Shown: positions 1 through 64,000 of the stretch, one piece after another
Layout of the letters: every line of letters begins with the position of its first letter
Position numbering within the stretch: the first letter of the stretch is position 1
Virus record (IMG/VR): IMGVR_UViG_3300033121_001789
Location: 32,001 to 96,000 of that record
Source: a virus
Lineage: Duplodnaviria > Caudoviricetes
DNA: 64,000 nt
Strand: one strand, 5' to 3'
Notes under the pieces: generated by a model
What the model was told of the DNA's origin: nothing
The model's input: only the letters and a program-made list of their open reading frames with translations
Database searches by the model: none
Translations under genes and position numbers: made by a program

Positions 1-277
1 ATAAATATCCATAAATACCAGCTGATGTAATTACCATTAGAACGAATATAGCAACAAAATAGTACGCCTTTAAATATCTATTTAATTTGTTCCAATATTG
101 ATATAAAAGTGATGCTATAATGAGCTTAGCTATTTCCAATGAAGACATCATAATCATAACATTAACACTTGATCCTGAAAACATCTTTCCAATCCCGGTA
201 ACAGAATAAAAAGCTGCCGATAAGGAAACAGATAAAGCTGATATTACAACTAAATATGGTAGTACTTTTTTTTCCAT
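1..277 (-). CDS. Membrane protein, runs off the left edge (MEKKVLPYLVVIISALSVSLSAAFYSVTGIGKMFSG...ITSAGIYGYL)
   Basis: Manual translation: ATG at 277 overlaps the TAA of the upstream ORF; frame open to position 1; several hydrophobic helices. Confidence 0.75.
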   Translation of the reverse strand, partial: MEKKVLPYLVVISALSVSLSAAFYSVTGIGKMFSGSSVNVMIMMSSLEIAKLIIASLLYQYWNKLNRYLKAYYFVAIFVLMVITSAGIYGYL

Positions 278-615
278 TAATTAATCTTTATTTTCTGTAA
301 AATTGGAAATAACTCATCAGCAGCACACTCATCTCCATCCTTTAATATGACCAAAGTATCTTCTGGACTTATTTTATAAGATAAATCTTCCAAATTAACA
401 TGGTCAAATTTACCTAATCTAACACCAAAAGGGTCATTTTGATTATACTTGTTAGGTATTATTATATAATCTAAATTAGAGTATTCATCACATACACCAT
501 CCTCGTCTAATTTAGATTTATCTATTTTAAAAGATTTATCAATTTTATACAAAAAACCATTCAATTCAAAACTATCATTAGATGTTTTCATTGAAATCAG
601 TGAATTTTTTAACAT
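277..615 (-). CDS. Hypothetical protein
   Basis: 112 aa ORF, co-directional and tightly packed with neighbours. Confidence 0.6.
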   Translation of the reverse strand: MLKNSLISMKTSNDSFELNGFLYKIDKSFKIDKSKLDEDGVCDEYSNLDYIIIPNKYNQNDPFGVRLGKFDHVNLEDLSYKISPEDTLVILKDGDECAADELFPILQKIKIN

Positions 616-640
616 TTCTCATTCTATTCTATTATTTTTA

Positions 641-1819
641 CTATATATTAATATATGTTTGTTTTTTATCAGACTCGACAAATAAGTTCCATTTTCTACC
701 ATCAGAAAATGGAGTAATATCTATATCCTCATCATGACTATTTTTCCAAATTGAATGTCTTATGGCAATAAATCTATCATAGTCGATATCATAAACTAAA
801 TAATATCCACTAATTTTCATTCCACCATACATATTGACATAATTATCAACATTATTATGACAATTGTTTTCTAAACAATTCGGCTTAACATTTAATTTGA
901 TCTTTACAGGAATTTTACCAAATAGTTCTAAAACCTTAGAAAAATCATCTGATTTTTTTGGTAATCTGTAATTAGATATTAGTTTTTTTGGCAATTTAAG
1001 CAGATATTCACCAACTATACTTTCGATATTATCAAAATCATAGTAGGCAATTCTTAATAAATTTATTCCCACACTTTGACAAAAGTAGTTTTTCTTACAA
1101 TCATTTTCCTTTAAAATCTTAAACGATTCTAATCCACCCCAAACTTCAACCGGTTCAAAATGTTGTTTACCATCATACTCTATACATAAATTATAATCTG
1201 GTAAATAAAAATCAATTGGTAAATAGTTTTGATTTTTCAATCCTTCAAATTTCTTTTGATATTCATATTGAATTTTATTATCAATTAAATACTTCATTAT
1301 TCTCTCCTCACCTTTAGAAGATTTACACTTTGGACAACCTTGATTCTGATAGTGCGAAAAAGGTTCTTGTAAAAAAGAACCATGCTTCTTACAAATAATT
1401 TCTACATTTTCTCTTATAGATTTAAAATTAACTAATGAATAATCATACCTATCACCATGAACTTCTCTGAATTTATCTAAAACAGATTCTTGAGTGTGTT
1501 TTTCACATTCTGAACATTTTCTACATCCAGAACCTAAGATATGATTATAAGCATTTTGTTCAAATTCACCGTGTTCGGGACAAATTATAATAACATCAGA
1601 TTTAACAGAAACAAAATTAACTTTTGAATAGTCATATTTTGAATTGTGAACTTTATTAGATTCCATGATAAAACTTTCAATTGATTTGAAATCTCTTAAA
1701 AACTCACCATGATCCGGACAAATTATTCTAACTTTAATATCAGACCTTTTATATTCAACAAGTGAATAATCAAATCTATTTTTGTGAATTTTTTCACAAT
1801 TTTCTATAAATTTTAACAT
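641..1819 (-). CDS. Free-standing homing-type endonuclease (repeated YDYS..IICxxHGxF..GCxxC modules plus PD-(D/E)xK/Vsr-like domain) with extra C-terminal domain
   Basis: Three CPxHGEF-type repeats, then LPIDFY...CIEYDGKQHF; paralogous to 31187-32101. Confidence 0.75.
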   Translation of the reverse strand: MLKFIENCEKIHKNRFDYSLVEYKRSDIKVRIICPDHGEFLRDFKSIESFIMESNKVHNSKYDYSKVNFVSVKSDVIIICPEHGEFEQNAYNHILGSGCRKCSECEKHTQESVLDKFREVHGDRYDYSLVNFKSIRENVEIICKKHGSFLQEPFSHYQNQGCPKCKSSKGEERIMKYLIDNKIQYEYQKKFEGLKNQNYLPIDFYLPDYNLCIEYDGKQHFEPVEVWGGLESFKILKENDCKKNYFCQSVGINLLRIAYYDFDNIESIVGEYLLKLPKKLISNYRLPKKSDDFSKVLELFGKIPVKIKLNVKPNCLENNCHNNVDNYVNMYGGMKISGYYLVYDIDYDRFIAIRHSIWKNSHDEDIDITPFSDGRKWNLFVESDKKQTYINI

Positions 1820-1858
1820 ATTTTATATTAAAATACAAGTTGCTCCTCAAGGTTTTTA

Positions 1859-2947
1859 TTAAAAGGAAAATTCATCCCAAGACTCTTCATCAACATCTTG
1901 CTTAAATGAACCCGAAATGTAACTTTGAATTTGGGTCTGCTGTGGTGAGTTTTGCACCTGTGTAGAACCACCAGTCCAAACATTAATCCAACTAATTGGG
2001 TTTTGTATTTTATCAAAAATTGGATCAAATCCAATAATTTTCATTCTATTATTCGTAAGCCACTTCATATATTGAATTAGTATTTCAGCATTCAATCCTA
2101 TCATAGATCCATCCTTAAAAAGATACTCTGCCCACTCCATTTCTTCCTTAGCCGCATCCTCATACATTTTTATAACAATATCCTCACAATCATCAACTAT
2201 TTTTTGAAACCCTTCCTCCCAATCTTCTTTCATTTGTTTTAAAATAAAAGAGGTAAATCCCATGTGTAAATTTTCATCTCTGTTAATAAGAGATATTATT
2301 TTGGCATTTCCTTCCATTTTCTTGTTTTGCGCGAAGCAATATGAACAAGCGAAGCTTACATAAAATCTAATTCCCTCAAGTATATTAATGGAAACCAAAG
2401 TTAAATATAATTTTTTCTTCTTATCATATTCACTATCTTCCGGAATTGAATTAATCAATTCATCATAATAATGAGTGACCGATGAGGCTCTTTTTAGAAT
2501 TTCTTCATCTTTCATTATTGAATCAAAAACATCACTCGGGTTTGAATAAATATTCTTTATTATGTAAGTATATGAATATGAATGTAGTGTCTCAAAAAAT
2601 TCCCAGGTTTTTGAAAATAATTCAACTTCTTGATTAGAGCAATATTCTAATAAATTAGATATTCCACGACTTTGTACAGAGTCTAATAGAATTTGATACC
2701 CGAGATTTTTTGTGAAAATAAATTTTTCATGTTCTGTCAAAGATTGAAAATCACCCTTATCTTTAGATAGGTTAACCTCCTCGGGTCTCCAAAAGTAGGA
2801 AATATGTTGCTTAAACATATTAAATATTTTCTCATAACGGAACTTGTCATACCTTTGGATACTCATCGAGGCAGAACCGAAAAAAAGGGGTGATTTAGTA
2901 AAATCGAGATCAGGTGATGTGTTTAATATATGTTTCATTTTATTCAT
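1859..2947 (-). CDS. nrdB: Ribonucleotide reductase class Ia beta subunit
   Basis: FWRPEEV, LDSVQ, ETLHSYSY, LEGIRFYVSF, RDENLH di-iron motifs; likely ATG at 2947. Confidence 0.97.
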   Translation of the reverse strand: MNKMKHILNTSPDLDFTKSPLFFGSASMSIQRYDKFRYEKIFNMFKQHISYFWRPEEVNLSKDKGDFQSLTEHEKFIFTKNLGYQILLDSVQSRGISNLLEYCSNQEVELFSKTWEFFETLHSYSYTYIIKNIYSNPSDVFDSIMKDEEILKRASSVTHYYDELINSIPEDSEYDKKKKLYLTLVSINILEGIRFYVSFACSYCFAQNKKMEGNAKIISLINRDENLHMGFTSFILKQMKEDWEEGFQKIVDDCEDIVIKMYEDAAKEEMEWAEYLFKDGSMIGLNAEILIQYMKWLTNNRMKIIGFDPIFDKIQNPISWINVWTGGSTQVQNSPQQTQIQSYISGSFKQDVDEESWDEFSF

Positions 2948-2952
2948 TTTTA

Positions 2953-4164
2953 TCAATTAATTTGTTTCTTTTGTATATAAAAATTATTAAAAAGTTTCGT
3001 CTCAAAACTTCCAAACACCTTTTTATACTTATGTAATGTTATACCAATAAACTCACACAAATCTTTTCTACTAATAATTTCAGTTTCAATACCTGTGTCT
3101 AAGTCTTTTACAACAAATCTAAGACATTTGACTTCTCTTAGACTCTTATTTCTTTTATTTACAAAATCAATATCATTTTTATATTTTTCTGACATTGTTT
3201 TAGATTTTTTCTCTAATATTTTAGAAAGTTGTTCATCAGAAAACTCACTCCACATCTTTTTACTATTATCAGATACTTTATCCAAGAATTTATAATACTT
3301 TTCAACTAATTTAGATTCTTCATCTGATAATATTTCATTATTCTCACTTTTATTTAAAGCATTTTTAACTTTTTGACGATGTTCATTAGATGAATCTAAC
3401 ATTTTACTTAATAGGTAATCCCTATAATTTTTTTGAGTTTTATTATTCATTAAATTTGTCCAATATTCTCTCTTAGATTCAGAAATTCCATTTTTTTCAA
3501 CATTTGATAAGTTTTTCCAATATTCCTTTTTAGATTCTGAAATTTCTTTTTTCTTATCATCTGATAAATTTGCCCAATATCTTTTATTAGATTCTCTTAT
3601 TTTATTAATAATCTCATCATATCTATCATCATCTAAATTTGCCCAAAACTTCTTAGTATTTTCAGAATAATCAAAATTGTTATTAATAAGACCTTCTGAT
3701 ATATTTTTACATCTTTCCTTATATTCTTCGTCTGTAAGTTGCCATCCTTTTTTGGATGCTTCGGATTTTAATTTTTTAAGATTCTTTAAATCATCATCAC
3801 TAATATTTGAAATCTTTCTATTCCATGCCTTCTTATTGGCATTTGATAGAAAATTAAAAATTTCTTCTTTCTCTTCTTCACTTTTATTTGAATATATCTT
3901 TAGTCCTTTACCACCCGAACATAAATTATATCCAATATTTTTATCAGTAGAATTATACTTTTCAATCCAGTAAATTTCTTTTTCATTTAATTCATCAACT
4001 GAATCAGCTACATCAATTACTTCTTTCAGAAAATTTTCTTTACCATGTTTTTCTATAGCATTTTTCAAGAAAACACCAGAACCCAAATATTTAGGATCAT
4101 TATTTATACTTTGACCGATGTATATTTTACCATTAATCAAATTAGTCGTTTTGTAAATAATCAT
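2953..4164 (-). CDS. GIY-YIG homing endonuclease with repetitive C-terminal DNA-binding region
   Basis: MIIYKTTNLINGKIYIGQ...YLGSG...E...GYNL; repeated ISESKKEYW-like units. Confidence 0.88.
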   Translation of the reverse strand: MIIYKTTNLINGKIYIGQSINNDPKYLGSGVFLKNAIEKHGKENFLKEVIDVADSVDELNEKEIYWIEKYNSTDKNIGYNLCSGGKGLKIYSNKSEEEKEEIFNFLSNANKKAWNRKISNISDDDLKNLKKLKSEASKKGWQLTDEEYKERCKNISEGLINNNFDYSENTKKFWANLDDDRYDEIINKIRESNKRYWANLSDDKKKEISESKKEYWKNLSNVEKNGISESKREYWTNLMNNKTQKNYRDYLLSKMLDSSNEHRQKVKNALNKSENNEILSDEESKLVEKYYKFLDKVSDNSKKMWSEFSDEQLSKILEKKSKTMSEKYKNDIDFVNKRNKSLREVKCLRFVVKDLDTGIETEIISRKDLCEFIGITLHKYKKVFGSFETKLFNNFYIQKKQIN

Positions 4165-4272
4165 AATGTTGTTTTTTCTTTTATATATTAAAAGAAAAAT
4201 ATGAAAAAAGTATAAAAATGATAGTTTTTGACTTTTTGAATATAATATATACTATAAAATGAAAAGTTAAAA

Positions 4273-4434
4273 ATGGAAAAGAGTAAAAAACAATTATGTA
4301 TATCTCTTGATAGAAAGTTATTCGACTTAATTGAGAAGAAATTTGATAATAGGTCGAAGTATATTGAATGGTTAATCTATCAAGATATGATAAAGAATAG
4401 TAATGATGAAAAAGTCAAAAAGATACTAATCTAA
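4273..4434 (+). CDS. Small ribbon-helix-helix DNA-binding protein (53 aa, not in ORF track)
   Basis: MEKSKKQLCISLDRKLFDLIEKKFDNRSKYIEWLIYQDM...; beta-alpha-alpha pattern; similar to 5829-6014. Confidence 0.7.
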   Translation: MEKSKKQLCISLDRKLFDLIEKKFDNRSKYIEWLIYQDMIKNSNDEKVKKILI

Positions 4435-4458
4435 TTAGTGAAAAAATAATATAAGTAT

Positions 4459-5259
4459 ATGGCAAGAAATAAGAAACATGAAAATGATAAATTTTACACC
4501 AAGCCACAAGTTGTTGATGAAATAATTTCTATTGTGGATGTAAGCGAATATGATTATATAATAGAGCCATCCGCTGGAAACGGATCTTTTTATAACAAAA
4601 TAAATTCAACTAACAAAGTAGGAATAGACTTAGTTCCAGAATGTTCGGAAATAATTCAATGCGACTGGTTTGATTTTAAACTAGACAAAGAATATAAAAA
4701 AATACTTGTAATTGGTAATCCACCGTTTGGGAAACAAGGATCATTGGCATTAAAATTTATCAAAAAGTGTGTGGATTTGAGAGTGGATACGATAGCTTTC
4801 ATACTTCCTAAATCATTCAAAAAGGATTCACTAAAAAATAAAATCCCACTTAATTATCATTTGATTAAGGAAATTGACCTACCAGATGATTCATTTACAC
4901 TCATGGGAAAGAGCTACTCTGTTCCTTGTGTATTTCAACTATGGAAAATATCTGAAACATCTCGAGCTATTTCGACTAGGAAGACTACTACAAAAATATT
5001 TGAGTTTGTGAAGAAAAATGAAAATCCGACAATTGCATTCAGAAGAGTAGGATTTTATGCAGGTAAAATATATACTGATTATACTTCAAAGTCGGAACAA
5101 TCACACTATTTTATCAAATGTGATAAGATAATATCAGATATAATTGAAAACTTAAAATGGGATCATAATAACACGGCTGGACCAAGAAGCATTGGAAAGT
5201 CAGAACTAATTGAAAAAGTTGAGAAGGTTATTTCCAATCAAGCAAAAGATTGTCTTTAA
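4459..5259 (+). CDS. Amino (N6-adenine-type) DNA methyltransferase, gamma motif order
   Basis: FYT..., motif I IEPSAGNGSF, motif IV GNPPF, AFILP. Confidence 0.88.
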   Translation: MARNKKHENDKFYTKPQVVDEIISIVDVSEYDYIIEPSAGNGSFYNKINSTNKVGIDLVPECSEIIQCDWFDFKLDKEYKKILVIGNPPFGKQGSLALKFIKKCVDLRVDTIAFILPKSFKKDSLKNKIPLNYHLIKEIDLPDDSFTLMGKSYSVPCVFQLWKISETSRAISTRKTTTKIFEFVKKNENPTIAFRRVGFYAGKIYTDYTSKSEQSHYFIKCDKIISDIIENLKWDHNNTAGPRSIGKSELIEKVEKVISNQAKDCL

Positions 5260-5764
5260 TAACAAATTTTATAAAGTTATTTTTAGTTATACCACATTGT
5301 ATTCTTTTTTGCTTTTTGTGATCTCTCTTAAATCTCAAAGATATTATCGAGTCACCATACAAATTTGAATATTTTTCTCTAAATTCTCTCCAAATTTGAT
5401 CATCCTTTCTATCATTTGATATTAACTTCATATCATTTATCATAGATTCGATTATGGTTTTATCACCAAAATAACTTTGCCAAATATCAGACTTTATTAA
5501 AACCTTATACTCTTCAACAATATTGCTTTTAGATTTCTCCCAAAATCCAACATAAAGTATGAAATCTTGATCTACCTGTGTTTGTCTTCTGAAATCACCA
5601 AAGTCAATACTACCTTTCACTGAAATACACTTTATTGAGGCAGGCAAATTAGTACTTGTACAGACTGCGTCCCATTTACCTGTGTAATTAACATCTTCTT
5701 TAAGAAGTTCTCTTTGAATAATCTTTGATTGATAGTTAAATCCATGTATCTGTCTTTCAGCCAT
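5228..5764 (-). CDS. Putative PD-(D/E)xK restriction-type endonuclease, convergent with the MTase
   Basis: HGFNYQ...WDA...SIK pattern and adjacency to the MTase; weak motif evidence. Confidence 0.5.
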   Translation of the reverse strand: MAERQIHGFNYQSKIIQRELLKEDVNYTGKWDAVCTSTNLPASIKCISVKGSIDFGDFRRQTQVDQDFILYVGFWEKSKSNIVEEYKVLIKSDIWQSYFGDKTIIESMINDMKLISNDRKDDQIWREFREKYSNLYGDSIISLRFKRDHKKQKRIQCGITKNNFIKFVIKDNLLLDWK

Positions 5765-5828
5765 TTTATAAGTTTTAGTTTTTACTATATCAAAAAGTGG
5801 GTTAAAAGTTTATAAAACAAAAAAAACA

Positions 5829-6014
5829 CTAAAAGTCCTTTTTAGTGTCTTCCCCTCTCTCATTCATATCCCTACGAATAAGGTTTTCGATATATTTTGA
5901 TTTATTTTTGACCTTGTTGGTGTCTAAATAGTTCTCAAATATATCAAGTAATTCCTCATCTAATGTTAGAGAAAAGCTCTTTTTCTTTTTCTCTTCTGGT
6001 AATTTATGTCTCAT
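5829..6014 (-). CDS. Small ribbon-helix-helix DNA-binding protein
   Basis: KSFSLTLDEELLDIFENY...NKSKYIENLIRRDM; paralog of 4273-4434. Confidence 0.7.
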   Translation of the reverse strand: MRHKLPEEKKKKSFSLTLDEELLDIFENYLDTNKVKNKSKYIENLIRRDMNERGEDTKKDF

Positions 6015-6025
6015 TTTTTTCTTAA

Positions 6026-6403
6026 TTATTTTAAACTCATAAACGCAAGTATAGCACCAATAGTTAAATAAAAAATATTAACCAAATATCTTTGGTTTTC
6101 AGAATTTTGAATCCATAAGGAATTATTCAAGTATAGAAATTTTATCTTATCTATTCCAGATAGATTAATAAAATATGTGTTTCCCATAAAATCTTCTATT
6201 ATAAATACATCTTTGGGATTAATATTAATACCATTATTTTTAATAAATGGTTGTCCAGGTCTTTTTATTGAAAAAGAGTTTGGTCTATTACTATTTTTAA
6301 CAACCCACCCATAAGAGTTTATTTCTACATCAATTGATGATCCATTTCCTATATCACCAGTATTATTAGACAGAGGTGAGTATGCTTTAGTTTTTATCTT
6401 CAT
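6026..6403 (-). CDS. Hypothetical protein with C-terminal transmembrane segment
   Basis: 125 aa ORF with hydrophobic C-terminus. Confidence 0.55.
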   Translation of the reverse strand: MKIKTKAYSPLSNNTGDIGNGSSIDVEINSYGWVVKNSNRPNSFSIKRPGQPFIKNNGININPKDVFIIEDFMGNTYFINLSGIDKIKFLYLNNSLWIQNSENQRYLVNIFYLTIGAILAFMSLK

Positions 6404-6417
6404 ATCTTTTATTTTTT

Positions 6418-8727
6418 TTATAATGTGCAGGCACCGCTCTCACATCCATTCCCCATCGCATCTAAATCGTCAGATTTTTTATCATCAGTGTTAGCATAAT
6501 AAAGAGTTTTCAAACCATATTTGTAAGCGTAAAGAATATCTTTAATAACTCCACCAATTGAAATACCATCATTGGAATATTGGTAATAATGATTGGCTGA
6601 GATTGATTGATCAATCCACTTTTGGATTACTGCGCATATATTGGTATATCCGCGATTATCTGGCATATCAAACGCTAACTCATACTTATTCTTTAACTTA
6701 ATACATTCTGGAGCAACTTGTTTAACTAATCCAGATTTGGACTTCTTTGTAATAACAAGAGATCTAATAGGCTCGATGCCGTTTGTTGCTGACTGTACTA
6801 CTGCGGACGATTCTGCCGGCATTATAGCAGTTAATACTGAATTTCTTAATCCAAATTCTTCAATATCTTTTCTTAAAGCTTCCCAATCACAAGAATTGTC
6901 TCTCTTAATTAGTTCATCAACATTTTTGTTATAACGATCAACTGGAAGAACCCCTTTTGAATATGTAGTCTTATCATACCACTCACATTTACCAAACTCT
7001 TGAGCCAATTTATTAGAAGCCTTCAATAAAGAAAACTGAATGTGTTCAAACAATTCATCAACATAGAAAAGAGCTTCTTTATCAGAATATTTAATACCTT
7101 GCTTAGCTAACCAATAAGCAAAATTGGTAACACCAACACCAATACTTCTACGCTTTAACATTTTCTTAGCTGCATTGATTGGATAATCTTGATTTTCAAT
7201 TACATATTCAAGAATTCTAACAATATATTCAGCTACTTTGTAAAGTTCATTCCAAGATTTGATATTACCCAAATTGAAAGCTGCTAAAGTACAAAGAGCA
7301 ATCTCACCATTTGACAGGTGTTCTGTTTCCTTATTATCATCAACATCATATATTGACTCTATTGGTGAAGTATTAAGGCAAATTTCCACACAGAGATTCG
7401 ACATCTTAACCCTCTCAATAAAAGGTGAGTTGTTAGCATTGTCAATATTCATAACATACATTCTACCAGTTCCAATTCTTTCTTGTGCGAAAGCATTCAT
7501 CAAATCACGAGATTTGATTGTTTTTCTTGGTATCTTTTTATCTGATTCATATCTTAGATACATCTCTTCAAATTGCGGAAGGCCAAAAACATCATAGAGA
7601 CCAGGGACATCAGATGGCGAGAAAAGTGAAATATCACCATTTGAAACAAACCTGGAATAAAATAATTTTTCAAATTGAATACCGTAGTCCATGTGTCTTA
7701 CACGGTTATCATCAGTTCCCTTATTGTTTTTTAATACCAAAACGTCCTCGATTTCTTTGTGCCACCAAGGAAAATAAAGAGTCGCAGAACCCTTTCTAAT
7801 TCCCCCTTGTGAGCAAGAGTGTAATGTTGATTGAAACATTTTAAAAAACGGTATAACACCCGTATGCACAACTTCACCATTCCTGACTTTGGATCCCAAA
7901 GCTCTAATTGATCCTACATTAATTCCAATCCCGGCTCTCTTAGCAACATACTGTCCGATAGCAACATTTCCATAAAAAATAGAATCCAAAGAATCTCCTA
8001 TTTCTATTAAAGTACAACTTGAAAACTGCCTGTTCGGGGTTCTAATTCCAGCCATTATTGGAGTAGGTAATGATATTTTATGCTCTGATATTAAATCATA
8101 TAAATCTTTAACATAATCCATCCTACCATCTTTGTCATAATCAGCAAAAACTGTTAATGATATCATCATAAAACAGAATTGTGGAGTTTCATACGTCTTA
8201 TTTGTACTTCTATCTTTAACCAAATATTTATCTATCAACTGTTGTAATCCAGCATATGTAAGCTCGTAATCTCTATCATGTTTAATAAATGAATCTGCTT
8301 TATCCAATTCCTCTTTAGAATATTTGTCTAATATGATTTTATCATATAGATCGAGTTTAATATTTCGGTTAATCACATCTATTAATGATGGCATTTGAAA
8401 TTTTGTTTCAAATATTTCCTTTCTTAGTAAATAATTAAGAAGATTAGATGCCACAAATTGATAATTAGGACTTCTCTCACTTATTAGATCAACAGCTGAC
8501 TGTATCAATACTTTATGAATTTCTGACGTTTTTATCCCAGGATAAAATTGTATATGTGCATTCATCGCAACATCTGATGCAGAAACACTACTTAATCCAT
8601 TTGTTGCCCATAATAAAACTTTATTTATTTTTTCAGCATTAAAGCTCTCCGATCCACCATTTCTTTTCTTAACAACTATCGTATTTGATTTTGTTTTTTT
8701 TAATTCCTTAGCTATAATTTCGTCCAT
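6418..8727 (-). CDS. nrdA: Ribonucleotide reductase class Ia alpha subunit with ATP cone
   Basis: VVKKRNG ATP cone, PTPIMAG, SSC, SNLCVEI, MPAESSA, GLKTLYY, C-terminal CESGAC. Confidence 0.98.
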   Translation of the reverse strand: MDEIIAKELKKTKSNTIVVKKRNGGSESFNAEKINKVLLWATNGLSSVSASDVAMNAHIQFYPGIKTSEIHKVLIQSAVDLISERSPNYQFVASNLLNYLLRKEIFETKFQMPSLIDVINRNIKLDLYDKIILDKYSKEELDKADSFIKHDRDYELTYAGLQQLIDKYLVKDRSTNKTYETPQFCFMMISLTVFADYDKDGRMDYVKDLYDLISEHKISLPTPIMAGIRTPNRQFSSCTLIEIGDSLDSIFYGNVAIGQYVAKRAGIGINVGSIRALGSKVRNGEVVHTGVIPFFKMFQSTLHSCSQGGIRKGSATLYFPWWHKEIEDVLVLKNNKGTDDNRVRHMDYGIQFEKLFYSRFVSNGDISLFSPSDVPGLYDVFGLPQFEEMYLRYESDKKIPRKTIKSRDLMNAFAQERIGTGRMYVMNIDNANNSPFIERVKMSNLCVEICLNTSPIESIYDVDDNKETEHLSNGEIALCTLAAFNLGNIKSWNELYKVAEYIVRILEYVIENQDYPINAAKKMLKRRSIGVGVTNFAYWLAKQGIKYSDKEALFYVDELFEHIQFSLLKASNKLAQEFGKCEWYDKTTYSKGVLPVDRYNKNVDELIKRDNSCDWEALRKDIEEFGLRNSVLTAIMPAESSAVVQSATNGIEPIRSLVITKKSKSGLVKQVAPECIKLKNKYELAFDMPDNRGYTNICAVIQKWIDQSISANHYYQYSNDGISIGGVIKDILYAYKYGLKTLYYANTDDKKSDDLDAMGNGCESGACTL

Positions 8728-8800
8728 ATTTTTTTAAATTTTTTTGTTAGGAATTATATATTGACACATACCAATACAAGAATTCCTGATTCTTGATTTT

Positions 8801-9739
8801 TTAAAGAAAATCGATATTATCCAATTTATTTAAATTATGTTTAAATTTTGTATTATTTAATATCTTGGTAATGAATGATATATGCACATCATAAATATTT
8901 TCATATGAATCTATCTTAAAATGAGATGTCTCATAATTTGTTTCAATAACAACTCCAGTAAATAATTTTAGATCTCCAATAATATCCAAATGTTCAAATT
9001 CAACCTCAGTACCCAAATGTATATTTCGATTGGTTATTTCTTTAGAATTTGTATTTCTACCTATATGATCTTGCAATTCTATAATTATTAAATTTCTCCA
9101 TTTATTATCCAACAGTTTAAACATATTAAATAAATTATCGGAAAAATAAACTGATAATTCGTTAAAAAGTTCAACATTGGTAAATCTTTCTGACACCAAT
9201 TCATTACTTAGTAATAAGTAGTAGTTATTAAAATCTACTCTTGATGGCTTTCTTCTATTATTAAGAAAATTTATTGTTGTCTTATTAGAAAGAACCTCAT
9301 ATACTTTTTCCTTTATTCTTTTTTGTCTCAAATAAGACTCATTTTCATAAGACTCAGTATAAAATATAGATCCTTTATCAACTTCAAACTTCTCATTAAA
9401 AAATGAAGTAGTTGGATCAGCGTCATCTATCATCTCATCCTTTTTACCCTTAAATATTGAATCATATTTCAAAGAGTGTTTTCCTTGTAGTTTATGTTTA
9501 GATAAAACAATATCATCCGACTCTGGATCAGCAATCGATTCATCATCAATTGGTTTATCAATAATTGATTCGTCCGATACCTCAATAATAATATCTATAT
9601 TATCATCATCCTCACTAATAATAACAGAGTCTTCAATAGGATCTTCATCAATAGTATCCTCTATTGGTGTATCAAATGATTCTATATTATCATCATCCTC
9701 TGGCATAAAGTCATCATCATCCAATTTTCTTTTTGACAT
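8801..9739 (-). CDS. Hypothetical protein with highly acidic N-terminus
   Basis: 312 aa ORF between helicase and nrdA. Confidence 0.65.
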   Translation of the reverse strand: MSKRKLDDDDFMPEDDDNIESFDTPIEDTIDEDPIEDSVIISEDDDNIDIIIEVSDESIIDKPIDDESIADPESDDIVLSKHKLQGKHSLKYDSIFKGKKDEMIDDADPTTSFFNEKFEVDKGSIFYTESYENESYLRQKRIKEKVYEVLSNKTTINFLNNRRKPSRVDFNNYYLLLSNELVSERFTNVELFNELSVYFSDNLFNMFKLLDNKWRNLIIIELQDHIGRNTNSKEITNRNIHLGTEVEFEHLDIIGDLKLFTGVVIETNYETSHFKIDSYENIYDVHISFITKILNNTKFKHNLNKLDNIDFL

Positions 9740-9756
9740 TTGTGTTTTTTTATTTT

Positions 9757-11085
9757 TTATGCATCAATAAATTGATCATTTTCAAGTGTGAGATAAGTTG
9801 GATTAAGTGTCAATTTTATTTGACTCTTTAAAAAGTCACCATCTCTTTGTTTTAATAGCTTAAATCTGTACATGTTTAATCTTTTCATCTCCTCAGTTCT
9901 TATAATAGCCCAAAAAGTATCAGCAGTTTCTGCAATAGCTTTACTCTCTGGAACACTTTCTAAGGTTATATCACTAGAATTCCAAGCATCTTTAGCAACT
10001 TGGACCCCAGTAATAATTGGTAGTTTATATTTTGCTCCCAATGCTCTTAATCCCTCTGCTAAGTATTTTCCCTTAATATAAAGGCTATCATTAGATCCCT
10101 TTGGTGCTGCAACTAAGGTTATATAATCTACAATAACTAAGTCTATTTTAATGCCTCTTCTTTGTTGAAGCTTCTGAATATAATTATCAAAATCGACTAT
10201 TGTTGCCGTTCCTGCCGCCCAAAATTTAGTAAAAATTTTACCAACCGATTTCGTGAAAAGATCTCCACCTTCACGAAGGTTTCCCATATTAGCTATCTTT
10301 TTCTTAATTAATTCACTATCCTTACTTTGTTTATCATAATCATTTATGGGTATTCTTAATCTCATAGCACCCAACCTCTTCATAACTTTTCTTTCACTCA
10401 TCTCTAATGTTATATAAAGAACATTATTTCCTAAATCGGCAGACTTAACGGCAAAGTTTTGCATCCAAAGGGATTTTCCATTATTAGTTTCTGCCATAAT
10501 ACAATTCAAAGTTTGTATATCCCATCCACCACCCATCATATGGTCGATTGTTTCAAATCCTGTTCGAACTTTAAATTTCGATGTATCTTGTAAGTGATGC
10601 TCTGGATCATCAAAATCAGATCCCATGTCATCATCTAAAACAAAATTTATTGAAGACATTTCATCAACAATAGTCCTAATTCTTTCTGCTGCTTCAATAG
10701 CCTTTTCAAAGTCTGTTATTGAGTCAAAGTTTCTTGTCTCATCAATTATATCAACTGTTCCAGTTTTTAATCGATTTGTTAAAACCCAAGCATTGAATTT
10801 AGGCTCAATGAAATTTTTCTCATCATATTCACTTAAATTAACAGTTAGTATTGATTTTAATATTTCCTTCGTAATAATGCCATTTTTATCTTCCAAAATA
10901 ATCATATCCAATATTTGTTTTGGACTTGGAACTTTAGCATCAAAATTTTTAATCATGTATTCTCTTACTACACCATATACAAATTGTATTTCGGAGTTTC
11001 TAAAAAAGAATGGACGAACAATATCAAAGTATTTGCGATTTATAAGGATATAGTTGAAGAATACTTTCTCTAAAGAAGATGTCAT
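9757..11085 (-). CDS. DnaB-like replicative helicase (T4 gp41-like)
   Basis: Variant Walker A AETNNGKS, YITLEMSE, VIVDY, ESKAIAETAD, LKQRDG. Confidence 0.92.
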   Translation of the reverse strand: MTSSLEKVFFNYILINRKYFDIVRPFFFRNSEIQFVYGVVREYMIKNFDAKVPSPKQILDMIILEDKNGIITKEILKSILTVNLSEYDEKNFIEPKFNAWVLTNRLKTGTVDIIDETRNFDSITDFEKAIEAAERIRTIVDEMSSINFVLDDDMGSDFDDPEHHLQDTSKFKVRTGFETIDHMMGGGWDIQTLNCIMAETNNGKSLWMQNFAVKSADLGNNVLYITLEMSERKVMKRLGAMRLRIPINDYDKQSKDSELIKKKIANMGNLREGGDLFTKSVGKIFTKFWAAGTATIVDFDNYIQKLQQRRGIKIDLVIVDYITLVAAPKGSNDSLYIKGKYLAEGLRALGAKYKLPIITGVQVAKDAWNSSDITLESVPESKAIAETADTFWAIIRTEEMKRLNMYRFKLLKQRDGDFLKSQIKLTLNPTYLTLENDQFIDA

Positions 11086-11137
11086 AGAACATTTTGATAT
11101 ATTTTAATTTTATAGTAATAAATTTAATATATGTTTA

Positions 11138-12025
11138 CTACTGCTCCTTGATTAATTTCGATTGATCCAGATCATTTTCACCATCATCAATAATATCATA
11201 TGGTCTAACTGCGGTTGGCACATCTATATCTTTTCCTATTCCCTTGAGGTGTAATGATTTTCTTAATTTATTAATCAGCCATGTTACTCCTTGTTTAGCG
11301 ACTATTGTTCCAAGTCCTACACCAATAGATAATAAATTAGCAATTATTGTATCTAAATTAAGATCATATTTACCAATTAAGGCATATATAGCATTCATTG
11401 TTGGTATTAAAAGAGCGGTATATGAAAACATGTCTATAAGACCAGTAACGACATAAGGAGTTCCTCTAAATAAAATCTTCAAAAAATTACCCATTGATTG
11501 AAAAACAGAAACGAACTTTCTTATTATTCCATTACCAATACCCCTCATTTTTAACTCCTCTAACATTGTTTGAGCATCCTTCTTAGTAACTTCAGATTCT
11601 ATATATCCCTTACCAACACATGTTTTACAATCAGTATCTCCCTCATCATCTATCGATCCAGTTCCATCACAATCATGGCAAACAATTTTTTCCTCACCAG
11701 ATCTATTTTTAACTTCCTCTAAATAAGTTATTGACAAAGCTGTTATACAAACCAATATTACTGTCTCCGGAGTTAATTCAACCTTTAAATTACCATTGCG
11801 AATTAAACCATCAACAATAGGATACATAGCATTTATTCCCGTTCCAAAACTGGTTATGAGTCCAAAATTAAACTTAAGATCTCTTGATAATTTTCTACCA
11901 ATGGAATTTATTGAAGAATCGTCTATATTAGACTCTTTAATGATTGGATTACAAATATTTTCAATTAATTCCCAAGCTTGATCAATAGACTTATCATACT
12001 CATTATATCTCAATACTCTATTCAC
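11138..12025 (-). CDS. Hypothetical protein with CxxCxGxG zinc finger and hydrophobic helices
   Basis: CHDCDGTG...CKTCVGKG; GTG start; N-terminal VLRYNEY motif. Confidence 0.65.
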   Translation of the reverse strand: MNRVLRYNEYDKSIDQAWELIENICNPIIKESNIDDSSINSIGRKLSRDLKFNFGLITSFGTGINAMYPIVDGLIRNGNLKVELTPETVILVCITALSITYLEEVKNRSGEEKIVCHDCDGTGSIDDEGDTDCKTCVGKGYIESEVTKKDAQTMLEELKMRGIGNGIIRKFVSVFQSMGNFLKILFRGTPYVVTGLIDMFSYTALLIPTMNAIYALIGKYDLNLDTIIANLLSIGVGLGTIVAKQGVTWLINKLRKSLHLKGIGKDIDVPTAVRPYDIIDDGENDLDQSKLIKEQ

Positions 12026-12136
12026 TACTTATATATTTAATTTTTTTTTATTTTTTAAAAGTTTTTTTATAATAATTAAGAAAAATCAAAAAAATTGTTT
12101 CTTTTATTAATATATAATTAAAAATAAAAACATCCA

Positions 12137-12451
12137 ATGAAATTCCTCAAGAAATTTGAAAACTTTGACATGGATCAAAGCACTGAAACTGGTGAAGAAG
12201 ACTTATTAAATAAAAAATCTGATTGTTACCCATTCTGTGATGATGAGGAAGAAGAGGATGAAGAGAGCTCTGGCATTCCAGATGCTGATGAGCAGATAAC
12301 TCTAGAAAAGAAAAAAGTCCAAAAAAAGGAGGAAAAGGAAGATAAGAAAGAGGATAAAAAAACTCCAACTAAAGGACTAACTGCAGCACAAAAGAAACTA
12401 CCGGCAGGTCTACAAAAAGCTATAATGGCAAGAAAGTCAAAATCAAAATAA
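12137..12451 (+). CDS. Small acidic/basic protein, candidate internal head protein
   Basis: MKFLKKFENF N-terminus; TTAATATATA at 12107-12116; terminator follows. Confidence 0.65.
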   Translation: MKFLKKFENFDMDQSTETGEEDLLNKKSDCYPFCDDEEEEDEESSGIPDADEQITLEKKKVQKKEEKEDKKEDKKTPTKGLTAAQKKLPAGLQKAIMARKSKSK

Positions 12452-12454
12452 ATT

Positions 12455-12484
12455 AAAAAGTGTCTAATAATATAGACACTTTTT
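12455..12484. terminator. Bidirectional intrinsic terminator
   Basis: AAAAAGTGTCTA-ATAATA-TAGACACTTTTT between convergent genes. Confidence 0.8.
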
Positions 12485-14151
12485 TAGTTAGATACCTTTA
12501 TTTTAATTTTATTTATAGCCTGTTGAAACCAATACGGAAATAGATGTCCAGAATGTCTTAATAAATCTCCAAATGAAGAATCAATGATTATAGTATCAGC
12601 ATAATCCTCATTACTTCTAACTGCTCGACCTGTCATTTGTATAATTCCAGAAACGGTTTTCCAAGAATACCAATCAGGATTATTTTTCTGTCTTAATTTA
12701 TTTTTCTGTGATGCCAGACTTGGATACGGAACTTTAGCAATAACTTGGAATCTAGCCTTATCATTATCAAAACTAACCCCAGTATCCATAGATGGAGAAA
12801 CCATAACTGTTGGCTCAGATGTTTCGAAATGTTCTTTTAACACCTCATCTTTATTGCTAGAATCGTGAAATATCAATCTTGGATTTGAAACATCTCTTGA
12901 TACCCATCCAGCCAATTCGAAAGAATTTGTATGAATAATTCCCTTTTTATCAGAATATTTATTTAGAATCTTATTAATATATGGAACATAGGATTTAAAA
13001 GTCTCTTCTTTTTTCAAATATGACATTTTACCAAGCGGCATATAATAAATTGGTCTATTTTTAATAGGAAATGGTGAATTTATAGAATAATAAACCGCCC
13101 TATCTGAATCCAATCCATTCAATTGACAAAATAAATTTTTATCTAAAATAGTCCCAGACATTAAAAATACCATATCATAATTTGAAAAAACATACTTATC
13201 TAAATAATCATAAGCCCATATTGGTTCTAATGATAATTCAAATCCCTTTGTTTTCTCATTATATGATGTCTCCAAAACCCAATTATTTGGATTCTCTTTA
13301 TATTCTTTCAAAAAAACCTCAATCTTAGATTGATATTGCATTAAATCTGTGACAAGCTGCATTAATTTTGAATCAGCATTTTTAGAACCAAATAATTTTG
13401 AAAGTCTATTGCTTCTGCGATCCATTTTTGGATTCCGATTTTGCCCCCCAAGTGACTTTTCAATATCACTAATAGTAGTAGATATTTCTATTTGTAAATT
13501 TTTTAAAAACTCAATATACTCATTTATTGTTTTAACCCTTTTTAAGCTCTTTAGAATATTTTCCTCATTTGGAAATTTGAATCTTTTTACAACACCCTCG
13601 GTTATTTTAATTGTTATAAAATCTGACATAACATCATCAAAATCATGAGCCTCATCAACAATTAAAACCTTAGATCCCCTTGATTCCAAAACCTTATCCA
13701 TATATAAGGCATATAAAATATACAGATAAAAATTTGTAAGCGATATTTTACCCGAAATAAATCCATCTCTAGCAAAAGAGTGTGGACAAGACTCACACTT
13801 AGTCTTATTCAATCGATTAAATTCAGTACCTTGTGAACATGAGCATGAATATTGTTCACAATAATAATTATCTTTACCTTTCAAATCATTAATAGATTCA
13901 TAGGTATTAATGTATTGATCTTGTAATATTTTTGAATTTGTTATAATGTCTATTTTAGCACCTCCATTAACATTCTTTAAATACCAATCAGATATCATTA
14001 AAGCTAGGTGTGATTTACCTACACCAACTGGTAAATCAAGTAAATAAAATTTATTTTCCTTATTAGATTTATATGACTCATCTATAAAATTAAGACAATT
14101 TTTTTGCTCTTCTCTTGGGGTATATTTTAAAAGATCCGATTTTAATGACAT
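12484..14151 (-). CDS. DinG/XPD-family SF2 helicase
   Basis: Q motif PREEQ, PVGVGKS, DEAH, MSGT, QMTGRAVRS..DY; Cys cluster. Confidence 0.9.
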   Translation of the reverse strand: MSLKSDLLKYTPREEQKNCLNFIDESYKSNKENKFYLLDLPVGVGKSHLALMISDWYLKNVNGGAKIDIITNSKILQDQYINTYESINDLKGKDNYYCEQYSCSCSQGTEFNRLNKTKCESCPHSFARDGFISGKISLTNFYLYILYALYMDKVLESRGSKVLIVDEAHDFDDVMSDFITIKITEGVVKRFKFPNEENILKSLKRVKTINEYIEFLKNLQIEISTTISDIEKSLGGQNRNPKMDRRSNRLSKLFGSKNADSKLMQLVTDLMQYQSKIEVFLKEYKENPNNWVLETSYNEKTKGFELSLEPIWAYDYLDKYVFSNYDMVFLMSGTILDKNLFCQLNGLDSDRAVYYSINSPFPIKNRPIYYMPLGKMSYLKKEETFKSYVPYINKILNKYSDKKGIIHTNSFELAGWVSRDVSNPRLIFHDSSNKDEVLKEHFETSEPTVMVSPSMDTGVSFDNDKARFQVIAKVPYPSLASQKNKLRQKNNPDWYSWKTVSGIIQMTGRAVRSNEDYADTIIIDSSFGDLLRHSGHLFPYWFQQAINKIKIKVSN

Positions 14152-14182
14152 TTATTTGGTTTATTTTATAAAGATACAAAAA

Positions 14183-14485
14183 TCAATTGATTATACCATC
14201 AATTTTTATATCTCTTTTATTAGCAGTTAGTTGTGGAAGATATAATATGGCTAAATGACATGCCATAGAAAATGTATTACCTGAATGATCATTGCTAATT
14301 AAGGGCACTAATGATTTTTGATCATCCCAACTGGCCTTACTAAATGTAATGATCATATCTTTAGTCTGTAAAGTTTCAGCGATTAATATACCCTCAGAAA
14401 TGGCGAATAAATTATATTTAGCTCCAAATCCACCATCTATATCAAATCCGATATTTTTAAAAAATTCTAAATCTTCTTCTCTCAT
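14183..14485 (-). CDS. Hypothetical protein with C-terminal KRDIKIDGII motif
   Basis: 100 aa ORF; ATGA overlap with the polymerase stop. Confidence 0.6.
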   Translation of the reverse strand: MREEDLEFFKNIGFDIDGGFGAKYNLFAISEGILIAETLQTKDMIITFSKASWDDQKSLVPLISNDHSGNTFSMACHLAILYLPQLTANKRDIKIDGIIN

Positions 14486-15987
14486 AATTCAGCTTCAATT
14501 TGTTTTATTTCATCAAGAACTTTTTTGAGTTCTTCTTTTTTTGCCATCATGATATTTTTATTCTTCTTTCTGTCAGCATAGACATCATCTAACATTTTAA
14601 GTGTTGGTGAGTATCTTTTCTCAAAAACAACACCATTAACACAAACAACATGTATAGATTTATCAATCTTTATCTTCTTTGATCCATTGATGCAATAGTC
14701 AGGATCATCCTCAATAGTAACACCAACAAATGTTTCTGGAGCAATAAAAAATTGCAATTGTGTAGTTGGGTATAATGATGCAAAATCATATATAACACAC
14801 CACTTATTCATACCAACAACTGGATCTTTAACCCATCCACCAGCAATACCATCACCAGCATCACGTACAGCATTTTCATCCTTAAAGAGTATTATATCCT
14901 CCATCTCACGGAAGCGATTTCTCAATACACCCTCGGTTATTGCTAACGATCCAAGTGCATTATTTATTTGAGAAACAATATCAACAACCTTAATTTGTGC
15001 TAAAGAAGATATAGCAAATATTATTGATATATAATTTCTTGACTCATGAATCTTTTGAACAAGAACGGAGTCAACTGCGTTGTAATACATAAATGTCTCA
15101 AAATCGTCTTCATATAATTTTTGCAAAGATCCTGCATATTTTATTTTCTCAACACCAACCAATTTATTAGAAACATAATCTAATGATGATGATTCTTTAA
15201 CTTTTATGGAAGTATCACATATTTCATATAATTGCATATAGTCAAATATCATTCTATGTGCCGGAACTTCATAGTTAGTGGACCATATCTTATTCATTCG
15301 TTTGGTAAAAGATGATACGTTTGGATCTATTCTTATTTCCTGACCATTTACCCATTTAGTTATTTTTCTAGCTCTATTGACCAAATATAACCAGTCATAT
15401 TGCAAGAAATTCCATCCAGTTATGAGAGGCATTTTTGGAACCATTTTATTAAAAAAAGACCAAACCATATCAAATTCATCATCATATTTAATGTATTTAA
15501 ATTTATAATCAGAATCAAACTTTTTAAAATATTTATTAGTGTTTTCTCTAATTCTATCTTGCATATCCTGTGGCATGTCTTTCAATCCCATTAATATGAT
15601 TTTATCATCATAAACAACAGATATAGATAAAACTCTTGTTGGAGCAGTTTCAGCATCTGGGAAACCATCTATTATTTCAGTTTCAATATCCACAAAGTAT
15701 ATTTTGGGTAAATTAAAATCAAAAATTTCTTGTTTTTCTTTGGGTGGCAATTGATCTAAAAATTCATAAATTGAATATCTGTCAGGGTGATTAACTTCAA
15801 TTTGCTTGACACACTTACCATCCCAAGATTTAAATTTTGGATGTCTATCTGGGTCATTAAAGTCACAAGTTATATATTTAAGTGGGTTTTCTAAAGCATA
15901 GTATTTTAATTTTATCTCACCGCTTTTATCAACATAACTAACAACTAACTTTTTTGTATTTGGTAAGTATTGTGTATCGACTAACAT
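14482..15987 (-). CDS. Family B DNA polymerase, N-terminal part (exonuclease plus motif A); split gp43-like
   Basis: ExoI DIETE, ExoII GWNFLQYD, ExoIII YNAVD, GGWV, DFASLYP; ends before motifs B and C; likely ATG 15987. Confidence 0.88.
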   Translation of the reverse strand: MLVDTQYLPNTKKLVVSYVDKSGEIKLKYYALENPLKYITCDFNDPDRHPKFKSWDGKCVKQIEVNHPDRYSIYEFLDQLPPKEKQEIFDFNLPKIYFVDIETEIIDGFPDAETAPTRVLSISVVYDDKIILMGLKDMPQDMQDRIRENTNKYFKKFDSDYKFKYIKYDDEFDMVWSFFNKMVPKMPLITGWNFLQYDWLYLVNRARKITKWVNGQEIRIDPNVSSFTKRMNKIWSTNYEVPAHRMIFDYMQLYEICDTSIKVKESSSLDYVSNKLVGVEKIKYAGSLQKLYEDDFETFMYYNAVDSVLVQKIHESRNYISIIFAISSLAQIKVVDIVSQINNALGSLAITEGVLRNRFREMEDIILFKDENAVRDAGDGIAGGWVKDPVVGMNKWCVIYDFASLYPTTQLQFFIAPETFVGVTIEDDPDYCINGSKKIKIDKSIHVVCVNGVVFEKRYSPTLKMLDDVYADRKKNKNIMMAKKEELKKVLDEIKQIEAEL

Positions 15988-16030
15988 ATTTATTTTACTA
16001 ATAAAAATTATTTTGTTTAATATATAGATA

Positions 16031-17524
16031 ATGGATATTAAAAAATATAACAATTTTCTAATTGATCAAAAATTATATGAAATAATAAATGAATCAATAT
16101 TAAATGAATCAATGATTCATTATAAAGAAGAATTTAGAAAAGTATTAACTAAAATGAGTTCTCCAATATCTAAAGATATTTTAGACTTAGAAAATAAAGA
16201 CATTAAAACAAATTTTAATCTTATCGACACATCAAAAGATGGATACTTATCATTTATCTCCTCAAAAACTACTTTAAAATATAAAATAACTGATAATGAT
16301 TGGACATATGAAGATTGGCCGGAATTATTCAGATCTGTTGGCGAAACTGAAGATGAATATCCCACATTACCAGATGGGACTGTCGGTGAAATAATATCTA
16401 TAATTAGTGATAAAAATTTTTCAGAAATGCCAAAAGATGGTAGAGAAATAGCTTATTTTCGATCAGATTCGGGTGAAATTTGTTTCATAGATAAAAGAGG
16501 TTTAGATTTAATAACCAAAGCAAATACACAAGAAGTAAAAATAGGAAGATTAGCATCACAACTATTACAGAATGTAAAAAATAAATATTCTGATAAAGAA
16601 ATAGAAAATTTTGTCAATGAATTTAAATCAAGATTAGATATAATTCGAGATAAATTTCGACTATTTGAATTGGTAAGTGGAGATCAAATAAGACATTTTT
16701 ATAATGAAAAACAATATGATACTAAAAAAATGGGACCTCTACACTCTAGTTGTATGAGATATCAAAAATGTCAAGTATTCTTTGGAATATACACGGATAA
16801 TCCAAGCGTTTGTCAACTTTTAATACTTAAAAGTGAGGATGAAGAAGATAAAATAGTCGGTAGAGCATTAATTTGGAAATTAATAGATGGTACTTATTTC
16901 ATGGATAGAATCTACTATGTAAATGATTCACAAGTAAATCTATTTAAAGAATATGCAATATCAAAGGGATGGTGTTATAAAATTAGACAAGAATCAAGTG
17001 ATTCAACCCCCGTAGAATTTAGTAAAGATGTTTTTTATACTGATGATATAACAGTCAAATTAGAAAAATCTGTTTTCAAAAAATATCCGTACATGGATAC
17101 TCTAAAATATCTAGATGAGGGCTCTAATATACTTTCAAATAACTCTAAATATTCTGATATTGAATTGGAATCCACAGAAGGATCAAGGGGTGAAGACTGT
17201 GGTAGATGTGATGGGGAAGGGACTGTCGAGTGTCCAGAATGTGGAGGTGACGGGACTAGAGAATGTTATAACTGTTATGGTAATGGTACTGTTGATTGTA
17301 TCGAATGTGATGATGGAAATATTGAGTGTGGAGAATGTGATGGAACTGGATATAATGATGATGAAAAATGTGATAACTGTAAGGGATCTGGTGAGGTTGA
17401 ATGCTCAAAATGTGAAGGAAGAGCTGATATAGAATGTGATAGATGTGATGGAAGAGGAGAAAGAACTTGTGGGGATTGTGATGGAGATGGTACTGTTTCT
17501 TGTCCAGAATGCAATGGAGACTAA
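16031..17524 (+). CDS. Multi-domain protein: N-terminal module, SCMRY/GRALIW/DRIY domain, ten tandem CxxCxGxG-type zinc-finger units
   Basis: Motifs in the translation; TTAATATATA at 16017-16026. Confidence 0.75.
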   Translation: MDIKKYNNFLIDQKLYEIINESILNESMIHYKEEFRKVLTKMSSPISKDILDLENKDIKTNFNLIDTSKDGYLSFISSKTTLKYKITDNDWTYEDWPELFRSVGETEDEYPTLPDGTVGEIISIISDKNFSEMPKDGREIAYFRSDSGEICFIDKRGLDLITKANTQEVKIGRLASQLLQNVKNKYSDKEIENFVNEFKSRLDIIRDKFRLFELVSGDQIRHFYNEKQYDTKKMGPLHSSCMRYQKCQVFFGIYTDNPSVCQLLILKSEDEEDKIVGRALIWKLIDGTYFMDRIYYVNDSQVNLFKEYAISKGWCYKIRQESSDSTPVEFSKDVFYTDDITVKLEKSVFKKYPYMDTLKYLDEGSNILSNNSKYSDIELESTEGSRGEDCGRCDGEGTVECPECGGDGTRECYNCYGNGTVDCIECDDGNIECGECDGTGYNDDEKCDNCKGSGEVECSKCEGRADIECDRCDGRGERTCGDCDGDGTVSCPECNGD

Positions 17525-18000
17525 AAATCCACATCCAAATACTCATAAACTTGCTGTGTTCTTGTATTTCTAAATTCCAAATCAACTCTTCGATATACCT
17601 GATATTCAAAGTACTTCGATGTTTTAAACAATGAACGAATAAATGGAATCTCATTCGATTCGAGTTGTGACTCATCAACCATTAAGCAAAGAATTTTAGT
17701 ATCATCCTCAGGATCATAATTAATAACAGCGTTATCTAAATCTCTATTTAGATTCTTCTTACCAAATGCTATAAATTTAGATGTTATTTTTTCTTTTTTG
17801 GGTAAATATGTTATTTCAAAATCATCACCAGTTTGTAAGTCTTCGACAACATCCTTTAATAGGATTCTTATCCAAAGATAAACCTTTTGCTTTTCTATTT
17901 CCCTTACCTGTAAATCATTATCAGTATTATATGATAATTCATCAGTATCAAGATTTCTTATTTGATTAAGAATATCCTCGTATATTCCAATTTTTTCCAT
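17521..18000 (-). CDS. Hypothetical protein
   Basis: 159 aa ORF. Confidence 0.65.
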   Translation of the reverse strand: MEKIGIYEDILNQIRNLDTDELSYNTDNDLQVREIEKQKVYLWIRILLKDVVEDLQTGDDFEITYLPKKEKITSKFIAFGKKNLNRDLDNAVINYDPEDDTKILCLMVDESQLESNEIPFIRSLFKTSKYFEYQVYRRVDLEFRNTRTQQVYEYLDVDF

Positions 18001-18014
18001 TTCTATTATTATTT

Positions 18015-18224
18015 TTATCCAGGAAAGGCAGCAACAACAATTCCTTTCAATACCCTAAAGTTAATTCTATTTCCCTTAACTGACATGTCCAACATTTTAA
18101 CGTCTCCATCCTCCTCAACGATTCTTGTTATAAATCCACCATTCTCGGCATATTTAGTAGCTTCTTGTAATGTTAATCCTTTGTAATCGGATTCTCTTAC
18201 CATTCCATTATTTCTTAATTCCAT
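18015..18224 (-). CDS. Small protein resembling potato inhibitor I / I78 protease inhibitors
   Basis: YKGLTLQEA...RIV..DG...LDMSVKGNRINF.V..GIVV resembles the (T)MDxxxxR(V/L)N reactive-loop pattern. Confidence 0.5.
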   Translation of the reverse strand: MELRNNGMVRESDYKGLTLQEATKYAENGGFITRIVEEDGDVKMLDMSVKGNRINFRVLKGIVVAAFPG

Positions 18225-18307
18225 TTTTATTATTATTTTTTAATTATATATTTAAAAAAAATAAATGTTTATTAAAAGGGAAACCCAACCATATAATATA
18301 TATTATC

Positions 18308-19135
18308 ATGAATAATTCCGGAATTTATAAAATAATATGTTTAATAGATTATAAAATTTATATAGGATCTGCCAAAAATTTAGACAAGAGATGGAGAAGA
18401 CATTTAAACGATCTAAAATCAGGTAAACATATAAATATTCATCTACAAAGGGCCTTTAATAAATATGGAATTGAAAATTTTCGATTTGAAATTTTAGAAA
18501 TTTGTGATTATGATAGCATATTACAACGAGAACAATTTTACTTAGATAAATTTAGACCATTCGAAATTGGATTCAATATAGGATCAAAATCTTCTGGAGG
18601 TGACAATCTAACTAATAATCCAAATAGAGAAAAAATTATTCTAAAAATAAAAAACTCTATAAATAAAAATATTTCTAAAATGTCAAAAGAAGAAAGGAAG
18701 AGAAAGTGGTCCAATCCAGGAAAATTTAATCCGAATTTTAGAAAAAAATGGTCAGAAGAACAAAAAAATAAAGCGTCTGAGAATCAAAAAAATAACCCAA
18801 ATAACCACTTCAAACTGAATAAAAATAAAACAAATATAGAAATATATGGAAAGGATAAGGCTATGGAAATAAGCAAAAAGTTATCCAATCATGCCTCTAC
18901 CAGGACAGGTGAAAAAAATCCATTTTTTAACAAAAAACATTCAAAAGAAAGTAAAGATAAAATTAGTAAAAGCCGAAAAGGGAAAAAGCCAACAAATAGG
19001 AAAAAAATTTCAATTAAAGAAATTATATATGAATCGTATGCTGATGCTTCGAAATCATTAAATATACCTATTGTGACTATAAGATGGAGATGCTTATCAA
19101 AAAATTCTAAATTTGAATCGTATAAACTAATTTGA
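18308..19135 (+). CDS. GIY-YIG homing endonuclease with NUMOD3-like motifs
   Basis: SGIYKI...IYIGSA...R...HLQRAFNKYG...EQ; GEKNPFFNKKHSKES; ATG 18308; convergent on thyA. Confidence 0.9.
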   Translation: MNNSGIYKIICLIDYKIYIGSAKNLDKRWRRHLNDLKSGKHINIHLQRAFNKYGIENFRFEILEICDYDSILQREQFYLDKFRPFEIGFNIGSKSSGGDNLTNNPNREKIILKIKNSINKNISKMSKEERKRKWSNPGKFNPNFRKKWSEEQKNKASENQKNNPNNHFKLNKNKTNIEIYGKDKAMEISKKLSNHASTRTGEKNPFFNKKHSKESKDKISKSRKGKKPTNRKKISIKEIIYESYADASKSLNIPIVTIRWRCLSKNSKFESYKLI

Positions 19136-20242
19136 TAATTCTGCTCTAATTGCATGTGATGATTTATAACCCAAAATCTTAATATCCTCAAAAGATATAT
19201 CAAAAATTGGCTTTTTGCTTATTTCAATATAAGGTAATTTAAAAGTTTCTTGAGTTAATTGTAATTTAGCCTGTTCAATATGATTTGTGTAGAGATGAGC
19301 GTCTCCAATTGATAATATTAGATCACATGGTGACATATTGACTTCATTAGATAATAAGTGTAGCAATAATGCATAGGAAGCTATATTAAAAGGACAACCT
19401 AAAAATATATCATTTGATCTGATTGTGACTTTTAAACTCAATTTTCTTTTTGGAAAGTTAAGTTTATCGAGATTTTCATGTGTCATATCTTCACCATATG
19501 AGATATTTTTATTTATGGATTTACACCACCTCTGTACTCGTTCCGATAAATTCATTTCAGATGTATAACATTGAAATCCATAGTGACAAGGTGGAAGAAC
19601 CATTTTATCTAAATCACCGACATTCCAAGCATTGACCATCAATCGCCTAGAATCAGGACTTAATTTAAGATCATTAATCAAATTTGATATTTGATCTATT
19701 CCATTAGTATTTTTGATATACCTCTCGAATCCATAACTTTCATCTAAACTTTTGTGATACCCATCCCAATTTCTCCACTGTTTTCCATAAACTGGTCCTA
19801 ACTCTCCCCACTTTTTAGAAAATTCATAGTCAGTTTTTATTTTTTGAATGAATTCCTCCTGTGAATAATGAATATAATTAGGATATCCGCTATTAAATTC
19901 GATACCATCCGCCTTAAAATGTTTTTGTCTTTCTGAAAGAACAATCGAATCTATATTTGTACTAACATATTTTTTATAGGCATCCCCATCCCAAATATGC
20001 ACATCATTATCGACTAGATATTTAATATTTGTATCTCCCCTTAAAAACCATATGAGCTCATGTATTATTCCTTTGGTGAACATTTTCTTGGATGTTAGTA
20101 GTGGAAATCCCTCATCCATATTAAACTTCATTGTATGATCAAAAATAGATATCGTGCCAGTTCCGGTTCTATCCATTTTGGTCACTCCATTTTTTAAAAT
20201 TTTCCTAACCAAATCAAAATATTGTTTATCCGCATTATTCAT
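19127..20242 (-). CDS. thyA: Thymidylate synthase
   Basis: DRTGTGT, ELIWFL.G, GPVYGKQWR, LPPCH, RSNDIFLGCPFNIASY, DAHLY. Confidence 0.97.
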   Translation of the reverse strand: MNNADKQYFDLVRKILKNGVTKMDRTGTGTISIFDHTMKFNMDEGFPLLTSKKMFTKGIIHELIWFLRGDTNIKYLVDNDVHIWDGDAYKKYVSTNIDSIVLSERQKHFKADGIEFNSGYPNYIHYSQEEFIQKIKTDYEFSKKWGELGPVYGKQWRNWDGYHKSLDESYGFERYIKNTNGIDQISNLINDLKLSPDSRRLMVNAWNVGDLDKMVLPPCHYGFQCYTSEMNLSERVQRWCKSINKNISYGEDMTHENLDKLNFPKRKLSLKVTIRSNDIFLGCPFNIASYALLLHLLSNEVNMSPCDLILSIGDAHLYTNHIEQAKLQLTQETFKLPYIEISKKPIFDISFEDIKILGYKSSHAIRAELSN

Positions 20243-20399
20243 TAGTATTATTAATTTTTGTCTCTAATTGTTTAATTCTATGTACTACTTTTTTTATCTT
20301 ATCAAGTCTGCTGCCCTTTCCTAAGATAGATTTTATAATTTCCCTATCTATAGCAATCTCTTTTGATAATAAATCAATTAGTTCTTTCTCTGAGTCCAC
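20235..20399 (-). CDS. Small protein with gp23-like helix motif (54 aa, not in ORF track)
   Basis: GTG start; MDSEKELIDLLSKEIAIDREIIKSILG...; fills the gap between nei and thyA. Confidence 0.55.
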   Translation of the reverse strand: MDSEKELIDLLSKEIAIDREIIKSILGKGSRLDKIKKVVHRIKQLETKINNTNE

Positions 20400-21165
20400 T
20401 TTCTATCTTCCATTTTGAATCGAACCAAAATGTCCGATTATTAGAATCTTTTATTGAAGATCCTTTTTGGTAAAAAACCCATTTATCAAATTCATCAGAA
20501 TCACCATCAAATGGATTTTTCCAATCTTTTATTTGACCACCATTAAAGTTATAAGCTGTCAATGCCACATCACGACACATATCAATGATAGATTCATTTT
20601 GATTTATAGCCTCCCTACCAGATATAAAGGGATTAATATCGGCATAATAAATTATAGTACTACGAAGATAATTCCCTATTCCATTAAAATATTTCTGATT
20701 CAACAAAACCTCATAGATAGGTTTGTCAAAATCTTTATTTTTCAAATTTTTTAATATATTAGACTTAAAATTATCAAAATCATCTACTGGATCAGGTCCT
20801 CTTTTTGTACCCTTAAAAGGATATTGTACCGAGTATTTTGGACCCATATAACCACCATATAAAAGAAGTGAATTTCCAGTTTCATCATCTATTCTTAATC
20901 TAACAAACTTAGTACGACTCCATTCATCGGTAGAAACATATGTCCAATTACCACTCATTCCCATAAAAACATAAATTGATAAACTATCAAGATTAAGTAT
21001 CAATTCCTTACCAATAGACTTTGAATTAATTCTAAAATTACACAAATTATCAAACTCTTGTGGGATATTACCCTTTTTGACATGAAAGGCTTTTGTAAAT
21101 TTTTTGTCTTTGGAACAATGATTTATAAATTTAGACATGATCCGAAGTTCAGGTAATTCTGGCAT
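20374..21165 (-). CDS. Fpg/Nei DNA glycosylase, zincless-finger (NEIL1-like) type
   Basis: N-terminal MPELPE, GMSG, H2TH LLNQKYFNGIGNYLR, C-terminal DSNNRTFWF without Cys. Confidence 0.88.
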   Translation of the reverse strand: MPELPELRIMSKFINHCSKDKKFTKAFHVKKGNIPQEFDNLCNFRINSKSIGKELILNLDSLSIYVFMGMSGNWTYVSTDEWSRTKFVRLRIDDETGNSLLLYGGYMGPKYSVQYPFKGTKRGPDPVDDFDNFKSNILKNLKNKDFDKPIYEVLLNQKYFNGIGNYLRSTIIYYADINPFISGREAINQNESIIDMCRDVALTAYNFNGGQIKDWKNPFDGDSDEFDKWVFYQKGSSIKDSNNRTFWFDSKWKIESGLRERTN

Positions 21166-21195
21166 GTATATTATAATTAAATTGAAATAGTAAGT

Positions 21196-21501
21196 TTATA
21201 AAAGAATATCAATGACAATGTCTCTTTTTATTTGGACATCTATTGGATAGAATTTTTCTATCTCTGTGATAATTTCTACTTCTTGTAAGGTATTTAATTT
21301 ATGTGAAGCATAAATATATTTTTCTGATGCAAAACAAAAATCAACATAATAAACATCCTTTGGATGTTTCAATAAATTTGGATTTGACCATTGCTTGGGT
21401 ATGACATCTATAATTAACTGATTGTATATAAATCGGTTTTTATTTTCTGATAGTGAAAATCCGAGCTTAAATAGTATATTAAATAACTTACTCTTCTCCA
21501 T
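21196..21501 (-). CDS. Hypothetical protein with C-terminal KRDIVIDILL motif
   Basis: 101 aa ORF. Confidence 0.6.
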   Translation of the reverse strand: MEKSKLFNILFKLGFSLSENKNRFIYNQLIIDVIPKQWSNPNLLKHPKDVYYVDFCFASEKYIYASHKLNTLQEVEIITEIEKFYPIDVQIKRDIVIDILL

Positions 21502-21835
21502 GTATAATACACAATTTGTTGATTATTCTATTATTAATACCCCAATACTGATTATTATCAGATTTCGGACAAGAGCATTTTGGTATATTATACCAATCAT
21601 GTTTGGTTGAATCCAACTTAAATCCCCAAAGTCTCTGCAATTGATAATTTATTTGTGTAATAATATTAGAATAGTTTCTAAGTTGCGTCTTATCATCTGT
21701 TACTTCCATTATATCATAAAAACAACATCGAATTTTTTGTAACTTTTCTATCTTTAACCTAGTATTAATATCAATCCCTTTCGCCCTTAAAAGAGATTGA
21801 TTAATACCATTATATTTATGTTTTCCAAAAATCAT
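21488..21835 (-). CDS. Hypothetical phage protein with CxCP...CxxHG metal-binding motif
   Basis: LQRLWGF...H.W...PKCSCPKSDN...CIIHG. Confidence 0.65.
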   Translation of the reverse strand: MIFGKHKYNGINQSLLRAKGIDINTRLKIEKLQKIRCCFYDIMEVTDDKTQLRNYSNIITQINYQLQRLWGFKLDSTKHDWYNIPKCSCPKSDNNQYWGINNRIINKLCIIHGEE

Positions 21836-22356
21836 ATTGAGAAGTCTATAATTTCATGTTCATCAATAGGCTTTCTATTTTCATTAGAAATTAAGTTAAA
21901 TCTCTTACACTGATCTAAAATATATTTAGAGTGATCTAAATATTTTTCATTTACATATCCTAAGGTTAAGTGTAAACCAAAATAAGGATCTCTACTTAAA
22001 CCCATAGCCTCTCTGATATTTTCACTATCTGGAGAGTGTGCTCTTAACCACCAATGTTGGCCATTAGATCTTGGTTCAATTTCTAAATAAAAATCGATTT
22101 CTTTATTATTGAAAACTTTAGCAGCTTGACTAAAAACATCCTTATCAAGTCTATCATTAATAAATGTTATGTGAGTTCTTCTTAAATTTTTATTTAACTC
22201 TAAATTAAATCTCTTCTTTAAGAACCAAGCATAATACCTATCAAGATCGCAATCGGTTTTAATAATGGCAACTCTCTTCCAAACAGATTGAGATCTATGT
22301 TTCCTGGTTTTATCCTCAGGACTAAATTCTAATATGCCTCTATATTTAATTAACAT
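21832..22356 (-). CDS. 2H phosphoesterase superfamily protein
   Basis: Two HxT motifs (HITF, HLTL) about 65 aa apart; likely ATG 22356. Confidence 0.7.
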   Translation of the reverse strand: MLIKYRGILEFSPEDKTRKHRSQSVWKRVAIIKTDCDLDRYYAWFLKKRFNLELNKNLRRTHITFINDRLDKDVFSQAAKVFNNKEIDFYLEIEPRSNGQHWWLRAHSPDSENIREAMGLSRDPYFGLHLTLGYVNEKYLDHSKYILDQCKRFNLISNENRKPIDEHEIIDFSI

Positions 22357-22423
22357 TTGAGTGTAAAAATACAAAAAAATCGAAAAAAATCAAAAGAAAA
22401 ACAGATTTTAATATATATAGCTA

Positions 22424-22816
22424 ATGATACTAATAATAATTTTATCTTATATTTTTTGGATTCTTTATTCCTTTATTGAGGGTATTCGAGAAGCAAATCT
22501 TAGAAAAAACGCACCGAAATCTGAGGTAAAACTCAAAATGTATAATCTACAAAGAATTGGTGTATTGTTGATGGTATCAATACTATTATATTTCAAAATA
22601 AAATTTTTGGCTATATTAGTATTTACATCTATGTTGTTAACATTTCCATATATACATAACGGAACATATTTTTCAACAAGAAATAGACTATCTCCAATAG
22701 AAGGATTTTGTAAAGATAGTGATGATGAAAAACTATCAATACATTTTAATTATAAAATAAGATCAAGATTGATAATAATCGGAATTGCATTAATTATTCT
22801 ATCATGTTTTATATAA
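22424..22816 (+). CDS. Small membrane protein
   Basis: 3-4 hydrophobic segments; TTAATATATA at 22408-22417. Confidence 0.65.
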   Translation: MILIIILSYIFWILYSFIEGIREANLRKNAPKSEVKLKMYNLQRIGVLLMVSILLYFKIKFLAILVFTSMLLTFPYIHNGTYFSTRNRLSPIEGFCKDSDDEKLSIHFNYKIRSRLIIIGIALIILSCFI

Positions 22817-22831
22817 AAAATAATAATAATT

Positions 22832-23011
22832 ATGGGCGACTTAATTAAAAAAACTACTTTGTCTGATGAGGAAATTTCCTTACTAAGAGAAAAATTTCTG
22901 GTTGAATATTCTAAGAAAAAAGGATGGAATCCTAAAGAATTATCAACAACACAAATGTTAGAAATAGCTACTCAGAAAGAGTACAAAAATCCAGGTTTAA
23001 TATTAGGATAA
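22832..23011 (+). CDS. Hypothetical protein (59 aa, not in ORF track)
   Basis: MGDLIKKTTLSDEEISLLREKFLVEYSKKKGWNPKEL...PGLILG; fills intergenic gap. Confidence 0.6.
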   Translation: MGDLIKKTTLSDEEISLLREKFLVEYSKKKGWNPKELSTTQMLEIATQKEYKNPGLILG

Positions 23012-24043
23012 TCTAAAAATTAGATCTAGATCTGATACCGGTATATTTTCTAATTCCTCAATAAGGTACATTAAATCTTCTCTATCTCCTAAATGTTCTG
23101 AAATGCCATCATGTTCAACTATACAGGTTTTACCATCCCACTTAATGCCTGTTAGATTGTAATAGCAATCCTGTCTTAGGATCCAAGAATAAATAAAAGA
23201 TCTTTCCTCCAAAAGTCTCTCATGTGAAAGTTTTGCCTTCCATTTTTCCTCTCCTATCCAAACATTTATTGTTGATGATTCAGGTGAATCATATGATACC
23301 TTATATCTATCATAATCATATTTAATATGCGGATCTCTCATAATAGGAAGAGAATTCCAATCGACTTTAACCACCGCTTCACAAAGTTGTGATAAAAATA
23401 AAATATCTTGCTTTTCACAAAATTGATGTTCGTTAAAATAACCAACAGATATATTTGTACACTCTGGGATAACTTCCATAAATGATGCGGAATCTGTAAA
23501 AACTCCTGTGCTATCCGGACGATAGTCAAATGATAAATTAGCTTTATTCAAAGATTTTGATAATTCCTTAGCGAATTCATCTGAGCAGCAAGGACCATAT
23601 AATTGTTCAGTTATAACCGAATTATAACCTCGTCTATCAAAAGAGACACACTTATTATACCCCATAAAAAATGGGGAATCCGCAACAGCAGAGGACCCAA
23701 GACCACCTACTTCTTCACCAAGGAAGAAATAATAAAGACCTGGTACTTTATTATGAATCATATAAAGCATGATCGTTACACCAGCTTTATCATCAGCTCC
23801 TAATATTGTTTTACCATCTGTTTTAATGAAACGACTTCCAATATGGTGTTTAACTTTCTCAAATTTAGTACAACAAGTATCTAAATGTGATGTAAATAAT
23901 GTATCACTATCTCCAATTTTTAAATAGTAATTTCCAAAATCATCCTCTCTTATCCCCTTAGGGAGTAAATCTTTGAGTTTATACTCAGTTTCATACGGAT
24001 ATGTATATTTTGTAAGTTGTAAGAATGTTTCTCGTATATTCAT
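23003..24043 (-). CDS. M28/M20-like zinc peptidase, paralog 1
   Basis: SHLDT, GADDKAG, GEE, FDRR, TDSA, TNISVGYFNEH. Confidence 0.85.
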   Translation of the reverse strand: MNIRETFLQLTKYTYPYETEYKLKDLLPKGIREDDFGNYYLKIGDSDTLFTSHLDTCCTKFEKVKHHIGSRFIKTDGKTILGADDKAGVTIMLYMIHNKVPGLYYFFLGEEVGGLGSSAVADSPFFMGYNKCVSFDRRGYNSVITEQLYGPCCSDEFAKELSKSLNKANLSFDYRPDSTGVFTDSASFMEVIPECTNISVGYFNEHQFCEKQDILFLSQLCEAVVKVDWNSLPIMRDPHIKYDYDRYKVSYDSPESSTINVWIGEEKWKAKLSHERLLEERSFIYSWILRQDCYYNLTGIKWDGKTCIVEHDGISEHLGDREDLMYLIEELENIPVSDLDLIFRLS

Positions 24044-24046
24044 ACA

Positions 24047-24054
24047 CAAATATA
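24047..24054 (-). promoter_or_regulatory. Bacteroidota-type -7 promoter element TAnnTTTG (also 38039-38046 and 43951-43958)
   Basis: TATATTTG or TATCTTTG a few nt upstream of gene or tmRNA starts. Confidence 0.55.
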
Positions 24055-24060
24055 CGAAAT

Positions 24061-24603
24061 TTAATTAATATTTCCTAATAAATTGTCTAATTTAAAATCC
24101 CTAATATATTGTGTTTTAAGAGATTCTAAGTCGGTTTCCCAACCATCTACTAATGACTTAATCATATAATTTTTATTGGATAAAAAGTTACCATCAGTAA
24201 TAATAGTATCAAATTGATATATTGTATCGAATCTACAAGTAGCATCAAATACTCTACCCTTTTTTAAAAATCCATCTCTTTTCTCACGAATAAAATAATC
24301 ATGAGTATCTTCAATAATAAATATTATATCAATATTTGGCACAATTTTTCTAATTTCCCTTAAATACCATTTAACGTCGTATGGGTAGATAATTGCGATA
24401 ATGTCAATATTATAAAGATGATCTTTTATTTCATCCAACACCTTATTAATTTGAATGTTTTTTGTAACTCCGATATCTTTTCCGATACCAAGTATATTCT
24501 TGCCTAAAAGTTCTTGAAAATCAAGAACTCTTTTTATGCCGTATATAGAAGAGGCATCAGTTTTTACAAAAAGATTATTAGATTTGAGTTTTATCACAAA
24601 CAA
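24061..24603 (-). CDS. Hypothetical protein with C-terminal IRDFKLDNLL motif
   Basis: 180 aa ORF. Confidence 0.6.
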   Translation of the reverse strand: MFVIKLKSNNLFVKTDASSIYGIKRVLDFQELLGKNILGIGKDIGVTKNIQINKVLDEIKDHLYNIDIIAIIYPYDVKWYLREIRKIVPNIDIIFIIEDTHDYFIREKRDGFLKKGRVFDATCRFDTIYQFDTIITDGNFLSNKNYMIKSLVDGWETDLESLKTQYIRDFKLDNLLGNIN

Positions 24604-24642
24604 AAGTTTATTATATAAATATAATTAAAAAAAAATTATAAG

Positions 24643-25407
24643 TTGTCAAGTTCATACATATTTAGTTTCATAATAGCCTATCGACATAAATCAGATAGAA
24701 TCACAAATCTTAAAAGAGTAATTGATTGGGTACTTGGTTTCAACGGTGTTGAATTAATAATTGTTGAGCAAGACTCTTCACCAAAACTTCCCCCATTTTC
24801 ACTTAGAGGATTTAAATATATTTTCACTAAATCAAATTTGCCATTTAATAAATCTTGGGCATTTAATGTAGGAACTAAACATGCAACAACAAATGCTATC
24901 ATATTCGGAGATTCTGATTTAATAATGGATCCGAATGAATTTATTGGTTGCTTAAAATTACTCGAAAATTATGAATCTGTCAATCCTTATAGTAAGGTAA
25001 TTGATTTATTAGTTCAGGAAAATGGACTCACAATAGATCAACTAAAATCTATAAATAGACCAGGAAGGGGAGAAACAGACATACAAAAAACCCCAATAGC
25101 AGGAGGTATAATCATGTTTAGAAAAGATGCCTTAATAAAAATTGGCGGATGGTCTGAAGACTTTATTGGTTGGGGAGGAGAAGATAATTACCAATCACAC
25201 AAAATAAAACAACTATTAAATTGGACTGAGATGCCAAACAGATGTTACCATTTATATCATGAAAAAGTTAGACCTGATAATCTGTTTTATCAAAGGAATT
25301 TACAACTACTAAACAAACTAATTAATTTCCCAATAGAGGAGACAAAAAAGTATATTAATTCATCAGCTCCAAAAAATGGAATGAAGAATAAATATCACGA
25401 TAAATAA
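24643..25407 (+). CDS. GT-A glycosyltransferase (GT2/GT7 galactosyltransferase-like)
   Basis: IIVEQ, FNKSWAFNVG, DxD (DSD), GGWSEDFIGWGGED, HLYH. Confidence 0.85.
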   Translation: MSSSYIFSFIIAYRHKSDRITNLKRVIDWVLGFNGVELIIVEQDSSPKLPPFSLRGFKYIFTKSNLPFNKSWAFNVGTKHATTNAIIFGDSDLIMDPNEFIGCLKLLENYESVNPYSKVIDLLVQENGLTIDQLKSINRPGRGETDIQKTPIAGGIIMFRKDALIKIGGWSEDFIGWGGEDNYQSHKIKQLLNWTEMPNRCYHLYHEKVRPDNLFYQRNLQLLNKLINFPIEETKKYINSSAPKNGMKNKYHDK

Positions 25408-25944
25408 TTAAACAGGAATTCTAACCTTATTATATTTTATCAATAATCGATACATTTTCTCAAATTCGGATTCTGGATCAGTAATTTTTCTTTCTATCCA
25501 CTTATTATTATTAAATGTCTCAACTATCATGCCCTCCTTAAAATCCTCTTTCTTTTTTGGGAAAAAATATAATTGTTTTTCAATAAATGAAAAGGATGTT
25601 CCCTCATAAATATATGATTTATTATCGAAATCAGTATTATAGAACAAAACCCCAAGTGGATGTTCTCCACCATTTCCGTATATCCTCTTAGGAGACGATT
25701 CTTCAGAATATTTAATAATAAGAGATTCTTGTCCAAAATTTTCTATTAGATGCATAGCATCTTTTCGTATTTCATCATTAGATAATTTTGTAAATGCAAT
25801 AAAGGAATTTTCAAAAACCCCCTTGTGAAAAGATTTCATATCAATTAAGTAATAATCTCTAGAATATAAATATGATGTAATTCCAGAAATATTATCTGAA
25901 GAAGATATAATGTAAGATAGTTTCGGATCTTTTAAATTTAACAT
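25408..25944 (-). CDS. Hypothetical protein
   Basis: 178 aa ORF; TTAATATATA on the minus strand at 25950-25959. Confidence 0.65.
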   Translation of the reverse strand: MLNLKDPKLSYIISSSDNISGITSYLYSRDYYLIDMKSFHKGVFENSFIAFTKLSNDEIRKDAMHLIENFGQESLIIKYSEESSPKRIYGNGGEHPLGVLFYNTDFDNKSYIYEGTSFSFIEKQLYFFPKKKEDFKEGMIVETFNNNKWIERKITDPESEFEKMYRLLIKYNKVRIPV

Positions 25945-25982
25945 TTGTTTATATATTAAAATTGATTATTTCAATAAAATAT

Positions 25983-25992
25983 TTAATATATA
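25983..25992 (+). promoter_or_regulatory. Putative phage late promoter TTAATATATA (representative of 15 or more copies)
   Basis: Same 10-mer just upstream of starts at 12107, 16017, 22408, 41153, 42321, 51033, 59082 (+) and 4182, 25950, 43963, 45797, 46196, 53930, 58085 (-); palindromic copy at 34222-34241. Confidence 0.7.
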
Positions 25993-25996
25993 AGAA

Positions 25997-28900
25997 ATGA
26001 AAAACCTCAGACTATTTGAAGAAATGGATACGGAAATAGGGGCAGAAAAGCCAAAACAAAAAAATTCCGAGAAAACAAAGACTCCAATTTTAGATGCTAT
26101 TGGAAAAGATTTAACAAAATTAGCGGCTGAAGAAAAATTAGAGCCAGTACAAGGGAGAGAAGAAGAGATTCAAGAAGTACTTCTAATATTAGGTAGGAAA
26201 ACAAAAAATAATCCAGTTATAATTGGTGAGCCAGGAGTTGGTAAAACTGCCATAGTTGAGGGAATTGCTCAAATGATAGCTAGCAAAAAGTGTCCTCGTG
26301 CAATTCAAGGCAAAAGGATTATATACGTTGATATGGGATCTTTAATTGCTGGAGCTTCTAAACAAGGTGAATTTGAAATGCGTATTAAATCGCTGTTAGA
26401 GGAATTAGAAAAAAATAAAGATATACTATTATTTATAGATGAAATTCATATGATGGTCAATCCAAATATGTCAATTGATGCTGCAAACATGTTTAAACCA
26501 GCTTTGGCTCGTGGTGATATGAGATTGATTGGAGCTACAACTCTAAATGAATTTAGAAATTCAATTGAGAAAGATGGTGCACTTGACAGGAGATTTCAAA
26601 AAGTTATTATTGAAGAACCAACAAATGAACAAACATTAGCAATTTTAAATCGAATTAAAAGTAGATATGAAGACTATCATTTAGTTAAATATACTGATGA
26701 CGCAATACTAGCATGTGTTAAATTAAGTGGGAAATACATAACTGATAGATTTTTTCCAGATAAGGCTATCGATTTAATGGATGAGGTTGGATCTAAAGCT
26801 AGATTATTAGCTCCGGACAATGAGCCTGAGGAAATAGTTAAGTTGGCAAAAAAAGTTGACGAATTAAAAGCTGAGATCATGGTAAAGACAAAGGCTCAGG
26901 ATTACCAAAAAGCTGTAGAATTAAGACAAGTTGAAAAAAGACTATCTGAAGAATTAGCAGATAAAAGAAGTAAATTAGATATACCAAAGGTCGAAGTAAA
27001 TAAAAATGATGTTGCCAAAATAATATCTAAAAAAATAGGAGTACCAGCTGAGAAAATAACATCTGATGAAGGAGAAAAACTTCTAAAAATGGAAGATGAT
27101 TTAAAATTACAAATAATAGGACAAGATGAAGCGGTTTCCAAAATATCTAAATGCATTCGTAGAAGTCGAGCTGGACTAAGAGACCCAAAAAAACCAGCAG
27201 TATTTTTATTCTTAGGATCAACAGGGACAGGTAAATGTCATGGAAGAGGGACAAAAATACTAATGTATGATGGATCTATTAAAAATGTTGAAGATATTAA
27301 AGTAGGAGATCAATTAATGGGTGACGATTCTAAACCTAGAAATGTTCTTTCATTAGCCACAGGCAAAGACAATATTTACAAGATAAAATATAAATCTGGT
27401 AGCTTTACTTGCAATTCTGAACATATTTTATCACTAAAAGAAACTGGAAAATATAACATAATCAATATACCATTAAATGAATATTTGAAAAAAAATAAAA
27501 CATTTAAACACACACACAAATTATGGAGCACTAAAGTTGAATTTGAAGAATCAAAAATAACAATTGATCCTTATATGATCGGACTTTGGCTAGGAGATGG
27601 TGATAAAAATAGAGTTTCTATAACAACTGCTGATTCTGAGATAGTGAACTATTTGGAAAATACAGCTAAAAATTATAACCTAAAAGTTTATAAAAACAAT
27701 TTGAAAAATAACAAGAGTGATGTATATTGTCTAACTGGAGAAAACTGGACAAACAATAAAAATGAATTACTAAATGAATTTAGGAATTATGGACTAATAG
27801 ACAAAAATAAAAATTATACCAAATTCATACCCGATATTTATCTACATAATTCAATAGAAAATAGGAAAAAATTGTTATCTGGACTAATTGATAGTGATGG
27901 ATATATTTCCAACAATTGTTATCTAATAACCACAAAATATAGTGAACTAGCTGATCAAATAGTTTATCTATGCAAATCTCTTGGATATATGGCAACAAAG
28001 TCAAAAAAAGATGTTAAGAAATATCCAAAAAATACTTATTATAATATAAACATATCTGGAGATTTTGATTTAAATTCTTATATTCTTTTAGATAGGAAAA
28101 AACACAAATCAAGAAATCAAAAAAAGAATGTTAATTTATTCTCCTTTGATGTAGAACATATCGGATATGATGACTACTTTGGATTTGAATTAGATGGCAA
28201 TCATCTATATTTGTTGCAAGATTTTGTTGTAACACATAATACACATACCGTAAAAACATTAGCTAAATATTTATTTGGATCTGAAGATGCGATGATAAGA
28301 TTTGATATGAGTGAGTATGGAGAGAAACATAATGTTTCGAGATTAATTGGCTCCCCTCCAGGATATGTAGGATATGGTGAAGGAGGACAACTAACCGAGA
28401 AAGTTAGAAGAAAGCCATATTGTATAATATTATTAGATGAGTTAGAAAAAGCTCACCCAGAAGTATTAAATGTATTACTACAAGTTTTTGATGATGGACA
28501 ATTAACTGATGGACAAGGAAGAAAAGTTAATTTCAAAAATACTATTATAATAATGACATCCAATATAGGAAGTTCGGCAGTCAAAGATATGAGAATGCCA
28601 ATGGGGTTCAATGCATCGAAAATTTCTAGAAACGATAATATGAAAGATCTAATCAAAAAAGAATTAAAGAAAAAATTAGCTCCAGAATTTATTAATAGAA
28701 TCGATGATATAATTATATTCTCACAATTACCTAAAGAAAGTATATACAAAATTATTGATATTGAAATAAATAAATTATCAAAAAGAGTTGAAGAAATGGG
28801 TTATCATATCAGTATAACTGACAATGTTAGAAAATTAATAATGGATAATGGTTATGATGAGGAAATGGGGGCTAGACCGCTTAAAAGAGCTATTGAAACA

Positions 28901-29083
28901 CTAATAGAAGATCCTATATCTGAAGAAATTTTAAGAGGTGCTATAAAAGATGCCATAAATGTTGACTACGATCCACAAACTAAAAATTTAAGTATTAATG
29001 GGAATGTTATTAAAGAATCTTTAAAATTTATAAAGAAATTCAGAATGATAATTGAGAAAAAATTTCAGAAATTTAAATACTAA
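25997..29083 (+). CDS. ClpC/ClpB-family double AAA+ ATPase lacking the N-domain, intein-containing
   Basis: GEPGVGKT, FIDEIH, GATT..E, ALDRRF, short M-domain, GSTGTGK|T, DMSEY, GSPPGYVGY, LLDELEKAH, MGF loop, GARPL. Confidence 0.93.
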   Translation: MKNLRLFEEMDTEIGAEKPKQKNSEKTKTPILDAIGKDLTKLAAEEKLEPVQGREEEIQEVLLILGRKTKNNPVIIGEPGVGKTAIVEGIAQMIASKKCPRAIQGKRIIYVDMGSLIAGASKQGEFEMRIKSLLEELEKNKDILLFIDEIHMMVNPNMSIDAANMFKPALARGDMRLIGATTLNEFRNSIEKDGALDRRFQKVIIEEPTNEQTLAILNRIKSRYEDYHLVKYTDDAILACVKLSGKYITDRFFPDKAIDLMDEVGSKARLLAPDNEPEEIVKLAKKVDELKAEIMVKTKAQDYQKAVELRQVEKRLSEELADKRSKLDIPKVEVNKNDVAKIISKKIGVPAEKITSDEGEKLLKMEDDLKLQIIGQDEAVSKISKCIRRSRAGLRDPKKPAVFLFLGSTGTGKCHGRGTKILMYDGSIKNVEDIKVGDQLMGDDSKPRNVLSLATGKDNIYKIKYKSGSFTCNSEHILSLKETGKYNIINIPLNEYLKKNKTFKHTHKLWSTKVEFEESKITIDPYMIGLWLGDGDKNRVSITTADSEIVNYLENTAKNYNLKVYKNNLKNNKSDVYCLTGENWTNNKNELLNEFRNYGLIDKNKNYTKFIPDIYLHNSIENRKKLLSGLIDSDGYISNNCYLITTKYSELADQIVYLCKSLGYMATKSKKDVKKYPKNTYYNINISGDFDLNSYILLDRKKHKSRNQKKNVNLFSFDVEHIGYDDYFGFELDGNHLYLLQDFVVTHNTHTVKTLAKYLFGSEDAMIRFDMSEYGEKHNVSRLIGSPPGYVGYGEGGQLTEKVRRKPYCIILLDELEKAHPEVLNVLLQVFDDGQLTDGQGRKVNFKNTIIIMTSNIGSSAVKDMRMPMGFNASKISRNDNMKDLIKKELKKKLAPEFINRIDDIIIFSQLPKESIYKIIDIEINKLSKRVEEMGYHISITDNVRKLIMDNGYDEEMGARPLKRAIETLIEDPISEEILRGAIKDAINVDYDPQTKNLSINGNVIKESLKFIKKFRMIIEKKFQKFKY
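27236..28240 (+). mobile_element. Intein (335 aa) with LAGLIDADG endonuclease in NBD2 Walker A
   Basis: Starts CHGRGT after GTGK; ends VTHN before Thr+1; blocks IGLWLGDG and LSGLIDSDG. Confidence 0.93.
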
Positions 29084-30275
29084 AATATTCGGATATTTTT
29101 GATTGAAAAATATCATTAACAAAATCCTTCCATTGTTTTGAAACAATTATCGAGTCATGTACTGTTATAATCTTAATTTCTGGATTAATTAACATAATTG
29201 TTTTAACGACATCATTAAATATTAAATTAGATTCCATTTTCTGTAATTCATAAGCCAATGTCCTATAATCACCCTTCTCTTTCTTAAAGCTTTTAATAAA
29301 ATCATAAATGCTTGGAAAAATCCTATGAAAATATTTATCCCATTTTGAATTTTTATGATTTTTCCCAAAAAAGACCTTATATGTTAGTTCTTTTGCCTGT
29401 GATTTATCTTTTAGTTTTAAATTATCCATTAGAAATTGATAATAATTGCCATTCTGAACTAAAATTGAAAATAAATTAAATTCAGATTGATCAATTGGAT
29501 AATTTAAATCTTGTATTAATTTTGATAAAAATAATGGTTGACTATTTGGTATATCAATTTCACAAGTTTCCGTACCCTCGATTAAAAGACAGTTTTTTCG
29601 TATAAATGATTTTAAAATTGTGAAATTAGAATGCATTCTACCATAAGTATCAAAATGATGAAATATGTAACCCTCATTAATTGAGTCCACCGAATATCTA
29701 TTCCGAGTATAAATTGAATCTCCTTTTAGGGTATCTAAATAAAATATTGTTTTATCATATTGTATCTTAACAGAATATAGATCAGAAACAAGTTTTTCCC
29801 TAACCATAATATCAATAAGATTATTTTCAATTTGATACTTATTGTAAATTTTTTTAATAAGAATTTTATCAAAATTCTTATATCGTATTATCTCATTTGA
29901 AATAATATCTTTATTCAAAATATAAGTTCTCGATATTTTTCCCTTTAAATAGTTTTTCTTCAACACAATAACTCCATTATCCACTAAATATTGTATATAA
30001 TAGTTGTATTGATGACCATATTTATCTTTCAATACTGTTGAATTTAACACAAATAAATTATCTTTTTTAAAGTAGTACTTCAATATTAAATTATGTACTA
30101 TATCAATGATATAGTCACTTTTTAGGGAGATTTCCTTATATGTGATTTTCTTTTTATTCGATAAGTAAGATAGAGAAGAGGGCAAAAATTGTAAGGAATA
30201 CGAGATTCGTCGATTCTCCTTATTTTTTTTTAAAGTCGATTGTAGCATTAAATTTTGAGGTAAAGTTTCTATCAT
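29073..30275 (-). CDS. Minimal family A-like nucleotide polymerase with N-terminal HTH-like region
   Basis: GRMHS, motif A EIDIPNSQP, motif B AKELTYKVFFG, FPSI, LQKMES, motif C VHDS. Confidence 0.65.
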   Translation of the reverse strand: MIETLPQNLMLQSTLKKNKENRRISYSLQFLPSSLSYLSNKKKITYKEISLKSDYIIDIVHNLILKYYFKKDNLFVLNSTVLKDKYGHQYNYYIQYLVDNGVIVLKKNYLKGKISRTYILNKDIISNEIIRYKNFDKILIKKIYNKYQIENNLIDIMVREKLVSDLYSVKIQYDKTIFYLDTLKGDSIYTRNRYSVDSINEGYIFHHFDTYGRMHSNFTILKSFIRKNCLLIEGTETCEIDIPNSQPLFLSKLIQDLNYPIDQSEFNLFSILVQNGNYYQFLMDNLKLKDKSQAKELTYKVFFGKNHKNSKWDKYFHRIFPSIYDFIKSFKKEKGDYRTLAYELQKMESNLIFNDVVKTIMLINPEIKIITVHDSIIVSKQWKDFVNDIFQSKISEYFSI

Positions 30276-30323
30276 ATCTATTATAGAAAAAAATAGACTT
30301 TCGGGTGAGATGGATTAAATAAA

Positions 30324-30346
30324 AAAGTCCGAAAATTTCGGACTTT
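30324..30346. terminator. Intrinsic terminator hairpin
   Basis: AAAGTCCGAAA-A-TTTCGGACTTT with A/T tracts. Confidence 0.7.
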
Positions 30347-30373
30347 ATTTTATTTCTTAATCTTTTATATTTC

Positions 30374-30685
30374 TTAATCTTTTATTAACTTATTCAACTT
30401 TCTATGACGTAAATAAGCCTGATGTATTTCATTAAACTCACTAAGAGAATCTGGATATATGATTTCACCTTCCTTTCTGTAATAAATTCTATGTTTATGA
30501 ATATAAACGCCTTTTGTTGAATCTGATTTTACTCTTCGAAAGTAATACCTTTTTTTGAATATTACCAACTTTCTTATTTTATCATATCGACTTAAAAAAG
30601 AAAAAATTTCATAAATTCTAGAATCATATTTGGTTTGCGCATAAACTGGTTGACGAAGTTGTGAGAAAGGTTTAATGTCTTCCAC
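30374..30685 (-). CDS. Hypothetical basic protein with C-terminal LRHRKLNKLI motif
   Basis: 103 aa ORF. Confidence 0.55.
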   Translation of the reverse strand: MEDIKPFSQLRQPVYAQTKYDSRIYEIFSFLSRYDKIRKLVIFKKRYYFRRVKSDSTKGVYIHKHRIYYRKEGEIIYPDSLSEFNEIHQAYLRHRKLNKLIKD

Positions 30686-30686
30686 T

Positions 30687-30974
30687 TTATGATAAAGTTC
30701 TTTTTAAAGCTTTACTTGTACTAGACCAGAAATCATTCCAGAAGTCATTTATTTGACCATCAAAGTCGTATAAACCAAGAGATTCTAATTGTGCCCACAC
30801 CAAAGAGAATAACAACTTAATCATTTTCTTTTTCTCTTGTTCAGAAGATGAAGATATAAATTCCTTATAAAAAATGTGGTCTGAATTAAGTCTAATTATA
30901 AGTTTAGTATTTTGTCGTGTTATATCCCAAAACTCACCTGTTTCTCCCCCATTATAGAGATTTATATCTAACAA
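30687..30974 (-). CDS. Hypothetical protein or fragment resembling the C-terminal part of MORC/GHKL ATPases
   Basis: GEFW...IRLNSDHIFY...LLFSLVWA pattern; TTG start; possibly truncated. Confidence 0.4.
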   Translation of the reverse strand: MLDINLYNGGETGEFWDITRQNTKLIIRLNSDHIFYKEFISSSSEQEKKKMIKLLFSLVWAQLESLGLYDFDGQINDFWNDFWSSTSKALKRTLS

Positions 30975-31053
30975 ATTTTTATCGTAGTGTAAATTATCTC
31001 TTTTTAAAAATTTTTGTTTTAGGGACTAATAATATACTAATATATACAAGTAT

Positions 31054-31203
31054 ATGAAAGCTAAAGAAGTGATGGAAAAGTATGACATAAGTAGAAACAC
31101 TCTATCAACATGGGTTAAAAAAGGTTGGATTCAAGTAGAAATTCTCCCATCTGGAAGATATAGATATAAAATAATTGAAAGAAAAAATGTTCAAAGCAAG
31201 TAA
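31054..31203 (+). CDS. MerR-type HTH protein resembling the IS607 TnpA N-terminus (49 aa, not in ORF track)
   Basis: MKAKEVMEKYDISRNTLSTWVKKGWIQVEILPSGRYRY; overlaps the start of the next gene. Confidence 0.7.
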   Translation: MKAKEVMEKYDISRNTLSTWVKKGWIQVEILPSGRYRYKIIERKNVQSK

Positions 31204-32101
31204 AGAAAAGTTATTAAATAATTTTATTGAGAAATGTATGAAAATACACGGAGATAAATATGACTACTCTTTGGTCAAATATACAAATAACAAAACAAAG
31301 GTTAAAATTATTTGTAAAGAACATGGAATTTTTGAACAAAGACCAGATTGTCATACACATCAAGGATGTCCTCGTTGTAGCGGGAATGTGAAAATAACAA
31401 ATAATGAATTCATTTTAAGAGCTAATCAAAAACACCAAATCAAATACGACTATTCACTAACAAACTATAAAAATAATAGCACAAAAGTGAAAATAATCTG
31501 CCAACAACATGGAATATTTGAACAAAGTCCGAAAGACCATATTAGAGGAATAGGATGTTGGAAATGTAAGAAGAATTATCCACTAACACAATATGATTTT
31601 CTGAGTAAAGCAAAAGAAATACATGGTGATAATTATGATTATTCTAAAAGTGAATACATATCAGCACTGACTAAATTAACAATAATTTGCAAAAGACATG
31701 GTGAGTTTAAACAAACTCCAAATAAACACTTAACACTAGAACAAGGATGTCCAAGGTGTAAAAAGAGTAAAAAAATGAATGAAATATGCCTAATTTTAGA
31801 AAAAAATAATATTTATTATGAAAATGAAAAAACAATTAAAGGATGTGTTTCGAAAAATAACAAACTATTATATTTCGACATTTTTATAGAAAGTAAGAAT
31901 TTAGCAATAGAATACGATGGTGAGCAACATTTTAGACCGGTAGAAAACTGGGGAGGTGAAAAATCACTCAAAGAGGTAAAAGAGAGAGATGCGATAAAAA
32001 ATCAATTCTGTAAAAATAATAATATAGAATTAATTAGAATATCTTATAGTGAAAAGATTGAAGAAAGAATGAAAGAAATTATTTCTCAATATCTTTCTTG
32101 A
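31187..32101 (+). CDS. Free-standing homing-type endonuclease (IICxxHGxF repeats plus PD-(D/E)xK/Vsr-like domain)
   Basis: Three YDYS..IICK.HG.F.Q.P..H..GCP.C repeats; LYFDIF...IEYDGEQHF; ATG 31187. Confidence 0.8.
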   Translation: MFKASKEKLLNNFIEKCMKIHGDKYDYSLVKYTNNKTKVKIICKEHGIFEQRPDCHTHQGCPRCSGNVKITNNEFILRANQKHQIKYDYSLTNYKNNSTKVKIICQQHGIFEQSPKDHIRGIGCWKCKKNYPLTQYDFLSKAKEIHGDNYDYSKSEYISALTKLTIICKRHGEFKQTPNKHLTLEQGCPRCKKSKKMNEICLILEKNNIYYENEKTIKGCVSKNNKLLYFDIFIESKNLAIEYDGEQHFRPVENWGGEKSLKEVKERDAIKNQFCKNNNIELIRISYSEKIEERMKEIISQYLS

Positions 32102-33383
32102 TACCCTTTTTGCTCTTTTTTTCTGAACTCATTTTTTGAAATTCATCATAAAAATCCATCGGATAAACATCACCAGCAGCGTCTGTATCATACTGAATAT
32201 CAAAGAAGTCTCCAAAGTCCAATAGTCCTGCTTGTGTTACCTGAACTTCTCTAATTTTATTCAAATAATTATCAATTAAAATTGATATTTTATCAACAAA
32301 ATGATTAAAAAGAACTATTGTATTTTCAGTAAAAATACCGATTGGTTTCTTTCTTTTTTTATTAAAAGATCCTAAAATGACCTTAAAACAATATTCTAAT
32401 TTTTCAGACTCCTCAATTATCTCAAGTGTTAATTTATTATCTATTAACTCTCGATTTATTTTAAATTTTTCCTTATCAAAAAACTCAGGAACGGCAAAGT
32501 CAAAATTTAGAATGTCCTCCTTAACATCAGAAACATACATATTAAATAACTTTTCTATTAAATAAATATAGATAGAATCCCTCTTATCTCCTTTTAGCTT
32601 AATATCATCTAAACTTATAGATTGGCAAAATGTTAAAAAATTTAATAATATTAAAGTATATACATCAGTGAAATCAGTGGAGTTTTCAGAACTAATTCTT
32701 TGATATAGTGGATTTAAAATCTCAAAAGAAATATCCTTATCTTTAACTCTGATAATAATCTTCTCCAAGTTTTCCTGAAATGAATCTTTCATTAAGAATG
32801 ATGATTCAGACTGTGGATTTAATATTTTATAGAAGAAAAATGAAAATGATTGCTCACCAAATACATATTCTAAATCCTTCTCAGAAGTATTTAAAAAATA
32901 TTGAATCGCCTCTTTCATTGTATCAGATAATTTACCTTCAAATATTATTGGGAGTGAGTCAACATTAAATAATCTAGCATATTCAATTAGTTCATCAGTA
33001 GTAAATTCATATTTACCGTTTTTATTTATTGATGTAAGAACTAATCCATTTTTTGGCATTCTTTGATATTGAATGTTAGCTGGAGTCTCATCTGGAAAAT
33101 ATTCAAATAAAAAACTCCAATTTTTAGGCATCAATCCCTTTACTCTTAAATCAAATGTATTAAAATAATTTATTGCAGGATTATAGTAGTTCTGCATAGC
33201 CAAATCTATCAAATTAATAGGATCATTATTTAAACTCTTAGGTATAATTTTAAATTCTTTTCCATTCCAATTAACCCAAATTTTTGATCCTTGAATATCC
33301 TCAAACACAATAATATCATTATCAAAAATATCTGATAAGATATTTGTATCCTCAACTCCGTTCAATGTGACAATTTTAGCCAT
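32079..33383 (-). CDS. Hypothetical protein, possibly a degenerate Rnl2-like ligase fold
   Basis: EDIQGS (cf. EKxDG), FEY, LPIIFEG, EKIIIR (cf. EGxVxR); catalytic Lys missing. Confidence 0.45.
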   Translation of the reverse strand: MAKIVTLNGVEDTNILSDIFDNDIIVFEDIQGSKIWVNWNGKEFKIIPKSLNNDPINLIDLAMQNYYNPAINYFNTFDLRVKGLMPKNWSFLFEYFPDETPANIQYQRMPKNGLVLTSINKNGKYEFTTDELIEYARLFNVDSLPIIFEGKLSDTMKEAIQYFLNTSEKDLEYVFGEQSFSFFFYKILNPQSESSFLMKDSFQENLEKIIIRVKDKDISFEILNPLYQRISSENSTDFTDVYTLILLNFLTFCQSISLDDIKLKGDKRDSIYIYLIEKLFNMYVSDVKEDILNFDFAVPEFFDKEKFKINRELIDNKLTLEIIEESEKLEYCFKVILGSFNKKRKKPIGIFTENTIVLFNHFVDKISILIDNYLNKIREVQVTQAGLLDFGDFFDIQYDTDAAGDVYPMDFYDEFQKMSSEKKSKKGIKKDIEK

Positions 33384-33412
33384 ATAATTATAATCTGTTT
33401 TAATAATTTGTT

Positions 33413-34210
33413 TTAAAAATATATTTCTGAAAAATCTAATTCGATAAAATGATCACCATCATCTATTATATCATCATATTCAATATTAAATTTTGACGAT
33501 ATCCAATTTTTATACATTTTCTTAAAATTATCATAATCTTTATTTGTTAAGTGATCAATCATAATATAAAAAAATCTATCGAAAAGTATTCTTACCACAC
33601 CATTATTATTTATAATTAACTCACCTTCTTCTTTTAGCTCCTTAAAAATATCTTTTGTATAAAATCCATGTTCTATAACAAATTGTTTTAATAAATTTTC
33701 AAATATTAAGTCATAATAATCTGAAATACTTCCCCAACATTGTTTTATATAAATTCTTCCATATGTCGTTTCATGATATCCATATGAATATTTAACGAAT
33801 GCTTCCTCTGGACTCGTATCATGAAACGATCCGGAAACTTCATATGTATTATCCAAATTATAAAGTAAAATATCAACCACAGCCCCTATTGAAGAATAGG
33901 TATCAATATTTTGAAATATTATATCCCTATTTTCTTTAATCTGACCCATAGAAAGATTATGAATTTTTAAATTTTTATCTATATCATACCAAATTTCCTC
34001 CGAATCTACCCTAGTGCCTCTCTTAGAAATTTGTGACCAATTAGAAAACCAAACGTCATCACATAAACTATTTATAAATGAATGAAACTTCGAAAAAAAA
34101 TCTTTATTTTCCTCATACAAATCATCACCAATATTTTCAATAGTAGATTCTTTCAAATCATCATATCTATATGATTCCTTAATGAAATCTAAAAAACTCT
34201 TTTTAATCAT
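33413..34210 (-). CDS. Hypothetical protein, candidate internal head protein
   Basis: MIKKSFLDFIKES N-terminus; palindromic promoter motif upstream. Confidence 0.65.
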   Translation of the reverse strand: MIKKSFLDFIKESYRYDDLKESTIENIGDDLYEENKDFFSKFHSFINSLCDDVWFSNWSQISKRGTRVDSEEIWYDIDKNLKIHNLSMGQIKENRDIIFQNIDTYSSIGAVVDILLYNLDNTYEVSGSFHDTSPEEAFVKYSYGYHETTYGRIYIKQCWGSISDYYDLIFENLLKQFVIEHGFYTKDIFKELKEEGELIINNNGVVRILFDRFFYIMIDHLTNKDYDNFKKMYKNWISSKFNIEYDDIIDDGDHFIELDFSEIYF

Positions 34211-34254
34211 TCATTTATGTCTTTTAATATATATATTAAAATACTCTTATAAGA

Positions 34255-35364
34255 ATGCATATTCAAAAATACTTTGAATTTAAAAAATCTGATCTTAGTC
34301 CTATTTCATCATTTCGTATAAAGGATGAACTTAATCCTAAAATTTGGTCAGATTTCATCCTTGATGTGGATATAAGAAAGGACTTACTAAAAATAGGAGA
34401 AGATTTCTATCACTCAACAGAATTAAAAGCTGAAGTAGTTGACATAATACTATGTGGATCTCTTTGTAACTATAACTGGTCGGAAAAATATTCCGACTAT
34501 GATTTACATATTATAATTAATTTTAAACAAATAAATGAAGATTTAGAATTGGTTGAAAAATTATGTGATCTATCCAAAAAAATATGGAACCAACAACATA
34601 ATATAAAAATAAAAGGATATGACGTTGAGGTGGCAATACAAGATAGATCTGATTTAAGAAATTCAATAAATGGTGGTAGAATGGGTGGAGTATATTCACT
34701 ACTAAAAGATAAATGGATAAAAAAACCAGAGAAAGTAGAATTTATACCGGATGAAAAATTAATATCAGAGAAAGCAAAAACAATAATGCTAGAGATTGAT
34801 GATATAATTGAATCGAAAAATATAGATTATGAAGAATTGAGATCACGTATAAAAATTGTATGGGATAAAATAAAAAAGCTAAGAGAAAGATCTCTCGAAG
34901 AAGAAGGTGAATATGGTATTGGAAATTTAGTGTTCAAACTACTTAGAAGAAATAATTATCTTGGTAAGATAATGGATCTAAAAAAGAATGCATATGATAA
35001 ACAATTTGAATCTAAATCCTTTAGTTTTTTCAGATTTGACGAAGAATATACTGAGGAATCTATACTAAATTTTCTCTATAAAATAGAGAAATTAAATAAT
35101 GAACTACCAAGTGATGAGAGTTGGTCACAGTATATAAATTATACCATAGATGAGGATAATTTTAAAATAAAGGTAGAGATGGGTGCTTCAGGATATTCTG
35201 AAGGATGGTCAGAGGATTGGAATATTGATTATTCTGATCCTGAATATATAGTAGTTGATAGATTTGCATCACAATCGGGACCGTACGGAAGTTCAGAAGA
35301 TAAAAAAGAATTTAAATTTCATTCATTTAATGAGTTATATAATGAGATAAAAGAAAATTTTTAA
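34255..35364 (+). CDS. Pol-beta superfamily nucleotidyltransferase with C-terminal extra domain
   Basis: GS..NYNW..YSDYDLH, third acidic residue in DVEV, GGVYSL...W, GNLVFKLLRR. Confidence 0.8.
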   Translation: MHIQKYFEFKKSDLSPISSFRIKDELNPKIWSDFILDVDIRKDLLKIGEDFYHSTELKAEVVDIILCGSLCNYNWSEKYSDYDLHIIINFKQINEDLELVEKLCDLSKKIWNQQHNIKIKGYDVEVAIQDRSDLRNSINGGRMGGVYSLLKDKWIKKPEKVEFIPDEKLISEKAKTIMLEIDDIIESKNIDYEELRSRIKIVWDKIKKLRERSLEEEGEYGIGNLVFKLLRRNNYLGKIMDLKKNAYDKQFESKSFSFFRFDEEYTEESILNFLYKIEKLNNELPSDESWSQYINYTIDEDNFKIKVEMGASGYSEGWSEDWNIDYSDPEYIVVDRFASQSGPYGSSEDKKEFKFHSFNELYNEIKENF

Positions 35365-35365
35365 A

Positions 35366-36058
35366 ATGATAACAATACAAGAAATAGAACAAACATTCAA
35401 AGATATATTTGAAGAAGAAGAGGGTCTGGTACAATCAGTCGAAACTGTATATGAATTATCAGATAATGAAGAGTTTTATAGACTAGTTATATCAATACAT
35501 GGATTATCCATTGAAGACACGTCGATAATACACACTAAATTTATATTTAAAACGGACTTAGATAAAAGAAATATAATTGATGAATCGTTCATATATTTAT
35601 TTGATATAAATTGTATATATCATCGTCTTGAGTTTAAAAATGTGATAGATTTAAAAGAAAAAATCGAAAACATATTAGAGTCTGGCAATTTCGGAGAGGA
35701 TATAAAAATACTATCAGACTTCATAGAAGCACCAGCCATGTTTCTTAATTACTATATGAGAAGGTACCATATAACAGATTACTCTGTATTTGATGTAAAG
35801 TATGAACCAAAATTCAAAACAACACCATGTGATAAAACAACATTTGATTTTGAAATTGACATAAATAATAATTATAAAATATCACTATCAATTCACAAAA
35901 TAGACCGTGAGAGTGATGATGAAGATCATACGGATACATATAAATTTCAATTTAAATTCATGGATGAAATATCCACATCAGAATCGGACACACTTGAAAA
36001 TATACACTATTTTATAGGACAAAATATTGCAGGAATATTAGATAAAAAATTAAAATAA
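35366..36058 (+). CDS. Hypothetical protein
   Basis: 230 aa ORF, translationally coupled. Confidence 0.65.
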   Translation: MITIQEIEQTFKDIFEEEEGLVQSVETVYELSDNEEFYRLVISIHGLSIEDTSIIHTKFIFKTDLDKRNIIDESFIYLFDINCIYHRLEFKNVIDLKEKIENILESGNFGEDIKILSDFIEAPAMFLNYYMRRYHITDYSVFDVKYEPKFKTTPCDKTTFDFEIDINNNYKISLSIHKIDRESDDEDHTDTYKFQFKFMDEISTSESDTLENIHYFIGQNIAGILDKKLK

Positions 36059-36840
36059 TGAGATATATTAAAGATATTAGAGAGGCTTTTAATCACAAAT
36101 GGTCAAAAAATGATGATTTGATACTTCCAATATGGAATATATCGGAAAATGATTTATTTGATGCATTCTCAGATTTAGAAGACGACTTTGAAGTTGAAAT
36201 AACATGTGATTTTCTTCTAAAAAGTCCCAAAGGTCATTTATTTAATCTGAAAGAAGAAAACAAAGAAATAATTGAAAGTTATGCTGCCGCTGGATTTGAA
36301 CCAATAATTCAAGTAAAAATATCCAGTCAGTATCCATTAGCAACAACCGGTGATATGCGTGCAATACAATCAACAATGATGGATTGTATAATGAATTTAG
36401 ATGGATATTATTTATCACATGTATCTAAGTTTAGAACTTATTTTGAAATTCAGTTAATGCAAGAGAAAGACGGCAATGAAAAGATAAAATACCACAAAAA
36501 ATCGAATGTATATTTTTCAAAATATGCCAAACCAATCAAGGATCTTGGTTATAAATTTATAATTAATAAAATATTTGAAATAGGTGATAAAAAGTATATA
36601 AAATTACCAGAAAAATTTGCTGGACAAAAGGTGTATATAATTTTAATAGAAAAGGAATATGTAAATCCCATTGATATTAACCTCATAGATAATATCTACG
36701 AGGTTAAAAATGTTTTTCAATCCATAGAAAGTGAAATTTCCAATTCTAAGGATTTCAAATCCACCAATGGTCAGCTTGAAATAAATAATGAAGATGGGAA
36801 AGTATTCATAAGATTTATTCTAAGAATAGTCGAAGAATAA
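36058..36840 (+). CDS. Hypothetical protein, candidate internal head protein
   Basis: MRYIKDIREAF N-terminus. Confidence 0.6.
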   Translation: MRYIKDIREAFNHKWSKNDDLILPIWNISENDLFDAFSDLEDDFEVEITCDFLLKSPKGHLFNLKEENKEIIESYAAAGFEPIIQVKISSQYPLATTGDMRAIQSTMMDCIMNLDGYYLSHVSKFRTYFEIQLMQEKDGNEKIKYHKKSNVYFSKYAKPIKDLGYKFIINKIFEIGDKKYIKLPEKFAGQKVYIILIEKEYVNPIDINLIDNIYEVKNVFQSIESEISNSKDFKSTNGQLEINNEDGKVFIRFILRIVEE

Positions 36841-36843
36841 AAA

Positions 36844-37524
36844 TTAACACAATAATTCTATTTTACCTCTTGAAAATTCCTTGAAAGAGCATTGCTTATT
36901 AGTGGAATGATCAATAACTAAATCTTCTTTAATACGATAAGATCTTTTTTTATCCGATCGAGAACCCATACCAATTTGGTGTAATCGATTTCTATATTCT
37001 TTTTCGTCCCATTTTTCTTGTTCAATAGACTTTAACTTTTCCTCTAACCTTTTCCAAGCCAATTCTTCATTTTTCAATTGATCTCGAGTATCCTGGCATT
37101 TTATTTGAATTCCAGATGGTCTATGTGTCAAGATAACACAACTTGATACCTTATTAACATTTTGTCCACCCTTGCCACTACTTCTAGTATATTGTCTATC
37201 TACATCATTTCGATTTAAATGAAAGTGTAATTGATTATCCGGATCAATTAAAGCAACTGTAATAATAGAAGTTTGTGTCCTTCCTCTTTTTTCTGTCGAT
37301 GGTACTCTTATCCATCTATGTGGACCAATTTCATTTTTAAATAGATTTGAAACATTTTTCCCACTCAGTCAAATTGAGGCAAATCCATTCCTATCTTCAA
37401 TAATATCATATTTTAATCCATGATTTCTTGCAGTTTTAACATAAATATTTCTAAGATCCTCAACTAACATCTTAGAATCTAATCCGCCCTCAGCGGCTCT
37501 AATTTCTATAATGATTTTTTCCAT
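36844..37524 (-). CDS. RF1-like class I peptide chain release factor lacking domain 1, with one in-frame TGA at codon 52 (37369-37371)
   Basis: Manual translation: IEIRAAEGG...FASI*LSG...E.GPHRWIRVPSTEKRGRTQTS...SSGKGGQNVNK...THRPSGI...RSDKKRSY; PxT and GGQ intact; same frame on both sides of the TGA. Confidence 0.88.
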
Positions 37525-37529
37525 AATTA

Positions 37530-37616
37530 TTAATTTTTATTTTTGAGCAATAAATTGTTATTGTGATTGAATAATCACAAACCGCTAATAATTATGTATT
37601 CTAAATTTCATTTCAT
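37530..37616 (-). promoter_or_regulatory. Leader of the release-factor gene: overlapping uORFs and hairpin
   Basis: uORF A 37616-37530 MK*NLEYIIISGL*LFNHNNNLLLKNKN (two in-frame TGA); uORF B 37611-37585 MKFRIHNY-TAG; 8-bp hairpin 37561-37580; TAATATATA directly upstream. Confidence 0.5.
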
Positions 37617-37629
37617 TATATATTATAAT

Positions 37630-38034
37630 TCAAAATAAAAGTTCTTTTAAAATGAAGTTTCTCTTAACCTCACCAGGTAATATGTCTAATATTCCTCTCT
37701 TACTGACTATTAACTTATTATCTCTACTATAAGAACTATAAATAGTTTTCAATCTATCTCTTTTTGTACTATTACAATCTTCCATCCATATTGTTGATAG
37801 TGAATGATTGACCAATAACGCCCAAAATATGTAGTTATTCTCATAATTCATAACCCAGAAAGAATTGGACTTTGGATGTTCCTTAATGACTTCTTTTTTA
37901 TTTCTATTAGAATCATATTTTATCTCTGTAATATCCAATACCATGGTTGGGTAATGATCAATCGGATGATTACCTGGTTTATGAAAAGATGTTTTCTTAA
38001 ACCCCAAAGTTTTTAATTTCTTATGAATATTCAT
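37630..38034 (-). CDS. Hypothetical protein with C-terminal KRNFILKELL motif
   Basis: 134 aa ORF; TAnnTTTG upstream. Confidence 0.6.
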   Translation of the reverse strand: MNIHKKLKTLGFKKTSFHKPGNHPIDHYPTMVLDITEIKYDSNRNKKEVIKEHPKSNSFWVMNYENNYIFWALLVNHSLSTIWMEDCNSTKRDRLKTIYSSYSRDNKLIVSKRGILDILPGEVKRNFILKELLF

Positions 38035-38083
38035 ATTGCAAATATAATTAAAAAAAGTGATTTTCTAATTAAATATATATTGT

Positions 38084-38329
38084 ATGTATAAAGATACAAC
38101 TCCAACATTCAATTCCGGAAATCGAAAGATTGTCAATTATAAAGACTTTATTCAAAATATTGATAAAGAAAAAGAAGAATTGAAAACTGTTAAAAAGTCA
38201 TTCTCTAAAAATGAATTAGAGATTGGTTTAAAACAGCATAAATATAAATATAATAAAGTCACTCACAAATTAGATGACTTGACACCAGACGAAGTAGATG
38301 ATAAATTAGATAACTTAGAAGAGAATTAA
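38084..38329 (+). CDS. Hypothetical small protein
   Basis: 81 aa ORF; AATATATA upstream. Confidence 0.6.
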   Translation: MYKDTTPTFNSGNRKIVNYKDFIQNIDKEKEELKTVKKSFSKNELEIGLKQHKYKYNKVTHKLDDLTPDEVDDKLDNLEEN

Positions 38330-38694
38330 AAATCATAACTCTCATCTAATAAATTATTAATTCTCAATTGTCTATTTACCTTACCAGTTATATCACCAAG
38401 TGATTCTATCTTTGATAGATATGCCTCATCTTTTGTATCTATCCACTTCTTTAAAATCTTATTATTTTTAAAATACCAAGAATTAAATTCATCAAAAACA
38501 ATATCTAAAGCTGAAAGAAAAGTATAATCAGCAGTTAAAGGATGTGTGTAAATTAAGACAAAAACATCCTCAGTGAGTGAAAGTTCCTCTGAAGAAAAAT
38601 CCTCATATATAATGGTGATATCTCGACCCCAGCTCAAATTCAGTGTAAATCCCAATTTGATTATCCTGTCCAGTTTTGAAACGTCCATCTTCAT
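38326..38694 (-). CDS. Hypothetical protein
   Basis: 122 aa ORF; near-terminal NRQLRINNLL. Confidence 0.55.
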   Translation of the reverse strand: MKMDVSKLDRIIKLGFTLNLSWGRDITIIYEDFSSEELSLTEDVFVLIYTHPLTADYTFLSALDIVFDEFNSWYFKNNKILKKWIDTKDEAYLSKIESLGDITGKVNRQLRINNLLDESYDF

Positions 38695-39376
38695 TTACTA
38701 TATAGTCAATTTTACGATCTCTTTGCTCTGAAATATATTCATTATACCCATACATATAGTCATCCTCAAAGATAAATATAACCTCCGGATAGAAAACCTC
38801 AAACTTTAAATCACAAGTAATTGATGTATATCCGGTAACTGATCCAGGTCTAAAAGTATCATTAAAATGTTGTATATTTGATATATCAACATTAATAGAC
38901 TTAAATGATACTATGTGATTTGACTTCCAAGTCTCAAATGGATTAACATAGACATCAATATAATCAAATTTTCCTATCGGATAAATCGTTTTACCATTCA
39001 AATTACTTAGCGAATTATGTGTGAAATGTAAAGAATCTTGTAAATCTGCTGCTATTCTAGCTCCAGAAACAATTTTCGAGTTTTTGTCTAATGTAGGTAT
39101 TAAATATAAATTATCAAATTTAGAAGGATTGTGTGATTTTCCTCTAAAATCTAAAAATCTCTTCTTACCATGATTGAAAATAGATGCAAATATCTTTTTC
39201 TCAATACACTGTGAAATTTCATCAATCAAAATTTGATTGAAATATGATTCAACATCAATATTAAAAAATTGAGAAGCTACAGGATTAGAAACTGAAACTT
39301 GTACTCTTTCGGGCATAACCCCTGATACAATTGATTTATTAAAACAAGAAAACTTAAAGTTATCACTTGATATCAT
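38603..39376 (-). CDS. Truncated, divergent paralog of the major capsid protein
   Basis: ILIDEISQCIEKKIF, IVSGARIAADL and IYPIGKFDYIDVYVNPF..WKSNHIV align with ILVNELSQTISKQIV, ITNGGLAAAL and LYPVGTIGDIQIYVDPY..YSDNRIV of 46991-48736. Confidence 0.7.
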   Translation of the reverse strand: MISSDNFKFSCFNKSIVSGVMPERVQVSVSNPVASQFFNIDVESYFNQILIDEISQCIEKKIFASIFNHGKKRFLDFRGKSHNPSKFDNLYLIPTLDKNSKIVSGARIAADLQDSLHFTHNSLSNLNGKTIYPIGKFDYIDVYVNPFETWKSNHIVSFKSINVDISNIQHFNDTFRPGSVTGYTSITCDLKFEVFYPEVIFIFEDDYMYGYNEYISEQRDRKIDYIVNEDGRFKTGQDNQIGIYTEFELGSRYHHYI

Positions 39377-39758
39377 TTATTTCATTTATTTTATTAGTTG
39401 TTGAATATCCTCCTATTTTGCTAAAAAATATAATATTCGGCACATTTTCAGATCCAATGACTTTTTTGTCCTTATAATCATCCCCTAGTATTATATAATG
39501 CGGATTCCATAATTTAATTTGATCCTCTAATTCTTTATCTGTGCCAAAACTAACAACAGAATCAACATATTTAATACTTTCCATCATTACTATTCTATCA
39601 GATAATTTATTAATAGGTCTAGATGTACCTTTAAGTTCTTTAACTCTATTGTCTTTATCAATACCAACACGAACAGTCCCATATGAGTTTGCGAATTTTA
39701 ATAACTCGATGTGTCCTCGATGTAAAATATCAAAAGTACCATTTACCCAAACTCTCAT
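39363..39758 (-). CDS. Cytidylyl/adenylyltransferase (HldE-II/TagD-like)
   Basis: NGTFDILHRGH, VGIDKD..VKELKG..RP, GDDY, YSTT. Confidence 0.9.
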   Translation of the reverse strand: MRVWVNGTFDILHRGHIELLKFANSYGTVRVGIDKDNRVKELKGTSRPINKLSDRIVMMESIKYVDSVVSFGTDKELEDQIKLWNPHYIILGDDYKDKKVIGSENVPNIIFFSKIGGYSTTNKINEINDIK

Positions 39759-40132
39759 ATTTGTGAATCTCCTTTAAAAATTCTATAAGAATCACTATCA
39801 AAATGTTGTGTTGATACTTCAAAAACAACACCATCTGTAATAGCCTCCAATTGATGTGGCTGACCTGGATATTGTCGAACAGAATCACCCACATTTAATA
39901 GAACCTCACAAATAGTAGCTTTATCTGTATCTATATAACGATAAATAAATTGACCCTCATTTACATACCAAGTCTCATCCTTTATCATATGATAATGCAT
40001 TGAAAATTTACAACCTTTTTTAAAAACAAGTAATTTCCCACAATAGAGGTTGTTATTTGCTATAATAATTTCATGTCCCCATCCCTTAGGAACCTTACAC
40101 TCATCACATTTTATAATCTTTGGTAATTCCAT
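39755..40132 (-). CDS. Cupin protein (sugar isomerase-like)
   Basis: KGWGHE, SMHYHMIKDETWYV, PGQPH, EVST.H.DSDSYR. Confidence 0.85.
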   Translation of the reverse strand: MELPKIIKCDECKVPKGWGHEIIIANNNLYCGKLLVFKKGCKFSMHYHMIKDETWYVNEGQFIYRYIDTDKATICEVLLNVGDSVRQYPGQPHQLEAITDGVVFEVSTQHFDSDSYRIFKGDSQI

Positions 40133-40135
40133 AAT

Positions 40136-41083
40136 TTATATTTTATTAAAATTTTCATCATAATTCATTATCAGTAATTCAGTTCCTTTTAATTGTTCTC
40201 CTTTTAGTTGGTGATTATTTCCACCCATCGCCGATCTGCGCACAACATCTCTTTGAATCCATCTATATTTCTCTCTTGGTAGTAATTCATCCAAAAGAGG
40301 AAAGTAATAATATGATAATGACCATTTTGATTTGGTTGTTTTAATTAATTCTATTAATCTTCTATGTGATGCCGGTCCAAAAACACCATCAGCATCAGCA
40401 CCATACCAAAATAATCTTTTAGAATCATCATCTTTTTCACCATTAAATCTAGCATATGGCGGGTCCAAATAAATATATGTACTTTCAGAATCATATTTTT
40501 TTATTAATTCCTCGAAGTCTGTACTATACCAATGTGTGATAGAATTTAATTTATCAGTATAAGTATTTTTCTTTAATTTATTAATTAATACACTTAATTT
40601 AAGTTTATCTTGTTTTTTAATATACCCGGAGAATCCGCCACCCCTAGGATAAACTGAGGAAAAACTCGAAGTTATTAAAAAAGCATATATAGCTGCCCTT
40701 TCAAAGTCTCCTAATTCGAAATCCTTATTATCAAGAAAATCATTTTTTGTATATTCCCTATAAACAGATTTATAAAAATCCCATTTCAAATTTACATCTG
40801 TTTCATTAGTATATAAAATTCCCCCAGTAGACAATAATTTATTAATTGAATCTAATAATTTATCTGGTGTAGCGGCGCACTTATATAAGTTTGCTTGATG
40901 TTTATTAATATCATTAAAAATTACATTTTCAAAAACCATATCAGGATCATCCATAAATGTTGCAAAACTACCTGAAAATGGCTCAATATATGTTTTGATA
41001 TTATTCTTTGGGATGTTTGGATTTATAAGATGTTTGACAAAGTCATTAGAAGATTTAGATCCGAAGTAAGATATTAAAGACAT
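40136..41083 (-). CDS. Dam-like (D12 class) DNA adenine methyltransferase
   Basis: YFGSK, YIEPFSGS, NDIN, YLDPPY, ELLIMNY. Confidence 0.88.
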   Translation of the reverse strand: MSLISYFGSKSSNDFVKHLINPNIPKNNIKTYIEPFSGSFATFMDDPDMVFENVIFNDINKHQANLYKCAATPDKLLDSINKLLSTGGILYTNETDVNLKWDFYKSVYREYTKNDFLDNKDFELGDFERAAIYAFLITSSFSSVYPRGGGFSGYIKKQDKLKLSVLINKLKKNTYTDKLNSITHWYSTDFEELIKKYDSESTYIYLDPPYARFNGEKDDDSKRLFWYGADADGVFGPASHRRLIELIKTTKSKWSLSYYYFPLLDELLPREKYRWIQRDVVRRSAMGGNNHQLKGEQLKGTELLIMNYDENFNKI

Positions 41084-41166
41084 AATTAAAGTTTAGAAAT
41101 TATAGATTAAAAAATAAATATGTTTAGGTAATCAATGGGAAGACAAATTGATTTAATATATAAAAT

Positions 41167-41826
41167 ATGATAATTTATAAAATAACAAATTTAATTAATA
41201 ACAAAGTATATATAGGACAAACAACCGAAAGTCTTCAAAAAAGATGGAAAAGACATACATCCGAATACCATGAAAAAAATATGTATATATCAAGAACAAT
41301 ATCTAAATATGGCGAAAAAAATTTTATTATAGAAAAGATATGTGAATGTTATTCTTTACAAGAATTAAATGAAAAAGAAATTTTTTATATAAATGAATAT
41401 GATTCTCTATCACCGAATGGGTACAATCTTGTTGTAGGTGGTAATAATAGTAAAATGAGCGATGAAACAAAATTAAAAATATCCAATAGCCACAAAAAAA
41501 GATATCTAGATGGTAAAGTTATCTCTGAAGAAACTAGGAAAAAATTGTCAGAATCACATAAAGGATGGATTCCATCAGAAGAAACTCGTCAAAAATGGAG
41601 AGATGCCTTCTCTGGAAAAAAACCATCCGAGAAAACAAGAATCGGTGCCATATCACATCATCAAAAAACATATACCTTTGAAAGTCCAGATGGTGAAATA
41701 ATTACTTTTACAAATATGAAAGATTTTTGTAAAAAAAATAATTTATGCAATTCTAAATTATGTTTGGTCGCATCTGGTAAAAGAAACCACCATAAAGGAT
41801 GGAAATTACACAAATCACATTTGTAA
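41167..41826 (+). CDS. GIY-YIG homing endonuclease with NUMOD3 repeats
   Basis: IIYKITNLINNKVYIGQT...R; SEETRKKLSESHKG repeats. Confidence 0.9.
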   Translation: MIIYKITNLINNKVYIGQTTESLQKRWKRHTSEYHEKNMYISRTISKYGEKNFIIEKICECYSLQELNEKEIFYINEYDSLSPNGYNLVVGGNNSKMSDETKLKISNSHKKRYLDGKVISEETRKKLSESHKGWIPSEETRQKWRDAFSGKKPSEKTRIGAISHHQKTYTFESPDGEIITFTNMKDFCKKNNLCNSKLCLVASGKRNHHKGWKLHKSHL

Positions 41827-42288
41827 TTTTTTAATATCATTACGAATCCTCATTAGAAGATTACCTAAGTTGTTTTCTCCTTTATTATTACACTTATTAC
41901 AAGTGCAAACTCCCCACCAGGTATCGTGCCAATAATTTCCCTCAATTAACATCTCATCTCCTGTCTGCAATAATAGTTCTTGTAGGTTTTTAATCTTGAA
42001 TTTTTCTCTTAATCCAAATTCCATAACCTTTAGACGAATTGAGTCCCAATCTGGTCTTAATTTAAAACCTCTACCCATTCTTTTAACCTGACCCGGAGTT
42101 AGAACTTTCGATACTAATTGTCGAGTATCTTCAAGTGTATAAAATTGACCATCAATTATTTGTCCTTCTTTTATTTTCATAGCAACATAATAATGTTCCA
42201 CAGATGGATAAACAATACCCTGATAAGTTATCTCACAAGGATAAAAATTTGATAAAAAAAACCATCGACCTTTAAATGAATCTATCAT
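41815..42288 (-). CDS. NADAR (YbiA-like) family protein
   Basis: FLSNFY, SVEHYY.A.K, W...R..VM...L..KF, LL.TGD..LIEGNYWHDTWWG, GENNLG.LLM.IR. Confidence 0.92.
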   Translation of the reverse strand: MIDSFKGRWFFLSNFYPCEITYQGIVYPSVEHYYVAMKIKEGQIIDGQFYTLEDTRQLVSKVLTPGQVKRMGRGFKLRPDWDSIRLKVMEFGLREKFKIKNLQELLLQTGDEMLIEGNYWHDTWWGVCTCNKCNNKGENNLGNLLMRIRNDIKKLQM

Positions 42289-42334
42289 AATAATTTTATA
42301 TCTTTAATTAATAATAATGTTTAATATATAATTA

Positions 42335-43495
42335 ATGACAAAAGAAGAATTCAAAAATATATTCATAGAATTAACAAACTACACAATTCCATTTGGAAAA
42401 GAAAAATTATTAGAAAAACATCTACCAAAGGGATTTAAGAAAGATAATATTGGAAATTACTACTATGAAATAGGAAATTCTGAAACATTATTTACATCAC
42501 ATTTAGATACATTTTCAAAAAAATACGAAAAGGTTAATCATGTAATTGACGAAGATGATCCATATATTATATCCACAGACGGTAAAACTATCTTAGGTGG
42601 GGATAATAAATTAGGATGTACTATTTTGTTTGGCATGATTAAAAATTCTATACCAGGAACTTATTACTTTTTTCTTGGAGAAGAGCCAATTTTAAGTGGT
42701 GGATTATGGGGTTCAAGAAATGCATTAGAAAGTAATTTTGAATATTTCAAAAAATTTAAAAGATGTATCGCATTCGATAGAAAGCAGTATGGATCAATTG
42801 TTGTTCGTCAAATGGGTCGTATGTGTTGTTCTAAAGAATTCGCTAGTGAAATTGCCAAACAATTAAAAATTGGTGGAATTAATTGGGACGAATCTGTTGG
42901 ATTTGGATATTATACAGATACCGCCGTTTTCATGGATGTAATACCAGAATGTACAAACATATCAGCAGGTGGATTTAATGAACATTATAAGAGTGAATGG
43001 GTCGATCTAAATTATACATATAATGTTTATAAGTCAGCATTAAAAATTAAATGGGAGGAACTACCGACTAATAGAAAGTTAGAAGTTAGATTTTCAGATG
43101 AGGAAAAAGAAACAATAAATAAAGACTTCAAGAAATTTCAACAAATAAAGATATATAAAGAAATAGAATCTATGACAGAATTAGTAGATCTATCCAAAAC
43201 GAGAGACATATCTAAAAATGGAGAAAGATATTTAACATTCTCAAAATGGCTTGAAGATTATGACTTGGATATAACTTTGTCAAATAGTAAAATTATTATA
43301 AATGGTAAAGAATTATCAATGAATCAGTTAAAAAGATTAATTCTTACAGAATTCAGGGAAGATATACTCGATCAAATAAAGTATTATATAGAAATGAAAG
43401 AAAAAAAGGAATTAGATAAGATACTTTATATCTTTGGATTCAAAACAATACCAGAAATAATTAAATTTCTTAAAACAAAAAAAAGAGGAAAATAA
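42335..43495 (+). CDS. M28/M20-like zinc peptidase, paralog 2
   Basis: SHLDT, GGDNKLG, GEE, FDRK, YTD, TNISAGGFNEH. Confidence 0.83.
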   Translation: MTKEEFKNIFIELTNYTIPFGKEKLLEKHLPKGFKKDNIGNYYYEIGNSETLFTSHLDTFSKKYEKVNHVIDEDDPYIISTDGKTILGGDNKLGCTILFGMIKNSIPGTYYFFLGEEPILSGGLWGSRNALESNFEYFKKFKRCIAFDRKQYGSIVVRQMGRMCCSKEFASEIAKQLKIGGINWDESVGFGYYTDTAVFMDVIPECTNISAGGFNEHYKSEWVDLNYTYNVYKSALKIKWEELPTNRKLEVRFSDEEKETINKDFKKFQQIKIYKEIESMTELVDLSKTRDISKNGERYLTFSKWLEDYDLDITLSNSKIIINGKELSMNQLKRLILTEFREDILDQIKYYIEMKEKKELDKILYIFGFKTIPEIIKFLKTKKRGK

Positions 43496-43508
43496 TTTCC
43501 TCTTTTTT
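43479..43508. terminator. Bidirectional intrinsic terminator
   Basis: AAAAAAGAGGAAA-ATAA-TTTCCTCTTTTTT between the peptidase and the tmRNA. Confidence 0.75.
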
Positions 43509-43516
43509 GATAAACC

Positions 43517-43562
43517 GTTCAGATATTTACCCTGTTTAAAACTGTTCAGATATTTACCCTGT
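43517..43562. repeat. 19-bp direct repeat GTTCAGATATTTACCCTGT, two copies, period 27
   Basis: Copies at 43517-43535 and 43544-43562, just 3' of the tmRNA. Confidence 0.85.
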
Positions 43563-43573
43563 CTATCGTTTGG

Positions 43574-43941
43574 TGGTGGAGGCGGAGGGTTCGAATCCTC
43601 GTCTTCCTCAGTTAGATACAACCAATCATTTACAAGCTTAGTTAATTTTTCTAAACTAACAAAATAATAAATTTTTTCGACTCAAAAAATATTTATAAAA
43701 AACTATCACGATTTTTATCTGTTGGATTCAGAGGTAAATTTCTTGAAATATCAATTAAGCCATTTCAAACTCATTCACCATGAGTAAGTTGTTTTGTAGG
43801 GCAGCTACTAAATCTTCACTGGTTCCCACTTCGTTTGTTTTGCCGATTACGACATTCGCCATTTAATTTTTAATCGGTTATATGACAATCCGATACTTGC
43901 TCAATTACACCTAGGACCGCGAATCAATACATTACGCCCCC
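43574..43941 (-). ncRNA. ssrA: tmRNA (368 nt); predicted tag (A)GKTNEVGTSEDLVAALQNNLLMVNEFEMA at 43844-43755
   Basis: 5' GGGGGCG pairs with CGCCUCC-ACCA (G3.U Ala identity); GAC then T-arm GAGGA-UUCGAA-CCCUC; resume context GUAAUC-GGC. Confidence 0.9.
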
Positions 43942-43992
43942 ATATTTCTACAAAGATACAATTATATATTAAATTATCAAAATGTTTTTTTT

Positions 43993-45792
43993 CTAAAATG
44001 GAGCAGAATCATCAAATTTATCCACAAGTGAGTATCTATCATCATCCTCATCGTCGTCATCAGAATAATCTTCCTCAGCATCTTCCCAAGTAAATGAAAA
44101 TTTCAATATTGGGAAACCATCCTTACTTTCATACAACTCCACCTCAACATTATACTTTGAAAGTAATTCTTCTTTAACACGACCAACAACATCAAATGCT
44201 TTTAAAAGTGTTGAAATTTTCTCTCGGTGTTTTAAAAATGTATAAACATTCAAATCATATTCTTCAGATGTTACATTAACATCTAATCCATTAGAAACAA
44301 ACATTTGTTCAACCCAATAACATAATTCCTCAATATCATCTTTAAATCCACCTGATTCCTCCAAAGAATGTAATGATTCATATGTAGTATCATCATCAAC
44401 ACCATAATAGTCATGATATTTTTTAAAAACAGGATCAACTGTTAATTCAATCTTAATTATACTATCATCAAATGTGAGTGTCGGATCCATACTATGTATA
44501 TTAAACATCTCACTTAAATTTAAAAAATCATCCTGTACTAATTCTACATCGGATTCGTCCATATCTATTTTAAGAAATTCTATTCCATAAGATGACATCA
44601 ATTTTATATCTAAATTAAAAGCACATGACCGAAAATCATTTAAAAAATCCTTAAAATAATGTAAAAATAAATCACTAAATCCAATCTTTCTCTTAACTGT
44701 TAAATTCTCCCAATCAACCCCAACAGAAGCTTTTGCGAGCCTTTCAAGGAAAGAAATATTCTGAGATTCTCTATTTGTATGTTCATCAAAATATCCAACA
44801 GATATATTTGTACACTCTGGTATTTGGTCAATAAAAGATGCAGAGTCGGTATAAATTCCAGTATCGTCCAAATTAAATTTCATTCCATTTTTAGAATATT
44901 CAGCCGCTAATGAATGTGCAAATTCATCTGAACAACATTCTGCAAACATTTGTGATGTAATAATTGAATAATAATTTCTCCTATCAAATGATACGCATTT
45001 TTTCAATCCTTTAAGATGCTCAAATGATTCAAATTCTTTTGAGACTTTACCAGATCCAATTCCACCTCTTTCTTCACCAATAAAGAAATAATAAACACCA
45101 GGTACATTATGAGCAATCATGTACAATAGTACAGTAACTCCTGATTTATCATCGGCTCCTAAGATAGTTGTACCATCGCTAACAATATGCTCTTGTCCAT
45201 CTATCATTCTGCTATATAAAACCACATTTGTTTGCTTCCTATCTGCGGTATCAAGGTGACAAGTAAACATAGTTGTTGATTTACCTACTATTTTATAATA
45301 GTTTCCAAATTTATCTTTTGTTAGACCTATCTGTGATATCAAAGGATAAACATCATCTTCTTGTGGATGTGGATATGTTTTAGTCACCAATGATATGAAA
45401 GTATCTCGAACATTTTTAGGATTAAACTTAAATTCTGGAACCACAATTAACGTTGAATTACCAAAAGACTTGATTGGTTTTTTTTGTTTTTTTGCCTTTA
45501 ATGTATTATACTTGATTGTAAATTTTTTGATCTCATCTTCAGTAAATTGATCAGGAAAAAATTTACGAATCATATATCCAACTTTTATCGGATTATACTT
45601 CCCACCTATTTTAGCATTAAATGACCAATCATGTCTCGACATATCTAATTGCTCAATTCCCAAAGTGTCTGCGGCAATTGAAATATCATTCTCAACTCTC
45701 ATAAGTTTATCTGATATCTTATCCTCTATATCATCAAAAATATCATACAAATCATCAGTATATTTTATGGGCATTGGTCTATTCTTAATCAT
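43993..45792 (-). CDS. M28/M20-like zinc peptidase, paralog 3, with N- and C-terminal extensions
   Basis: CHLDT, GADDKSG, GEE, FDRR, YTDSA, TNISVGYFDEH; acidic tail. Confidence 0.85.
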   Translation of the reverse strand: MIKNRPMPIKYTDDLYDIFDDIEDKISDKLMRVENDISIAADTLGIEQLDMSRHDWSFNAKIGGKYNPIKVGYMIRKFFPDQFTEDEIKKFTIKYNTLKAKKQKKPIKSFGNSTLIVVPEFKFNPKNVRDTFISLVTKTYPHPQEDDVYPLISQIGLTKDKFGNYYKIVGKSTTMFTCHLDTADRKQTNVVLYSRMIDGQEHIVSDGTTILGADDKSGVTVLLYMIAHNVPGVYYFFIGEERGGIGSGKVSKEFESFEHLKGLKKCVSFDRRNYYSIITSQMFAECCSDEFAHSLAAEYSKNGMKFNLDDTGIYTDSASFIDQIPECTNISVGYFDEHTNRESQNISFLERLAKASVGVDWENLTVKRKIGFSDLFLHYFKDFLNDFRSCAFNLDIKLMSSYGIEFLKIDMDESDVELVQDDFLNLSEMFNIHSMDPTLTFDDSIIKIELTVDPVFKKYHDYYGVDDDTTYESLHSLEESGGFKDDIEELCYWVEQMFVSNGLDVNVTSEEYDLNVYTFLKHREKISTLLKAFDVVGRVKEELLSKYNVEVELYESKDGFPILKFSFTWEDAEEDYSDDDDEDDDRYSLVDKFDDSAPF

Positions 45793-45802
45793 TTCTTATA
45801 TA

Positions 45803-46189
45803 TTAAATATTAATATTAATTTCTTCAGCGTTCTTATAATCAACTTTTACCTGTCCAATATTCATTTCTGGTAATTTCTTAACGAATTTTGACTTACAAC
45901 AAATAACTATACAATTTCCAGTAACTTTTGAATTTTTAGCAACAATTTCAGCTGCTTTATGTTTCACCTCTTTTGTTATCAATCTATCTTTTTGTCTAAT
46001 AATAGCATGACACCCTGGTTTTCCCTTAACATGGAACCATAAATCCTCAGGATCTGCCATAATTGTTGTTAAATAATCATTTGATTTCCCATCCCTACCA
46101 AAAATTAGTGTATAATCATCTATAATTATCGTTCTTAAATTTGGAAATTTATCCTTGGACTCGTTAAAAGAAATAAAATTCTTTATCAT
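45803..46189 (-). CDS. Stand-alone NFACT-R (DUF814; RqcH/FbpA RNA-binding domain) protein
   Basis: GRDGKSNDYLT...DLWFHVKGKPGCHAII...AAEIVA.NSK...VKK....GQV. Confidence 0.85.
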   Translation of the reverse strand: MIKNFISFNESKDKFPNLRTIIIDDYTLIFGRDGKSNDYLTTIMADPEDLWFHVKGKPGCHAIIRQKDRLITKEVKHKAAEIVAKNSKVTGNCIVICCKSKFVKKLPEMNIGQVKVDYKNAEEININI

Positions 46190-46215
46190 ATAAATTATAT
46201 ATTAATTTTTAGCAA

Positions 46216-46249
46216 TAAAAAAAGAGGCTATAATTAGCCTCTTTTTTTA
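46216..46249. terminator. Intrinsic terminator
   Basis: TAAAAAAAGAGGCTA-TAAT-TAGCCTCTTTTTTTA. Confidence 0.8.
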
Positions 46250-46265
46250 TTTAAAAACAATTAAA

Positions 46266-46886
46266 TTATACTGTAAATCCAACCGTATCAACCGTTCCAA
46301 ATCCACCACTAGATAAACTAACTAAATATGTTGTAGAACCTCCGGAAAAAGAAGCTCCTTGTGAAAATGTAAAAGAACCTAACCCAGCTTGTTTATCAAC
46401 AGTAACAGAATATCCATTGTAATATACACCGGATGGAGCTGAAAATACTAATGAATTTCCACTTATAGCTGCTGAAAAACCAGAACTACCAAATGACATT
46501 GTAGCCAATAAAGTTGTCAAAGCTGCAGAAGTACTCTGTGTAGCTGAGAATGTATATCCACCAGCACCAAAGACTTTAACAGATCCAGGTAGTGTAAATC
46601 CAACATTTGTATTTACAGATGCAGTTCCACTAAATGTAATAGTAGCAGTTGATGCAACAGTTGAATTTGACGTTGATTGAGTGGAAGCATCTAACATTGA
46701 TGAAAATGTAAATGTAGAATTATATGTTCCAATAGCACTTAAAGATACTGTTAATGTAGATGTAGTTCCTCCGGTTATGGAGAAGCTTGATTGTCCTCTT
46801 AATCTAAGAGCTGTTATATCTAGGGTAACTATATCTGTTGTATAGCTATAAGTTGCCGAATTAATTTTTAAATATGGTCTTGACAT
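46266..46886 (-). CDS. Ser/Thr/Gly-rich beta-strand protein, candidate capsid decoration protein
   Basis: Composition and position directly downstream of the MCP gene. Confidence 0.55.
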   Translation of the reverse strand: MSRPYLKINSATYSYTTDIVTLDITALRLRGQSSFSITGGTTSTLTVSLSAIGTYNSTFTFSSMLDASTQSTSNSTVASTATITFSGTASVNTNVGFTLPGSVKVFGAGGYTFSATQSTSAALTTLLATMSFGSSGFSAAISGNSLVFSAPSGVYYNGYSVTVDKQAGLGSFTFSQGASFSGGSTTYLVSLSSGGFGTVDTVGFTV

Positions 46887-46940
46887 TTCTTTTAATTATT
46901 TTCTTTTATATATTATATTTTAAAAGTCATTTTTTGTAAA

Positions 46941-46978
46941 AATTAAAAAACCTTCCAATAATGGAAGGTTTTTTAATT
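46941..46978 (-). terminator. Terminator after the major capsid gene
   Basis: AATTAAAAAACCTTCCA-ATAA-TGGAAGGTTTTTTAATT. Confidence 0.85.
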
Positions 46979-46990
46979 TAATTAATACTA

Positions 46991-48736
46991 TTAGTTTAAG
47001 TATTGTCTTGTGTCAGTAACAACAATTGTCATATACTGTTTTTGTGGGAAGAATCCTACATCAGCAAGAGCGTATCTTGAACGTAACAACATTCTTGGTG
47101 CGAAAGTTGCTTCGGAAATTACACTAATAGACTGTGCCATTAAGTAAGGTACGAAGATAAGACCTGGTTGGTCTGGGTTATTCTTTCTACCCAATACGAT
47201 TCTGTTGTCGCTATATCTCATATATGGATCAACGTAGATTTGGATATCACCTATTGTTCCAACTGGATATAATTGTCCTTGACCGTTAACTTTAGATTTA
47301 ACCGGGTTAATTGTATAACCAGATATATCCATAAGAGCTGCCGCAAGACCTCCATTTGTAATAGCGAATTGAGCTGGACCAACTCTACCTTCAGTAGCTA
47401 TATAGTTAGAAGCGTGAGCCATCTTAGTTATAAGCTTTCTCTGAACAGCGTGAGTTGTTTCACCACCGATACCACCACCGTATGTAACATAGTTTGTGTC
47501 TAAGTCAAAGATAGTAGATGCAGTTGTACCAGGAACAGTTGTACCTAAACTTGCGTTTAAAGGTGCATTTTGTCTGTTAGATTCACCAAGTGCAAATATT
47601 TTTTGAACGATTTGTTTAGAAATTGTTTGAGACAATTCATTTACAAGGATAGATTCCATCTTTTGAACGATATCCATACCTGTATTAGCTTTAATGTCTT
47701 CAATTTCTGTTCTTCTTAAAGCAGTTGATACTTCAATTGTACCCACAGCTATTGATTTAGAAGAAATTTTTGGACCAATAACACCTGAATAAGTATTATC
47801 ATCTGTTTGTCTATCCATTGGATAGTCTCCTGATGAAAGAGATGCTGCCCAGTTTGCAGAGAAACCTGGAAGTTGATCTTCAAGTGCAGATACTAATTCA
47901 ATTGTAGCAGAAGCAGTTACACCAACAGTACCAATATAGTTGATTTGAGCAACCATAGATGCAGTAGCATTGAATGTATTATACTCTGGAGCAAAATTAA
48001 ATGGACTTGTGTTAGCACCACCATAAACATTTTGAGAGTTTGCTTGTCTGTAAGCTCTGAACATTGGAGCTCCATCAATTCTTGAGAATCCTAAGAATTC
48101 AAGAACGTTTGTTTTTGTACTTGGTTCAGTTGAAACAAGTGCTGTAGACGAGCTGATATTAGCAACGAATACTCTTGCTCCTTGGATACCACCTGTTGTT
48201 AGTGTTCCAGATGCTGCAGTAACCTCAGTAGTTAAAGCTGCTTTCATAGCTGCTAATGCACCAGCACCAGCTGCAGTGATTTTAAATACTTGTGGACGAC
48301 CAGTTGTTCCACCATTTGTTAAATCATCATATTGAAAATCAATATAAAGAAGGTCGATTTTTGGACCTGGAGTTGGTTTTACAGCAACTAAATCAAGACC
48401 AATTGTTTGAGCTGCAATTTTCATCGCAACTGGCAAAAGATTTTGACCTAAATCACCAGAACCAAGAACACCAGCAGCACCACCGTATTGAGTTGGAAGT
48501 GAACCTCCACCAAAACCAGCACCACCACCAAGGTAACCAGGCAAACCAGCTACTGAAGGTGCTACTACTGAGCCCATACCAGCTGTTGTTGCGTTAGCGT
48601 AAGCGTTCTCATTGATTGAGTGAAATTCAGCATATTCTGCTAACCATTCAACTCTGTCAGAAGATACACCCATGTTTTCCAATACAGGACCCCATTTCTT
48701 AACCGCTTTTTGTTTGTCTATTCTAATGTGTGACAT
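46991..48736 (-). CDS. Major capsid protein (T4 gp23-like)
   Basis: KKWGPVLE, DLVAVKP..GP, EDIKA..GMD...ILVNELSQTI, IYVDPY, PGLIFVPY, TFAPRMLLRSRYAL. Confidence 0.93.
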   Translation of the reverse strand: MSHIRIDKQKAVKKWGPVLENMGVSSDRVEWLAEYAEFHSINENAYANATTAGMGSVVAPSVAGLPGYLGGGAGFGGGSLPTQYGGAAGVLGSGDLGQNLLPVAMKIAAQTIGLDLVAVKPTPGPKIDLLYIDFQYDDLTNGGTTGRPQVFKITAAGAGALAAMKAALTTEVTAASGTLTTGGIQGARVFVANISSSTALVSTEPSTKTNVLEFLGFSRIDGAPMFRAYRQANSQNVYGGANTSPFNFAPEYNTFNATASMVAQINYIGTVGVTASATIELVSALEDQLPGFSANWAASLSSGDYPMDRQTDDNTYSGVIGPKISSKSIAVGTIEVSTALRRTEIEDIKANTGMDIVQKMESILVNELSQTISKQIVQKIFALGESNRQNAPLNASLGTTVPGTTASTIFDLDTNYVTYGGGIGGETTHAVQRKLITKMAHASNYIATEGRVGPAQFAITNGGLAAALMDISGYTINPVKSKVNGQGQLYPVGTIGDIQIYVDPYMRYSDNRIVLGRKNNPDQPGLIFVPYLMAQSISVISEATFAPRMLLRSRYALADVGFFPQKQYMTIVVTDTRQYLN

Positions 48737-48773
48737 TTTTAAATTTTCTTTTTTTTGATCTACTGCCCGTAGA

Positions 48774-50894
48774 TTAAAGGTTTTTAAATCTCTCCATGAT
48801 TGCAGTTAATTCTTTATCAGATATTTTATCTTCTTGAATTAATGCGTCATGTGCTACTAATTTCTTAGTAACTGATTCGTTTTTCTTGAGATTTCTAGTC
48901 AACCAGAAATGTTCAACCTGAGATTCAGTTTTGATAACATCTTCTGGATAAAGTCTAGCTTGTGAAAGTATTGACTTTCTAGCATTCTCATTTAATTGAT
49001 TCCAAATTGGCTTGATGTTTTCAGGCATCAATCGGATCACTCTTTCTTCAAGAGTTTCGTTTTTAGAACTTAACGCCTCAGAAATTAACTTCAATACATC
49101 TTGTGTACTAAAGAAACTTTTTTCGCTTACATAAAGTTTAACAGTTTCTTGTTCTTCACTTGTTAGTGAGTAGAAACTATCAACCTGAGATTTGTTTAAA
49201 AACTTTAAAAAGTGTAGATCGGATGTTTCAGCGGCTTTTCGTTTTTTAGCCTCTTCGATCAATTTATCAATAGATTGTGATAATTCACTATCAGATTCAC
49301 CAGATGTTTCAAATTCTGGTTCTTCTTCGTTTCCATAGTCTTCACCATGTACTTCTTCTTCCTCTTCAGAAACAACATCATCTGTCATTTCAACCGGAGT
49401 TTCTTCAGCTGTAGGAACGTCTGTTTCATCATTCCATGCTTTTTCTTCTTCTTCCTCTTCCTCATCAACTACGTCAAAACCTGCTGATTGTAGTGTAGGG
49501 AATTTTTCTTCTCCTTCCAAATATTCATTAATTTTTCCACTACCATTTAATTTCTCAGAAATTAAACCAGCATAAGAAATTGATTTGTCAAGATTTTCTG
49601 CGATATATTCAGAATATGCAATATTATCATCGAGATTTTCTGCGATATATTCAGAATATGCAATGTTTCCTTCAACGTGTTCTGCTAAATACTCAGAATA
49701 TGCAATAGAATTATCTAAATGTTCTGCTAAGTATTCACCATAAGAAATTGATTTGTCAAGATTTTCTGCGATATATTCAGAATATGCAATGTTTTTGTCA
49801 AGATTTTCTGCGATATATTCAGAATATGCAATGTTTTTGTCAAGATTTTCTGCTAAATATTCACCATAAGAAATTGATTTGTCAAGATTTTCTGCTAAAT
49901 ATTCACCATAAGAAATTGATTTGTCAAGATTTTCTGCGATATATTCAGAATATGCAATGTTTTTATCAAGATTTTCTGCGATATATTCAGAATAGTTAAT
50001 AGCCTTTTCAAGGTTTTCTGCTAAATAATCATTATGCTTGATAAGCTTTTCTGCTGTAGATTTTAATGAGTTGTTTTCTTTAACAACAACTTGAACTTTA
50101 TCTGCTAAATAGTCTAAGTATTTAACTATTTGTGAATTGGTTTTATTCAATTCTTCATAATACTCAAGTAATTGATCCATTTTTTTAGGGGTAAGATTTC
50201 CCTTTGTCATAGCTGACTTAACTTCCTTTTTAGTGGAAGCTAATTCATTAACCAAATATTTAGAATAATCAGTTAATTGTTTTTTTGTTACGAAGTCGTT
50301 AGCGTTCATATTAAATAAATCATTAATTTTTGAATCATCAGACATTTCATAAATTCTAAAATTAGCCTTGTTGTTATAACCCAAAGATTCGTTAAGAGTC
50401 TTCATTGTCATTTTAGCTGAGGCAAATCCAGGATCTGCTACGATGTCATATGTGAATAATTTTTTCAAAGTAACTGTTCCATCAGATTCGGTAACTCCCG
50501 CTGCTCTTGACGAAACAAATATTGGACAGCCATCATTTACAAGAGCTTTAGCTTCTTTACCCCAATAGGTATTTAAAAGTCTTATTTCCCCCTCAACTCT
50601 ATTAGACTCTTTAATAAAAGATGCCTTTTTAATTATGTGTGAGGATCTTGATAATGATGTATCAAATACATCAGGATGGTCAAATTCACCATATACAACA
50701 CCGAAGTCATTCATTCTCTCATTTAATTCATTTAAACAAGGAAGAAATTTCTCAGCAGTATAAACTCTATCATTTCGATTTTTTACATCGAATTCAGTGA
50801 ATACTCCACCTAAAATATATTTATCATTTTGACTATCGTTTTCATTAATTGATAACGGGTTCGTCATGTTTTCTACAATTAGGACTGATTTCAT
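48774..50894 (-). CDS. Prohead protease (gp21-like) fused to a long scaffold/core-like region
   Basis: KNRNDRVY, GEFDHP, VSSRAAG, TYDIVADPGF, then coiled-coil repeats and an acidic tract; likely ATG 50894. Confidence 0.9.
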   Translation of the reverse strand: MKSVLIVENMTNPLSINENDSQNDKYILGGVFTEFDVKNRNDRVYTAEKFLPCLNELNERMNDFGVVYGEFDHPDVFDTSLSRSSHIIKKASFIKESNRVEGEIRLLNTYWGKEAKALVNDGCPIFVSSRAAGVTESDGTVTLKKLFTYDIVADPGFASAKMTMKTLNESLGYNNKANFRIYEMSDDSKINDLFNMNANDFVTKKQLTDYSKYLVNELASTKKEVKSAMTKGNLTPKKMDQLLEYYEELNKTNSQIVKYLDYLADKVQVVVKENNSLKSTAEKLIKHNDYLAENLEKAINYSEYIAENLDKNIAYSEYIAENLDKSISYGEYLAENLDKSISYGEYLAENLDKNIAYSEYIAENLDKNIAYSEYIAENLDKSISYGEYLAEHLDNSIAYSEYLAEHVEGNIAYSEYIAENLDDNIAYSEYIAENLDKSISYAGLISEKLNGSGKINEYLEGEEKFPTLQSAGFDVVDEEEEEEEKAWNDETDVPTAEETPVEMTDDVVSEEEEEVHGEDYGNEEEPEFETSGESDSELSQSIDKLIEEAKKRKAAETSDLHFLKFLNKSQVDSFYSLTSEEQETVKLYVSEKSFFSTQDVLKLISEALSSKNETLEERVIRLMPENIKPIWNQLNENARKSILSQARLYPEDVIKTESQVEHFWLTRNLKKNESVTKKLVAHDALIQEDKISDKELTAIMERFKNL
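49570..50035 (-). repeat. About 11 tandem 42-bp (14 aa) repeats, NIAYSEYIAENLDK / SISYGEYLAENLDK
   Basis: Visible in both DNA and protein. Confidence 0.9.
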
Positions 50895-51063
50895 TAATTG
50901 ATTTGTCTTTATTTTGATATATATATCCAACCGTGAAAAACCGAAAAAATAAATGGTGGATTTTTTATAAGATACACTAAAACACCATATTTTATTAGAC
51001 TTGAAGAATATTTAAAATGGAGTGTGTACAAATTAATATATAATTAAAATTTTATGGTTTTTT

Positions 51064-51417
51064 ATGATAATAACCCGCGAAATTAAAATTAAAGTCATTG
51101 AATCGAATTATCAATATCTCGATGATATGGGTTATGATATATCTATTGGTGATACACTAAGTATACCAGTTGAATTATTATCCAAAGGATCACATCACAA
51201 AATAAAATGCAAATGTGATGGATGTGGGGTAGAAAAAGATGTTATTTTTAAAAATTATGTCAAGTATGATAATAAATGGGGTTTTTATTATTGTAGAAAA
51301 TGCTCTGAAAAGAAAAGAAAGGAATCTTTACAAAAAACTTATGGGGTTGAATACCCAATTCAAAATAAGAATATTTATAAAAAAATGAAACTAACTTTAT
51401 CTGAAAGAAAAAAATAG
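51064..51417 (+). CDS. Zinc-ribbon protein resembling the N-terminal part of homing endonucleases, no nuclease domain
   Basis: CKCDGCG...YYCRKC...YGVEYP. Confidence 0.55.
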   Translation: MIITREIKIKVIESNYQYLDDMGYDISIGDTLSIPVELLSKGSHHKIKCKCDGCGVEKDVIFKNYVKYDNKWGFYYCRKCSEKKRKESLQKTYGVEYPIQNKNIYKKMKLTLSERKK

Positions 51418-51431
51418 TGTAAATTTACACG

Positions 51432-51821
51432 ATGAAATCCACAATAGTAGAGATAGACAAAAAATATTCTAAACTTGAGAATTTTAAAAAATTATTTGAT
51501 AACGAAAAATCAGTTAAACGTGATTTTATAATTTCCAATCTACTAGGCGAATCCGAAATTCAAATTATAACATCAATTTTGTGTGCGTTCTCAACTGACG
51601 AATATACAACTTTAATAACAGACACCGCATTAGTCATTAAAAAGATGAAATTTGATGTCGATAGTAATTATAATATTCTAAAATTGAATGTATATTTTGA
51701 TATACTAAATAATAGAAATGGAAAATTAGTTAAAGAAATGATGAAGTATTCTGAATTAAAAATAAAACCAAAAATAGAACCATCTAGTTTCAATGTATTG
51801 GGATTTTATATATCCTTTTAG
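51432..51821 (+). CDS. Hypothetical protein
   Basis: 129 aa ORF; internal KRDFIISNLL. Confidence 0.55.
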   Translation: MKSTIVEIDKKYSKLENFKKLFDNEKSVKRDFIISNLLGESEIQIITSILCAFSTDEYTTLITDTALVIKKMKFDVDSNYNILKLNVYFDILNNRNGKLVKEMMKYSELKIKPKIEPSSFNVLGFYISF

Positions 51822-53539
51822 AATTCGAATTCTCCGCCACCACCTGCTTCTTCTCCACCACCTTCTGTTCCAGCAGGGGGAGTTTCTGGCGACCCAGTAT
51901 CTCCACCTCCGAATTCTCCACCAGTATCTCCACCTCCGAATTCTCCGCCGCCTCCAAATTCACCACCACCAGCTCCTTCCTCACCAGGAACTCCAGTTCC
52001 AGCACCAGCTGCCGCATCCTTAATCCAATATTTTTTGTTTTCTTCTTTTTCCTCGGGCGTTAACTTCAATACATGATCGATTAAATATTCAATATGAAAA
52101 TATGGTTTACCATCAGGAGTTTGAATACCTGTTAATGTTCCAAGTATTTCTGCCTTCTTGTTAAGATTTCCTAACTTTTTCCATTCTTCAAATAATTGAT
52201 TGGATAAGAATTGTATATCAACCTCATTTAAAAATTTTTCATCATCTTTTAATTCCGGAAATTCAACCAACATCTGTAATTTAAGTGGCTTAACCACAAT
52301 TTCTTTAAAATTAGCTCTCAATCTCATTACAAAATTTCCAAATTTAGCCTCATCTCTTGTTATCTCTGATGCGTCAGAAAAAACATTACCACCACCATTC
52401 TCATCTGATTGAAATCTTTGCATAGGAATTCGAGAAGCTCTTTTTAAAATATTAAAAAACCATTTTAAAATATCATCCTCATTTAAGTTATGACCAACAC
52501 CACCTTGATTCATTATCTCAACTTGAGGAGTTCCACCCTCTCCCTCAGGAAACCAAAATTGCTTATTGTAAGGTAGGTGTTTTTGACCATTGATTCTTAA
52601 TGTACCAAGTGTGTCATCCCATTCTATTTCCTCAGAATAATCTTGTATTAATTGACCTATTTGCTCTTCTGCTTTTTGACGACCCAATCCTTTAATTGGA
52701 ATTGTAAATTTTTGATACAATGTCGCATTAATAATATTAAACATTATTTTTGTTTGCTCAATTATCTTAACCTGATTATATGGTTTTATTAATCCCTCGA
52801 TGTAGGAAGTTTCAGAATAGTCATTTTGACTCGAATATGAAATGAAAACAATTTGAGAATCTAAAAATATCCTTCTAAGTTGAGGATCCTCTGGATACTG
52901 AATCCAGAGATGACCAATAGAAGGTTCAAATGCCGGGACTAATGTTTCTGGGCGTAATCTATTAAATCCAATTATATTTTTCTTCTTATCGTCCCATATA
53001 ATCTCTTGAGCAATGTATCCATCAATTAAAAAATCCTTCATCAACATCCAAGCACTAACAGAATCAGAAAATCCATATCTATTATAAATCTTTTCAAAAT
53101 ATTCTTGATATTTATCCTTTATATCCTGTGAATAGTCACTTGATAACATTTTAGGAGAACAGAAATCCTTATCACTATAAATAATACATTCATCACAAAC
53201 AGTTGAAACAAAATCTCTTAATTCATCTTTTATTGAATATTCTCTTAATATTCTTCTTTTATCAGCATAACTCCTATCTAAGTATGGTATAGACTTTCTA
53301 TTTAAAATTGAAGCAACAGCTCTTTTTGAAAAGAAATCATACATGGAATTTCCTTGTTGTGAATAGGGATCTTCATTTATACCAACACCAACTTGATTAC
53401 GCATTATCATATCATCATATGCCATACCCCAAGTTGATAAATTTCTAAGAATTCTTGAAAATAAACCACGGTTCTCAACCGCGCCATTCATGTTATATTG
53501 GAATTGCCCCTGATTATTATTAGGATTATAAGAAGCCAT
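51818..53539 (-). CDS. Portal protein (T4 gp20-like)
   Basis: DFLIDG, KPYNQVKIIE, KAEEQI, FWFP, DILKWF..L..ASRIP..R, EITRDEAKF..FV.RLR; Gly-rich tail. Confidence 0.92.
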   Translation of the reverse strand: MASYNPNNNQGQFQYNMNGAVENRGLFSRILRNLSTWGMAYDDMIMRNQVGVGINEDPYSQQGNSMYDFFSKRAVASILNRKSIPYLDRSYADKRRILREYSIKDELRDFVSTVCDECIIYSDKDFCSPKMLSSDYSQDIKDKYQEYFEKIYNRYGFSDSVSAWMLMKDFLIDGYIAQEIIWDDKKKNIIGFNRLRPETLVPAFEPSIGHLWIQYPEDPQLRRIFLDSQIVFISYSSQNDYSETSYIEGLIKPYNQVKIIEQTKIMFNIINATLYQKFTIPIKGLGRQKAEEQIGQLIQDYSEEIEWDDTLGTLRINGQKHLPYNKQFWFPEGEGGTPQVEIMNQGGVGHNLNEDDILKWFFNILKRASRIPMQRFQSDENGGGNVFSDASEITRDEAKFGNFVMRLRANFKEIVVKPLKLQMLVEFPELKDDEKFLNEVDIQFLSNQLFEEWKKLGNLNKKAEILGTLTGIQTPDGKPYFHIEYLIDHVLKLTPEEKEENKKYWIKDAAAGAGTGVPGEEGAGGGEFGGGGEFGGGDTGGEFGGGDTGSPETPPAGTEGGGEEAGGGGEFEF

Positions 53540-53580
53540 AAATTTTTAAAATTTTAAGTATATATAAAAAATCCGCCTCC

Positions 53581-53910
53581 CTATTCTTTTGGGAATTCAT
53601 TTAGAAAAGATAATAACTCCTCTCTAAATGATTGGTAGCCGGGAACCCTGTTTAAATCATTGGTAAGTCCAGTAATAACCTTATCAACAATAACTTTACG
53701 GCTTTGTACTGCTCCGGGTCCTGATATATCAAATTCTTCGTCTCTTTTTTTCTTATCATCCATCAATTTAGGTAAATACTTACCAGATGTTTCTTTTCGA
53801 ATTTTCTCTATTTGTTCACTCCTATCTTTATCAATTTCCCTTCTTAGATTATTTTCGGCTTCTATTTGACCTCTATAATCCAAGTCCTCAAATGTTTTAA
53901 TATGCTTCAT
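53581..53910 (-). CDS. Small protein, candidate internal head protein
   Basis: MKHIKTFEDL N-terminus; late motif at 53930-53939. Confidence 0.65.
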   Translation of the reverse strand: MKHIKTFEDLDYRGQIEAENNLRREIDKDRSEQIEKIRKETSGKYLPKLMDDKKKRDEEFDISGPGAVQSRKVIVDKVITGLTNDLNRVPGYQSFREELLSFLNEFPKE

Positions 53911-53947
53911 AATATGATTAATTTTAATGTATATATTAACTTAAATT

Positions 53948-54643
53948 TTAAGATTTTCCATATTTCTCATAACTATCCTGCAATCTCGATATATGCTCTT
54001 TTAATGCCTGATATTGATCAGATATTTCCTTATTAATTTCATAGAAATCGCTCAAAACTGAAGATATAATCTCACGATGTCTTTCTTCTTTAGTTTCTAA
54101 CTTGGTTTTCCATATTTCTAATAATTTTTTTGGATCATATGTATTTTTTGGATAAGAAGAATATAGAAACCTAGGAAGTAAATTTAAATCTATTTGATGT
54201 ATAATCTTAATTTGTGCAACGTTATATTCCTGAATTGAATAATCAAATCCATATCTTAATAATTCAGAATACATTCCTTTAAAATCAACTTCCAAAATAT
54301 CATTATTTTTCATGTTATTCTCTGTAATAAATTTATCAAAAATAGAAACTCGCAATTCGAGTGGGATAAAATTAAAATTAACACCAAGTATAACTATCAT
54401 ATTCTTAAATCTTCTATAATCGCAACAAAAAATTGGAGACCATCTCATCCAATTAGAATCGTCGAGATAATGTAAAAAATAAAATCTACCGACTTGTATA
54501 TCCTCCTTATTAATTGATAAACAGTCTTTATCAGATTTTTTATATTTTTCATACATGTGTGATGTATTCTTTCGATAGAAATCAACAATGTCTCTTCCAA
54601 AAACTTTCTGATCCAGTTCCAATTTATCTTTTAGAGCTCCCAT
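53948..54643 (-). CDS. DNA end protector-like protein (T4 gp2-like)
   Basis: GRFYFLHY...PIF...LGVNFNFIP..LR; divergent from the gp4-like gene. Confidence 0.6.
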   Translation of the reverse strand: MGALKDKLELDQKVFGRDIVDFYRKNTSHMYEKYKKSDKDCLSINKEDIQVGRFYFLHYLDDSNWMRWSPIFCCDYRRFKNMIVILGVNFNFIPLELRVSIFDKFITENNMKNNDILEVDFKGMYSELLRYGFDYSIQEYNVAQIKIIHQIDLNLLPRFLYSSYPKNTYDPKKLLEIWKTKLETKEERHREIISSVLSDFYEINKEISDQYQALKEHISRLQDSYEKYGKS

Positions 54644-54661
54644 AAGAATATATATAAATAT

Positions 54662-55198
54662 ATGATAAATTCAACTCCAAATAATTCTAATTACCATCAA
54701 GGAAATTTTATTCCAAAAAATAAAGAAAAAGTAATCAAATTAAACTCCAAAGGAGGTGTTTACTACCGAAGCTCTTGGGAGTTAAAAATAATGACATGGT
54801 TAGATATAAATTCAAAAATAACTAAATGGGGAGCAGAATGTATTAGTATACCATATCAATTAACACACTTTTCAAAAAATGGAGATATAGATATTAAGAG
54901 TCATAACTATTATCCAGATTTCTATTATGAACTATATGATGGTGAGACACTGAAAAAGGTAATAGCCGAAGTGAAACCAATGAAAGAATATCTGATGGTA
55001 CAAAAAATACAAAACTCACAAGTTTCTATTCCTGAAAATGCAAGCATGAAAAAAATGAAAAATTTAGAATATGATATGAAAATGGCACATAAAAATAAAA
55101 ATAAATGGGAAACAATGATTAAATTTTGTGACAAAAAAGGGTGGGAATTTATAATAATAACCGAAGATATACTTAAAAAGATGGGTATGTTATCGTAA
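54662..55198 (+). CDS. Head completion nuclease (T4 gp4-like, TnsA-like)
   Basis: QGNFIPKN..K, YRSSWE, WGAE.I.IPY, YYPDF, EVKP, KWE...GWEFIIITE. Confidence 0.9.
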   Translation: MINSTPNNSNYHQGNFIPKNKEKVIKLNSKGGVYYRSSWELKIMTWLDINSKITKWGAECISIPYQLTHFSKNGDIDIKSHNYYPDFYYELYDGETLKKVIAEVKPMKEYLMVQKIQNSQVSIPENASMKKMKNLEYDMKMAHKNKNKWETMIKFCDKKGWEFIIITEDILKKMGMLS

Positions 55199-55502
55199 TC
55201 AATCCTAAAATTTTAATAGATGAGTATATCATTTCTATAAAATGTATTCTCTTATATTTATACCTTATAATGGATATTAATATCCATATAGATATAAAAA
55301 ATAATGAAAATTTATAATTTGAAAAAAGTAATATTATTACCCAAAATGGGTATATTAATTCTATAACATAATATAGAATATCTACCAATATAAAAGTTTT
55401 GCTACTATATCTTTTTAATTTTCCTTCAATTCCATCTTCCAGATGTGAATAGTTCAGTATAAAATATAAAGTTGAAATTATAAATAGAATCGGAAAAAAC
55501 AT
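55173..55502 (-). CDS. Small membrane protein
   Basis: Hydrophobic 109 aa ORF. Confidence 0.5.
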   Translation of the reverse strand: MFFPILFIISTLYFILNYSHLEDGIEGKLKRYSSKTFILVDILYYVIELIYPFWVIILLFSNYKFSLFFISIWILISIIRYKYKRIHFIEMIYSSIKILGLITITYPSF

Positions 55503-55519
55503 ACTTCAAAAATATTTTT

Positions 55520-55885
55520 CTACAAAGAATGTAATCCATGTCCATCATTTGATCCCTCTAGTGATATTAACTTAACTAAATTATCAGAATCTCCTTTCTT
55601 CTTATATAATTCATTAAATCCCTTAGCTATACCTCTCTTAAAAACTTCAGTAAAGTAAGCAAAAGCATTTACAGATTTTTCCTCATTAAAATTATACCAA
55701 TTTTGATACATGTCCAATAGTCCAGATTGATAACAATCAAGCTTATCATCATTGTTCCAGTATCTCATTTTTTTTATTGTTTCCTTTCCGAGGATTTCTA
55801 ACATTTTTTCTGCTTTTCGGGTTAATTTTCCCTGTGATTTCGAAACTAAAATTTCGACATACAAATCTCTGTTATTTAAATACAT
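55520..55885 (-). CDS. Late-transcription sigma factor (T4 gp55-like), short
   Basis: YLNNRDLY, DD..DC.Q, YNFNEEKSVNAFAYFT. Confidence 0.8.
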   Translation of the reverse strand: MYLNNRDLYVEILVSKSQGKLTRKAEKMLEILGKETIKKMRYWNNDDKLDCYQSGLLDMYQNWYNFNEEKSVNAFAYFTEVFKRGIAKGFNELYKKKGDSDNLVKLISLEGSNDGHGLHSL

Positions 55886-55948
55886 TAATAAGATTAATTT
55901 TTGCCTTTTTAAGGTTTCATGTTATATGAAATCTTATATACATAAGTT

Positions 55949-55980
55949 TAAAAAACCTCGAAAAATTTCGAGGTTTTTTA
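55949..55980. terminator. Intrinsic terminator
   Basis: TAAAAAACCTCGAAA-AA-TTTCGAGGTTTTTTA. Confidence 0.8.
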
Positions 55981-55982
55981 AA

Positions 55983-57263
55983 TTAGATTTTTACTTTATC
56001 GTTGGATTGTATTTCTTTAACAGCCAGTAATTCATTATCTAATACTCCTGCTCTTTTTTCCAGATTAGTTAAAGCTTCTTTTAAAATTTTTGTATTTCCT
56101 AATATTTGCATAGAAGATTTTATTTTACTTATATTGAATTTAACATCTTCTAATTTCAATGTTATTTCTCTTTCTTTATCTTCTAATTTCTTTCTTGTAA
56201 CTATTTCTTTATTTAATTTATTTTCATAAAAATATGTCAAATCATAATTTAATTCATTTCGAACCTCGTTAACAAGTTCGATGGCAGATTCATATTTAAA
56301 AAATGAATATCCGTATCTCTCATCACAACGATAAATAAATAAATTATTTTTATAATTGAAAGCATAAACCTCCAAAGTTGGGTTTATAAGATTAGTAACT
56401 CTTTTAACAACATCTAATTCAACGAAACTATCTAAGTTGTTGTGAACTTCCATAATTAATGGATAGAAATTTTTATTTACAATTGGTATAATTGGAGACG
56501 AAAAAATGTTTTCTAATGTAGATTCCTCATTTAATTCATCCTCATTTATATATAGACTTCCGTTGGAAACTCCCAACCCAACTGTCAAATATTCAGATAT
56601 TCTGAAATCAATTCTCGATTCCGAAATAACACAATATTGTAAAGCTGTTTGTAATGTTCTTAGACATCTAAATCTTTCTTCATCCTTAACATGATTTTCA
56701 AGTAATGTTTTTTCTATAACACCATCCGTTAAAATGAACCAAGAATCTTTTATAAAAGATAAATGACCATCCTCAACCTGTTCAACAATGGTATATACAG
56801 ATTCTGCCTTACCACCATTTAATAAGTTATTTCTCTTTTCAGGGGATTTAGTTAAATTATGAACAAATAATTTTATTTCTGGAACCCAGTCATATATTGC
56901 CAATTCGTTTAATATTTTTGAAAGTCTATCTTGATCTGTTTCAAGGTTTATAGTCTGTAATAAAACATTTATTGGTTGACGATAAAGTTCTCCTTGGTTT
57001 TTAGTATTTAAAACATTATACAAACTTTTTAATTCATATAATAATTGATATTGAGCGACATCATTGTTAAGACTTTCCAAGAATAACTTAACATCCTTAT
57101 CATAAGTAAATGGTGTCAATCTTTCATTAAGTGATTGAATAATTTGCTTTTCTGCAAAATCAACATAATTATTAAGAAAGCCCTCAATAATATAAGACAC
57201 GTCAGACTGATCAAAAGTTAGTGACTTTTTAAAGTTGAAAAGCTCAAGTTTTAGATTCTTCAT
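55983..57263 (-). CDS. Hypothetical (probably structural) protein with C-terminal coiled coil
   Basis: 426 aa ORF in the virion module; TAATATATA upstream. Confidence 0.65.
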   Translation of the reverse strand: MKNLKLELFNFKKSLTFDQSDVSYIIEGFLNNYVDFAEKQIIQSLNERLTPFTYDKDVKLFLESLNNDVAQYQLLYELKSLYNVLNTKNQGELYRQPINVLLQTINLETDQDRLSKILNELAIYDWVPEIKLFVHNLTKSPEKRNNLLNGGKAESVYTIVEQVEDGHLSFIKDSWFILTDGVIEKTLLENHVKDEERFRCLRTLQTALQYCVISESRIDFRISEYLTVGLGVSNGSLYINEDELNEESTLENIFSSPIIPIVNKNFYPLIMEVHNNLDSFVELDVVKRVTNLINPTLEVYAFNYKNNLFIYRCDERYGYSFFKYESAIELVNEVRNELNYDLTYFYENKLNKEIVTRKKLEDKEREITLKLEDVKFNISKIKSSMQILGNTKILKEALTNLEKRAGVLDNELLAVKEIQSNDKVKI

Positions 57264-57329
57264 ATATTAAAAATATTTTTTTTATATACTATATATTACA
57301 TATAAAATGTCACTTTTAGTCACTTTTTA

Positions 57330-58079
57330 TTATGAATTATTAGATAAATTATTATTACTATTTGTATTATTCGGAAAAGGACTTTTCGTTCTAAGTGAAA
57401 TAATATTGTTAAACCACTTTGTCCTAAAAGGCTTTATTTCTTCACCATCATTTACAATAAATGACGGATAGAAAGTCTGTACTTCTAAAGATGCAGTTAT
57501 CTTTATTGTATTATCAGATTTTAGATTTTTTTCTCGAACAATCTCAATTCCTGTATTGTCAGGTTGTGTCATAACAGCATCAATATTCATATAATTATGT
57601 TCAAAGTACATAAATTTATATAACCACAACGTATTCATAACTGACTGCGAACACTTAAAAACATCAACCTCTGATTTGAGCAAAATTACCAAATCATATG
57701 TGGCAGTGATAGGTATTGCTCTAACTTTATTTAATGTTCTACGAACCTCTACATTGTCCTCTGTGACATTTCTAAGCCAAACATTTGGATTTCTAAACTC
57801 ATCCGATCTTATAACCCAATTTGTAAGAGTAATGTGTCCTCTTGGAATTATATCCGTATTAAGATCAACAAATCTATTTGAGGAAACTACATCATCACTA
57901 AAGCTGTCCAATAGGAATCTCTCATCACCCGTCATTGAATAATAAAAGGGAACTAAAACATCAACATCACCAGAGGAAAATCGATTTTTCCACTTAACAC
58001 GTCCTTCCAATGTATCCAATACACACATTGTTAAATCTCTGAGGAAAACCTCATCATAATTAAACTTATCTCCTATCAT
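57330..58079 (-). CDS. Tail terminator / sheath stabiliser (T4 gp15-like)
   Basis: VPFYY...ERFL, IPRGHI, AIPITATYDL; virion-module context; ATG 58079 after late motif. Confidence 0.6.
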   Translation of the reverse strand: MIGDKFNYDEVFLRDLTMCVLDTLEGRVKWKNRFSSGDVDVLVPFYYSMTGDERFLLDSFSDDVVSSNRFVDLNTDIIPRGHITLTNWVIRSDEFRNPNVWLRNVTEDNVEVRRTLNKVRAIPITATYDLVILLKSEVDVFKCSQSVMNTLWLYKFMYFEHNYMNIDAVMTQPDNTGIEIVREKNLKSDNTIKITASLEVQTFYPSFIVNDGEEIKPFRTKWFNNIISLRTKSPFPNNTNSNNNLSNNS

Positions 58080-58125
58080 TACCCTATATATTAAAACCAT
58101 TCTCTACCAAAAAAATATAATATAG

Positions 58126-59085
58126 ATGGAAATTAACAATTTACTACTCTGGGAGAAATATCGACCAAGAAATATCAACGAAATTATACTACCTGAAAGA
58201 ATTAAGAAAAATTTTCATTTGGGTGTTAATAAAAATTATATTTTCTACGGAAATTATGGAACGGGCAAAACATCACTAGCTAGGATATTAATTGGTAAAT
58301 ACTCAAAGGATAAGGCTTATCTTGAAATAAACTCATCACTATATACATCAATTGATACTCTACGAAGCGAAATAGAGAAATTTTGCAAAACTGTTCCTAT
58401 CTTTGAATCTGAAGATCCACTTAAATATATTTTTTTAGACGAGTTTGAAAGGGTTTCTCCACAATATCAAGATGCATTAAAAGCATTTATTGAACAGTAT
58501 CATAAAAATGTTCGATTTATATTAACAACTAACCATTTTAACAAAATATCTGATGGGATTAAATCAAGATTTACATCAATAAATTTTGACTGTGATGCGA
58601 CAGAGGAAAAGCAAGTCAAAACGGATATCTATAAAAGAATAATGGATGATATTGTTTTAAAAGAAGAGATTAAAATTGAAAAAGATTTATTGATATCAAT
58701 AATTAATAAAAAATTTCCAGATATAAGATCAATATTCGTCGAACTTCAAAATATTAAAGATACTGGTTCTGCGTCCAACACACAAACTATAAATACTAAA
58801 CTAAAATTAGATACTTATAATATAATATACGATAAATCAGCAACTTATGAGGATATCTATCATTTTCTGATGACATCATATGGTCCCGAAAAAATAGATT
58901 CCTTATTTCAAATATTGGGAAAATATTTTATCGAATGGTCAATAAAAGAAAAGAAAAACATTAATAATTTATTTAAGTGTAATTATGTAATATCCGACTA
59001 CAGATCAAAATTGGAATCTCAAACCGATCCTATTATTTTAGGAATGACAGTAATTGGCAAATTTCGAGATATATTGAATTCTTAA
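58126..59085 (+). CDS. Clamp loader AAA+ subunit (gp44/RFC-like)
   Basis: LWEKYRP, GNYGTGKTS, LDEFE, RFILTTN, IKSRF, FPDIR. Confidence 0.92.
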   Translation: MEINNLLLWEKYRPRNINEIILPERIKKNFHLGVNKNYIFYGNYGTGKTSLARILIGKYSKDKAYLEINSSLYTSIDTLRSEIEKFCKTVPIFESEDPLKYIFLDEFERVSPQYQDALKAFIEQYHKNVRFILTTNHFNKISDGIKSRFTSINFDCDATEEKQVKTDIYKRIMDDIVLKEEIKIEKDLLISIINKKFPDIRSIFVELQNIKDTGSASNTQTINTKLKLDTYNIIYDKSATYEDIYHFLMTSYGPEKIDSLFQILGKYFIEWSIKEKKNINNLFKCNYVISDYRSKLESQTDPIILGMTVIGKFRDILNS

Positions 59086-59097
59086 TATATATAAGAT

Positions 59098-59475
59098 ATG
59101 GCAGAATTTGATTTTAAAGATATTTATATCGGATATAAAGGACATCCAAAATTTAGTATAAATAAAATTATTGTAGATGATATAATAAGAACAATTGTTC
59201 AAAAATATGAAATGATTTTATTTACTAATAAAGGAGATCTTTTAGGAGATCCAGATTTTGGATGTGATATACAAAATTTACTATATCAGACAAAAATATC
59301 AGCATATGCAGTAAAGAATATAATTATAAATCAGATAAACACATATATACCTGAATTATCCAGTATCAACTACTCTCTTGAAGTATTATTTGAGGAGGAT
59401 CCTGAAAATTTTCAAGATGTTATGATAATTAATTTCACAATAGCTGATTATGAAGTTAATGCTATTATATCTTAA
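59098..59475 (+). CDS. Baseplate wedge protein (gp25-like)
   Basis: ILFTNKGDLLGDPDFGCDI..LL...I..QI..YIPE. Confidence 0.82.
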   Translation: MAEFDFKDIYIGYKGHPKFSINKIIVDDIIRTIVQKYEMILFTNKGDLLGDPDFGCDIQNLLYQTKISAYAVKNIIINQINTYIPELSSINYSLEVLFEEDPENFQDVMIINFTIADYEVNAIIS

Positions 59476-62400
59476 GGTCTAACTGTTGACAATACAATAT
59501 CGTTATATCTTTTAGAAGTTAGATTAGTATAAGATTCCAATTCTCGTATATCTAATATTCCACGAATTTCATAGTTTTTCTTATCCCTATAAATAGCACC
59601 ATATCCATTTTGTGATGTTACCTCAATAACTAAATATGGATCTATATTAGAATCAATAGTAAAATTGAAGGAATATAAATTATCAATATACCTACGCTCA
59701 ACTATTTTTTGAATTGGAACCAAATCAATTTCCTTCCACTCCGTTATATTTATCCAATTATTGCTATCAACAAAAGGAGTAATTACTGAATATGTAATCG
59801 AATCAAGTCCGGAATATATGTAAAAATTACTATCATACTTTACCACATCAGAAACATTATATAATGTTCCATAATTCCAATTGGAAATATCTTCATACTT
59901 TCGAGGATTATTTGTTTGATTATTATCTATAACTGATTCATAAACCTTATCATAATAAATTACTCTATCACCTATCATGTAGTTTTTAAATGGATACCAC
60001 TCTCGATATATCTCATATGTTCTAATATTTACATCATACATATCTGGCAATGATTGTGTTGATGATATATAAAAATCTAAAACGCAGTTATAAACTGTCG
60101 ATCCATTATTAACAGGCATAAGATATAATTCATTCAGCTTAAATGAAACAGGTGTAAATTCCTCTGTCGTTTTTATGATCTTCACATCACGAACAATATG
60201 ACCAATGGATGTTGAGTGTACAAAATCCGCTCTTCCTGTTATATCCAATATCTTATGTGTTATTGGTATAATATTTTTCTGCAACCAATACTTCAAACCC
60301 TGCAATTTTATCTGAACCTCTTCTAAAGAATATGTCAATAGATTATTACCCTCTCTATCCGTAATTCTATATGTTAGATTAAATAAATTGGTGTCCTCAT
60401 AATTATCATTTGGGAATACATGTTTAATAAAATCATTATCTGTCCAACCCTCGACAGTATTATCAAATATATCAGGTATCTCCACTTTAAATAGTTTTCG
60501 ATAGTTCGAAGATATATAATTTATATTTCTATAATACTCATTTAATTCTAGGTCATTATACCCAAAATAATTAATAGCGTTAATGATTGATTTATAACTA
60601 CCAACATAAGGATAAATTAAATTTTTCATCATCATCATTTCCTTTCGTTTACGATTCAGATATGTCCAATCAATCCCCTCTTCTTTAATATCATACTCTT
60701 TGAAGATATAAACATCATCAGATGATATCAACTTACCGACATTTCCTAATTCCGTTTCAAATCTTATATCTTCTATCTCAGTTTGTCCATATAAATTAAA
60801 TCTTCCCAATTCCCTATCCCAAATCTTAAATCGAACAGATAAATATGTTGTGCTTCCAGATTTTGGATAATCAGATATAATTGTAGTTTCTGAATCAAAT
60901 CTATCAACAGATTTAAAAAAGTCCACTTTTATTGATTTAAAAAACACCTCTCTTATTCTAACTAAATATCCATTATTATTAGAGATATACTGTTTTCTAT
61001 TGTTGGACTCATCTTTTATAAAAATAGCCAAGTGTTGTCCAGGTCTAAATCCTCTATAATTACCCAAATCATCTGTTATGAAATTGCTACTTGACATTAA
61101 ACCTAATTTAATAAGTCCATATCTATCATTACCATCTAAAACAGTCTCAAATGAAATTTCATTTGTAGAATCTAATAAAGTATTAATTGAGAAGTCAATG
61201 TCTTCTTTTAAATAAAGTTGAAGAATACTTCTTATTCCTCCCTCCATTTGTGAATTAAACCCAATAAATGTTTCTATTGGTTCTGGTACGGATGATGTGT
61301 CCTCATCATCATCAAAATAATTTAATCTGTGTCCAATAACCGGGAAAATTGTTTGTTGATATTCTGGATCATTTACTTTTTCCAAATTTCGATTGGCGTT
61401 TCTATTTAGATAAACAGTTGTTAATGGCTTTGGGCCGGTATAAGCCAAAACACCATCAGTTGGTAATAAATCTCCTGAAAAATCATATAAGAAAAATTCA
61501 GGAACGTTATCTGAAAACCATTTCCAATAAAGAGATGCTTCTGGATATCCTACATAATTATATCTCGGTCTTCTAATGAAGTCTTTGGTATGCAACCAAA
61601 GATAGTTCCTGTGCGTATAATCAGGTGACAAACTACCATAATTATTCTCCTCCATATATGAGTATGTAGGTGTTATATTATAAAAAGAGAAATCTACAAT
61701 CGGAACAACTTCAATAATAGTATTTGTATTTGGTTGTATAGCCCATATGCTATTTCTATCAGGGTTATAAATCATTTGTGTTGTTGGATTACCAACAGGT
61801 AGTACAATTATTTCAGTAATATTGCCAGTATATCCATCAAATACCCATATTCCTGGTAAAGTTGGATCTTGATTTGATAGATAAGTATCACCATCATACA
61901 TATTTATTTGAAGATATCCCCATATACTTGAAAATGAGTGATTAAATAAATAGGTATCTGTTGAATCATCCAATAGACTAAATTGTGGAGAATCCGTTGA
62001 TATATTAATACCAGACTGCAAATTATTAAAAATAATATTATTAAATGAAGATGATGATATTAATATTGTTGAAACGATACCATATTGAATTTTATTTAGA
62101 TTTGTTCCCCAAACATAAATTGATTGTGTTATATTATCATATACCATTATATCTGATGTCAATCCGGTTATTACATATATGACACTAATTGAAAGACTCA
62201 TACCATCAATTCTCAATACAGAAGATCCATCTCGACAACTAACATACATATCACCATCATACTCATTAAAAATTAAATTATAGGAACCAGAATAAGGTAT
62301 TGTCGAAATGGTAGATATTAATACTCCAAGATTAAATATCTTAACATTTTGATCTGTTGATACATAAATATATCCAGTATTTTTATCATATGCTAAGCTA

Positions 62401-64000
62401 TAGGCGTCTTCGGCTATTGAAATTGAGTTAACAACAATATTAGAAAATGGGTCTACCTGCCATAAAATGTTCTTCGATAATGCCCATAAATAGTTATTAA
62501 CATCATCAAATATCATCTCTATACTATCGACATTAGATGGTAAATAAATTCGCGCAATTTCAGATTTGGAAATTGAATCATAAACAGCAATATCTTTATC
62601 ATCAGATGCCTCACCAAAAACAAATACTGAATTAGAAGGCTGAATATAAATAATGTCTATCATATTATCAATAGATGGAATATCTGAAATGCTATATGTT
62701 GTGGTATTTCCATTTGTAATACTAAAGGAATTACTGAATTGTGAAATATCAAACATACCACCACTTGATGCGGTTGTTGAATCTGGACAAGCTGATTGTG
62801 AAAATCCAATGTCAAAAGATACAATGCTAAATGGAGATGACGTACAAATAGCATTTGTCAAACCCCAAAAAGGTCCTTCGTAACTTAAATTGATTGTTCC
62901 AGGAGAAAGATATAAAACATTATATTCAACATCCTGTAATGGATAGACTGTGCCATTTATGCCAGTTATCATACCAGTTGAAAATCCAGTTGTCTCTAAA
63001 GATATTGAAGAATATGTCGCTAATATTATCTCATTAGATGTCAAAAGTGCCCCATGATTACCTGTCATCTTATTAATTATCTTATAATTTCTGTCACCAG
63101 GCAAAACAGAGGATCCAACCTTAATTGATATATCACATCTTTGGTTTTGATTTTTAACATTAAATTTTAAAGATGATGCTGAGTTACTAACATATATTCC
63201 ATAGTTGTCCAATATATCCGCATAATCATCAACCCAATTTTGAAGTGTTTGTGATATTGTGGAATATGGATTCGGAAGAGAATGTGTTACTCCATAAGAA
63301 TTCCCATTGATGTTAATATCAATATAATTTCCTAAACTATAAGAAGCCCCTGGATATGATGGAACTATTGTTAGCGCTTGTTGAGATGGTTCATAAAATA
63401 TAACCTGTGATTTTTCAATGAAAAAATTTGCAGTAGTGCCGACATCAACTCTAAATGATAACGGAATATTTGGATATTCTGTTCTTAAATTTATTGAATT
63501 ATAATAAGGAGAAACAGTATTAATTGTCTGTAAGCTACATATAATACCCAAAGCCAAAAGATCAACTCCATTATTAACTAACCAAGCTCTTAGAGTTTTA
63601 TCAATACTTCTTTCCATATCAATAACACCCGAAACATATACCGGTTGAAACTCCTGTTGATAATTTTGCTTATTAATTTTTAATATTATTCCAAAATTAT
63701 CTATATCTGTAAAAAATATATTATAACTAAAATTAGAACTATAATCTACATTTGTTTCCTTTGAAAGTGTCTCTTCGATTTCAATAGCTCTCTCATAAAC
63801 TAAATTATATCCTCCTATCGGAGATGACGTAAAAGATAATGAATTTGTAGATCCGTAAAAATTAACAATAGCATAAGATGTTGGATACAAAAGATCAGCA
63901 TATATTATAGAATTATCATAATATAAATCAATATTAAGAGATTGTAAATCAGATTTAAATTTCTCCGCTGCTGACGCTAATGTTATTTGAGAAGATTGCG
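59472..64000 (-). CDS. Very large virion/baseplate-type protein with beta-propeller-like region; start lies beyond the right edge
   Basis: Frame open from 63998; YVGSYKSIINAINYFGY baseplate-like segment; repeated beta-blade motifs; carbohydrate-binding-like W..Y..GD.V.Y units. Confidence 0.75.
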   Translation of the reverse strand, partial: QSSQITLASAAEKFKSDLQSLNIDLYYDNSIIYADLLYPTSYAIVNFYGSTNSLSFTSSPIGGYNLVYERAIEIEETLSKETNVDYSSNFSYNIFFTDIDNFGIILKINKQNYQQEFQPVYVSGVIDMERSIDKTLRAWLVNNGVDLLALGIICSLQTINTVSPYYNSINLRTEYPNIPLSFRVDVGTTANFFIEKSQVIFYEPSQQALTIVPSYPGASYSLGNYIDININGNSYGVTHSLPNPYSTISQTLQNWVDDYADILDNYGIYVSNSASSLKFNVKNQNQRCDISIKVGSSVLPGDRNYKIINKMTGNHGALLTSNEIILATYSSISLETTGFSTGMITGINGTVYPLQDVEYNVLYLSPGTINLSYEGPFWGLTNAICTSSPFSIVSFDIGFSQSACPDSTTASSGGMFDISQFSNSFSITNGNTTTYSISDIPSIDNMIDIIYIQPSNSVFVFGEASDDKDIAVYDSISKSEIARIYLPSNVDSIEMIFDDVNNYLWALSKNILWQVDPFSNIVVNSISIAEDAYSLAYDKNTGYIYVSTDQNVKIFNLGVLISTISTIPYSGSYNLIFNEYDGDMYVSCRDGSSVLRIDGMSLSISVIYVITGLTSDIMVYDNITQSIYVWGTNLNKIQYGIVSTILISSSSFNNIIFNNLQSGINISTDSPQFSLLDDSTDTYLFNHSFSSIWGYLQINMYDGDTYLSNQDPTLPGIWVFDGYTGNITEIIVLPVGNPTTQMIYNPDRNSIWAIQPNTNTIIEVVPIVDFSFYNITPTYSYMEENNYGSLSPDYTHRNYLWLHTKDFIRRPRYNYVGYPEASLYWKWFSDNVPEFFLYDFSGDLLPTDGVLAYTGPKPLTTVYLNRNANRNLEKVNDPEYQQTIFPVIGHRLNYFDDDEDTSSVPEPIETFIGFNSQMEGGIRSILQLYLKEDIDFSINTLLDSTNEISFETVLDGNDRYGLIKLGLMSSSNFITDDLGNYRGFRPGQHLAIFIKDESNNRKQYISNNNGYLVRIREVFFKSIKVDFFKSVDRFDSETTIISDYPKSGSTTYLSVRFKIWDRELGRFNLYGQTEIEDIRFETELGNVGKLISSDDVYIFKEYDIKEEGIDWTYLNRKRKEMMMMKNLIYPYVGSYKSIINAINYFGYNDLELNEYYRNINYISSNYRKLFKVEIPDIFDNTVEGWTDNDFIKHVFPNDNYEDTNLFNLTYRITDREGNNLLTYSLEEVQIKLQGLKYWLQKNIIPITHKILDITGRADFVHSTSIGHIVRDVKIIKTTEEFTPVSFKLNELYLMPVNNGSTVYNCVLDFYISSTQSLPDMYDVNIRTYEIYREWYPFKNYMIGDRVIYYDKVYESVIDNNQTNNPRKYEDISNWNYGTLYNVSDVVKYDSNFYIYSGLDSITYSVITPFVDSNNWINITEWKEIDLVPIQKIVERRYIDNLYSFNFTIDSNIDPYLVIEVTSQNGYGAIYRDKKNYEIRGILDIRELESYTNLTSKRYNDIVLSTVRP

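Follow-up and report, generated by a model that had tools for sequence, protein, structure and literature searches.

A conserved in-frame UGA in an RF1-like release factor gene of a huge phage may gate synthesis of the factor through programmed readthrough

A short class I release factor gene of a huge phage, located at positions 36844-37524 on the minus strand of the window (by which we mean the whole 64,000-nucleotide stretch of DNA analysed here), comprises 226 codons followed by TAA and is interrupted once in translation, by a TGA at codon 52. We consider it fairly probable that this UGA is programmed to be leaky, and that its readthrough gates synthesis of the factor and ties that synthesis to termination efficiency. 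A first-pass annotation of the window had described a 226-codon class I factor with intact PxT and GGQ motifs and a lone TGA at codon 52, and this description was borne out by translation and by Pfam and NCBIfam searches.

The gene belongs to a phage, as the same annotation had assumed, and lies on a virus contig: the window covers bases 32001-96000 of a 109,852-base IMG/VR virus record (hereafter the contig) that is rated ~20% complete, has a GC content of 28%, contains six tRNAs at one end, and encodes a Gp23-type major capsid protein at window positions 46991-48736. The top database matches to the factor came from phage genomes LR756502, LR756501, LR745206, and LR756504, which are 635-735 kb in size and are predicted to infect Bacteroidetes. 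The host of the phage studied here is probably also a member of the Bacteroidota, a placement that fits the scarcity of Shine-Dalgarno (SD) sequences on the contig, where an SD core precedes 1 of 92 genes and leaders are A/T-rich. Three wastewater RNA runs contained 94% of the words sampled from the stretch; at the release factor gene, RNA contigs provided no usable cover from run X1 and none from run X4.

A full-length tmRNA-like match at window positions 43574-43941 on the minus strand (RF00023, 41.7 bits against a gathering score of 47, E 3.8e-14) was missed both by ARAGORN and by the gathering-threshold scan, and adjoining this region is a gene for a stand-alone NFACT-R protein (PF05670, 128 aa; 45803-46189, minus strand). 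Together with the release factor gene, these form a ribosome-rescue and quality-control gene cluster. SmpB-like genes were found in two complete relatives, at ~367.5-368.0 kb in LR756502 and ~332.9-333.4 kb in LR745206. The window also holds a GIY-YIG/NUMOD3 homing endonuclease gene (41167-41826, plus strand) whose neighbours are a Dam-type methyltransferase gene (40136-41083) and a NADAR-domain gene (41815-42288).

Within the release factor gene (all positions minus strand), codons 1-51 (37372-37524) correspond to the PCRF match and encode the start of domain 2, including the EIRAAEGG..D helix-tip motif. The gating TGA (37369-37371) is followed by a CTG codon (37366-37368), producing the weak UGA-C context ATT TGA CTG A. 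Codons 53-226 (36847-37368) form a 174-aa open frame encoding the rest of domain 2, domain 3 with the GGQ motif, and domain 4, and the true terminator is the TAA at 36844-36846. This downstream frame contains the decoding-loop stretch from I72 to Q84 (37273-37311), the PxT codon-recognition tripeptide P75-S76-T77 (37294-37302), which aligns with P184-V185-T186 of Thermus thermophilus RF1, and the catalytic GGQ at residues 119-121 (37162-37170), which occupies invariant alignment columns. Homologues begin at the same methionine as the ATG at 37524, and the earliest in-frame ATG, GTG, or TTG downstream of the TGA is a TTG at codon 132, past GGQ. Since no in-frame start lies between the TGA and GGQ, a functional protein needs decoding through the codon-52 stop. 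A +1 frameshift of the prfB type is absent here, as homology stays in frame 0 and the +1 frame reaches a TGA after one codon. A scan for promoters and terminators around the gene returned nothing above chance. A perfect 8-bp inverted repeat, TTGTGATT-ATTC-AATCACAA (37561-37580, minus strand), lies 36 nt 5' of the ATG and may act as an operator or fold into a leader hairpin. The upstream ORF at 37630-38034 was considered as a detached domain 1 and rejected; it has no family match and is unlinked to the release factor gene in LR756502.

Judged from its sequence, the gene product is a domain-1-less, RF1-like class I release factor. Pfam matches on the joined protein (PCRF at residues 3-90 and RF-1 at residues 100-206) flank the stop, and among NCBIfam profiles RF1 scored highest (184.8 bits, against 128.5 for RF2 and 78.9 for PrfH), with ArfB also matched and all scores under their cut-offs. 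The RF1 profile match (NF001859/TIGR00019) covers positions 105-332 of 347; because it begins at position 105, domain 1 is absent and the protein starts at domain 2. The protein is accordingly not a four-domain RF1 by the curated cut-off (184.8 against 400 bits, with domain 1 missing), while alignment and an AlphaFold (AF2) model together contain PxT, GGQ, and the RF1 fold of domains 2-4. The closest solved sequence is T. thermophilus RF1 (E 8e-37, residues 107-316), followed by RF2 and PrfH at ~1e-24, and the AF2 model, built from an alignment of 42 family members, has a mean pLDDT of 90.4 and a TM-score of 0.87 to ribosome-bound T. thermophilus RF1. The first-pass annotation had likened the factor to PrfH-type rescue proteins on account of its missing domain 1. 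The loss of the domain held, and the likeness to PrfH (TIGR03072; PDB 9mor), a rescue factor for damaged ribosomes that also has ~200-230 residues, lacks domain 1, and retains GGQ, extends to architecture only: the phage protein scores 78.9 bits against the PrfH cut-off of 166.65, its TM-score to PrfH is 0.61 compared with 0.87 for RF1, and unlike PrfH it retains the motifs for reading codons, PxT and the helix tip. The 20 neighbouring ORFs scanned include no RtcB partner gene.

The decoding pocket departs from that of RF1 at two positions. In T. thermophilus RF1, we take Q181 and H193/T194 to be the canonical third-base readers, as in published RF1-ribosome structures. In the alignment to this protein, Q181 is replaced by I72 and H193 by Q84, with T85 retained. 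Throughout the window gene's subclade, the two residues are replaced together (I, V, or L for Q181 and Q for H193), and remoter family members retain Q and H. This joint replacement may indicate altered third-base specificity. The PxT threonine is retained, but with I72 at the Q181 position and Q84 at the H193 position, the RF1-like codon range (UAA and UAG only) that the earlier annotation took from PxT is an assumption.

The stop at codon 52 is a genuine and conserved feature of the gene. Two independent DNA studies yielded contigs, ~99% identical to the window, that span 37369-37371 and carry the TGA unchanged. The four huge-phage homologues, which are 47-55% identical to the window's protein, all end in TAA and contain an in-frame TGA, or two, within the corresponding N-terminal part; three of the four share the stop at the codon-52 column. 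Across relatives 47-73% identical, a stop stands in the same column and every gene ends in a different stop. Comparisons with seven relatives yielded dN/dS values of 0.14-0.34 upstream of the stop (codons 1-51) and 0.13-0.17 downstream of it (codons 53-226; rough values, with synonymous sites near saturation), indicating that both halves are under purifying selection. The gene therefore combines a conserved in-frame stop with purifying selection on either side, the pattern by which programmed readthrough is recognized, and the check on conservation called for in the first-pass annotation was borne out by these comparisons.

The interruption is also specific to this gene. Long ORFs on the contig are intact under translation table 11, and table 4 lengthens no other gene by much; TGA ends 17 of 108 long contig ORFs (16%), compared with 13% in LR756502. 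We compared orthologues using all stop-to-stop frames with TGA read as sense and shadow frames removed, drawing on two complete relatives, LR756502 (642 kb) and LR745206 (635 kb). Over ~75 gene pairs between the contig and LR756502, a TGA fell within an alignment in one coding region alone, that of the release factor; between the two complete genomes (455 homologous ORFs, 135,173 aligned residues), in-frame TGA was likewise found solely in the release factor gene. The remaining in-frame TGA matches of the comparison were two in 5' leaders and three in tRNA clusters. Each of five relatives contains exactly one gene with a release factor domain, the gated gene. Genome-wide reassignment of TGA (codes 4/25) is ruled out by the ORF comparison, the orthologue alignments, the TGA gene ends, and the lack of a UCA-anticodon tRNA in the genomes scanned, in agreement with the earlier claim that TGA is a genuine stop elsewhere in the window.

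Relatives of the gene are gated in several ways. An IMG/VR scan identified 511 relatives, of which the best 80 loci, with five sequences from a phage collection and the window's gene, gave 77 unique sequences. These divide into 28 with one in-frame stop, 18 with two, 19 with a +1 frameshift site only, one with both an in-frame TGA and a shift site (L118), seven with no gate, and four whose N-terminus was not captured. At least one gate was therefore present in the same region in 66 of the 73 assessable homologues from these best 80 of 511 loci and added sequences, and 60 of the 77 end in TAA. In this 77-sequence set, the in-frame gates are 61 TGAs and four TAGs, and the frameshift gates, in 20 genes, consist of CTT followed by TAG (10), TGA (9), or TAA (1). 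GC-rich members carry a prfB cassette (cGGAGG-NNN-CTT-TGA/TAG/TAA), in which 3 nt separate an upstream cGGAGG from the shift site, and AT-rich members have a TGY CTT TAG C site with no SD. Sister genes with an identical PPT motif have CTT-TAG, CTT-TGA, or CTT-TAA cassettes and, rarely, an in-frame TAG.

Gate types appear to have been exchanged repeatedly. On a maximum-likelihood tree (with moderate support, 0.6-0.9), the TGY-CTT-TAG shift at column 53 arises at four separate places within the clade that has TGA at column 52, and the readthrough and frameshift forms differ by a TGA/TGY change plus one inserted T. Two members, L108 and L005 (of which L090 is an IMG/VR duplicate), have lost the column-52 stop and retained another. 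The replacement of one gate form by another at adjacent codons, at four places in the tree, indicates that selection keeps the gate itself and not one mechanism. A few TAG gates need separate treatment. The in-frame TAG of L114 probably belongs to a TAG-recoded phage and acts there as an ordinary sense codon, and that of L112 is ambiguous. L087, L088, and L096, which have standard-code flanks, combine TGA with TAG, both in frame, in one release factor gene, at codons 44 and 52, with the TAG at a column where other members have TGA.

At the gating stop, the termination context has clearly been selected to be weak, as judged from base and codon usage. UGA-C is the weakest bacterial stop signal. 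The base following the 61 gating TGAs is A in 31 cases, C in 27, G in three, and T in none, compared with 60 A, 1 C, 25 G, and 57 T after 143 real TGA gene ends in three genomes (Fisher p ~1e-15 for C and 2.5e-11 for T, with the caveat that these are related sequences and not independent events). In other words, 58 of 61 gates have UGA-C or UGA-A and none has UGA-T, and the 143 real TGA ends include a single UGA-C. One study reports that U after the stop lowers readthrough in bacteria and yeast (PMC5289835). Leucine codons directly 3' of a gating TGA are CTA, CTG, or CTC in 27 of 27 cases, against TTA/TTG shares of 51% among the other 565 leucine codons of the same genes and 67% in the contig; in the window's gene, 15 of 18 leucine codons are TTA or TTG and the sole CTG is the codon after the stop. 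The weak UGA-C context proposed in the first-pass annotation is thus supported by both the base counts and the leucine codon bias.

We infer that readthrough takes place, and likewise its level, the inserted residue, and the factor that sets its rate (host RF2 or the phage protein itself). At codon 52, most ribosomes would terminate and yield a 51-residue fragment of no use, and a minority would decode the UGA with an ordinary near-cognate tRNA and go on to make the complete factor. The inserted residue would be tryptophan by bacterial precedent, and cysteine occupies this column in sister genes of the frameshift type. The residue of T. thermophilus RF1 aligned with codon 52 is V159, and that aligned with codon 39, the site of another family stop, is T142; both columns are tolerant surface positions in beta-strands, at which ungated relatives have K, R, E, Q, C, S, Y, or G. 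Because readthrough would compete with UGA termination at the A site, the yield of factor should vary inversely with UGA termination efficiency: slow termination would produce more full-length factor and efficient termination less, according to the logic of bacterial prfB but by readthrough in place of a +1 shift.

What the gate would sense is a separate question. The first-pass annotation had proposed that full-length factor is made when UGA termination is impaired, with the gate reporting on host RF2. The need to decode through the UGA stands, given that no start precedes GGQ, while sensing specific to RF2 is weakened by relatives that use UAG or UAA gates and by a decoding pocket unlike that of RF1, and an RF2-specific cross-sensor is plausible but unproven. 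Since sister genes are gated at UAG, UGA, and UAA, the logic they share would be that of any poorly terminated stop, and a sensor of termination capacity in general, or a broad-specificity factor that regulates its own synthesis, fits the range of gates as well as an RF2 cross-sensor does. We regard it as a tentative possibility that the short factor is a release factor of bacterial type that is not RF1-specific but broad or omnipotent, reading UGA as well. This is left open by the pocket (Q181 to I, H193 to Q) and by gate codons that are freely exchanged among genes sharing a PPT/PST motif. If this were so, all gates of the family (UGA, UAG, or UAA, by readthrough or frameshift) would represent true autoregulation, one self-regulating, domain-1-less factor would run termination in the infected cell for these huge phages, and phage termination would be independent of host RF1, RF2, and RF3. 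A factor strictly specific for UAA and UAG would instead leave the UGA gate without feedback, and either sensing of host RF2 or attenuation would then account for it.

Attenuation with no sensing at all, in which a leaky stop simply holds a potentially toxic factor to a few per cent of the capacity of its mRNA, is unlikely in our view. Overproduction of release factors is harmful in bacteria (PMC12421855), and a pure attenuator would tolerate the variation in stop identity found across the family. A weak start site or promoter would achieve the same effect at lower cost, however, and the gates persist through repeated swaps of mechanism, are often doubled, and in GC-rich members retain the full SD-CTT-stop cassette of prfB, a known sensor.

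A different account would have the UGA decoded by a suppressor tRNA, supplied by phage or host and perhaps non-canonical, so that the gate acts as a timed switch at a set stage of infection, as has been proposed for stop-codon-recoded phages. Huge phages have 22-62 tRNAs, some of them odd, a module consisting of a suppressor tRNA and RF1 is known in TGA-recoded Jade phages, and a suppressor would account for the lineage with both UGA and UAG. That lineage counts against readthrough by near-cognate tRNAs: the L087/L096 combination is hard to explain by ordinary leakiness, and L088, which is the 318-kb record G001, has a gene that requires both TGA and TAG to be read through. Also counted against the readthrough reading is the possible presence of a suppressor tRNA in the ~80% of the phage genome that lies outside the contig. 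The first-pass annotation had allowed for such a tRNA, and ARAGORN detected none with a UCA, CUA, or UUA anticodon in the window or the 110-kb contig (~20% of this phage's genome). The same anticodons were absent from the complete genomes LR756502 (46 tRNAs, with no tRNA-Trp) and LR745206 (59 tRNAs, including the near-cognates Trp-CCA and Cys-GCA) and from G001 (96% complete; 22 tRNAs plus five with relaxed settings, including Trp-CCA and Cys-GCA). A suppressor would moreover serve one gene and yet misread ~15% of the phage's own gene ends, and competition with termination is the better fit both for the selection of a weak context and for the swapping of in-frame stops and frameshift cassettes. 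We therefore consider the suppressor account improbable.

Several phage tRNAs are unusual in their own right. A tRNA-Trp with the Hirsh-type U11-A24 pair is present in LR745206 and absent from W02 (a further relative) and G001, LR756502 having no tRNA-Trp. Abnormal anticodon loops occur at contig positions 4640-4735 (outside the window), at 435101-435174 in LR756502, and at 407364-407437 and 419836-419923 in LR745206; ARAGORN assigned 4-base or 2-base 'anticodons' to those of the contig and LR745206, and the LR756502 tRNA has a 6-nt loop, UUUUCA. G001 contains four tRNA-like elements (14840-14939, 15058-15158, 15385-15459, and 84518-84613) with near-identical acceptor and T arms (AGTCAGG...CAGGTTCGAnTCCTGTCCTGACTA) and divergent, irregular cores for which ARAGORN needs an 'intron'.

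Special decoding routes, either selenocysteine insertion or A-to-I editing that turns UGA or UAG into a tryptophan codon, are very improbable. In their favour, TGA alternates with cysteine codons in sister genes at both stop columns, many members can form a small hairpin that encloses the stop, and editing would render UGA and UAG equivalent. In 30 family members, the 39 nt centred on the column-52 stop had a mean folding energy of -6.95 kcal/mol compared with -3.87 gene-wide (z negative in 28 of 30), and small hairpins of varying shape, for example GTTAG-NNNN-TGA-CTAAC, tend to have the stop within their loop or next to it. The hairpin of the window's gene is weak (z -0.5), however, and hairpin geometry differs among members. 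No special route is needed for the frameshift variants, and the stop positions are surface beta-strand sites and not active sites. A fold of 37270-37400, examined for a downstream stimulator structure, was not significant (z -0.67), and a sensitive Rfam scan of 36500-44200 detected no known RNA element or SECIS at the stop. A selenoprotein gene was rejected on the lack of an Rfam match near the site, of significant structure, and of a tRNA-Sec in the complete relatives LR756502 and LR745206. That the gene is a pseudogene or a sequencing or assembly error, as might be supposed from its splitting by gene callers and from a single stop being the simplest kind of lesion, is already refuted by conservation at the sequence level, with the same stop recurring across dozens of diverged genomes, both halves evolving under purifying selection, no second lesion, and agreement between independent assemblies.

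Programmed readthrough of a leaky UGA, our favoured reading, can be compared with several known systems. In phage Q-beta, the A1 protein is made from a leaky UGA that is read by the normal tRNA-Trp at a low, set rate. The window's gene resembles Q-beta in having a leaky UGA in a phage gene, but the second product of Q-beta is a C-terminally extended coat protein, whereas here the short product is presumably waste and the functional domains occur in the readthrough product only. Bacterial prfB, the nearest system in its logic, is a release factor gene with an internal stop in a weak UGA-C context whose output tracks termination efficiency. In contrast to prfB, in which an SD precedes CUU UGA C, the window's gene has no frame change, CUU, or SD, its site is in domain 2 as opposed to codon 26 in domain 1, its product is RF1-like and not RF2, and a PxT factor would not be expected to read its gate codon. 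A 2025 survey of 12,753 genomes found that no programmed frameshifting was known for prfA and that TAG was never the cassette stop (PMC12421855).

A viral parallel comes from giant viruses of amoebae. Expression of the Mimivirus and Megavirus class I release factor gene (R726/mg280) needs both UGA-C readthrough and a UAG frameshift (PMC3521657). As in the phage family, UGA-C is rare at genuine gene ends, UAG frameshift gates occur in the same gene family, and tryptophan is the residue proposed (PMC3521657). The Mimivirus factor is of the eukaryotic/archaeal eRF1 type, however, and the phage factor of the bacterial RF1 type without domain 1; as the two genes are unrelated, their likeness is convergent. 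The recoded Jade, Lak, and Agate phages also encode class I release factors that are thought to reshape termination (bioRxiv 10.1101/2021.08.26.457843), but those genes lie in standard-coded 'code-change modules' next to suppressor tRNAs, and in-frame stops are numerous in their genomes, whereas the phage studied here has a standard-coded genome with a stop in the release factor gene only. Phage-borne RF1 and RF2 have been reported in recoded and huge phages, with recoding within those genes unmentioned (for recoded phages, see bioRxiv 10.1101/2021.08.26.457843). We found no description of recoding gates in phage release factors in the full-text literature, of which coverage was partial, and this recoding-gated family, including its readthrough-type variant, appears to be unpublished.

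Gene callers split or miss gated genes, so inventories of phage translation genes would undercount them. The gate sequences may represent compact sensors of termination efficiency for hosts that do not rely on SD, such as Bacteroidota. To our knowledge, the textbook case of a release factor regulated by its own kind of signal is bacterial RF2 alone. The phage family would bring this prfB principle to an RF1-type gene, through UGA readthrough or through +1 frameshifting at UGA, UAG, or UAA. Whether a class I factor can act alone when it lacks domain 1 is one question that the family raises, and it also offers a natural series for asking what purpose a viral release factor may serve, whether as a backup when host termination fails, as a means of takeover, or as a timer.

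Follow-up and report, generated by a model that had tools for sequence, protein, structure and literature searches.

The question raised by this locus is whether the translation-related genes found within 10 kb of a giant phage genome (positions 36844-46189 of the 64,000-nucleotide stretch analysed here, the window) form one system, or whether only some of them belong together. An earlier note had listed a truncated GGQ release factor, a tmRNA, a stand-alone NFACT-R protein, two M28-like peptidases and a ClpC-like ATPase to their left, and had read them as a single clustered toolkit for ribosome rescue and counter-defence. All of these parts are present, at or near the positions reported. The reading favoured here, to which we give a probability of about one half, is that a conserved core block, made up of the genes for NFACT-R, a clan-MH exopeptidase and tmRNA, lies in the window, with unrelated accessory genes nearby. 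The DNA is a fragment from a giant lake phage with a genome of about 0.5 Mb, of which the contig represents ~20%, and the clade consists of huge phages related to the 635-642-kb "Mahaphage" genomes. The hosts of this clade are probably Bacteroidota, Bacteroidetes being the predicted hosts of the published relatives (PMC7162821). The analysis supports the view that the clade itself encodes ribosome-rescue parts, whilst nothing in it supports a counter-defence role, which is speculation.

The first gene of the block (45803-46189, minus strand) encodes an NFACT-R protein of 128 aa which scores 45.5 bits against Pfam PF05670, above the cut-off of 29.8. In sequence comparisons it matches residues 457-538 of Bacillus subtilis RqcH (E 5e-8) and, directly but weakly, CCDC25 (E 6.5e-5); among 185,579 cellular species no genome has a homologue exceeding 44% identity, and the best matches are to full-length RqcH. 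Alignment of the phage family revealed that D49-x-W51-x-H53 and P-G-x-H61 are invariant, and in RqcH the D-W-H motif is required for association with the 50S subunit via the A-site finger (bioRxiv 10.1101/2020.09.03.281279). In yeast, the solo NFACT-R protein Jlp2 is reported to act as a non-canonical release factor, hydrolysing peptidyl-tRNA on both 60S and 80S particles, an activity which depends on one conserved His (bioRxiv 10.1101/2025.09.04.673968). As Jlp2 frees peptides from peptidyl-tRNA, the phage protein is, by analogy, a testable release-factor candidate, in which, judging by alignment coordinates, H53 would be the counterpart of Jlp2 H44 and CCDC25 H41. Two residues past this His, Jlp2 has an Asp where the phage family has Lys. 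The histidine of the D-W-H motif is also present in bacterial RqcH, yet we know of no peptidyl-tRNA hydrolysis by that protein. The promoter-like motif TAATATATA is located 15 nt upstream of the gene and is itself preceded by a hairpin terminator.

As had been claimed, the NFACT-R, peptidase and tmRNA genes are consecutive on the minus strand. The second of these (43993-45792) encodes a predicted di-zinc exopeptidase of 599 aa, assigned to clan MH from a PHROG 4191 match (9e-62), its invariant metal ligands and an AF2 model (pLDDT 80). An orphan N-domain occupies aa 1-105 and the catalytic domain aa 124-366. These are followed by two small alpha/beta modules; in most relatives the final one (aa ~480-599 here, its acidic tail ending in ..APF) is encoded by an ORF of its own. 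Among known structures the best match is the PepT catalytic domain (3gb0; Z 24.8, rmsd 2.5 Å over 229 aa; Foldseek 4e-9), and all seven catalytic and metal positions of the clan, H179, D181, D214, E240-E241, D270 and H338, are invariant in the family alignment. A paralogue of 386 aa, pep386 (42335-43495, plus strand; PHROG 4191 at 7.5e-55), is without the N-domain and differs in its C-terminal extension, with every catalytic position kept in the alignment; second copies are found only in L028, L030 and L043-47 among the related loci. A third paralogue (23006-24064, minus strand) was located by tblastn, with 51% identity over 263 aa to the peptidase of L206. Neither the 599-aa nor the 386-aa protein has a Pfam match, and the label "M28-like" is acceptable at the level of the clan. 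The family is also found in small podophages (KP34-like, Vibrio OWB, Thermus P23-45), whose small size puts any kinship with this clade out of the question; to our knowledge their peptidases have no link to a tmRNA or NFACT-R, neighbouring genes having been read in one podophage only.

The tmRNA gene (ssrA; 43574-43941, minus strand) is of the one-piece type and is divergent: its full-length match to Rfam RF00023 reaches 41.7 bits (E 5e-14), below the gathering score of 47, and ARAGORN detects it only at -ps90, missing it at default settings. Homologues were nevertheless found by nhmmer in about 70 loci, and nearly all relatives have a tmRNA. The acceptor stem, GGGGGCG/CGCCUCC, contains G3:U70, CCA is encoded, and the stem covaries in relatives through GGGGGUG/CACCUCC, GGGGAUG/CAUCUCC and GGGGAAG/CUUCUCC. 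Compensatory changes are seen in 22 of the 40 consensus pairs, and helix 2/PK1 shows covariation. Together with a conserved tag frame, these features bear out the claim of a tmRNA. Upstream of the gene is a promoter-like element of the Bacteroidota type (TTTG ... TAtcTTTG; 43951-43985, minus strand), overlapped by the phage motif TAATATATA, and as TTTG-N19-TAnnTTTG the element occurs in 35/50 relatives; by this motif, the tmRNA appears to have a host-type promoter of its own. A bidirectional hairpin terminator (43479-43508) separates it from the convergent pep386 gene. The search for smpB which the earlier note proposed was successful in every near-complete relative, but not on this contig, which is ~20% of the genome. 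SmpB scores 167-181 bits in all three relatives that are 95-98% complete and was also found, within the same range, in the in-clade GenBank genomes LR756502 and LR745206 and in four further huge-phage records, in all cases far from the tmRNA.

Synteny was counted in 54 distinct related loci, with denominators of 51 and 46 for the two gene pairs. The peptidase gene has NFACT-R immediately before it in 49 of 51 loci, at gaps of 10-40 nt even where peptidase identity drops to 37%, and the tmRNA follows the peptidase on the same strand in 43 of 46, having been relocated in two (in L032 and L040/41 it moved off the peptidase together with NADAR-Dam). The same order is found in LR756502 and LR745206. 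The block is therefore strongly conserved, beyond chance adjacency. However, synteny in the clade covers an entire 15-kb region (prohead protease, MCP, ..., NADAR, Dam), so that adjacency may reflect a conserved backbone rather than a shared function. NFACT-R could then be a generic nucleic-acid-binding protein and the peptidases scavenging or processing enzymes, neither having anything to do with tmRNA or ribosomes, and this is the strongest of the alternatives, at perhaps half the weight of the favoured reading. In its favour are the abundance of peptidase paralogues, of which published huge-phage genomes hold 4-6 each and the window three, and the presence of the family in small phages without known rescue genes. 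CCDC25, a solo NFACT-R protein, has been reported to bind DNA, and outside the clade the tmRNA is independent of NFACT-R: huge phages there encode tmRNA and SmpB without NFACT-R, the tmRNA being located among tRNA genes. Against it, the block persists in L206 where the MCP, prohead protease and NADAR genes are missing, the tight spacing of NFACT-R and peptidase outlasts the sequence divergence of the latter, the ribosome-binding residues of RqcH are invariant in the phage NFACT-R, and a natural NFACT-R::peptidase fusion exists. The fusion, P0134, is a single case, found on a 629-kb contig; its next closest locus has two separate ORFs.

A second doubt concerns what the tag does. The tag reading frame (43755-43844, minus strand), identified by ARAGORN and by conservation of the frame, has GGC as resume codon and 29 sense codons (GKTNEVGTSEDLVAALQNNLLMVNEFEMA) followed by TAA. 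The same frame is kept in 38/47 distinct tmRNA homologues, and at least 7 of 15 core codons have changed at the wobble position only (at Ala, Leu, Asp, Asn and Val codons), the frame being conserved at the amino-acid level. Common bacterial tags have about a third of its length. It is conceivable, though rather improbable, that the phage tag carries no degradation signal, and instead gives rescued chains a phage-specific fate or simply provides harmless termination. The length of 27-29 residues, the conserved core (..EVGT.EDLVAALQNN..) and C-termini of EMA, EVA, ATV or SLV instead of LAA would all fit such a role. However, these C-termini are still small and hydrophobic, as in known degrons, long tags which function as degrons occur in Mollicutes, and genes for ClpP and for a Clp ATPase bearing a loop of the ClpP-docking type are found in the clade as well.

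The remaining parts behave differently from the block. The release-factor-like gene had been taken for a 95-aa stump, which is ruled out: although the ORF at 36844-37131 matches Pfam RF-1 (E 2e-15), the frame runs for 226 codons from an ATG at 37524 through one in-frame TGA at 37369-37371 (ATT TGA CTG), giving a gene at 36844-37524 on the minus strand. Its product has both a PST and a GGQ motif and aligns with positions 105-332 of the RF1 model, and domain 1 is therefore missing; a GGQ factor of RF1 type which is truncated in this sense does exist. Profile scores favour prfA (184.8 bits) over prfB (128.5) and prfH (78.9). The TGA stands at the same column in six homologues, whilst L091 has a +1 frameshift at CUU UAG C instead. 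The three relatives of 95-98% completeness do not have the gene, but it occurs in huge phages outside the clade that are without NFACT-R, and in G004, which has neither NFACT-R nor the peptidase nor a detectable tmRNA; it is a sporadic accessory gene. An adjacent 134-aa ORF (37630-38034, minus strand), with no Pfam, PHROG or NCBIfam match, was detected by tblastn only in related loci that also carry the release-factor-like gene.

The Clp/Hsp100 ATPase (25997-29083, plus strand), identified from Pfam, NCBIfam and sequence, has two rings and no N-domain. It has the MGF loop that had been noted (PMGF, aa 868-871), and its D2 P-loop is interrupted by an intein of the Hint+LAGLIDADG type (aa 414-747); the gene stops 7.8 kb before the left edge of the 36844-46189 region. 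In relatives, orthologues without the intein (710-717 aa) are separated from the tmRNA by over 150 kb, making this a clade-wide gene whose position is unlinked to the block; ClpP, also found in clade relatives when looked for, is likewise distant, and all of Clp ATPase, ClpP and SmpB are over 100 kb away there. The original proposal, in which release factor, tmRNA, NFACT-R, peptidases and Clp form one counter-defence system sustaining translation against the cutting of tRNA and mRNA or against stalling, fares poorly, and we regard it as improbable. Many defences do act on tRNA or mRNA, the parts lie here within about 20 kb, the phage encodes tRNAs, as a search confirmed, and several parts share the TAATATATA motif. 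However, that motif is general, with 39 sites in 110 kb before many unrelated genes; the release-factor-like gene is found without the block and the block without it; Clp, ClpP and SmpB are dispersed; RtcB, which had also been suggested, is absent; and no defence-related context was found. As the release factor, second peptidase and Clp genes come and go separately from the trio, there is no fixed toolkit. Of the synteny which the earlier note wished to see, the trio is kept together but the wider 10-kb grouping does not recur, and the independent occurrence across relatives that it named as evidence to the contrary was observed for several parts. Least credible of all is that NFACT-R, which has the part of RqcH that anchors to the 50S subunit but not the NFACT-N/HhH domains for tRNA recruitment, acts as a decoy which takes the place of RqcH on that subunit and blocks Ala-tailing quality control by the host, as the likely host phylum seems to be without RqcH (PF05670 has no match in a Bacteroides thetaiotaomicron control genome, and of the 80 nearest cellular homologues just one belongs to Bacteroidota, with 31% identity in a Muribaculaceae MAG).

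A rescue-related block with independent accessory genes, held as a whole at the even odds given above, could work as follows. The tmRNA would be transcribed from its own host-type promoter and, with phage SmpB encoded elsewhere, would free 70S ribosomes which, in the infected cell, have stalled on non-stop or broken mRNAs, adding a clade-specific tag of ~27-29 residues in place of the short tag of the host. NFACT-R, seen as a free-standing version of the domain by which RqcH is anchored to the 50S subunit, would dock on large subunits or ribosomes still carrying peptidyl-tRNA and, by analogy with Jlp2, may release the chain itself via the invariant His53. The exopeptidase encoded next to it, possibly its physical partner, would then trim or degrade the freed peptides, allowing amino acids to be recycled. 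Separately inherited and outside this system would be the RF1-like gene, which a conserved UGA interrupts, the extra peptidases, the Clp ATPase and ClpP.

Set against known systems, each part combines familiar and unfamiliar features. The release-factor-like gene shares its GGQ and PxT-type (PST) motifs with RF1, and prfA is its best profile, but it scores below every NCBIfam cut-off; like PrfH it is missing domain 1, but has no RtcB partner, and it has no ArfB-type tail. The in-frame UGA interrupting it sets it apart from class-I release factors, whilst the frameshift of one relative is prfB-like. Trans-translation by tmRNA and SmpB is already known from huge phages (Al-Shayeb et al. 2020, PMC7162821), and the phage tmRNA resembles the canonical type (RF00023) in its one-piece form, Ala-type acceptor stem, helix 2, PK1 hairpin, resume codon and stop-ended tag ORF, as well as in the canonical SmpB encoded by relatives. 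It differs in its low detectability by Rfam and default ARAGORN, in the non-canonical T-loop and unencoded CCA of many relatives, in a long tag with a clade-specific core and no LAA end, and in having a fixed place downstream of the genes for NFACT-R and peptidase. The peptidase has the catalytic-domain fold of PepT (M20B), TET (M42) and the Aeromonas/Vibrio aminopeptidase (M28), with all metal ligands and the catalytic Asp/Glu of the co-catalytic zinc exopeptidases, and belongs with the PHROG 4191 "peptidase" of KP34-like and other phages. It differs in that it has no M20 lid/dimerisation domain and reaches no Pfam threshold, and adds an orphan N-domain, C-terminal modules, an acidic ..PF tail and the conserved pairing with NFACT-R. 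That protein is homologous to one domain of RqcH/NEMF and has as an invariant feature the D-W-H by which RqcH binds the 50S subunit, but is without the NFACT-N, HhH and coiled-coil/M domains, so that recruitment of tRNA-Ala and tailing in the manner of RqcH are impossible. With eukaryotic Jlp2 and CCDC25 it shares the stand-alone architecture and, it would seem, the conserved His of D-x-W-x-H; it is nearer in sequence to bacterial RqcH than to CCDC25, has no C-terminal coiled-coil region and has its gene paired with that of an exopeptidase.

Every part named in the earlier note, that is a release factor, a tmRNA, an NFACT-R protein, two peptidases and a Clp ATPase, is present according to profile and sequence checks, and the observation itself is confirmed; its interpretation as a clustered ribosome-rescue toolkit is partly supported, the proposed counter-defence role being speculative. 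The reading put forward here, to which we give a probability of about one half, is that of a clade-conserved, rescue-related block in which a solo NFACT-R and an exopeptidase are followed by a divergent tmRNA that is transcribed independently and carries a long tag of its own, with a distantly encoded phage SmpB as its partner and unrelated accessory genes around it. The parent IMG/VR contig (109,852 bp, 28% GC), of which the window takes up bases 32001-96000, is ~20% complete by CheckV, implying a phage genome of roughly 0.5 Mb. It uses the standard genetic code; contig-wide stop-codon reassignment was ruled out, as under code 11 ORFs of 100 aa or more already cover 93% and TGA serves as a stop. 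The major capsid protein (MCP) is gp23-like and is adjoined by a prohead protease, and the nearest named genomes, with 66% MCP identity, are the “uncultured phage” records LR745206 (635 kb) and LR756502 (642 kb), which were assigned to the Mahaphage clade with predicted Bacteroidetes hosts (Al-Shayeb et al., PMC7162821). A megablast search of a 9.5-kb region against GenBank phages matched nothing.

The block comprises the genes for NFACT-R (45803-46189, minus strand), a 599-aa peptidase (43993-45792, minus strand) and the tmRNA (43574-43941, minus strand), and its synteny was followed across 54 distinct related loci. In 49 of 51 loci the gene immediately upstream of the peptidase, in the same orientation, is NFACT-R; the tmRNA lies downstream of the peptidase, again on the same strand, in 43 of 46, and MCP is found upstream in 47 of 48. 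As the whole stretch is collinear throughout the clade (prohead protease, MCP, NFACT-R, peptidase, tmRNA, NADAR, Dam), shared function is not provable from adjacency alone. Two cases argue for something beyond backbone order: locus L206 from a 174-kb contig, in which NFACT-R, peptidase, the C-terminal module of the peptidase and tmRNA are contiguous although none of MCP, prohead protease and NADAR lies nearby, and P0134, a protein from a 629-kb contig in which NFACT-R is fused to the peptidase. This fusion, being a singleton, lends the pairing slight support; none of the longer homologues searched contained another, and L206 was ruled out as a second example because its two ORFs are separate. 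Arguing against a tight unit are the promoter of the tmRNA, the separate promoter-like motifs of NFACT-R and the peptidase, and inversions in L032 and L040/41 by which the tmRNA has been carried off with NADAR and Dam. Independent occurrence across relatives, which the earlier note had named, along with the lack of a rescue or anti-toxin phenotype, as refuting its claim, is seen for the wider set of genes and not for the trio of NFACT-R, peptidase and tmRNA.

The motif TAATATATA is situated 13-15 nt before the start codons of both NFACT-R and the peptidase. The motif is general to the contig: 39 sites occur in 110 kb, and it lies 13-35 nt upstream of ~35 ORF starts (for example at window positions 25984, 42322, 45805, and 46204); a toolkit-specific regulon is thereby ruled out. 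The gap to the ATG is often only ~13 nt, which suggests a phage-specific promoter giving rise to near-leaderless mRNAs. Neither MCP nor the prohead protease is preceded by TAATATATA, and both MCP and orf206 are followed by a hairpin terminator, so that the block lies outside the capsid transcription unit; these terminators and the separate promoter motif of each gene also rule out NFACT-R and the peptidase as members of an MCP operon. A Bacteroidota-type promoter, TTTG-N19-TAnnTTTG, precedes the tmRNA in 35 of 50 relatives, and the tmRNA is best read as being transcribed from this promoter-like element of its own, independently of NFACT-R and the peptidase.

The tmRNA was identified using Rfam RF00023, to which it aligns over the whole 374-position model (41.7 bits, E 5e-14; below the Rfam gathering score of 47), and using ARAGORN, which detects it only when the threshold is relaxed to 90% (-ps90). 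No tmRNA was called by default ARAGORN or at the Rfam gathering score, and the copies in LR756502 and LR745206 were missed by ARAGORN even at -ps90. This failure of the standard detectors is explained by the structure of the clade's tmRNAs, many of which have no encoded CCA and an odd T-loop; huge-phage tmRNAs have probably been undercounted, since surveys relied on ARAGORN or Rfam thresholds, both of which miss this form. The tRNA-like domain is present, with a 7-bp acceptor stem (GGGGGCG/CGCCUCC-ACCA) whose third pair is G3:U70; in the relatives, positions 5-6 covary with their partners whilst G3:U70 is kept (GGGGGCG/CGCCUCC, GGGGGUG/CACCUCC, GGGGAUG/CAUCUCC, and GGGGAAG/CUUCUCC). RNAalifold, applied to 20 homologues, recovered helix 2 and the PK1 hairpin, with compensatory changes in 22 of 40 pairs. 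The first codon of the tag frame is GGC, which Rfam aligns to the consensus resume codon; ARAGORN read the frame as 29 codons, GKTNEVGTSEDLVAALQNNLLMVNEFEMA, followed by a stop. Of 47 distinct homologues, 38 keep this frame and its core ..EVGT.EDLVAALQNN.., and several of its columns vary at the wobble base only (Ala GCN, Leu CTA/TTA, Asp GAT/GAC, Asn AAC/AAT, Val GTA/GTG), which points to selection on the peptide. A conserved tag of 27-29 residues in turn implies a phage-specific fate for the rescued chains.

The genes that the earlier note had proposed to look for elsewhere were smpB, clpP, rtcB, and tRNAs; SmpB and ClpP were recovered from relatives and six tRNAs from the contig, but RtcB was absent from all five records searched (G000-G004). 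The tRNAs form a cluster outside the window (contig 3758-4735; three Glu, Tyr, Met, and one with an irregular anticodon loop). SmpB scored 167-181 bits in all three near-complete relatives (95-98% complete), in the in-clade genomes LR756502 and LR745206 and in four further huge-phage records, and in each of these it is far from the tmRNA; it was not found on the window's contig, which represents ~20% of the genome. Two of the three near-complete relatives encode ClpP, and all three encode the Clp ATPase as an intein-free protein of 710-717 aa, more than 150 kb from the block. The Clp ATPase of the window (25997-29083, plus strand), called ClpC-like with an MGF loop in the earlier note, has two AAA+ rings (Pfam AAA, AAA_lid_9, AAA_2, ClpB_D2-small) and, ~120 aa after the D2 P-loop, a PMGF loop which conforms to the ClpP-docking [ILVM]GF pattern of ClpA and ClpC and which we take to be equivalent in position to the IGF loop of ClpA. 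A Hint+LAGLIDADG intein (27236-28237, plus strand) sits exactly inside the D2 Walker-A P-loop, at GSTGTGK/C...HN/T. Beyond the clade, records of 735, 636, and 345 kb have SmpB and no NFACT-R, the 636-kb genome carrying a canonical tmRNA among its tRNA genes; among the huge-phage records compared, NFACT-R is confined to the window's clade.

Both the 599-aa peptidase and its 386-aa paralogue (42335-43495, plus strand) match PHROG 4191 (1e-62 and 1e-55, respectively), and a third clan-MH paralogue of the same family lies at 23006-24064 (minus strand); with 4-6 copies per genome in published relatives, the family has expanded in these phages. Seven catalytic or metal positions (H179, D181, D214, E240, E241, D270, and H338) are invariant in a 24-sequence alignment, and the AlphaFold model of the 599-aa protein (pLDDT 80) gave a Foldseek match to PepT at 4e-9. 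With VIA the model matched the catalytic domain of PepT 3gb0 (Z 24.8, rmsd 2.5 A, 229 residues), TET1 (M42; Z 22.0) and the Aeromonas aminopeptidase AAP 1rtq (M28; Z 17.7). These superpositions and the invariant ligands make the label “M28-like” correct at the level of clan MH, for fold and ligands, but not at that of the family, as neither window peptidase matched Pfam or reached the M28 (PF04389) threshold; a Klebsiella-phage homologue scored 18.4 bits for PF04389 against a threshold of 21.3. The N-terminal domain (aa 1-105) folds confidently (pLDDT 78), and VIA with this domain alone found no PDB counterpart (best Z 4.3). In BFVD it resembled nothing but the N-terminal ends of several marine-phage proteins, themselves uncharacterised; the contig has no second copy detectable by HMM search, and ESM Atlas look-alikes for the extra domains were uninformative. 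The C-terminal ~130 aa (43993-44390, minus strand) contain a module (aa ~480-599) with a long acidic tail, ...DDDDEDDD...FDDSAPF, which resembles tails of the SSB and T7 gp2.5 types; most relatives encode the module as an ORF of its own, whereas it is fused in the window and in loci L004, L005, L007, L065, and L068. At least 187 relatives of the 599-aa peptidase occur in IMG/VR, on contigs of up to 483 kb. The catalytic core is also found in small cultured podophages, and the enzyme is thus not intrinsically tied to ribosome rescue; it stands beside replication genes in the single locus read, and the neighbours of the peptidase in the single Klebsiella podophage examined included no NFACT-R.

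The NFACT-R protein (128 aa; PF05670 45.5 bits, threshold 29.8) aligns to residues 457-538 of Bacillus subtilis RqcH and to CCDC25, and D49, W51, H53, G59, and H61, which include its D-W-H and G-S-H motifs, are invariant among 26 sequences. It is not a full RqcH or NEMF, having no NFACT-N, HhH and coiled-coil/M domains, and a terminator and promoter motif lie upstream of its ORF. An exhaustive HMMER search returned short proteins of the phage type, in ~45 clusters, followed by full-length RqcH. In 185,579 species genomes the best cellular homologues were at most 44% identical, 79 of the best 80 were RqcH-sized (frames ~577 aa; mostly Bacillota) and none of these 80 had a clan-MH peptidase beside it; with cellular homologues so distant and of RqcH size, the stand-alone form looks phage-specific. 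Bacterial RqcH has the same His as the phage protein and is not known as a hydrolase. The “DWH” motif of RqcH contacts the A-site finger, and its mutation abolishes 50S binding (bioRxiv 10.1101/2020.09.03.281279). Yeast Jlp2, itself a solo NFACT-R, directly releases peptides from peptidyl-tRNA in 60S and 80S complexes, and depends for this on one conserved His, H44 (CCDC25 H41), which Rqc2 does not have (bioRxiv 10.1101/2025.09.04.673968). Phage H53 would correspond to this position, as judged from alignment coordinates, in which 42 query residues align against 41 of CCDC25, and from the H-x-D spacing stated in the Jlp2 preprint, with which the placement agrees. After the Jlp2 result the phage protein, which has a ribosome-binding and candidate catalytic His motif and whose gene directly precedes that of an active-looking exopeptidase in 49 of 51 loci, makes a plausible candidate member of a new class of peptide-release factor in the prokaryotic world, and it could reveal the role of the NFACT-R domain on the ribosome.

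A more far-reaching reading, which we consider unlikely, is that the solo NFACT-R would act as a Jlp2-like, His-dependent peptidyl-tRNA release factor, the first in the bacterial and phage world, freeing stalled chains from obstructed 50S subunits for the paired exopeptidase to degrade, alongside an orthogonal trans-translation route in which the divergent tmRNA would work with phage SmpB and its long private tag would be recognised by the phage Clp ATPase and ClpP. If this were true, giant phages would bring a complete, host-independent pathway of ribosome rescue and peptide recycling into hosts without RqcH.

The release-factor gene stands apart from the block. The earlier description of a truncated GGQ release factor holds in that GGQ is present and domain 1 is missing, but the ORF listed as 95 aa (RF-1 Pfam 2e-15) is only the tail of an interrupted RF1-type gene (36844-37524, minus strand), which runs from ATG 37524 through RF domain 2 and PST to GGQ, carries the motifs SSGKGGQ and VPSTE, as expected of GGQ and PxT, and is broken only by the TGA at 37369-37371 (ATT TGA CTG). 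NCBIfam models rank it as prfA (184.8 bits) over prfB (128.5) and prfH (78.9), all below their cut-offs. Comparison of the window with loci L087, L089, L090, L012, L026, and L091 showed that all six intact homologues, of 59-73% identity, share one alignment column for their in-frame TGA (contexts ATC TGA ATT, ATC TGA CTA, ATT TGA CTG, and ATC TGA ATA), whilst in L091 (44% identity) it is replaced by a +1 frameshift at CUU UAG C, the prfB motif with an RF1-specific stop codon. This suggests programmed recoding control rather than decay and a possible new case of recoding, in a release factor other than RF2. Neither the six contig tRNAs nor the 67 of G004, a 211-kb record from a different huge phage which contains L090, include an opal suppressor. 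Within the clade the gene occurs only in L010/11, L012, and L026, always with a 134-aa ORF of no assigned family, and it is missing from all three near-complete relatives; G004 has SmpB, ClpP and the UGA-interrupted gene, whereas within its 211 kb NFACT-R and a homologous peptidase are absent and a tmRNA is not detectable. The release-factor gene is inherited independently of the block, and with its sporadic distribution, and with SmpB and Clp distant from the block in relatives, the idea of one counter-defence toolkit is not borne out.

The block is flanked, after the tmRNA in most relatives, by NADAR (41815-42288, minus strand) and a Dam methyltransferase (40136-41083, minus strand), and these two genes have moved together with the tmRNA in two inversions. 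DarT-type toxins ADP-ribosylate guanine, a modification that NADAR domains reverse, and for counter-defence NADAR may therefore be a stronger candidate than the rescue genes. Between Dam and NADAR lies a GIY-YIG/NUMOD3 homing endonuclease gene (41167-41826, plus strand) which looks like a mobile insertion, being found at that place in few related contigs only (L010/11, equal to L087/88, and L068/69). A 257-aa ORF (38603-39376, minus strand) would be a degenerate capsid-protein paralogue, with which its weak tblastn matches (~25% identity) agree, as they fall within MCP of both LR756502 and LR745206. A decoy role for NFACT-R against host RqcH is unlikely if the host belongs to the Bacteroidota, since the control genome, that of Bacteroides thetaiotaomicron, has no PF05670 match.

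That huge phages encode tmRNA, SmpB and release factors has been described before; the literature searched contained no description of the NFACT-R/peptidase pairing, the long conserved tag or the recoded RF1-type gene. Recoded phages are reported to have RF1 and RF2 genes (bioRxiv 10.1101/2021.08.26.457843), but this contig differs from them in its standard code. The RF1-type gene departs from RF1 itself in matching prfA positions 105-332 only (184.8 bits against a cut-off of 400), with domain 1 missing and a TGA in frame, and from PrfH (TIGR03072) in its score of 78.9 bits against a cut-off of 166.65 and in the absence of RtcB from G000-G004. In contrast to ClpA and ClpC, the phage Clp ATPase has no N-terminal repeat domain, its profile matches beginning at ClpB/ClpA positions 140-152 and no Clp_N Pfam match being obtained. 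The peptidase scores 31.6 bits for Peptidase T/M20B against an NCBIfam cut-off of 274, and the M20 lid (dimerisation) domain is absent, with only 68 residues between D270 and H338 and a single catalytic domain in the model. The phage NFACT-R has its stand-alone architecture in common with Jlp2 and CCDC25, and its invariant H53 would take the position of the essential His of Jlp2.

Follow-up and report, generated by a model that had tools for sequence, protein, structure and literature searches.

The classic example of a translation factor that gauges its own activity is bacterial RF2, which does so through a frameshift. At ermC, cat and secM-secA, the start of the downstream gene is sequestered in a helix that is broken when a ribosome pauses on a leader ORF; the pause occurs inside the ORF and the signal is a nascent peptide or a drug. 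The tnaC (UGA, RF2) and speFL leaders sense a small molecule and act mainly via Rho-dependent termination. The bar minigenes of phage lambda are ORFs of two to three codons that are known for peptidyl-tRNA drop-off toxicity and are not known for control of a downstream gene in cis. The mgtQ ORF of Salmonella is intergenic, encodes eight amino acids, and releases a sequestered mgtB ribosome-binding site (PMC8092293). The release factor gene prfB is autoregulated by a programmed +1 frameshift, so that the gene is expressed only insofar as termination at an early stop codon is inefficient (PMC12421855). A literature search found nothing comparable to RF2 control reported for RF1-type factors or bacterial prfA (PMC12421855), or for phage-encoded release factors.

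The leader described here precedes a release factor (RF) gene in a Mahaphage-like giant phage with a 110-kb record, of which the window, the whole stretch of DNA that was analysed, covers 64,000 nt. The RF gene (36844..37524, minus strand) has 226 codons, is RF1-like with PST (PxT) and GGQ motifs, and lacks domain 1. Its protein matches the Pfam families RF-1 and PCRF and the NCBIfam prfA model (2e-54, model positions 105-332). Translation of the gene reveals an in-frame TGA at codon 52 (37371-37369), across which homology runs on in the zero frame, and the same position is a stop in 22 class-A relatives, mostly TGA but TAG in three. A genetic code with TGA as a sense codon was ruled out because long ORFs, including structural genes, have no TGA, which indicates the standard code. 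No tRNA with a UCA anticodon (opal suppressor) was found among the 6 tRNAs of the record or among about 170 in four large relatives; tRNA(CUA) genes are present in two relatives. The host is probably a member of the Bacteroidota, without Shine-Dalgarno initiation. A gap of 105 nt 5' of the RF gene holds the leader of about 90-100 nt, which has 16-18% GC, and is bordered upstream by P0002 (37630..38034, minus strand), a gene for 134 amino acids whose TGA stop was placed at 37632-37630 from the ORF list and translation. P0002 has no match in Pfam, PHROGs or the protein atlas, and it is a conserved clade neighbor of the RF gene, with homologs (33-45% amino acid identity) directly 5' of that gene in relatives L002/L003, L007, L090 and L089.

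The leader is shared by four sequences (this phage, L002, L007 and L090) that represent about three lineages. Its nucleotide identity is 65-72% between this phage and the relatives and 81-88% among the relatives, compared with 51-62% and 58-70%, respectively, when third codon positions are compared in the RF gene next to it, and the homologs of the upstream protein in L002, L007 and L090 are just 39-45% identical. L089 was considered as a fifth leader homolog and dropped, with leader identity at background and a weak hairpin. Closer homologs, at 72-77% identity, are represented by the proteins P0004-P0018. Box 1, ACATAATTATTAGCG (37583..37597, minus strand), is conserved in the clade alignment as ACATAAYTATTAGCG. 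Box 2, AACAATTTATTGCTC (37545..37559, minus strand), is conserved in the alignment as ACAATTT(T)ATTG followed by an A-rich tract. Two DNA-pattern scans of viral contigs gave random matches among those listed. A search for the specific two-box pattern returned the known loci and one unrelated match in viral contigs; in genome contigs it returned 15 matches, likewise unrelated, and no RF gene was near any of them. That the boxes constitute a repeated regulon site was rejected, as box 1 is unique in the window and box 2 is not repeated there above chance.

Folding predictions suggest that the structure that matters in this leader is an outer helix masking the RF start codon. The original prediction overlooked this helix and drew attention to the 8-bp hairpin, which may instead be its inner clamp. 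The 3' strand of the predicted helix, TAATAATTATG (37522..37532, minus strand), consists of the RF start codon and the 8 nt upstream, and it is paired in both the minimum free energy (MFE) and the centroid fold. The 5' strand is CATAATTATTA (37596-37586) in box 1, which is the reverse complement of the RF start region over 11 nt without a mismatch, a length that ties the maximum among 109 control genes. The masking pairs form between CAUAAUUAUU and AAUAAUUAUG in this phage and L090 and between CUAUGACU and AGUCAUGG in L002 and L007, and for the presumed transcript of each of the four phages, both the MFE and the centroid fold contain the helix (z -2.2 to -5.2). In thermodynamic folding, which ignores kinetics and proteins and deals here with weak AU-rich helices, the AUG region of the four phages is paired with a probability of 0.99-1.00, versus 0.54-0.60 with a shuffled leader, and at most 1.3% of shuffles match. 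With a folding window of 103 nt, AUG pairing is higher for the RF gene (0.998) than for any of the 110 other genes in this phage (median 0.53, maximum 0.92); with a longer folding window, 0.9% of genes reach the RF value. Coarser masking measures are unremarkable: pairing across positions -12 to +5 ranks at the 86th percentile, and duplex energy ranks at the 14th. Masking is stable when the transcript boundaries are varied between -88 and -250 and between +15 and +90, with the exception of two contexts (0.40, in L002, and 0.81), and it is lost once the 5' strand is removed. In these models, the RF start region is sequestered in a stable predicted RNA structure that is kept in structure but not in sequence. 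Masking as a family-wide property was rejected on the medians of 0.43 for RF genes and 0.54 for controls across the RF family, to which this leader is not general. Box 1 is kept in L007 despite having no partner at the start site there, and box 2 has no assigned role, so part of the leader conservation is unaccounted for by masking.

The central hairpin, TTGTGATT-ATTC-AATCACAA (37561..37580, minus strand), is a perfect 8-bp stem with an invariant GTGA/TCAC core and with flanking pairs and a loop that vary among relatives. In this phage it has a folding energy of -6.7 kcal/mol (z -2.9), and 0 of 200 dinucleotide shuffles were as good. Perfect 8-bp hairpins are common in this phage (104 versus about 41 expected), and the weight of this one consequently rests on its conservation in relatives. 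It occurs in all four phages (-6.6 to -11.3 kcal/mol, z -2.9 to -5.7), among which three pairs have changed on both sides: b1 and b2 from T-A to A-T, and t1 from T-A to G-C. The spacing from GTGA to TCAC is 8, 8, 9 and 12 nt in the four phages, with a variable loop length. These pairs were counted by a script anchored on GTGA/TCAC, as MAFFT misaligned the 3' arms. The perfect stem of the original prediction is supported by covariation in relatives, but its proposed extension by AGCGGT/ATTGCT pairing is not conserved: the extension is present in the MFE fold of this phage, but a hand check found that the equivalent bases are unable to pair in L002, L007 and L090. A search of the window against Rfam 15 gave no match at the gathering threshold, and between 37400 and 37750 there were only chance-level matches of at most 21 bits at E up to 10.

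A promoter-like or gene-start motif, TAATATATAA (37616..37625, minus strand), recurs in this phage and here overlaps a sigma-70-like TATAAT (37627-37622) that belongs to a promoter-like match, TTTAAA-18-TATAAT, ending at 37622. The TAATATATAA/TAATATATA motif has 19 copies in the 110-kb record versus 4.0 expected, nearly all just 5' of gene starts. Fifteen of the 19 are at most 27 nt upstream of a same-strand ATG-initiated ORF of at least 50 codons, with eight of those within 5 nt, and one copy is 20 nt upstream of a tmRNA-like gene. The motif is enriched in the L090 genome too (23 versus 10). At the RF gene, the 91 nt from motif to start codon is the longest such distance among the 19 copies, while the ATG of uORF B is 4 nt past the motif, the same spacing as at eight authentic gene starts. 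This motif geometry suggests that the transcript probably begins at or just after TAATATATAA, which would place its 5' end at the uORF ATGs.

The motif, both uORFs and the 8-bp hairpin are all present on the minus strand at the positions originally given for them. The leader had also been called rich in stop codons, and the stops are there, but they carry little meaning in DNA of 16-18% GC. Read with the standard code, uORF A (37608..37616, minus strand) is ATG AAA TGA, or Met-Lys-stop, and its TGA overlaps the ATG of uORF B (AATGA). uORF B (37585..37611, minus strand) is ATG AAA TTT AGA ATA CAT AAT TAT TAG, which encodes MKFRIHNY and ends in UAG at 37587-37585. Its positional homologs read MKL*LHNY-TAG in L002 and L007 and MFKI*LHNY-TAG in L090, with an in-frame TGA replacing the AGA of this phage. 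A mini-ORF in frame to the same TAG-CG is found in all four phages, but its length and stop codon vary, from eight codons and UAG in this phage to three or four codons and UGA in the relatives. The idea that the mini-ORF characteristically ends in UAG, the codon that an RF1 reads, consequently fails in the relatives. Aligning the regions upstream of RF homologs, which the original prediction had suggested as a check, retains the hairpin covariation but neither the frame of uORF A nor the UAG stop. Across the wider RF family, uORF stop-codon usage shows no clear bias and is not significant.

The placement of the mini-ORF relative to the masking helix is more consistent. In this phage, codons 6-8 of uORF B and the first one or two bases of its UAG are the 5' masking strand, and in all four phages the mini-ORF stop either falls within the masking strand or precedes it by no more than 4 nt. 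A modelled ribosome footprint at this stop lowers AUG pairing to 0.22-0.56 across the four phages; on the UAG of uORF B, it lowers pairing from 1.00 to 0.22-0.31. If the ribosome is modelled on the stop of uORF A, then the RF AUG stays masked unless the footprint reaches +15. The original suggestion that slow termination at UAG remodels the hairpin can thus be retained in modified form: the modelled ribosome opens the AUG-masking helix, but its target is not the 8-bp hairpin.

We tentatively propose that the leader acts as a translation-coupled unmasking switch for the RF gene, a reading that the models bring close to, but not quite up to, an even chance. An mRNA beginning at the uORF ATGs would fold its leader of about 90 nt into the central hairpin enclosed by the long-range helix. 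Pairing of CAUAAUUAUU(A) with (U)AAUAAUUAUG would mask the RF start codon and create a closed, off state. A ribosome on the mini-ORF, above all one dwelling at its stop, would keep the helix open so that a second ribosome could initiate on the RF gene, which would be the on state. The switch possibly senses termination speed. Stop-codon dwell depends on release-factor activity, so slow termination would prolong the dwell and could raise RF synthesis; the in-frame UGA at codon 52 would operate in parallel with the switch. Autoregulation through the stop-codon reading of the RF itself is putative and should not be assumed. A fuller version is a two-layer termination sensor, in which dwell at the mini-ORF stop (UAG here, UGA in the relatives) sets unmasking in addition to readthrough of UGA-52, and the RF lacking domain 1 is made only when host termination fails or is disabled by the phage; we consider this version doubtful. 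The description of the leader as a second layer of the same sensor, which dates from the original prediction, is a better fit to the relatives than to this phage.

Each of the described systems shares some features with such a switch. The arrangement at mgtQ-mgtB is similar in that an eight-codon ORF is located in an intergenic leader and its translation is proposed to open a stem-loop hiding the initiation region. However, the trigger there is a set of ribosome-destabilizing acidic codons, whereas here it would be stop-codon occupancy; the AUG itself is masked here, in a host that probably belongs to the Bacteroidota and lacks Shine-Dalgarno initiation, and the present case is a computational prediction from four sequences. 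As at ermC, cat and secM-secA, a paused leader-ORF ribosome would break a sequestering helix, but the ORFs here have 2-8 codons and are too short for an exit-tunnel arrest peptide, so only dwell at the stop codon could provide the signal. Regulation by dwell on a leader-ORF stop codon, and thus by release-factor action, is the feature in common with tnaC and speFL, from which the leader would differ in that the gene under control encodes a release factor and the result would be unmasked initiation. The likeness to prfB is that a release-factor gene is tied to an early stop. A GGAGGGG-N-CTT-TGA-C cassette even occurs inside the RF gene of about 25 more distant relatives of this phage, although a prfB-type recoding cassette (a slippery CUU plus stop, with an SD-like sequence upstream) is absent from the leader, which has no slippery site or frameshift and would act at initiation. 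The in-gene gate of this phage also differs from prfB in being a UGA read in the zero frame and not a frameshift. Finally, the phage ORFs of 2-4 codons (MK*, MKL*, MFKI*) at the transcript 5' end resemble the lambda bar minigenes, but drop-off toxicity is the feature of bar, whereas the role proposed here is control of a downstream gene in cis.

Several other explanations bear on the same observations. The mini-ORFs could be incidental to a structured 5' UTR that masks the RF start, with the RF kept low or its start opened by an RNA-binding protein of phage or host, a helicase, RNA processing, or ribosomes from the upstream gene. We regard this as somewhat unlikely. In its favor, the masking helix and hairpin are well supported, whereas the length, sequence and stop codon of the mini-ORF differ among relatives; boxes 1 and 2 are conserved beyond what pairing needs, as expected of a protein or RNA recognition site; and the upstream gene and the leader have no terminator between them, which makes co-translation effects possible. 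The translation-coupled switch gains over it from the mini-ORF stop in or just before the masking strand in four of four phages, from the opening of the AUG by a modelled ribosome, and from the ATG of uORF B, which has the motif spacing of a real gene. The boxes also do not recur elsewhere in the window, which gives no sign of a shared regulon site. An improbable alternative is that the leader has no function and that its features arose by chance in very AT-rich intergenic DNA, which the phages have in common through recent descent. At 16-18% GC, short ORFs and AU helices form readily, only about three lineages are represented, and several coarse statistics are unremarkable, but the leader is conserved above synonymous-like sites and the upstream protein, its hairpin has compensatory changes, and its AUG masking, which none of the 110 other genes matches when 103 nt are folded, is kept via two different helices.

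The remaining explanations focus on single elements of the leader. The hairpin might serve the upstream gene, or a short transcript of the leader, as an intrinsic terminator or insulator, with ordinary intergenic DNA making up the remainder. This would be in keeping with the enrichment of hairpins in intergenic regions of this phage and with the resemblance of box 2 plus its A-run (TTTATTGCT-AAAAAT) to a terminator tail near 46204. A terminator or insulator is quite improbable, however, since a scan of 36700-38200 found no intrinsic terminator. The terminators of the phage itself have an A-tract, a GC-containing stem of 8-10 bp and a T-tract and are located before the promoter motif, unlike this hairpin, which comes after the motif and has two G-C pairs in its stem, followed by TAACAATTT with no T-tract. 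A terminator would also leave the AUG-masking helix unexplained. The palindromes (TTGTGATT..AATCACAA and the repeated ATAATTAT) might be DNA operators through which a phage or host factor represses the RF promoter. The TGTGA..TCACA core is presumably reminiscent of CRP/FNR-type sites, which we count for this explanation, and there is a second TTGTGA-N6-TCACAA palindrome at 1782-1799; ATAATTAT is in both box 1 and the start region in this phage and L090. Operators nevertheless seem very improbable, as a GTGA-to-TCAC spacing that varies among the phages, together with compensatory stem changes, suits an RNA hairpin and not a dimeric protein site of fixed spacing, and L002 and L007 lack the second ATAATTAT yet have the AUG masked through another helix.

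Of the two mechanisms in the original prediction, the first was readthrough, in which ribosomes reach the RF start only after passing the UGAs of uORF A. With both TGAs ignored, this frame extends for 27 codons from the ATG at 37616 to TAA TAA TT ATG, where termination-reinitiation coupling would start the RF. Just two TGAs interrupt it in this phage, the UGA at codon 52 has to be read through in the RF gene as well, and L090 has the same TAATAATTATG end. We rejected the long reading and consider the mechanism exceedingly improbable. The standard code of the phage limits uORF A to two codons, and no tRNA that could read UGA with a UCA anticodon turned up in the sets described above. In L002, L007 and L090, an in-frame TAG and then more stops fall on the same path, so the long reading is not conserved in these three relatives. 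Two readthrough events in series would yield very little product, transcription likely begins at or downstream of the uORF A ATG, and a ribosome modelled on its UGA leaves the probability of AUG pairing at 0.99.

If the leader couples stop-codon dwell to unmasking, then it would give the phage a second, initiation-level way of sensing termination capacity. The two-layer sensor, if true, would be the first reported initiation-level feedback loop for a class-I release factor gene. Even if the mini-ORFs prove irrelevant, the locus would still offer a clean start-codon-masking leader in a host group without Shine-Dalgarno initiation. How the many translation genes of giant phages are regulated is little understood. 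The proposed switch, if it operates, would help to explain at what point in infection, and for what reason, a phage provides a release factor of its own.

This phage's class-I release factor (RF) gene (226 codons, 37524-36844, minus strand) best matches RF1 models. Its product, P0001, scores better against the NCBIfam prfA model (2e-54, model positions 105-332) than against prfB (3e-37), and it has a PST sequence (a PxT-type motif) and GGQ but no domain 1. The PxT motif argues for reading of UAA and UAG. Alignment with T. thermophilus RF1 aligns hrvQrvPvT with hrwIrvPsT and grIHTs with grTQTs, placing Ile for Gln at residue ~72 and Thr-Gln-Thr for Ile-His-Thr at residues ~83-85 (37296-37302 and the 37263-37280 region). 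We take both positions to be contacts of the third stop-codon base, and judging from these residues the specificity of P0001 may not be RF1-like.

The phage (GC ~28%; CheckV completeness ~20% for the 109,852-nt IMG/VR record, whose bases 32001-96000 make up the window) is closest in GenBank to 634-735 kb 'uncultured phage' genomes and Prevotella Lak phages. The Mahaphage group, which holds these records, has Bacteroidetes as predicted hosts (PMC7162821). The standard genetic code applies, since the long ORFs of this phage, structural genes included, are free of in-frame TGA. Outside the window, the tRNA cluster of the record (Glu x3, Tyr, Met; G000:C1:3758-4735) includes one tRNA to which ARAGORN assigns a four-base anticodon (gttt, 4640-4735); it may carry an intron or be otherwise unusual.

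The RF gene has a single in-frame TGA, at codon 52, beyond which homology goes on in the same frame. The original prediction took this stop for a sensor, and a tblastn survey with P0001 of ~85 viral loci encoding relatives (L002-L007 and L087-L166) bears it out as real and conserved. Among these phage-encoded, domain-1-less PxT-type RFs an early recoding site is almost universal, falls into three classes, and is missing only from the uninterrupted genes of L095 and L133. In 22 loci (46-73% identity to P0001) the stop is at the homologous codon 52, mostly as TGA and as TAG in L096 and L106/L107, and several of them carry an extra TGA at codon 39 or 44. Another ~30 loci read 'GGC TGA A' at codon 37, where cellular RF1 has its conserved Gly-Trp. 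The remaining class (~25 loci) has a prfB-like cassette that requires a +1 shift, cGGAGGGGtCTT TGA C (GGAGGGG-N-CTT-TGA-C), with variants CTT TAG C in L006, L108, L127 and L144 and CTT TAA C in L128 and L139. A device of this kind is reported absent from bacterial prfA, and TAG occurs in none of the bacterial prfB motifs (PMC12421855). Among ~170 tRNAs of four large relatives none has a UCA anticodon, and two of the four (480-500 kb) encode tRNA(CUA): L438 (2021-2093) and L439 (2279-2352) on G002, the contig of L105, and L442 (2085-2156) on G001, the contig of L093. This suggests that TAG, and not TGA, may be the codon that some members of the phage group reassign or suppress.

The ~100-nt leader before the RF gene is itself conserved. 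Four sequences share the order P0002 homolog (the upstream gene), leader, RF gene: the window's phage (WIN), L002 (identical to L003), L007 and L090. Leader identity is 65-72% between WIN and the other three and 81-88% among the three, compared with 51-62% and 58-70% at third positions of codons in the neighboring RF gene and just 39-45% for P0002 in those relatives. Judged by this excess, purifying selection acts on the leader. Conservation covers box 1 (ACATAAYTATTAGCG), a central hairpin, box 2 (ACAATTT(T)ATTG) and a tract rich in A. Repeats of the two boxes in the 64-kb window do not exceed chance, no Rfam family matches the leader, and it is unlike the terminators of this phage. L089 shares the synteny and was set aside, its leader identity being at background.

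The two uORFs originally described here (A, 37616-37530; B, 37611-37585) and the hairpin (37580-37561) are all present. In WIN the hairpin has a perfect 8-bp stem and a 4-nt loop (-6.7 kcal/mol, z -2.9; matched by 0/200 shuffles). This phage has many perfect 8-bp hairpins (104 versus ~41 expected), so its weight must come from the relatives. It is kept in all four sequences, 1-4 nt past a TAG, at -6.6 to -11.3 kcal/mol (z -2.9 to -5.7). The core GTGA/TCAC is invariant, the two pairs below it change in a compensatory way from T-A in WIN to A-T in L002, and the pair immediately above it is T-A in WIN but G-C in L007 and L090. The GTGA-to-TCAC distance varies (8, 8, 9 and 12 nt), as does the loop. 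This pattern suits an RNA hairpin better than a protein operator, whose spacing would be fixed. The proposed AGCGGT/ATTGCT extension of the hairpin does not hold up, as it occurs only in the WIN MFE fold and the relatives have no equivalent. The core of the hairpin is seen again in another palindrome, TTGTGAAAAAATTCACAA (TGTGA-N6-TCACA, 1782-1799), which either falls barely within the 641-1819 gene (minus strand) or immediately precedes its start; two such palindromes exceed a rough composition-based expectation of ~0.16.

Around this hairpin, the leader is predicted to conceal the RF start codon, a structure that the original description lacks. In WIN, CATAATTATTA (37596-37586, within box 1) and TAATAATTATG (37532-37522, minus strand) are exact reverse complements, the latter being the start codon with eight upstream bases; this 11-nt complement ties the maximum of 109 control genes. 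Computed folds of the presumed transcripts of WIN (-15.4 kcal/mol, z -2.7), L002 (-14.5, z -2.2), L007 (-16.5, z -3.7) and L090 (-22.8, z -5.2) all place the hairpin inside an outer helix, in which a 5' stretch of the leader pairs with the RF AUG. The masking strands are CAUAAUUAUU(A)/(U)AAUAAUUAUG in WIN and L090 and CUAUGACU/AGUCAUGG in L002 and L007, whose start region differs. The probability of pairing at positions -4 to +3 is 0.99-1.00 in all four phages, while leader-only shuffles average 0.54-0.60 and at most 1.3% of them reach the observed value. For the other genes of the WIN phage (n = 110) the median is 0.53 and the highest value 0.92, versus 0.998 for RF, and with a longer window 0.9% of genes attain the RF value. 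Masking persists, with the favored partner unchanged, for 5' boundaries of -88 to -250 and 3' boundaries of +15 to +90 in nearly all contexts, the exceptions being two in L002 (0.40 and 0.81). Cutting away the 5' strand lowers AUG pairing to 0.26-0.69. Broader measures are unexceptional (86th percentile for pairing over -12 to +5, about the 14th for duplex energy), and masking is not family-wide (RF median 0.43 versus 0.54 for controls). Outside the clade only the more distant L091 and L121 reach 0.97. They mask their start codons with unrelated sequences, in L091 a 13-nt exact complement (TCATAATTTTAAA), and may be separate instances of this strategy.

Upstream of the leader lies a copy of TAATATATAA, the TAATATATA motif, which occurs 19 times in the 110-kb record versus 4.0 expected (for example at 25984, 41154, 42322, 45805(-), 46204(-) and 43971(-)). 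Fifteen copies precede a same-strand ATG-ORF (50 codons or longer) by at most 27 nt, eight of them within 5 nt, and because of this clustering we read the motif, also enriched in the L090 genome, as behaving like a promoter or gene-start signal. The phage's ordinary terminators (A-tract, GC-containing stem, T-tract) precede the motif and do not follow it. Copies often stand only 3-5 nt before ATG, which implies leaderless or near-leaderless mRNAs, and in relatives a Bacteroidota-type TAnnTTTG box accompanies TAATATATAA. Another copy is 20 nt upstream of a tmRNA-like gene (43574-43941, minus strand) that matches the Rfam tmRNA model end to end (41.7 bits, E 3e-15 in a 701-nt search), scores below the gathering score of 47, and is called by neither ARAGORN nor a gathering-threshold scan. 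From the motif and a sigma-70-like TTTAAA-18-TATAAT ending at 37622, we infer that the RF transcript starts at ~37616-37611, at both uORF ATGs. The motif is 4 nt from the uORF B ATG, as at real gene starts, and 91 nt from the RF ATG, the longest such gap among the 19 copies.

Readthrough of UGA in uORF A had been suggested to couple translation to the RF start. Under the phage's code this frame is ATG AAA TGA and reaches 27 codons only if two TGAs are ignored; we reject the coupling, as the long frame is not kept in L002, L007 and L090, where an in-frame TAG and later stops intervene. uORF B (ATG AAA TTT AGA ATA CAT AAT TAT TAG) has counterparts by position that share its frame and run to the same TAG-CG: MKL*LHNY-TAG in L002 and L007 and MFKI*LHNY-TAG in L090. 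Because these carry TGA at WIN's AGA, under standard decoding the relatives' mini-ORF has 3-4 codons and a UGA stop, while WIN's has 8 codons and a UAG stop. Across the wider RF family no convincing bias in uORF stop codons was found.

The mini-ORF overlaps the masking strand. The WIN 5' strand consists of uORF B codons 6-8 and the first base of UAG, that of L002 and L007 consists of the last sense codon, UGA and two more bases, and the L090 UGA falls within one masking strand and precedes the other by 4 nt. When a ribosome-sized footprint on the mini-ORF stop is forced unpaired, modeled AUG pairing falls from ~1.0 to 0.22-0.31 in WIN (uORF B), 0.22 in L002, 0.55-0.56 in L007 and 0.31-0.34 in L090. 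The same footprint on the uORF A UGA leaves it at 0.99 unless extended to +15. The idea that termination at the uORF B UAG remodels the leader survives in modified form: in the model a footprint on that stop opens the structure, and the structure that matters is the AUG-masking helix and not the hairpin. Overall, the original observation is partly confirmed and its interpretation partly supported.

Some of this logic is common to leader-peptide attenuation (ermC, secM-secA) and to termination-stalling leaders (tnaC, speFL). The proposed purpose resembles that of prfB autoregulation, but the mechanism is different. The closest documented analogue is Salmonella mgtQ-mgtB, where translating an 8-aa intergenic ORF frees the ribosome-binding site of mgtB, otherwise held in an inhibitory stem-loop (PMC8092293). 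For the leader described here, computation shows the conservation, the covarying hairpin, the masking of the AUG and the placement of the mini-ORF.

We propose that the leader may be a translational switch, with confidence limited by the four sequences and the inferred transcript start. When closed, the outer helix, with the hairpin as its clamp, would conceal the RF start codon. If the 5' mini-ORF is translated, a ribosome on it, chiefly one waiting at its stop, would cover the masking strand and free the AUG. Since waiting time depends on release-factor activity, slow termination would lengthen the wait, and RF synthesis could rise. Whether this would close an autoregulatory loop hinges on which stop codons the RF reads, the WIN mini-ORF stop being UAG. 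The relatives' mini-ORFs end in UGA, which is also the codon gating the RF gene at position 52, so both layers would respond alike there.
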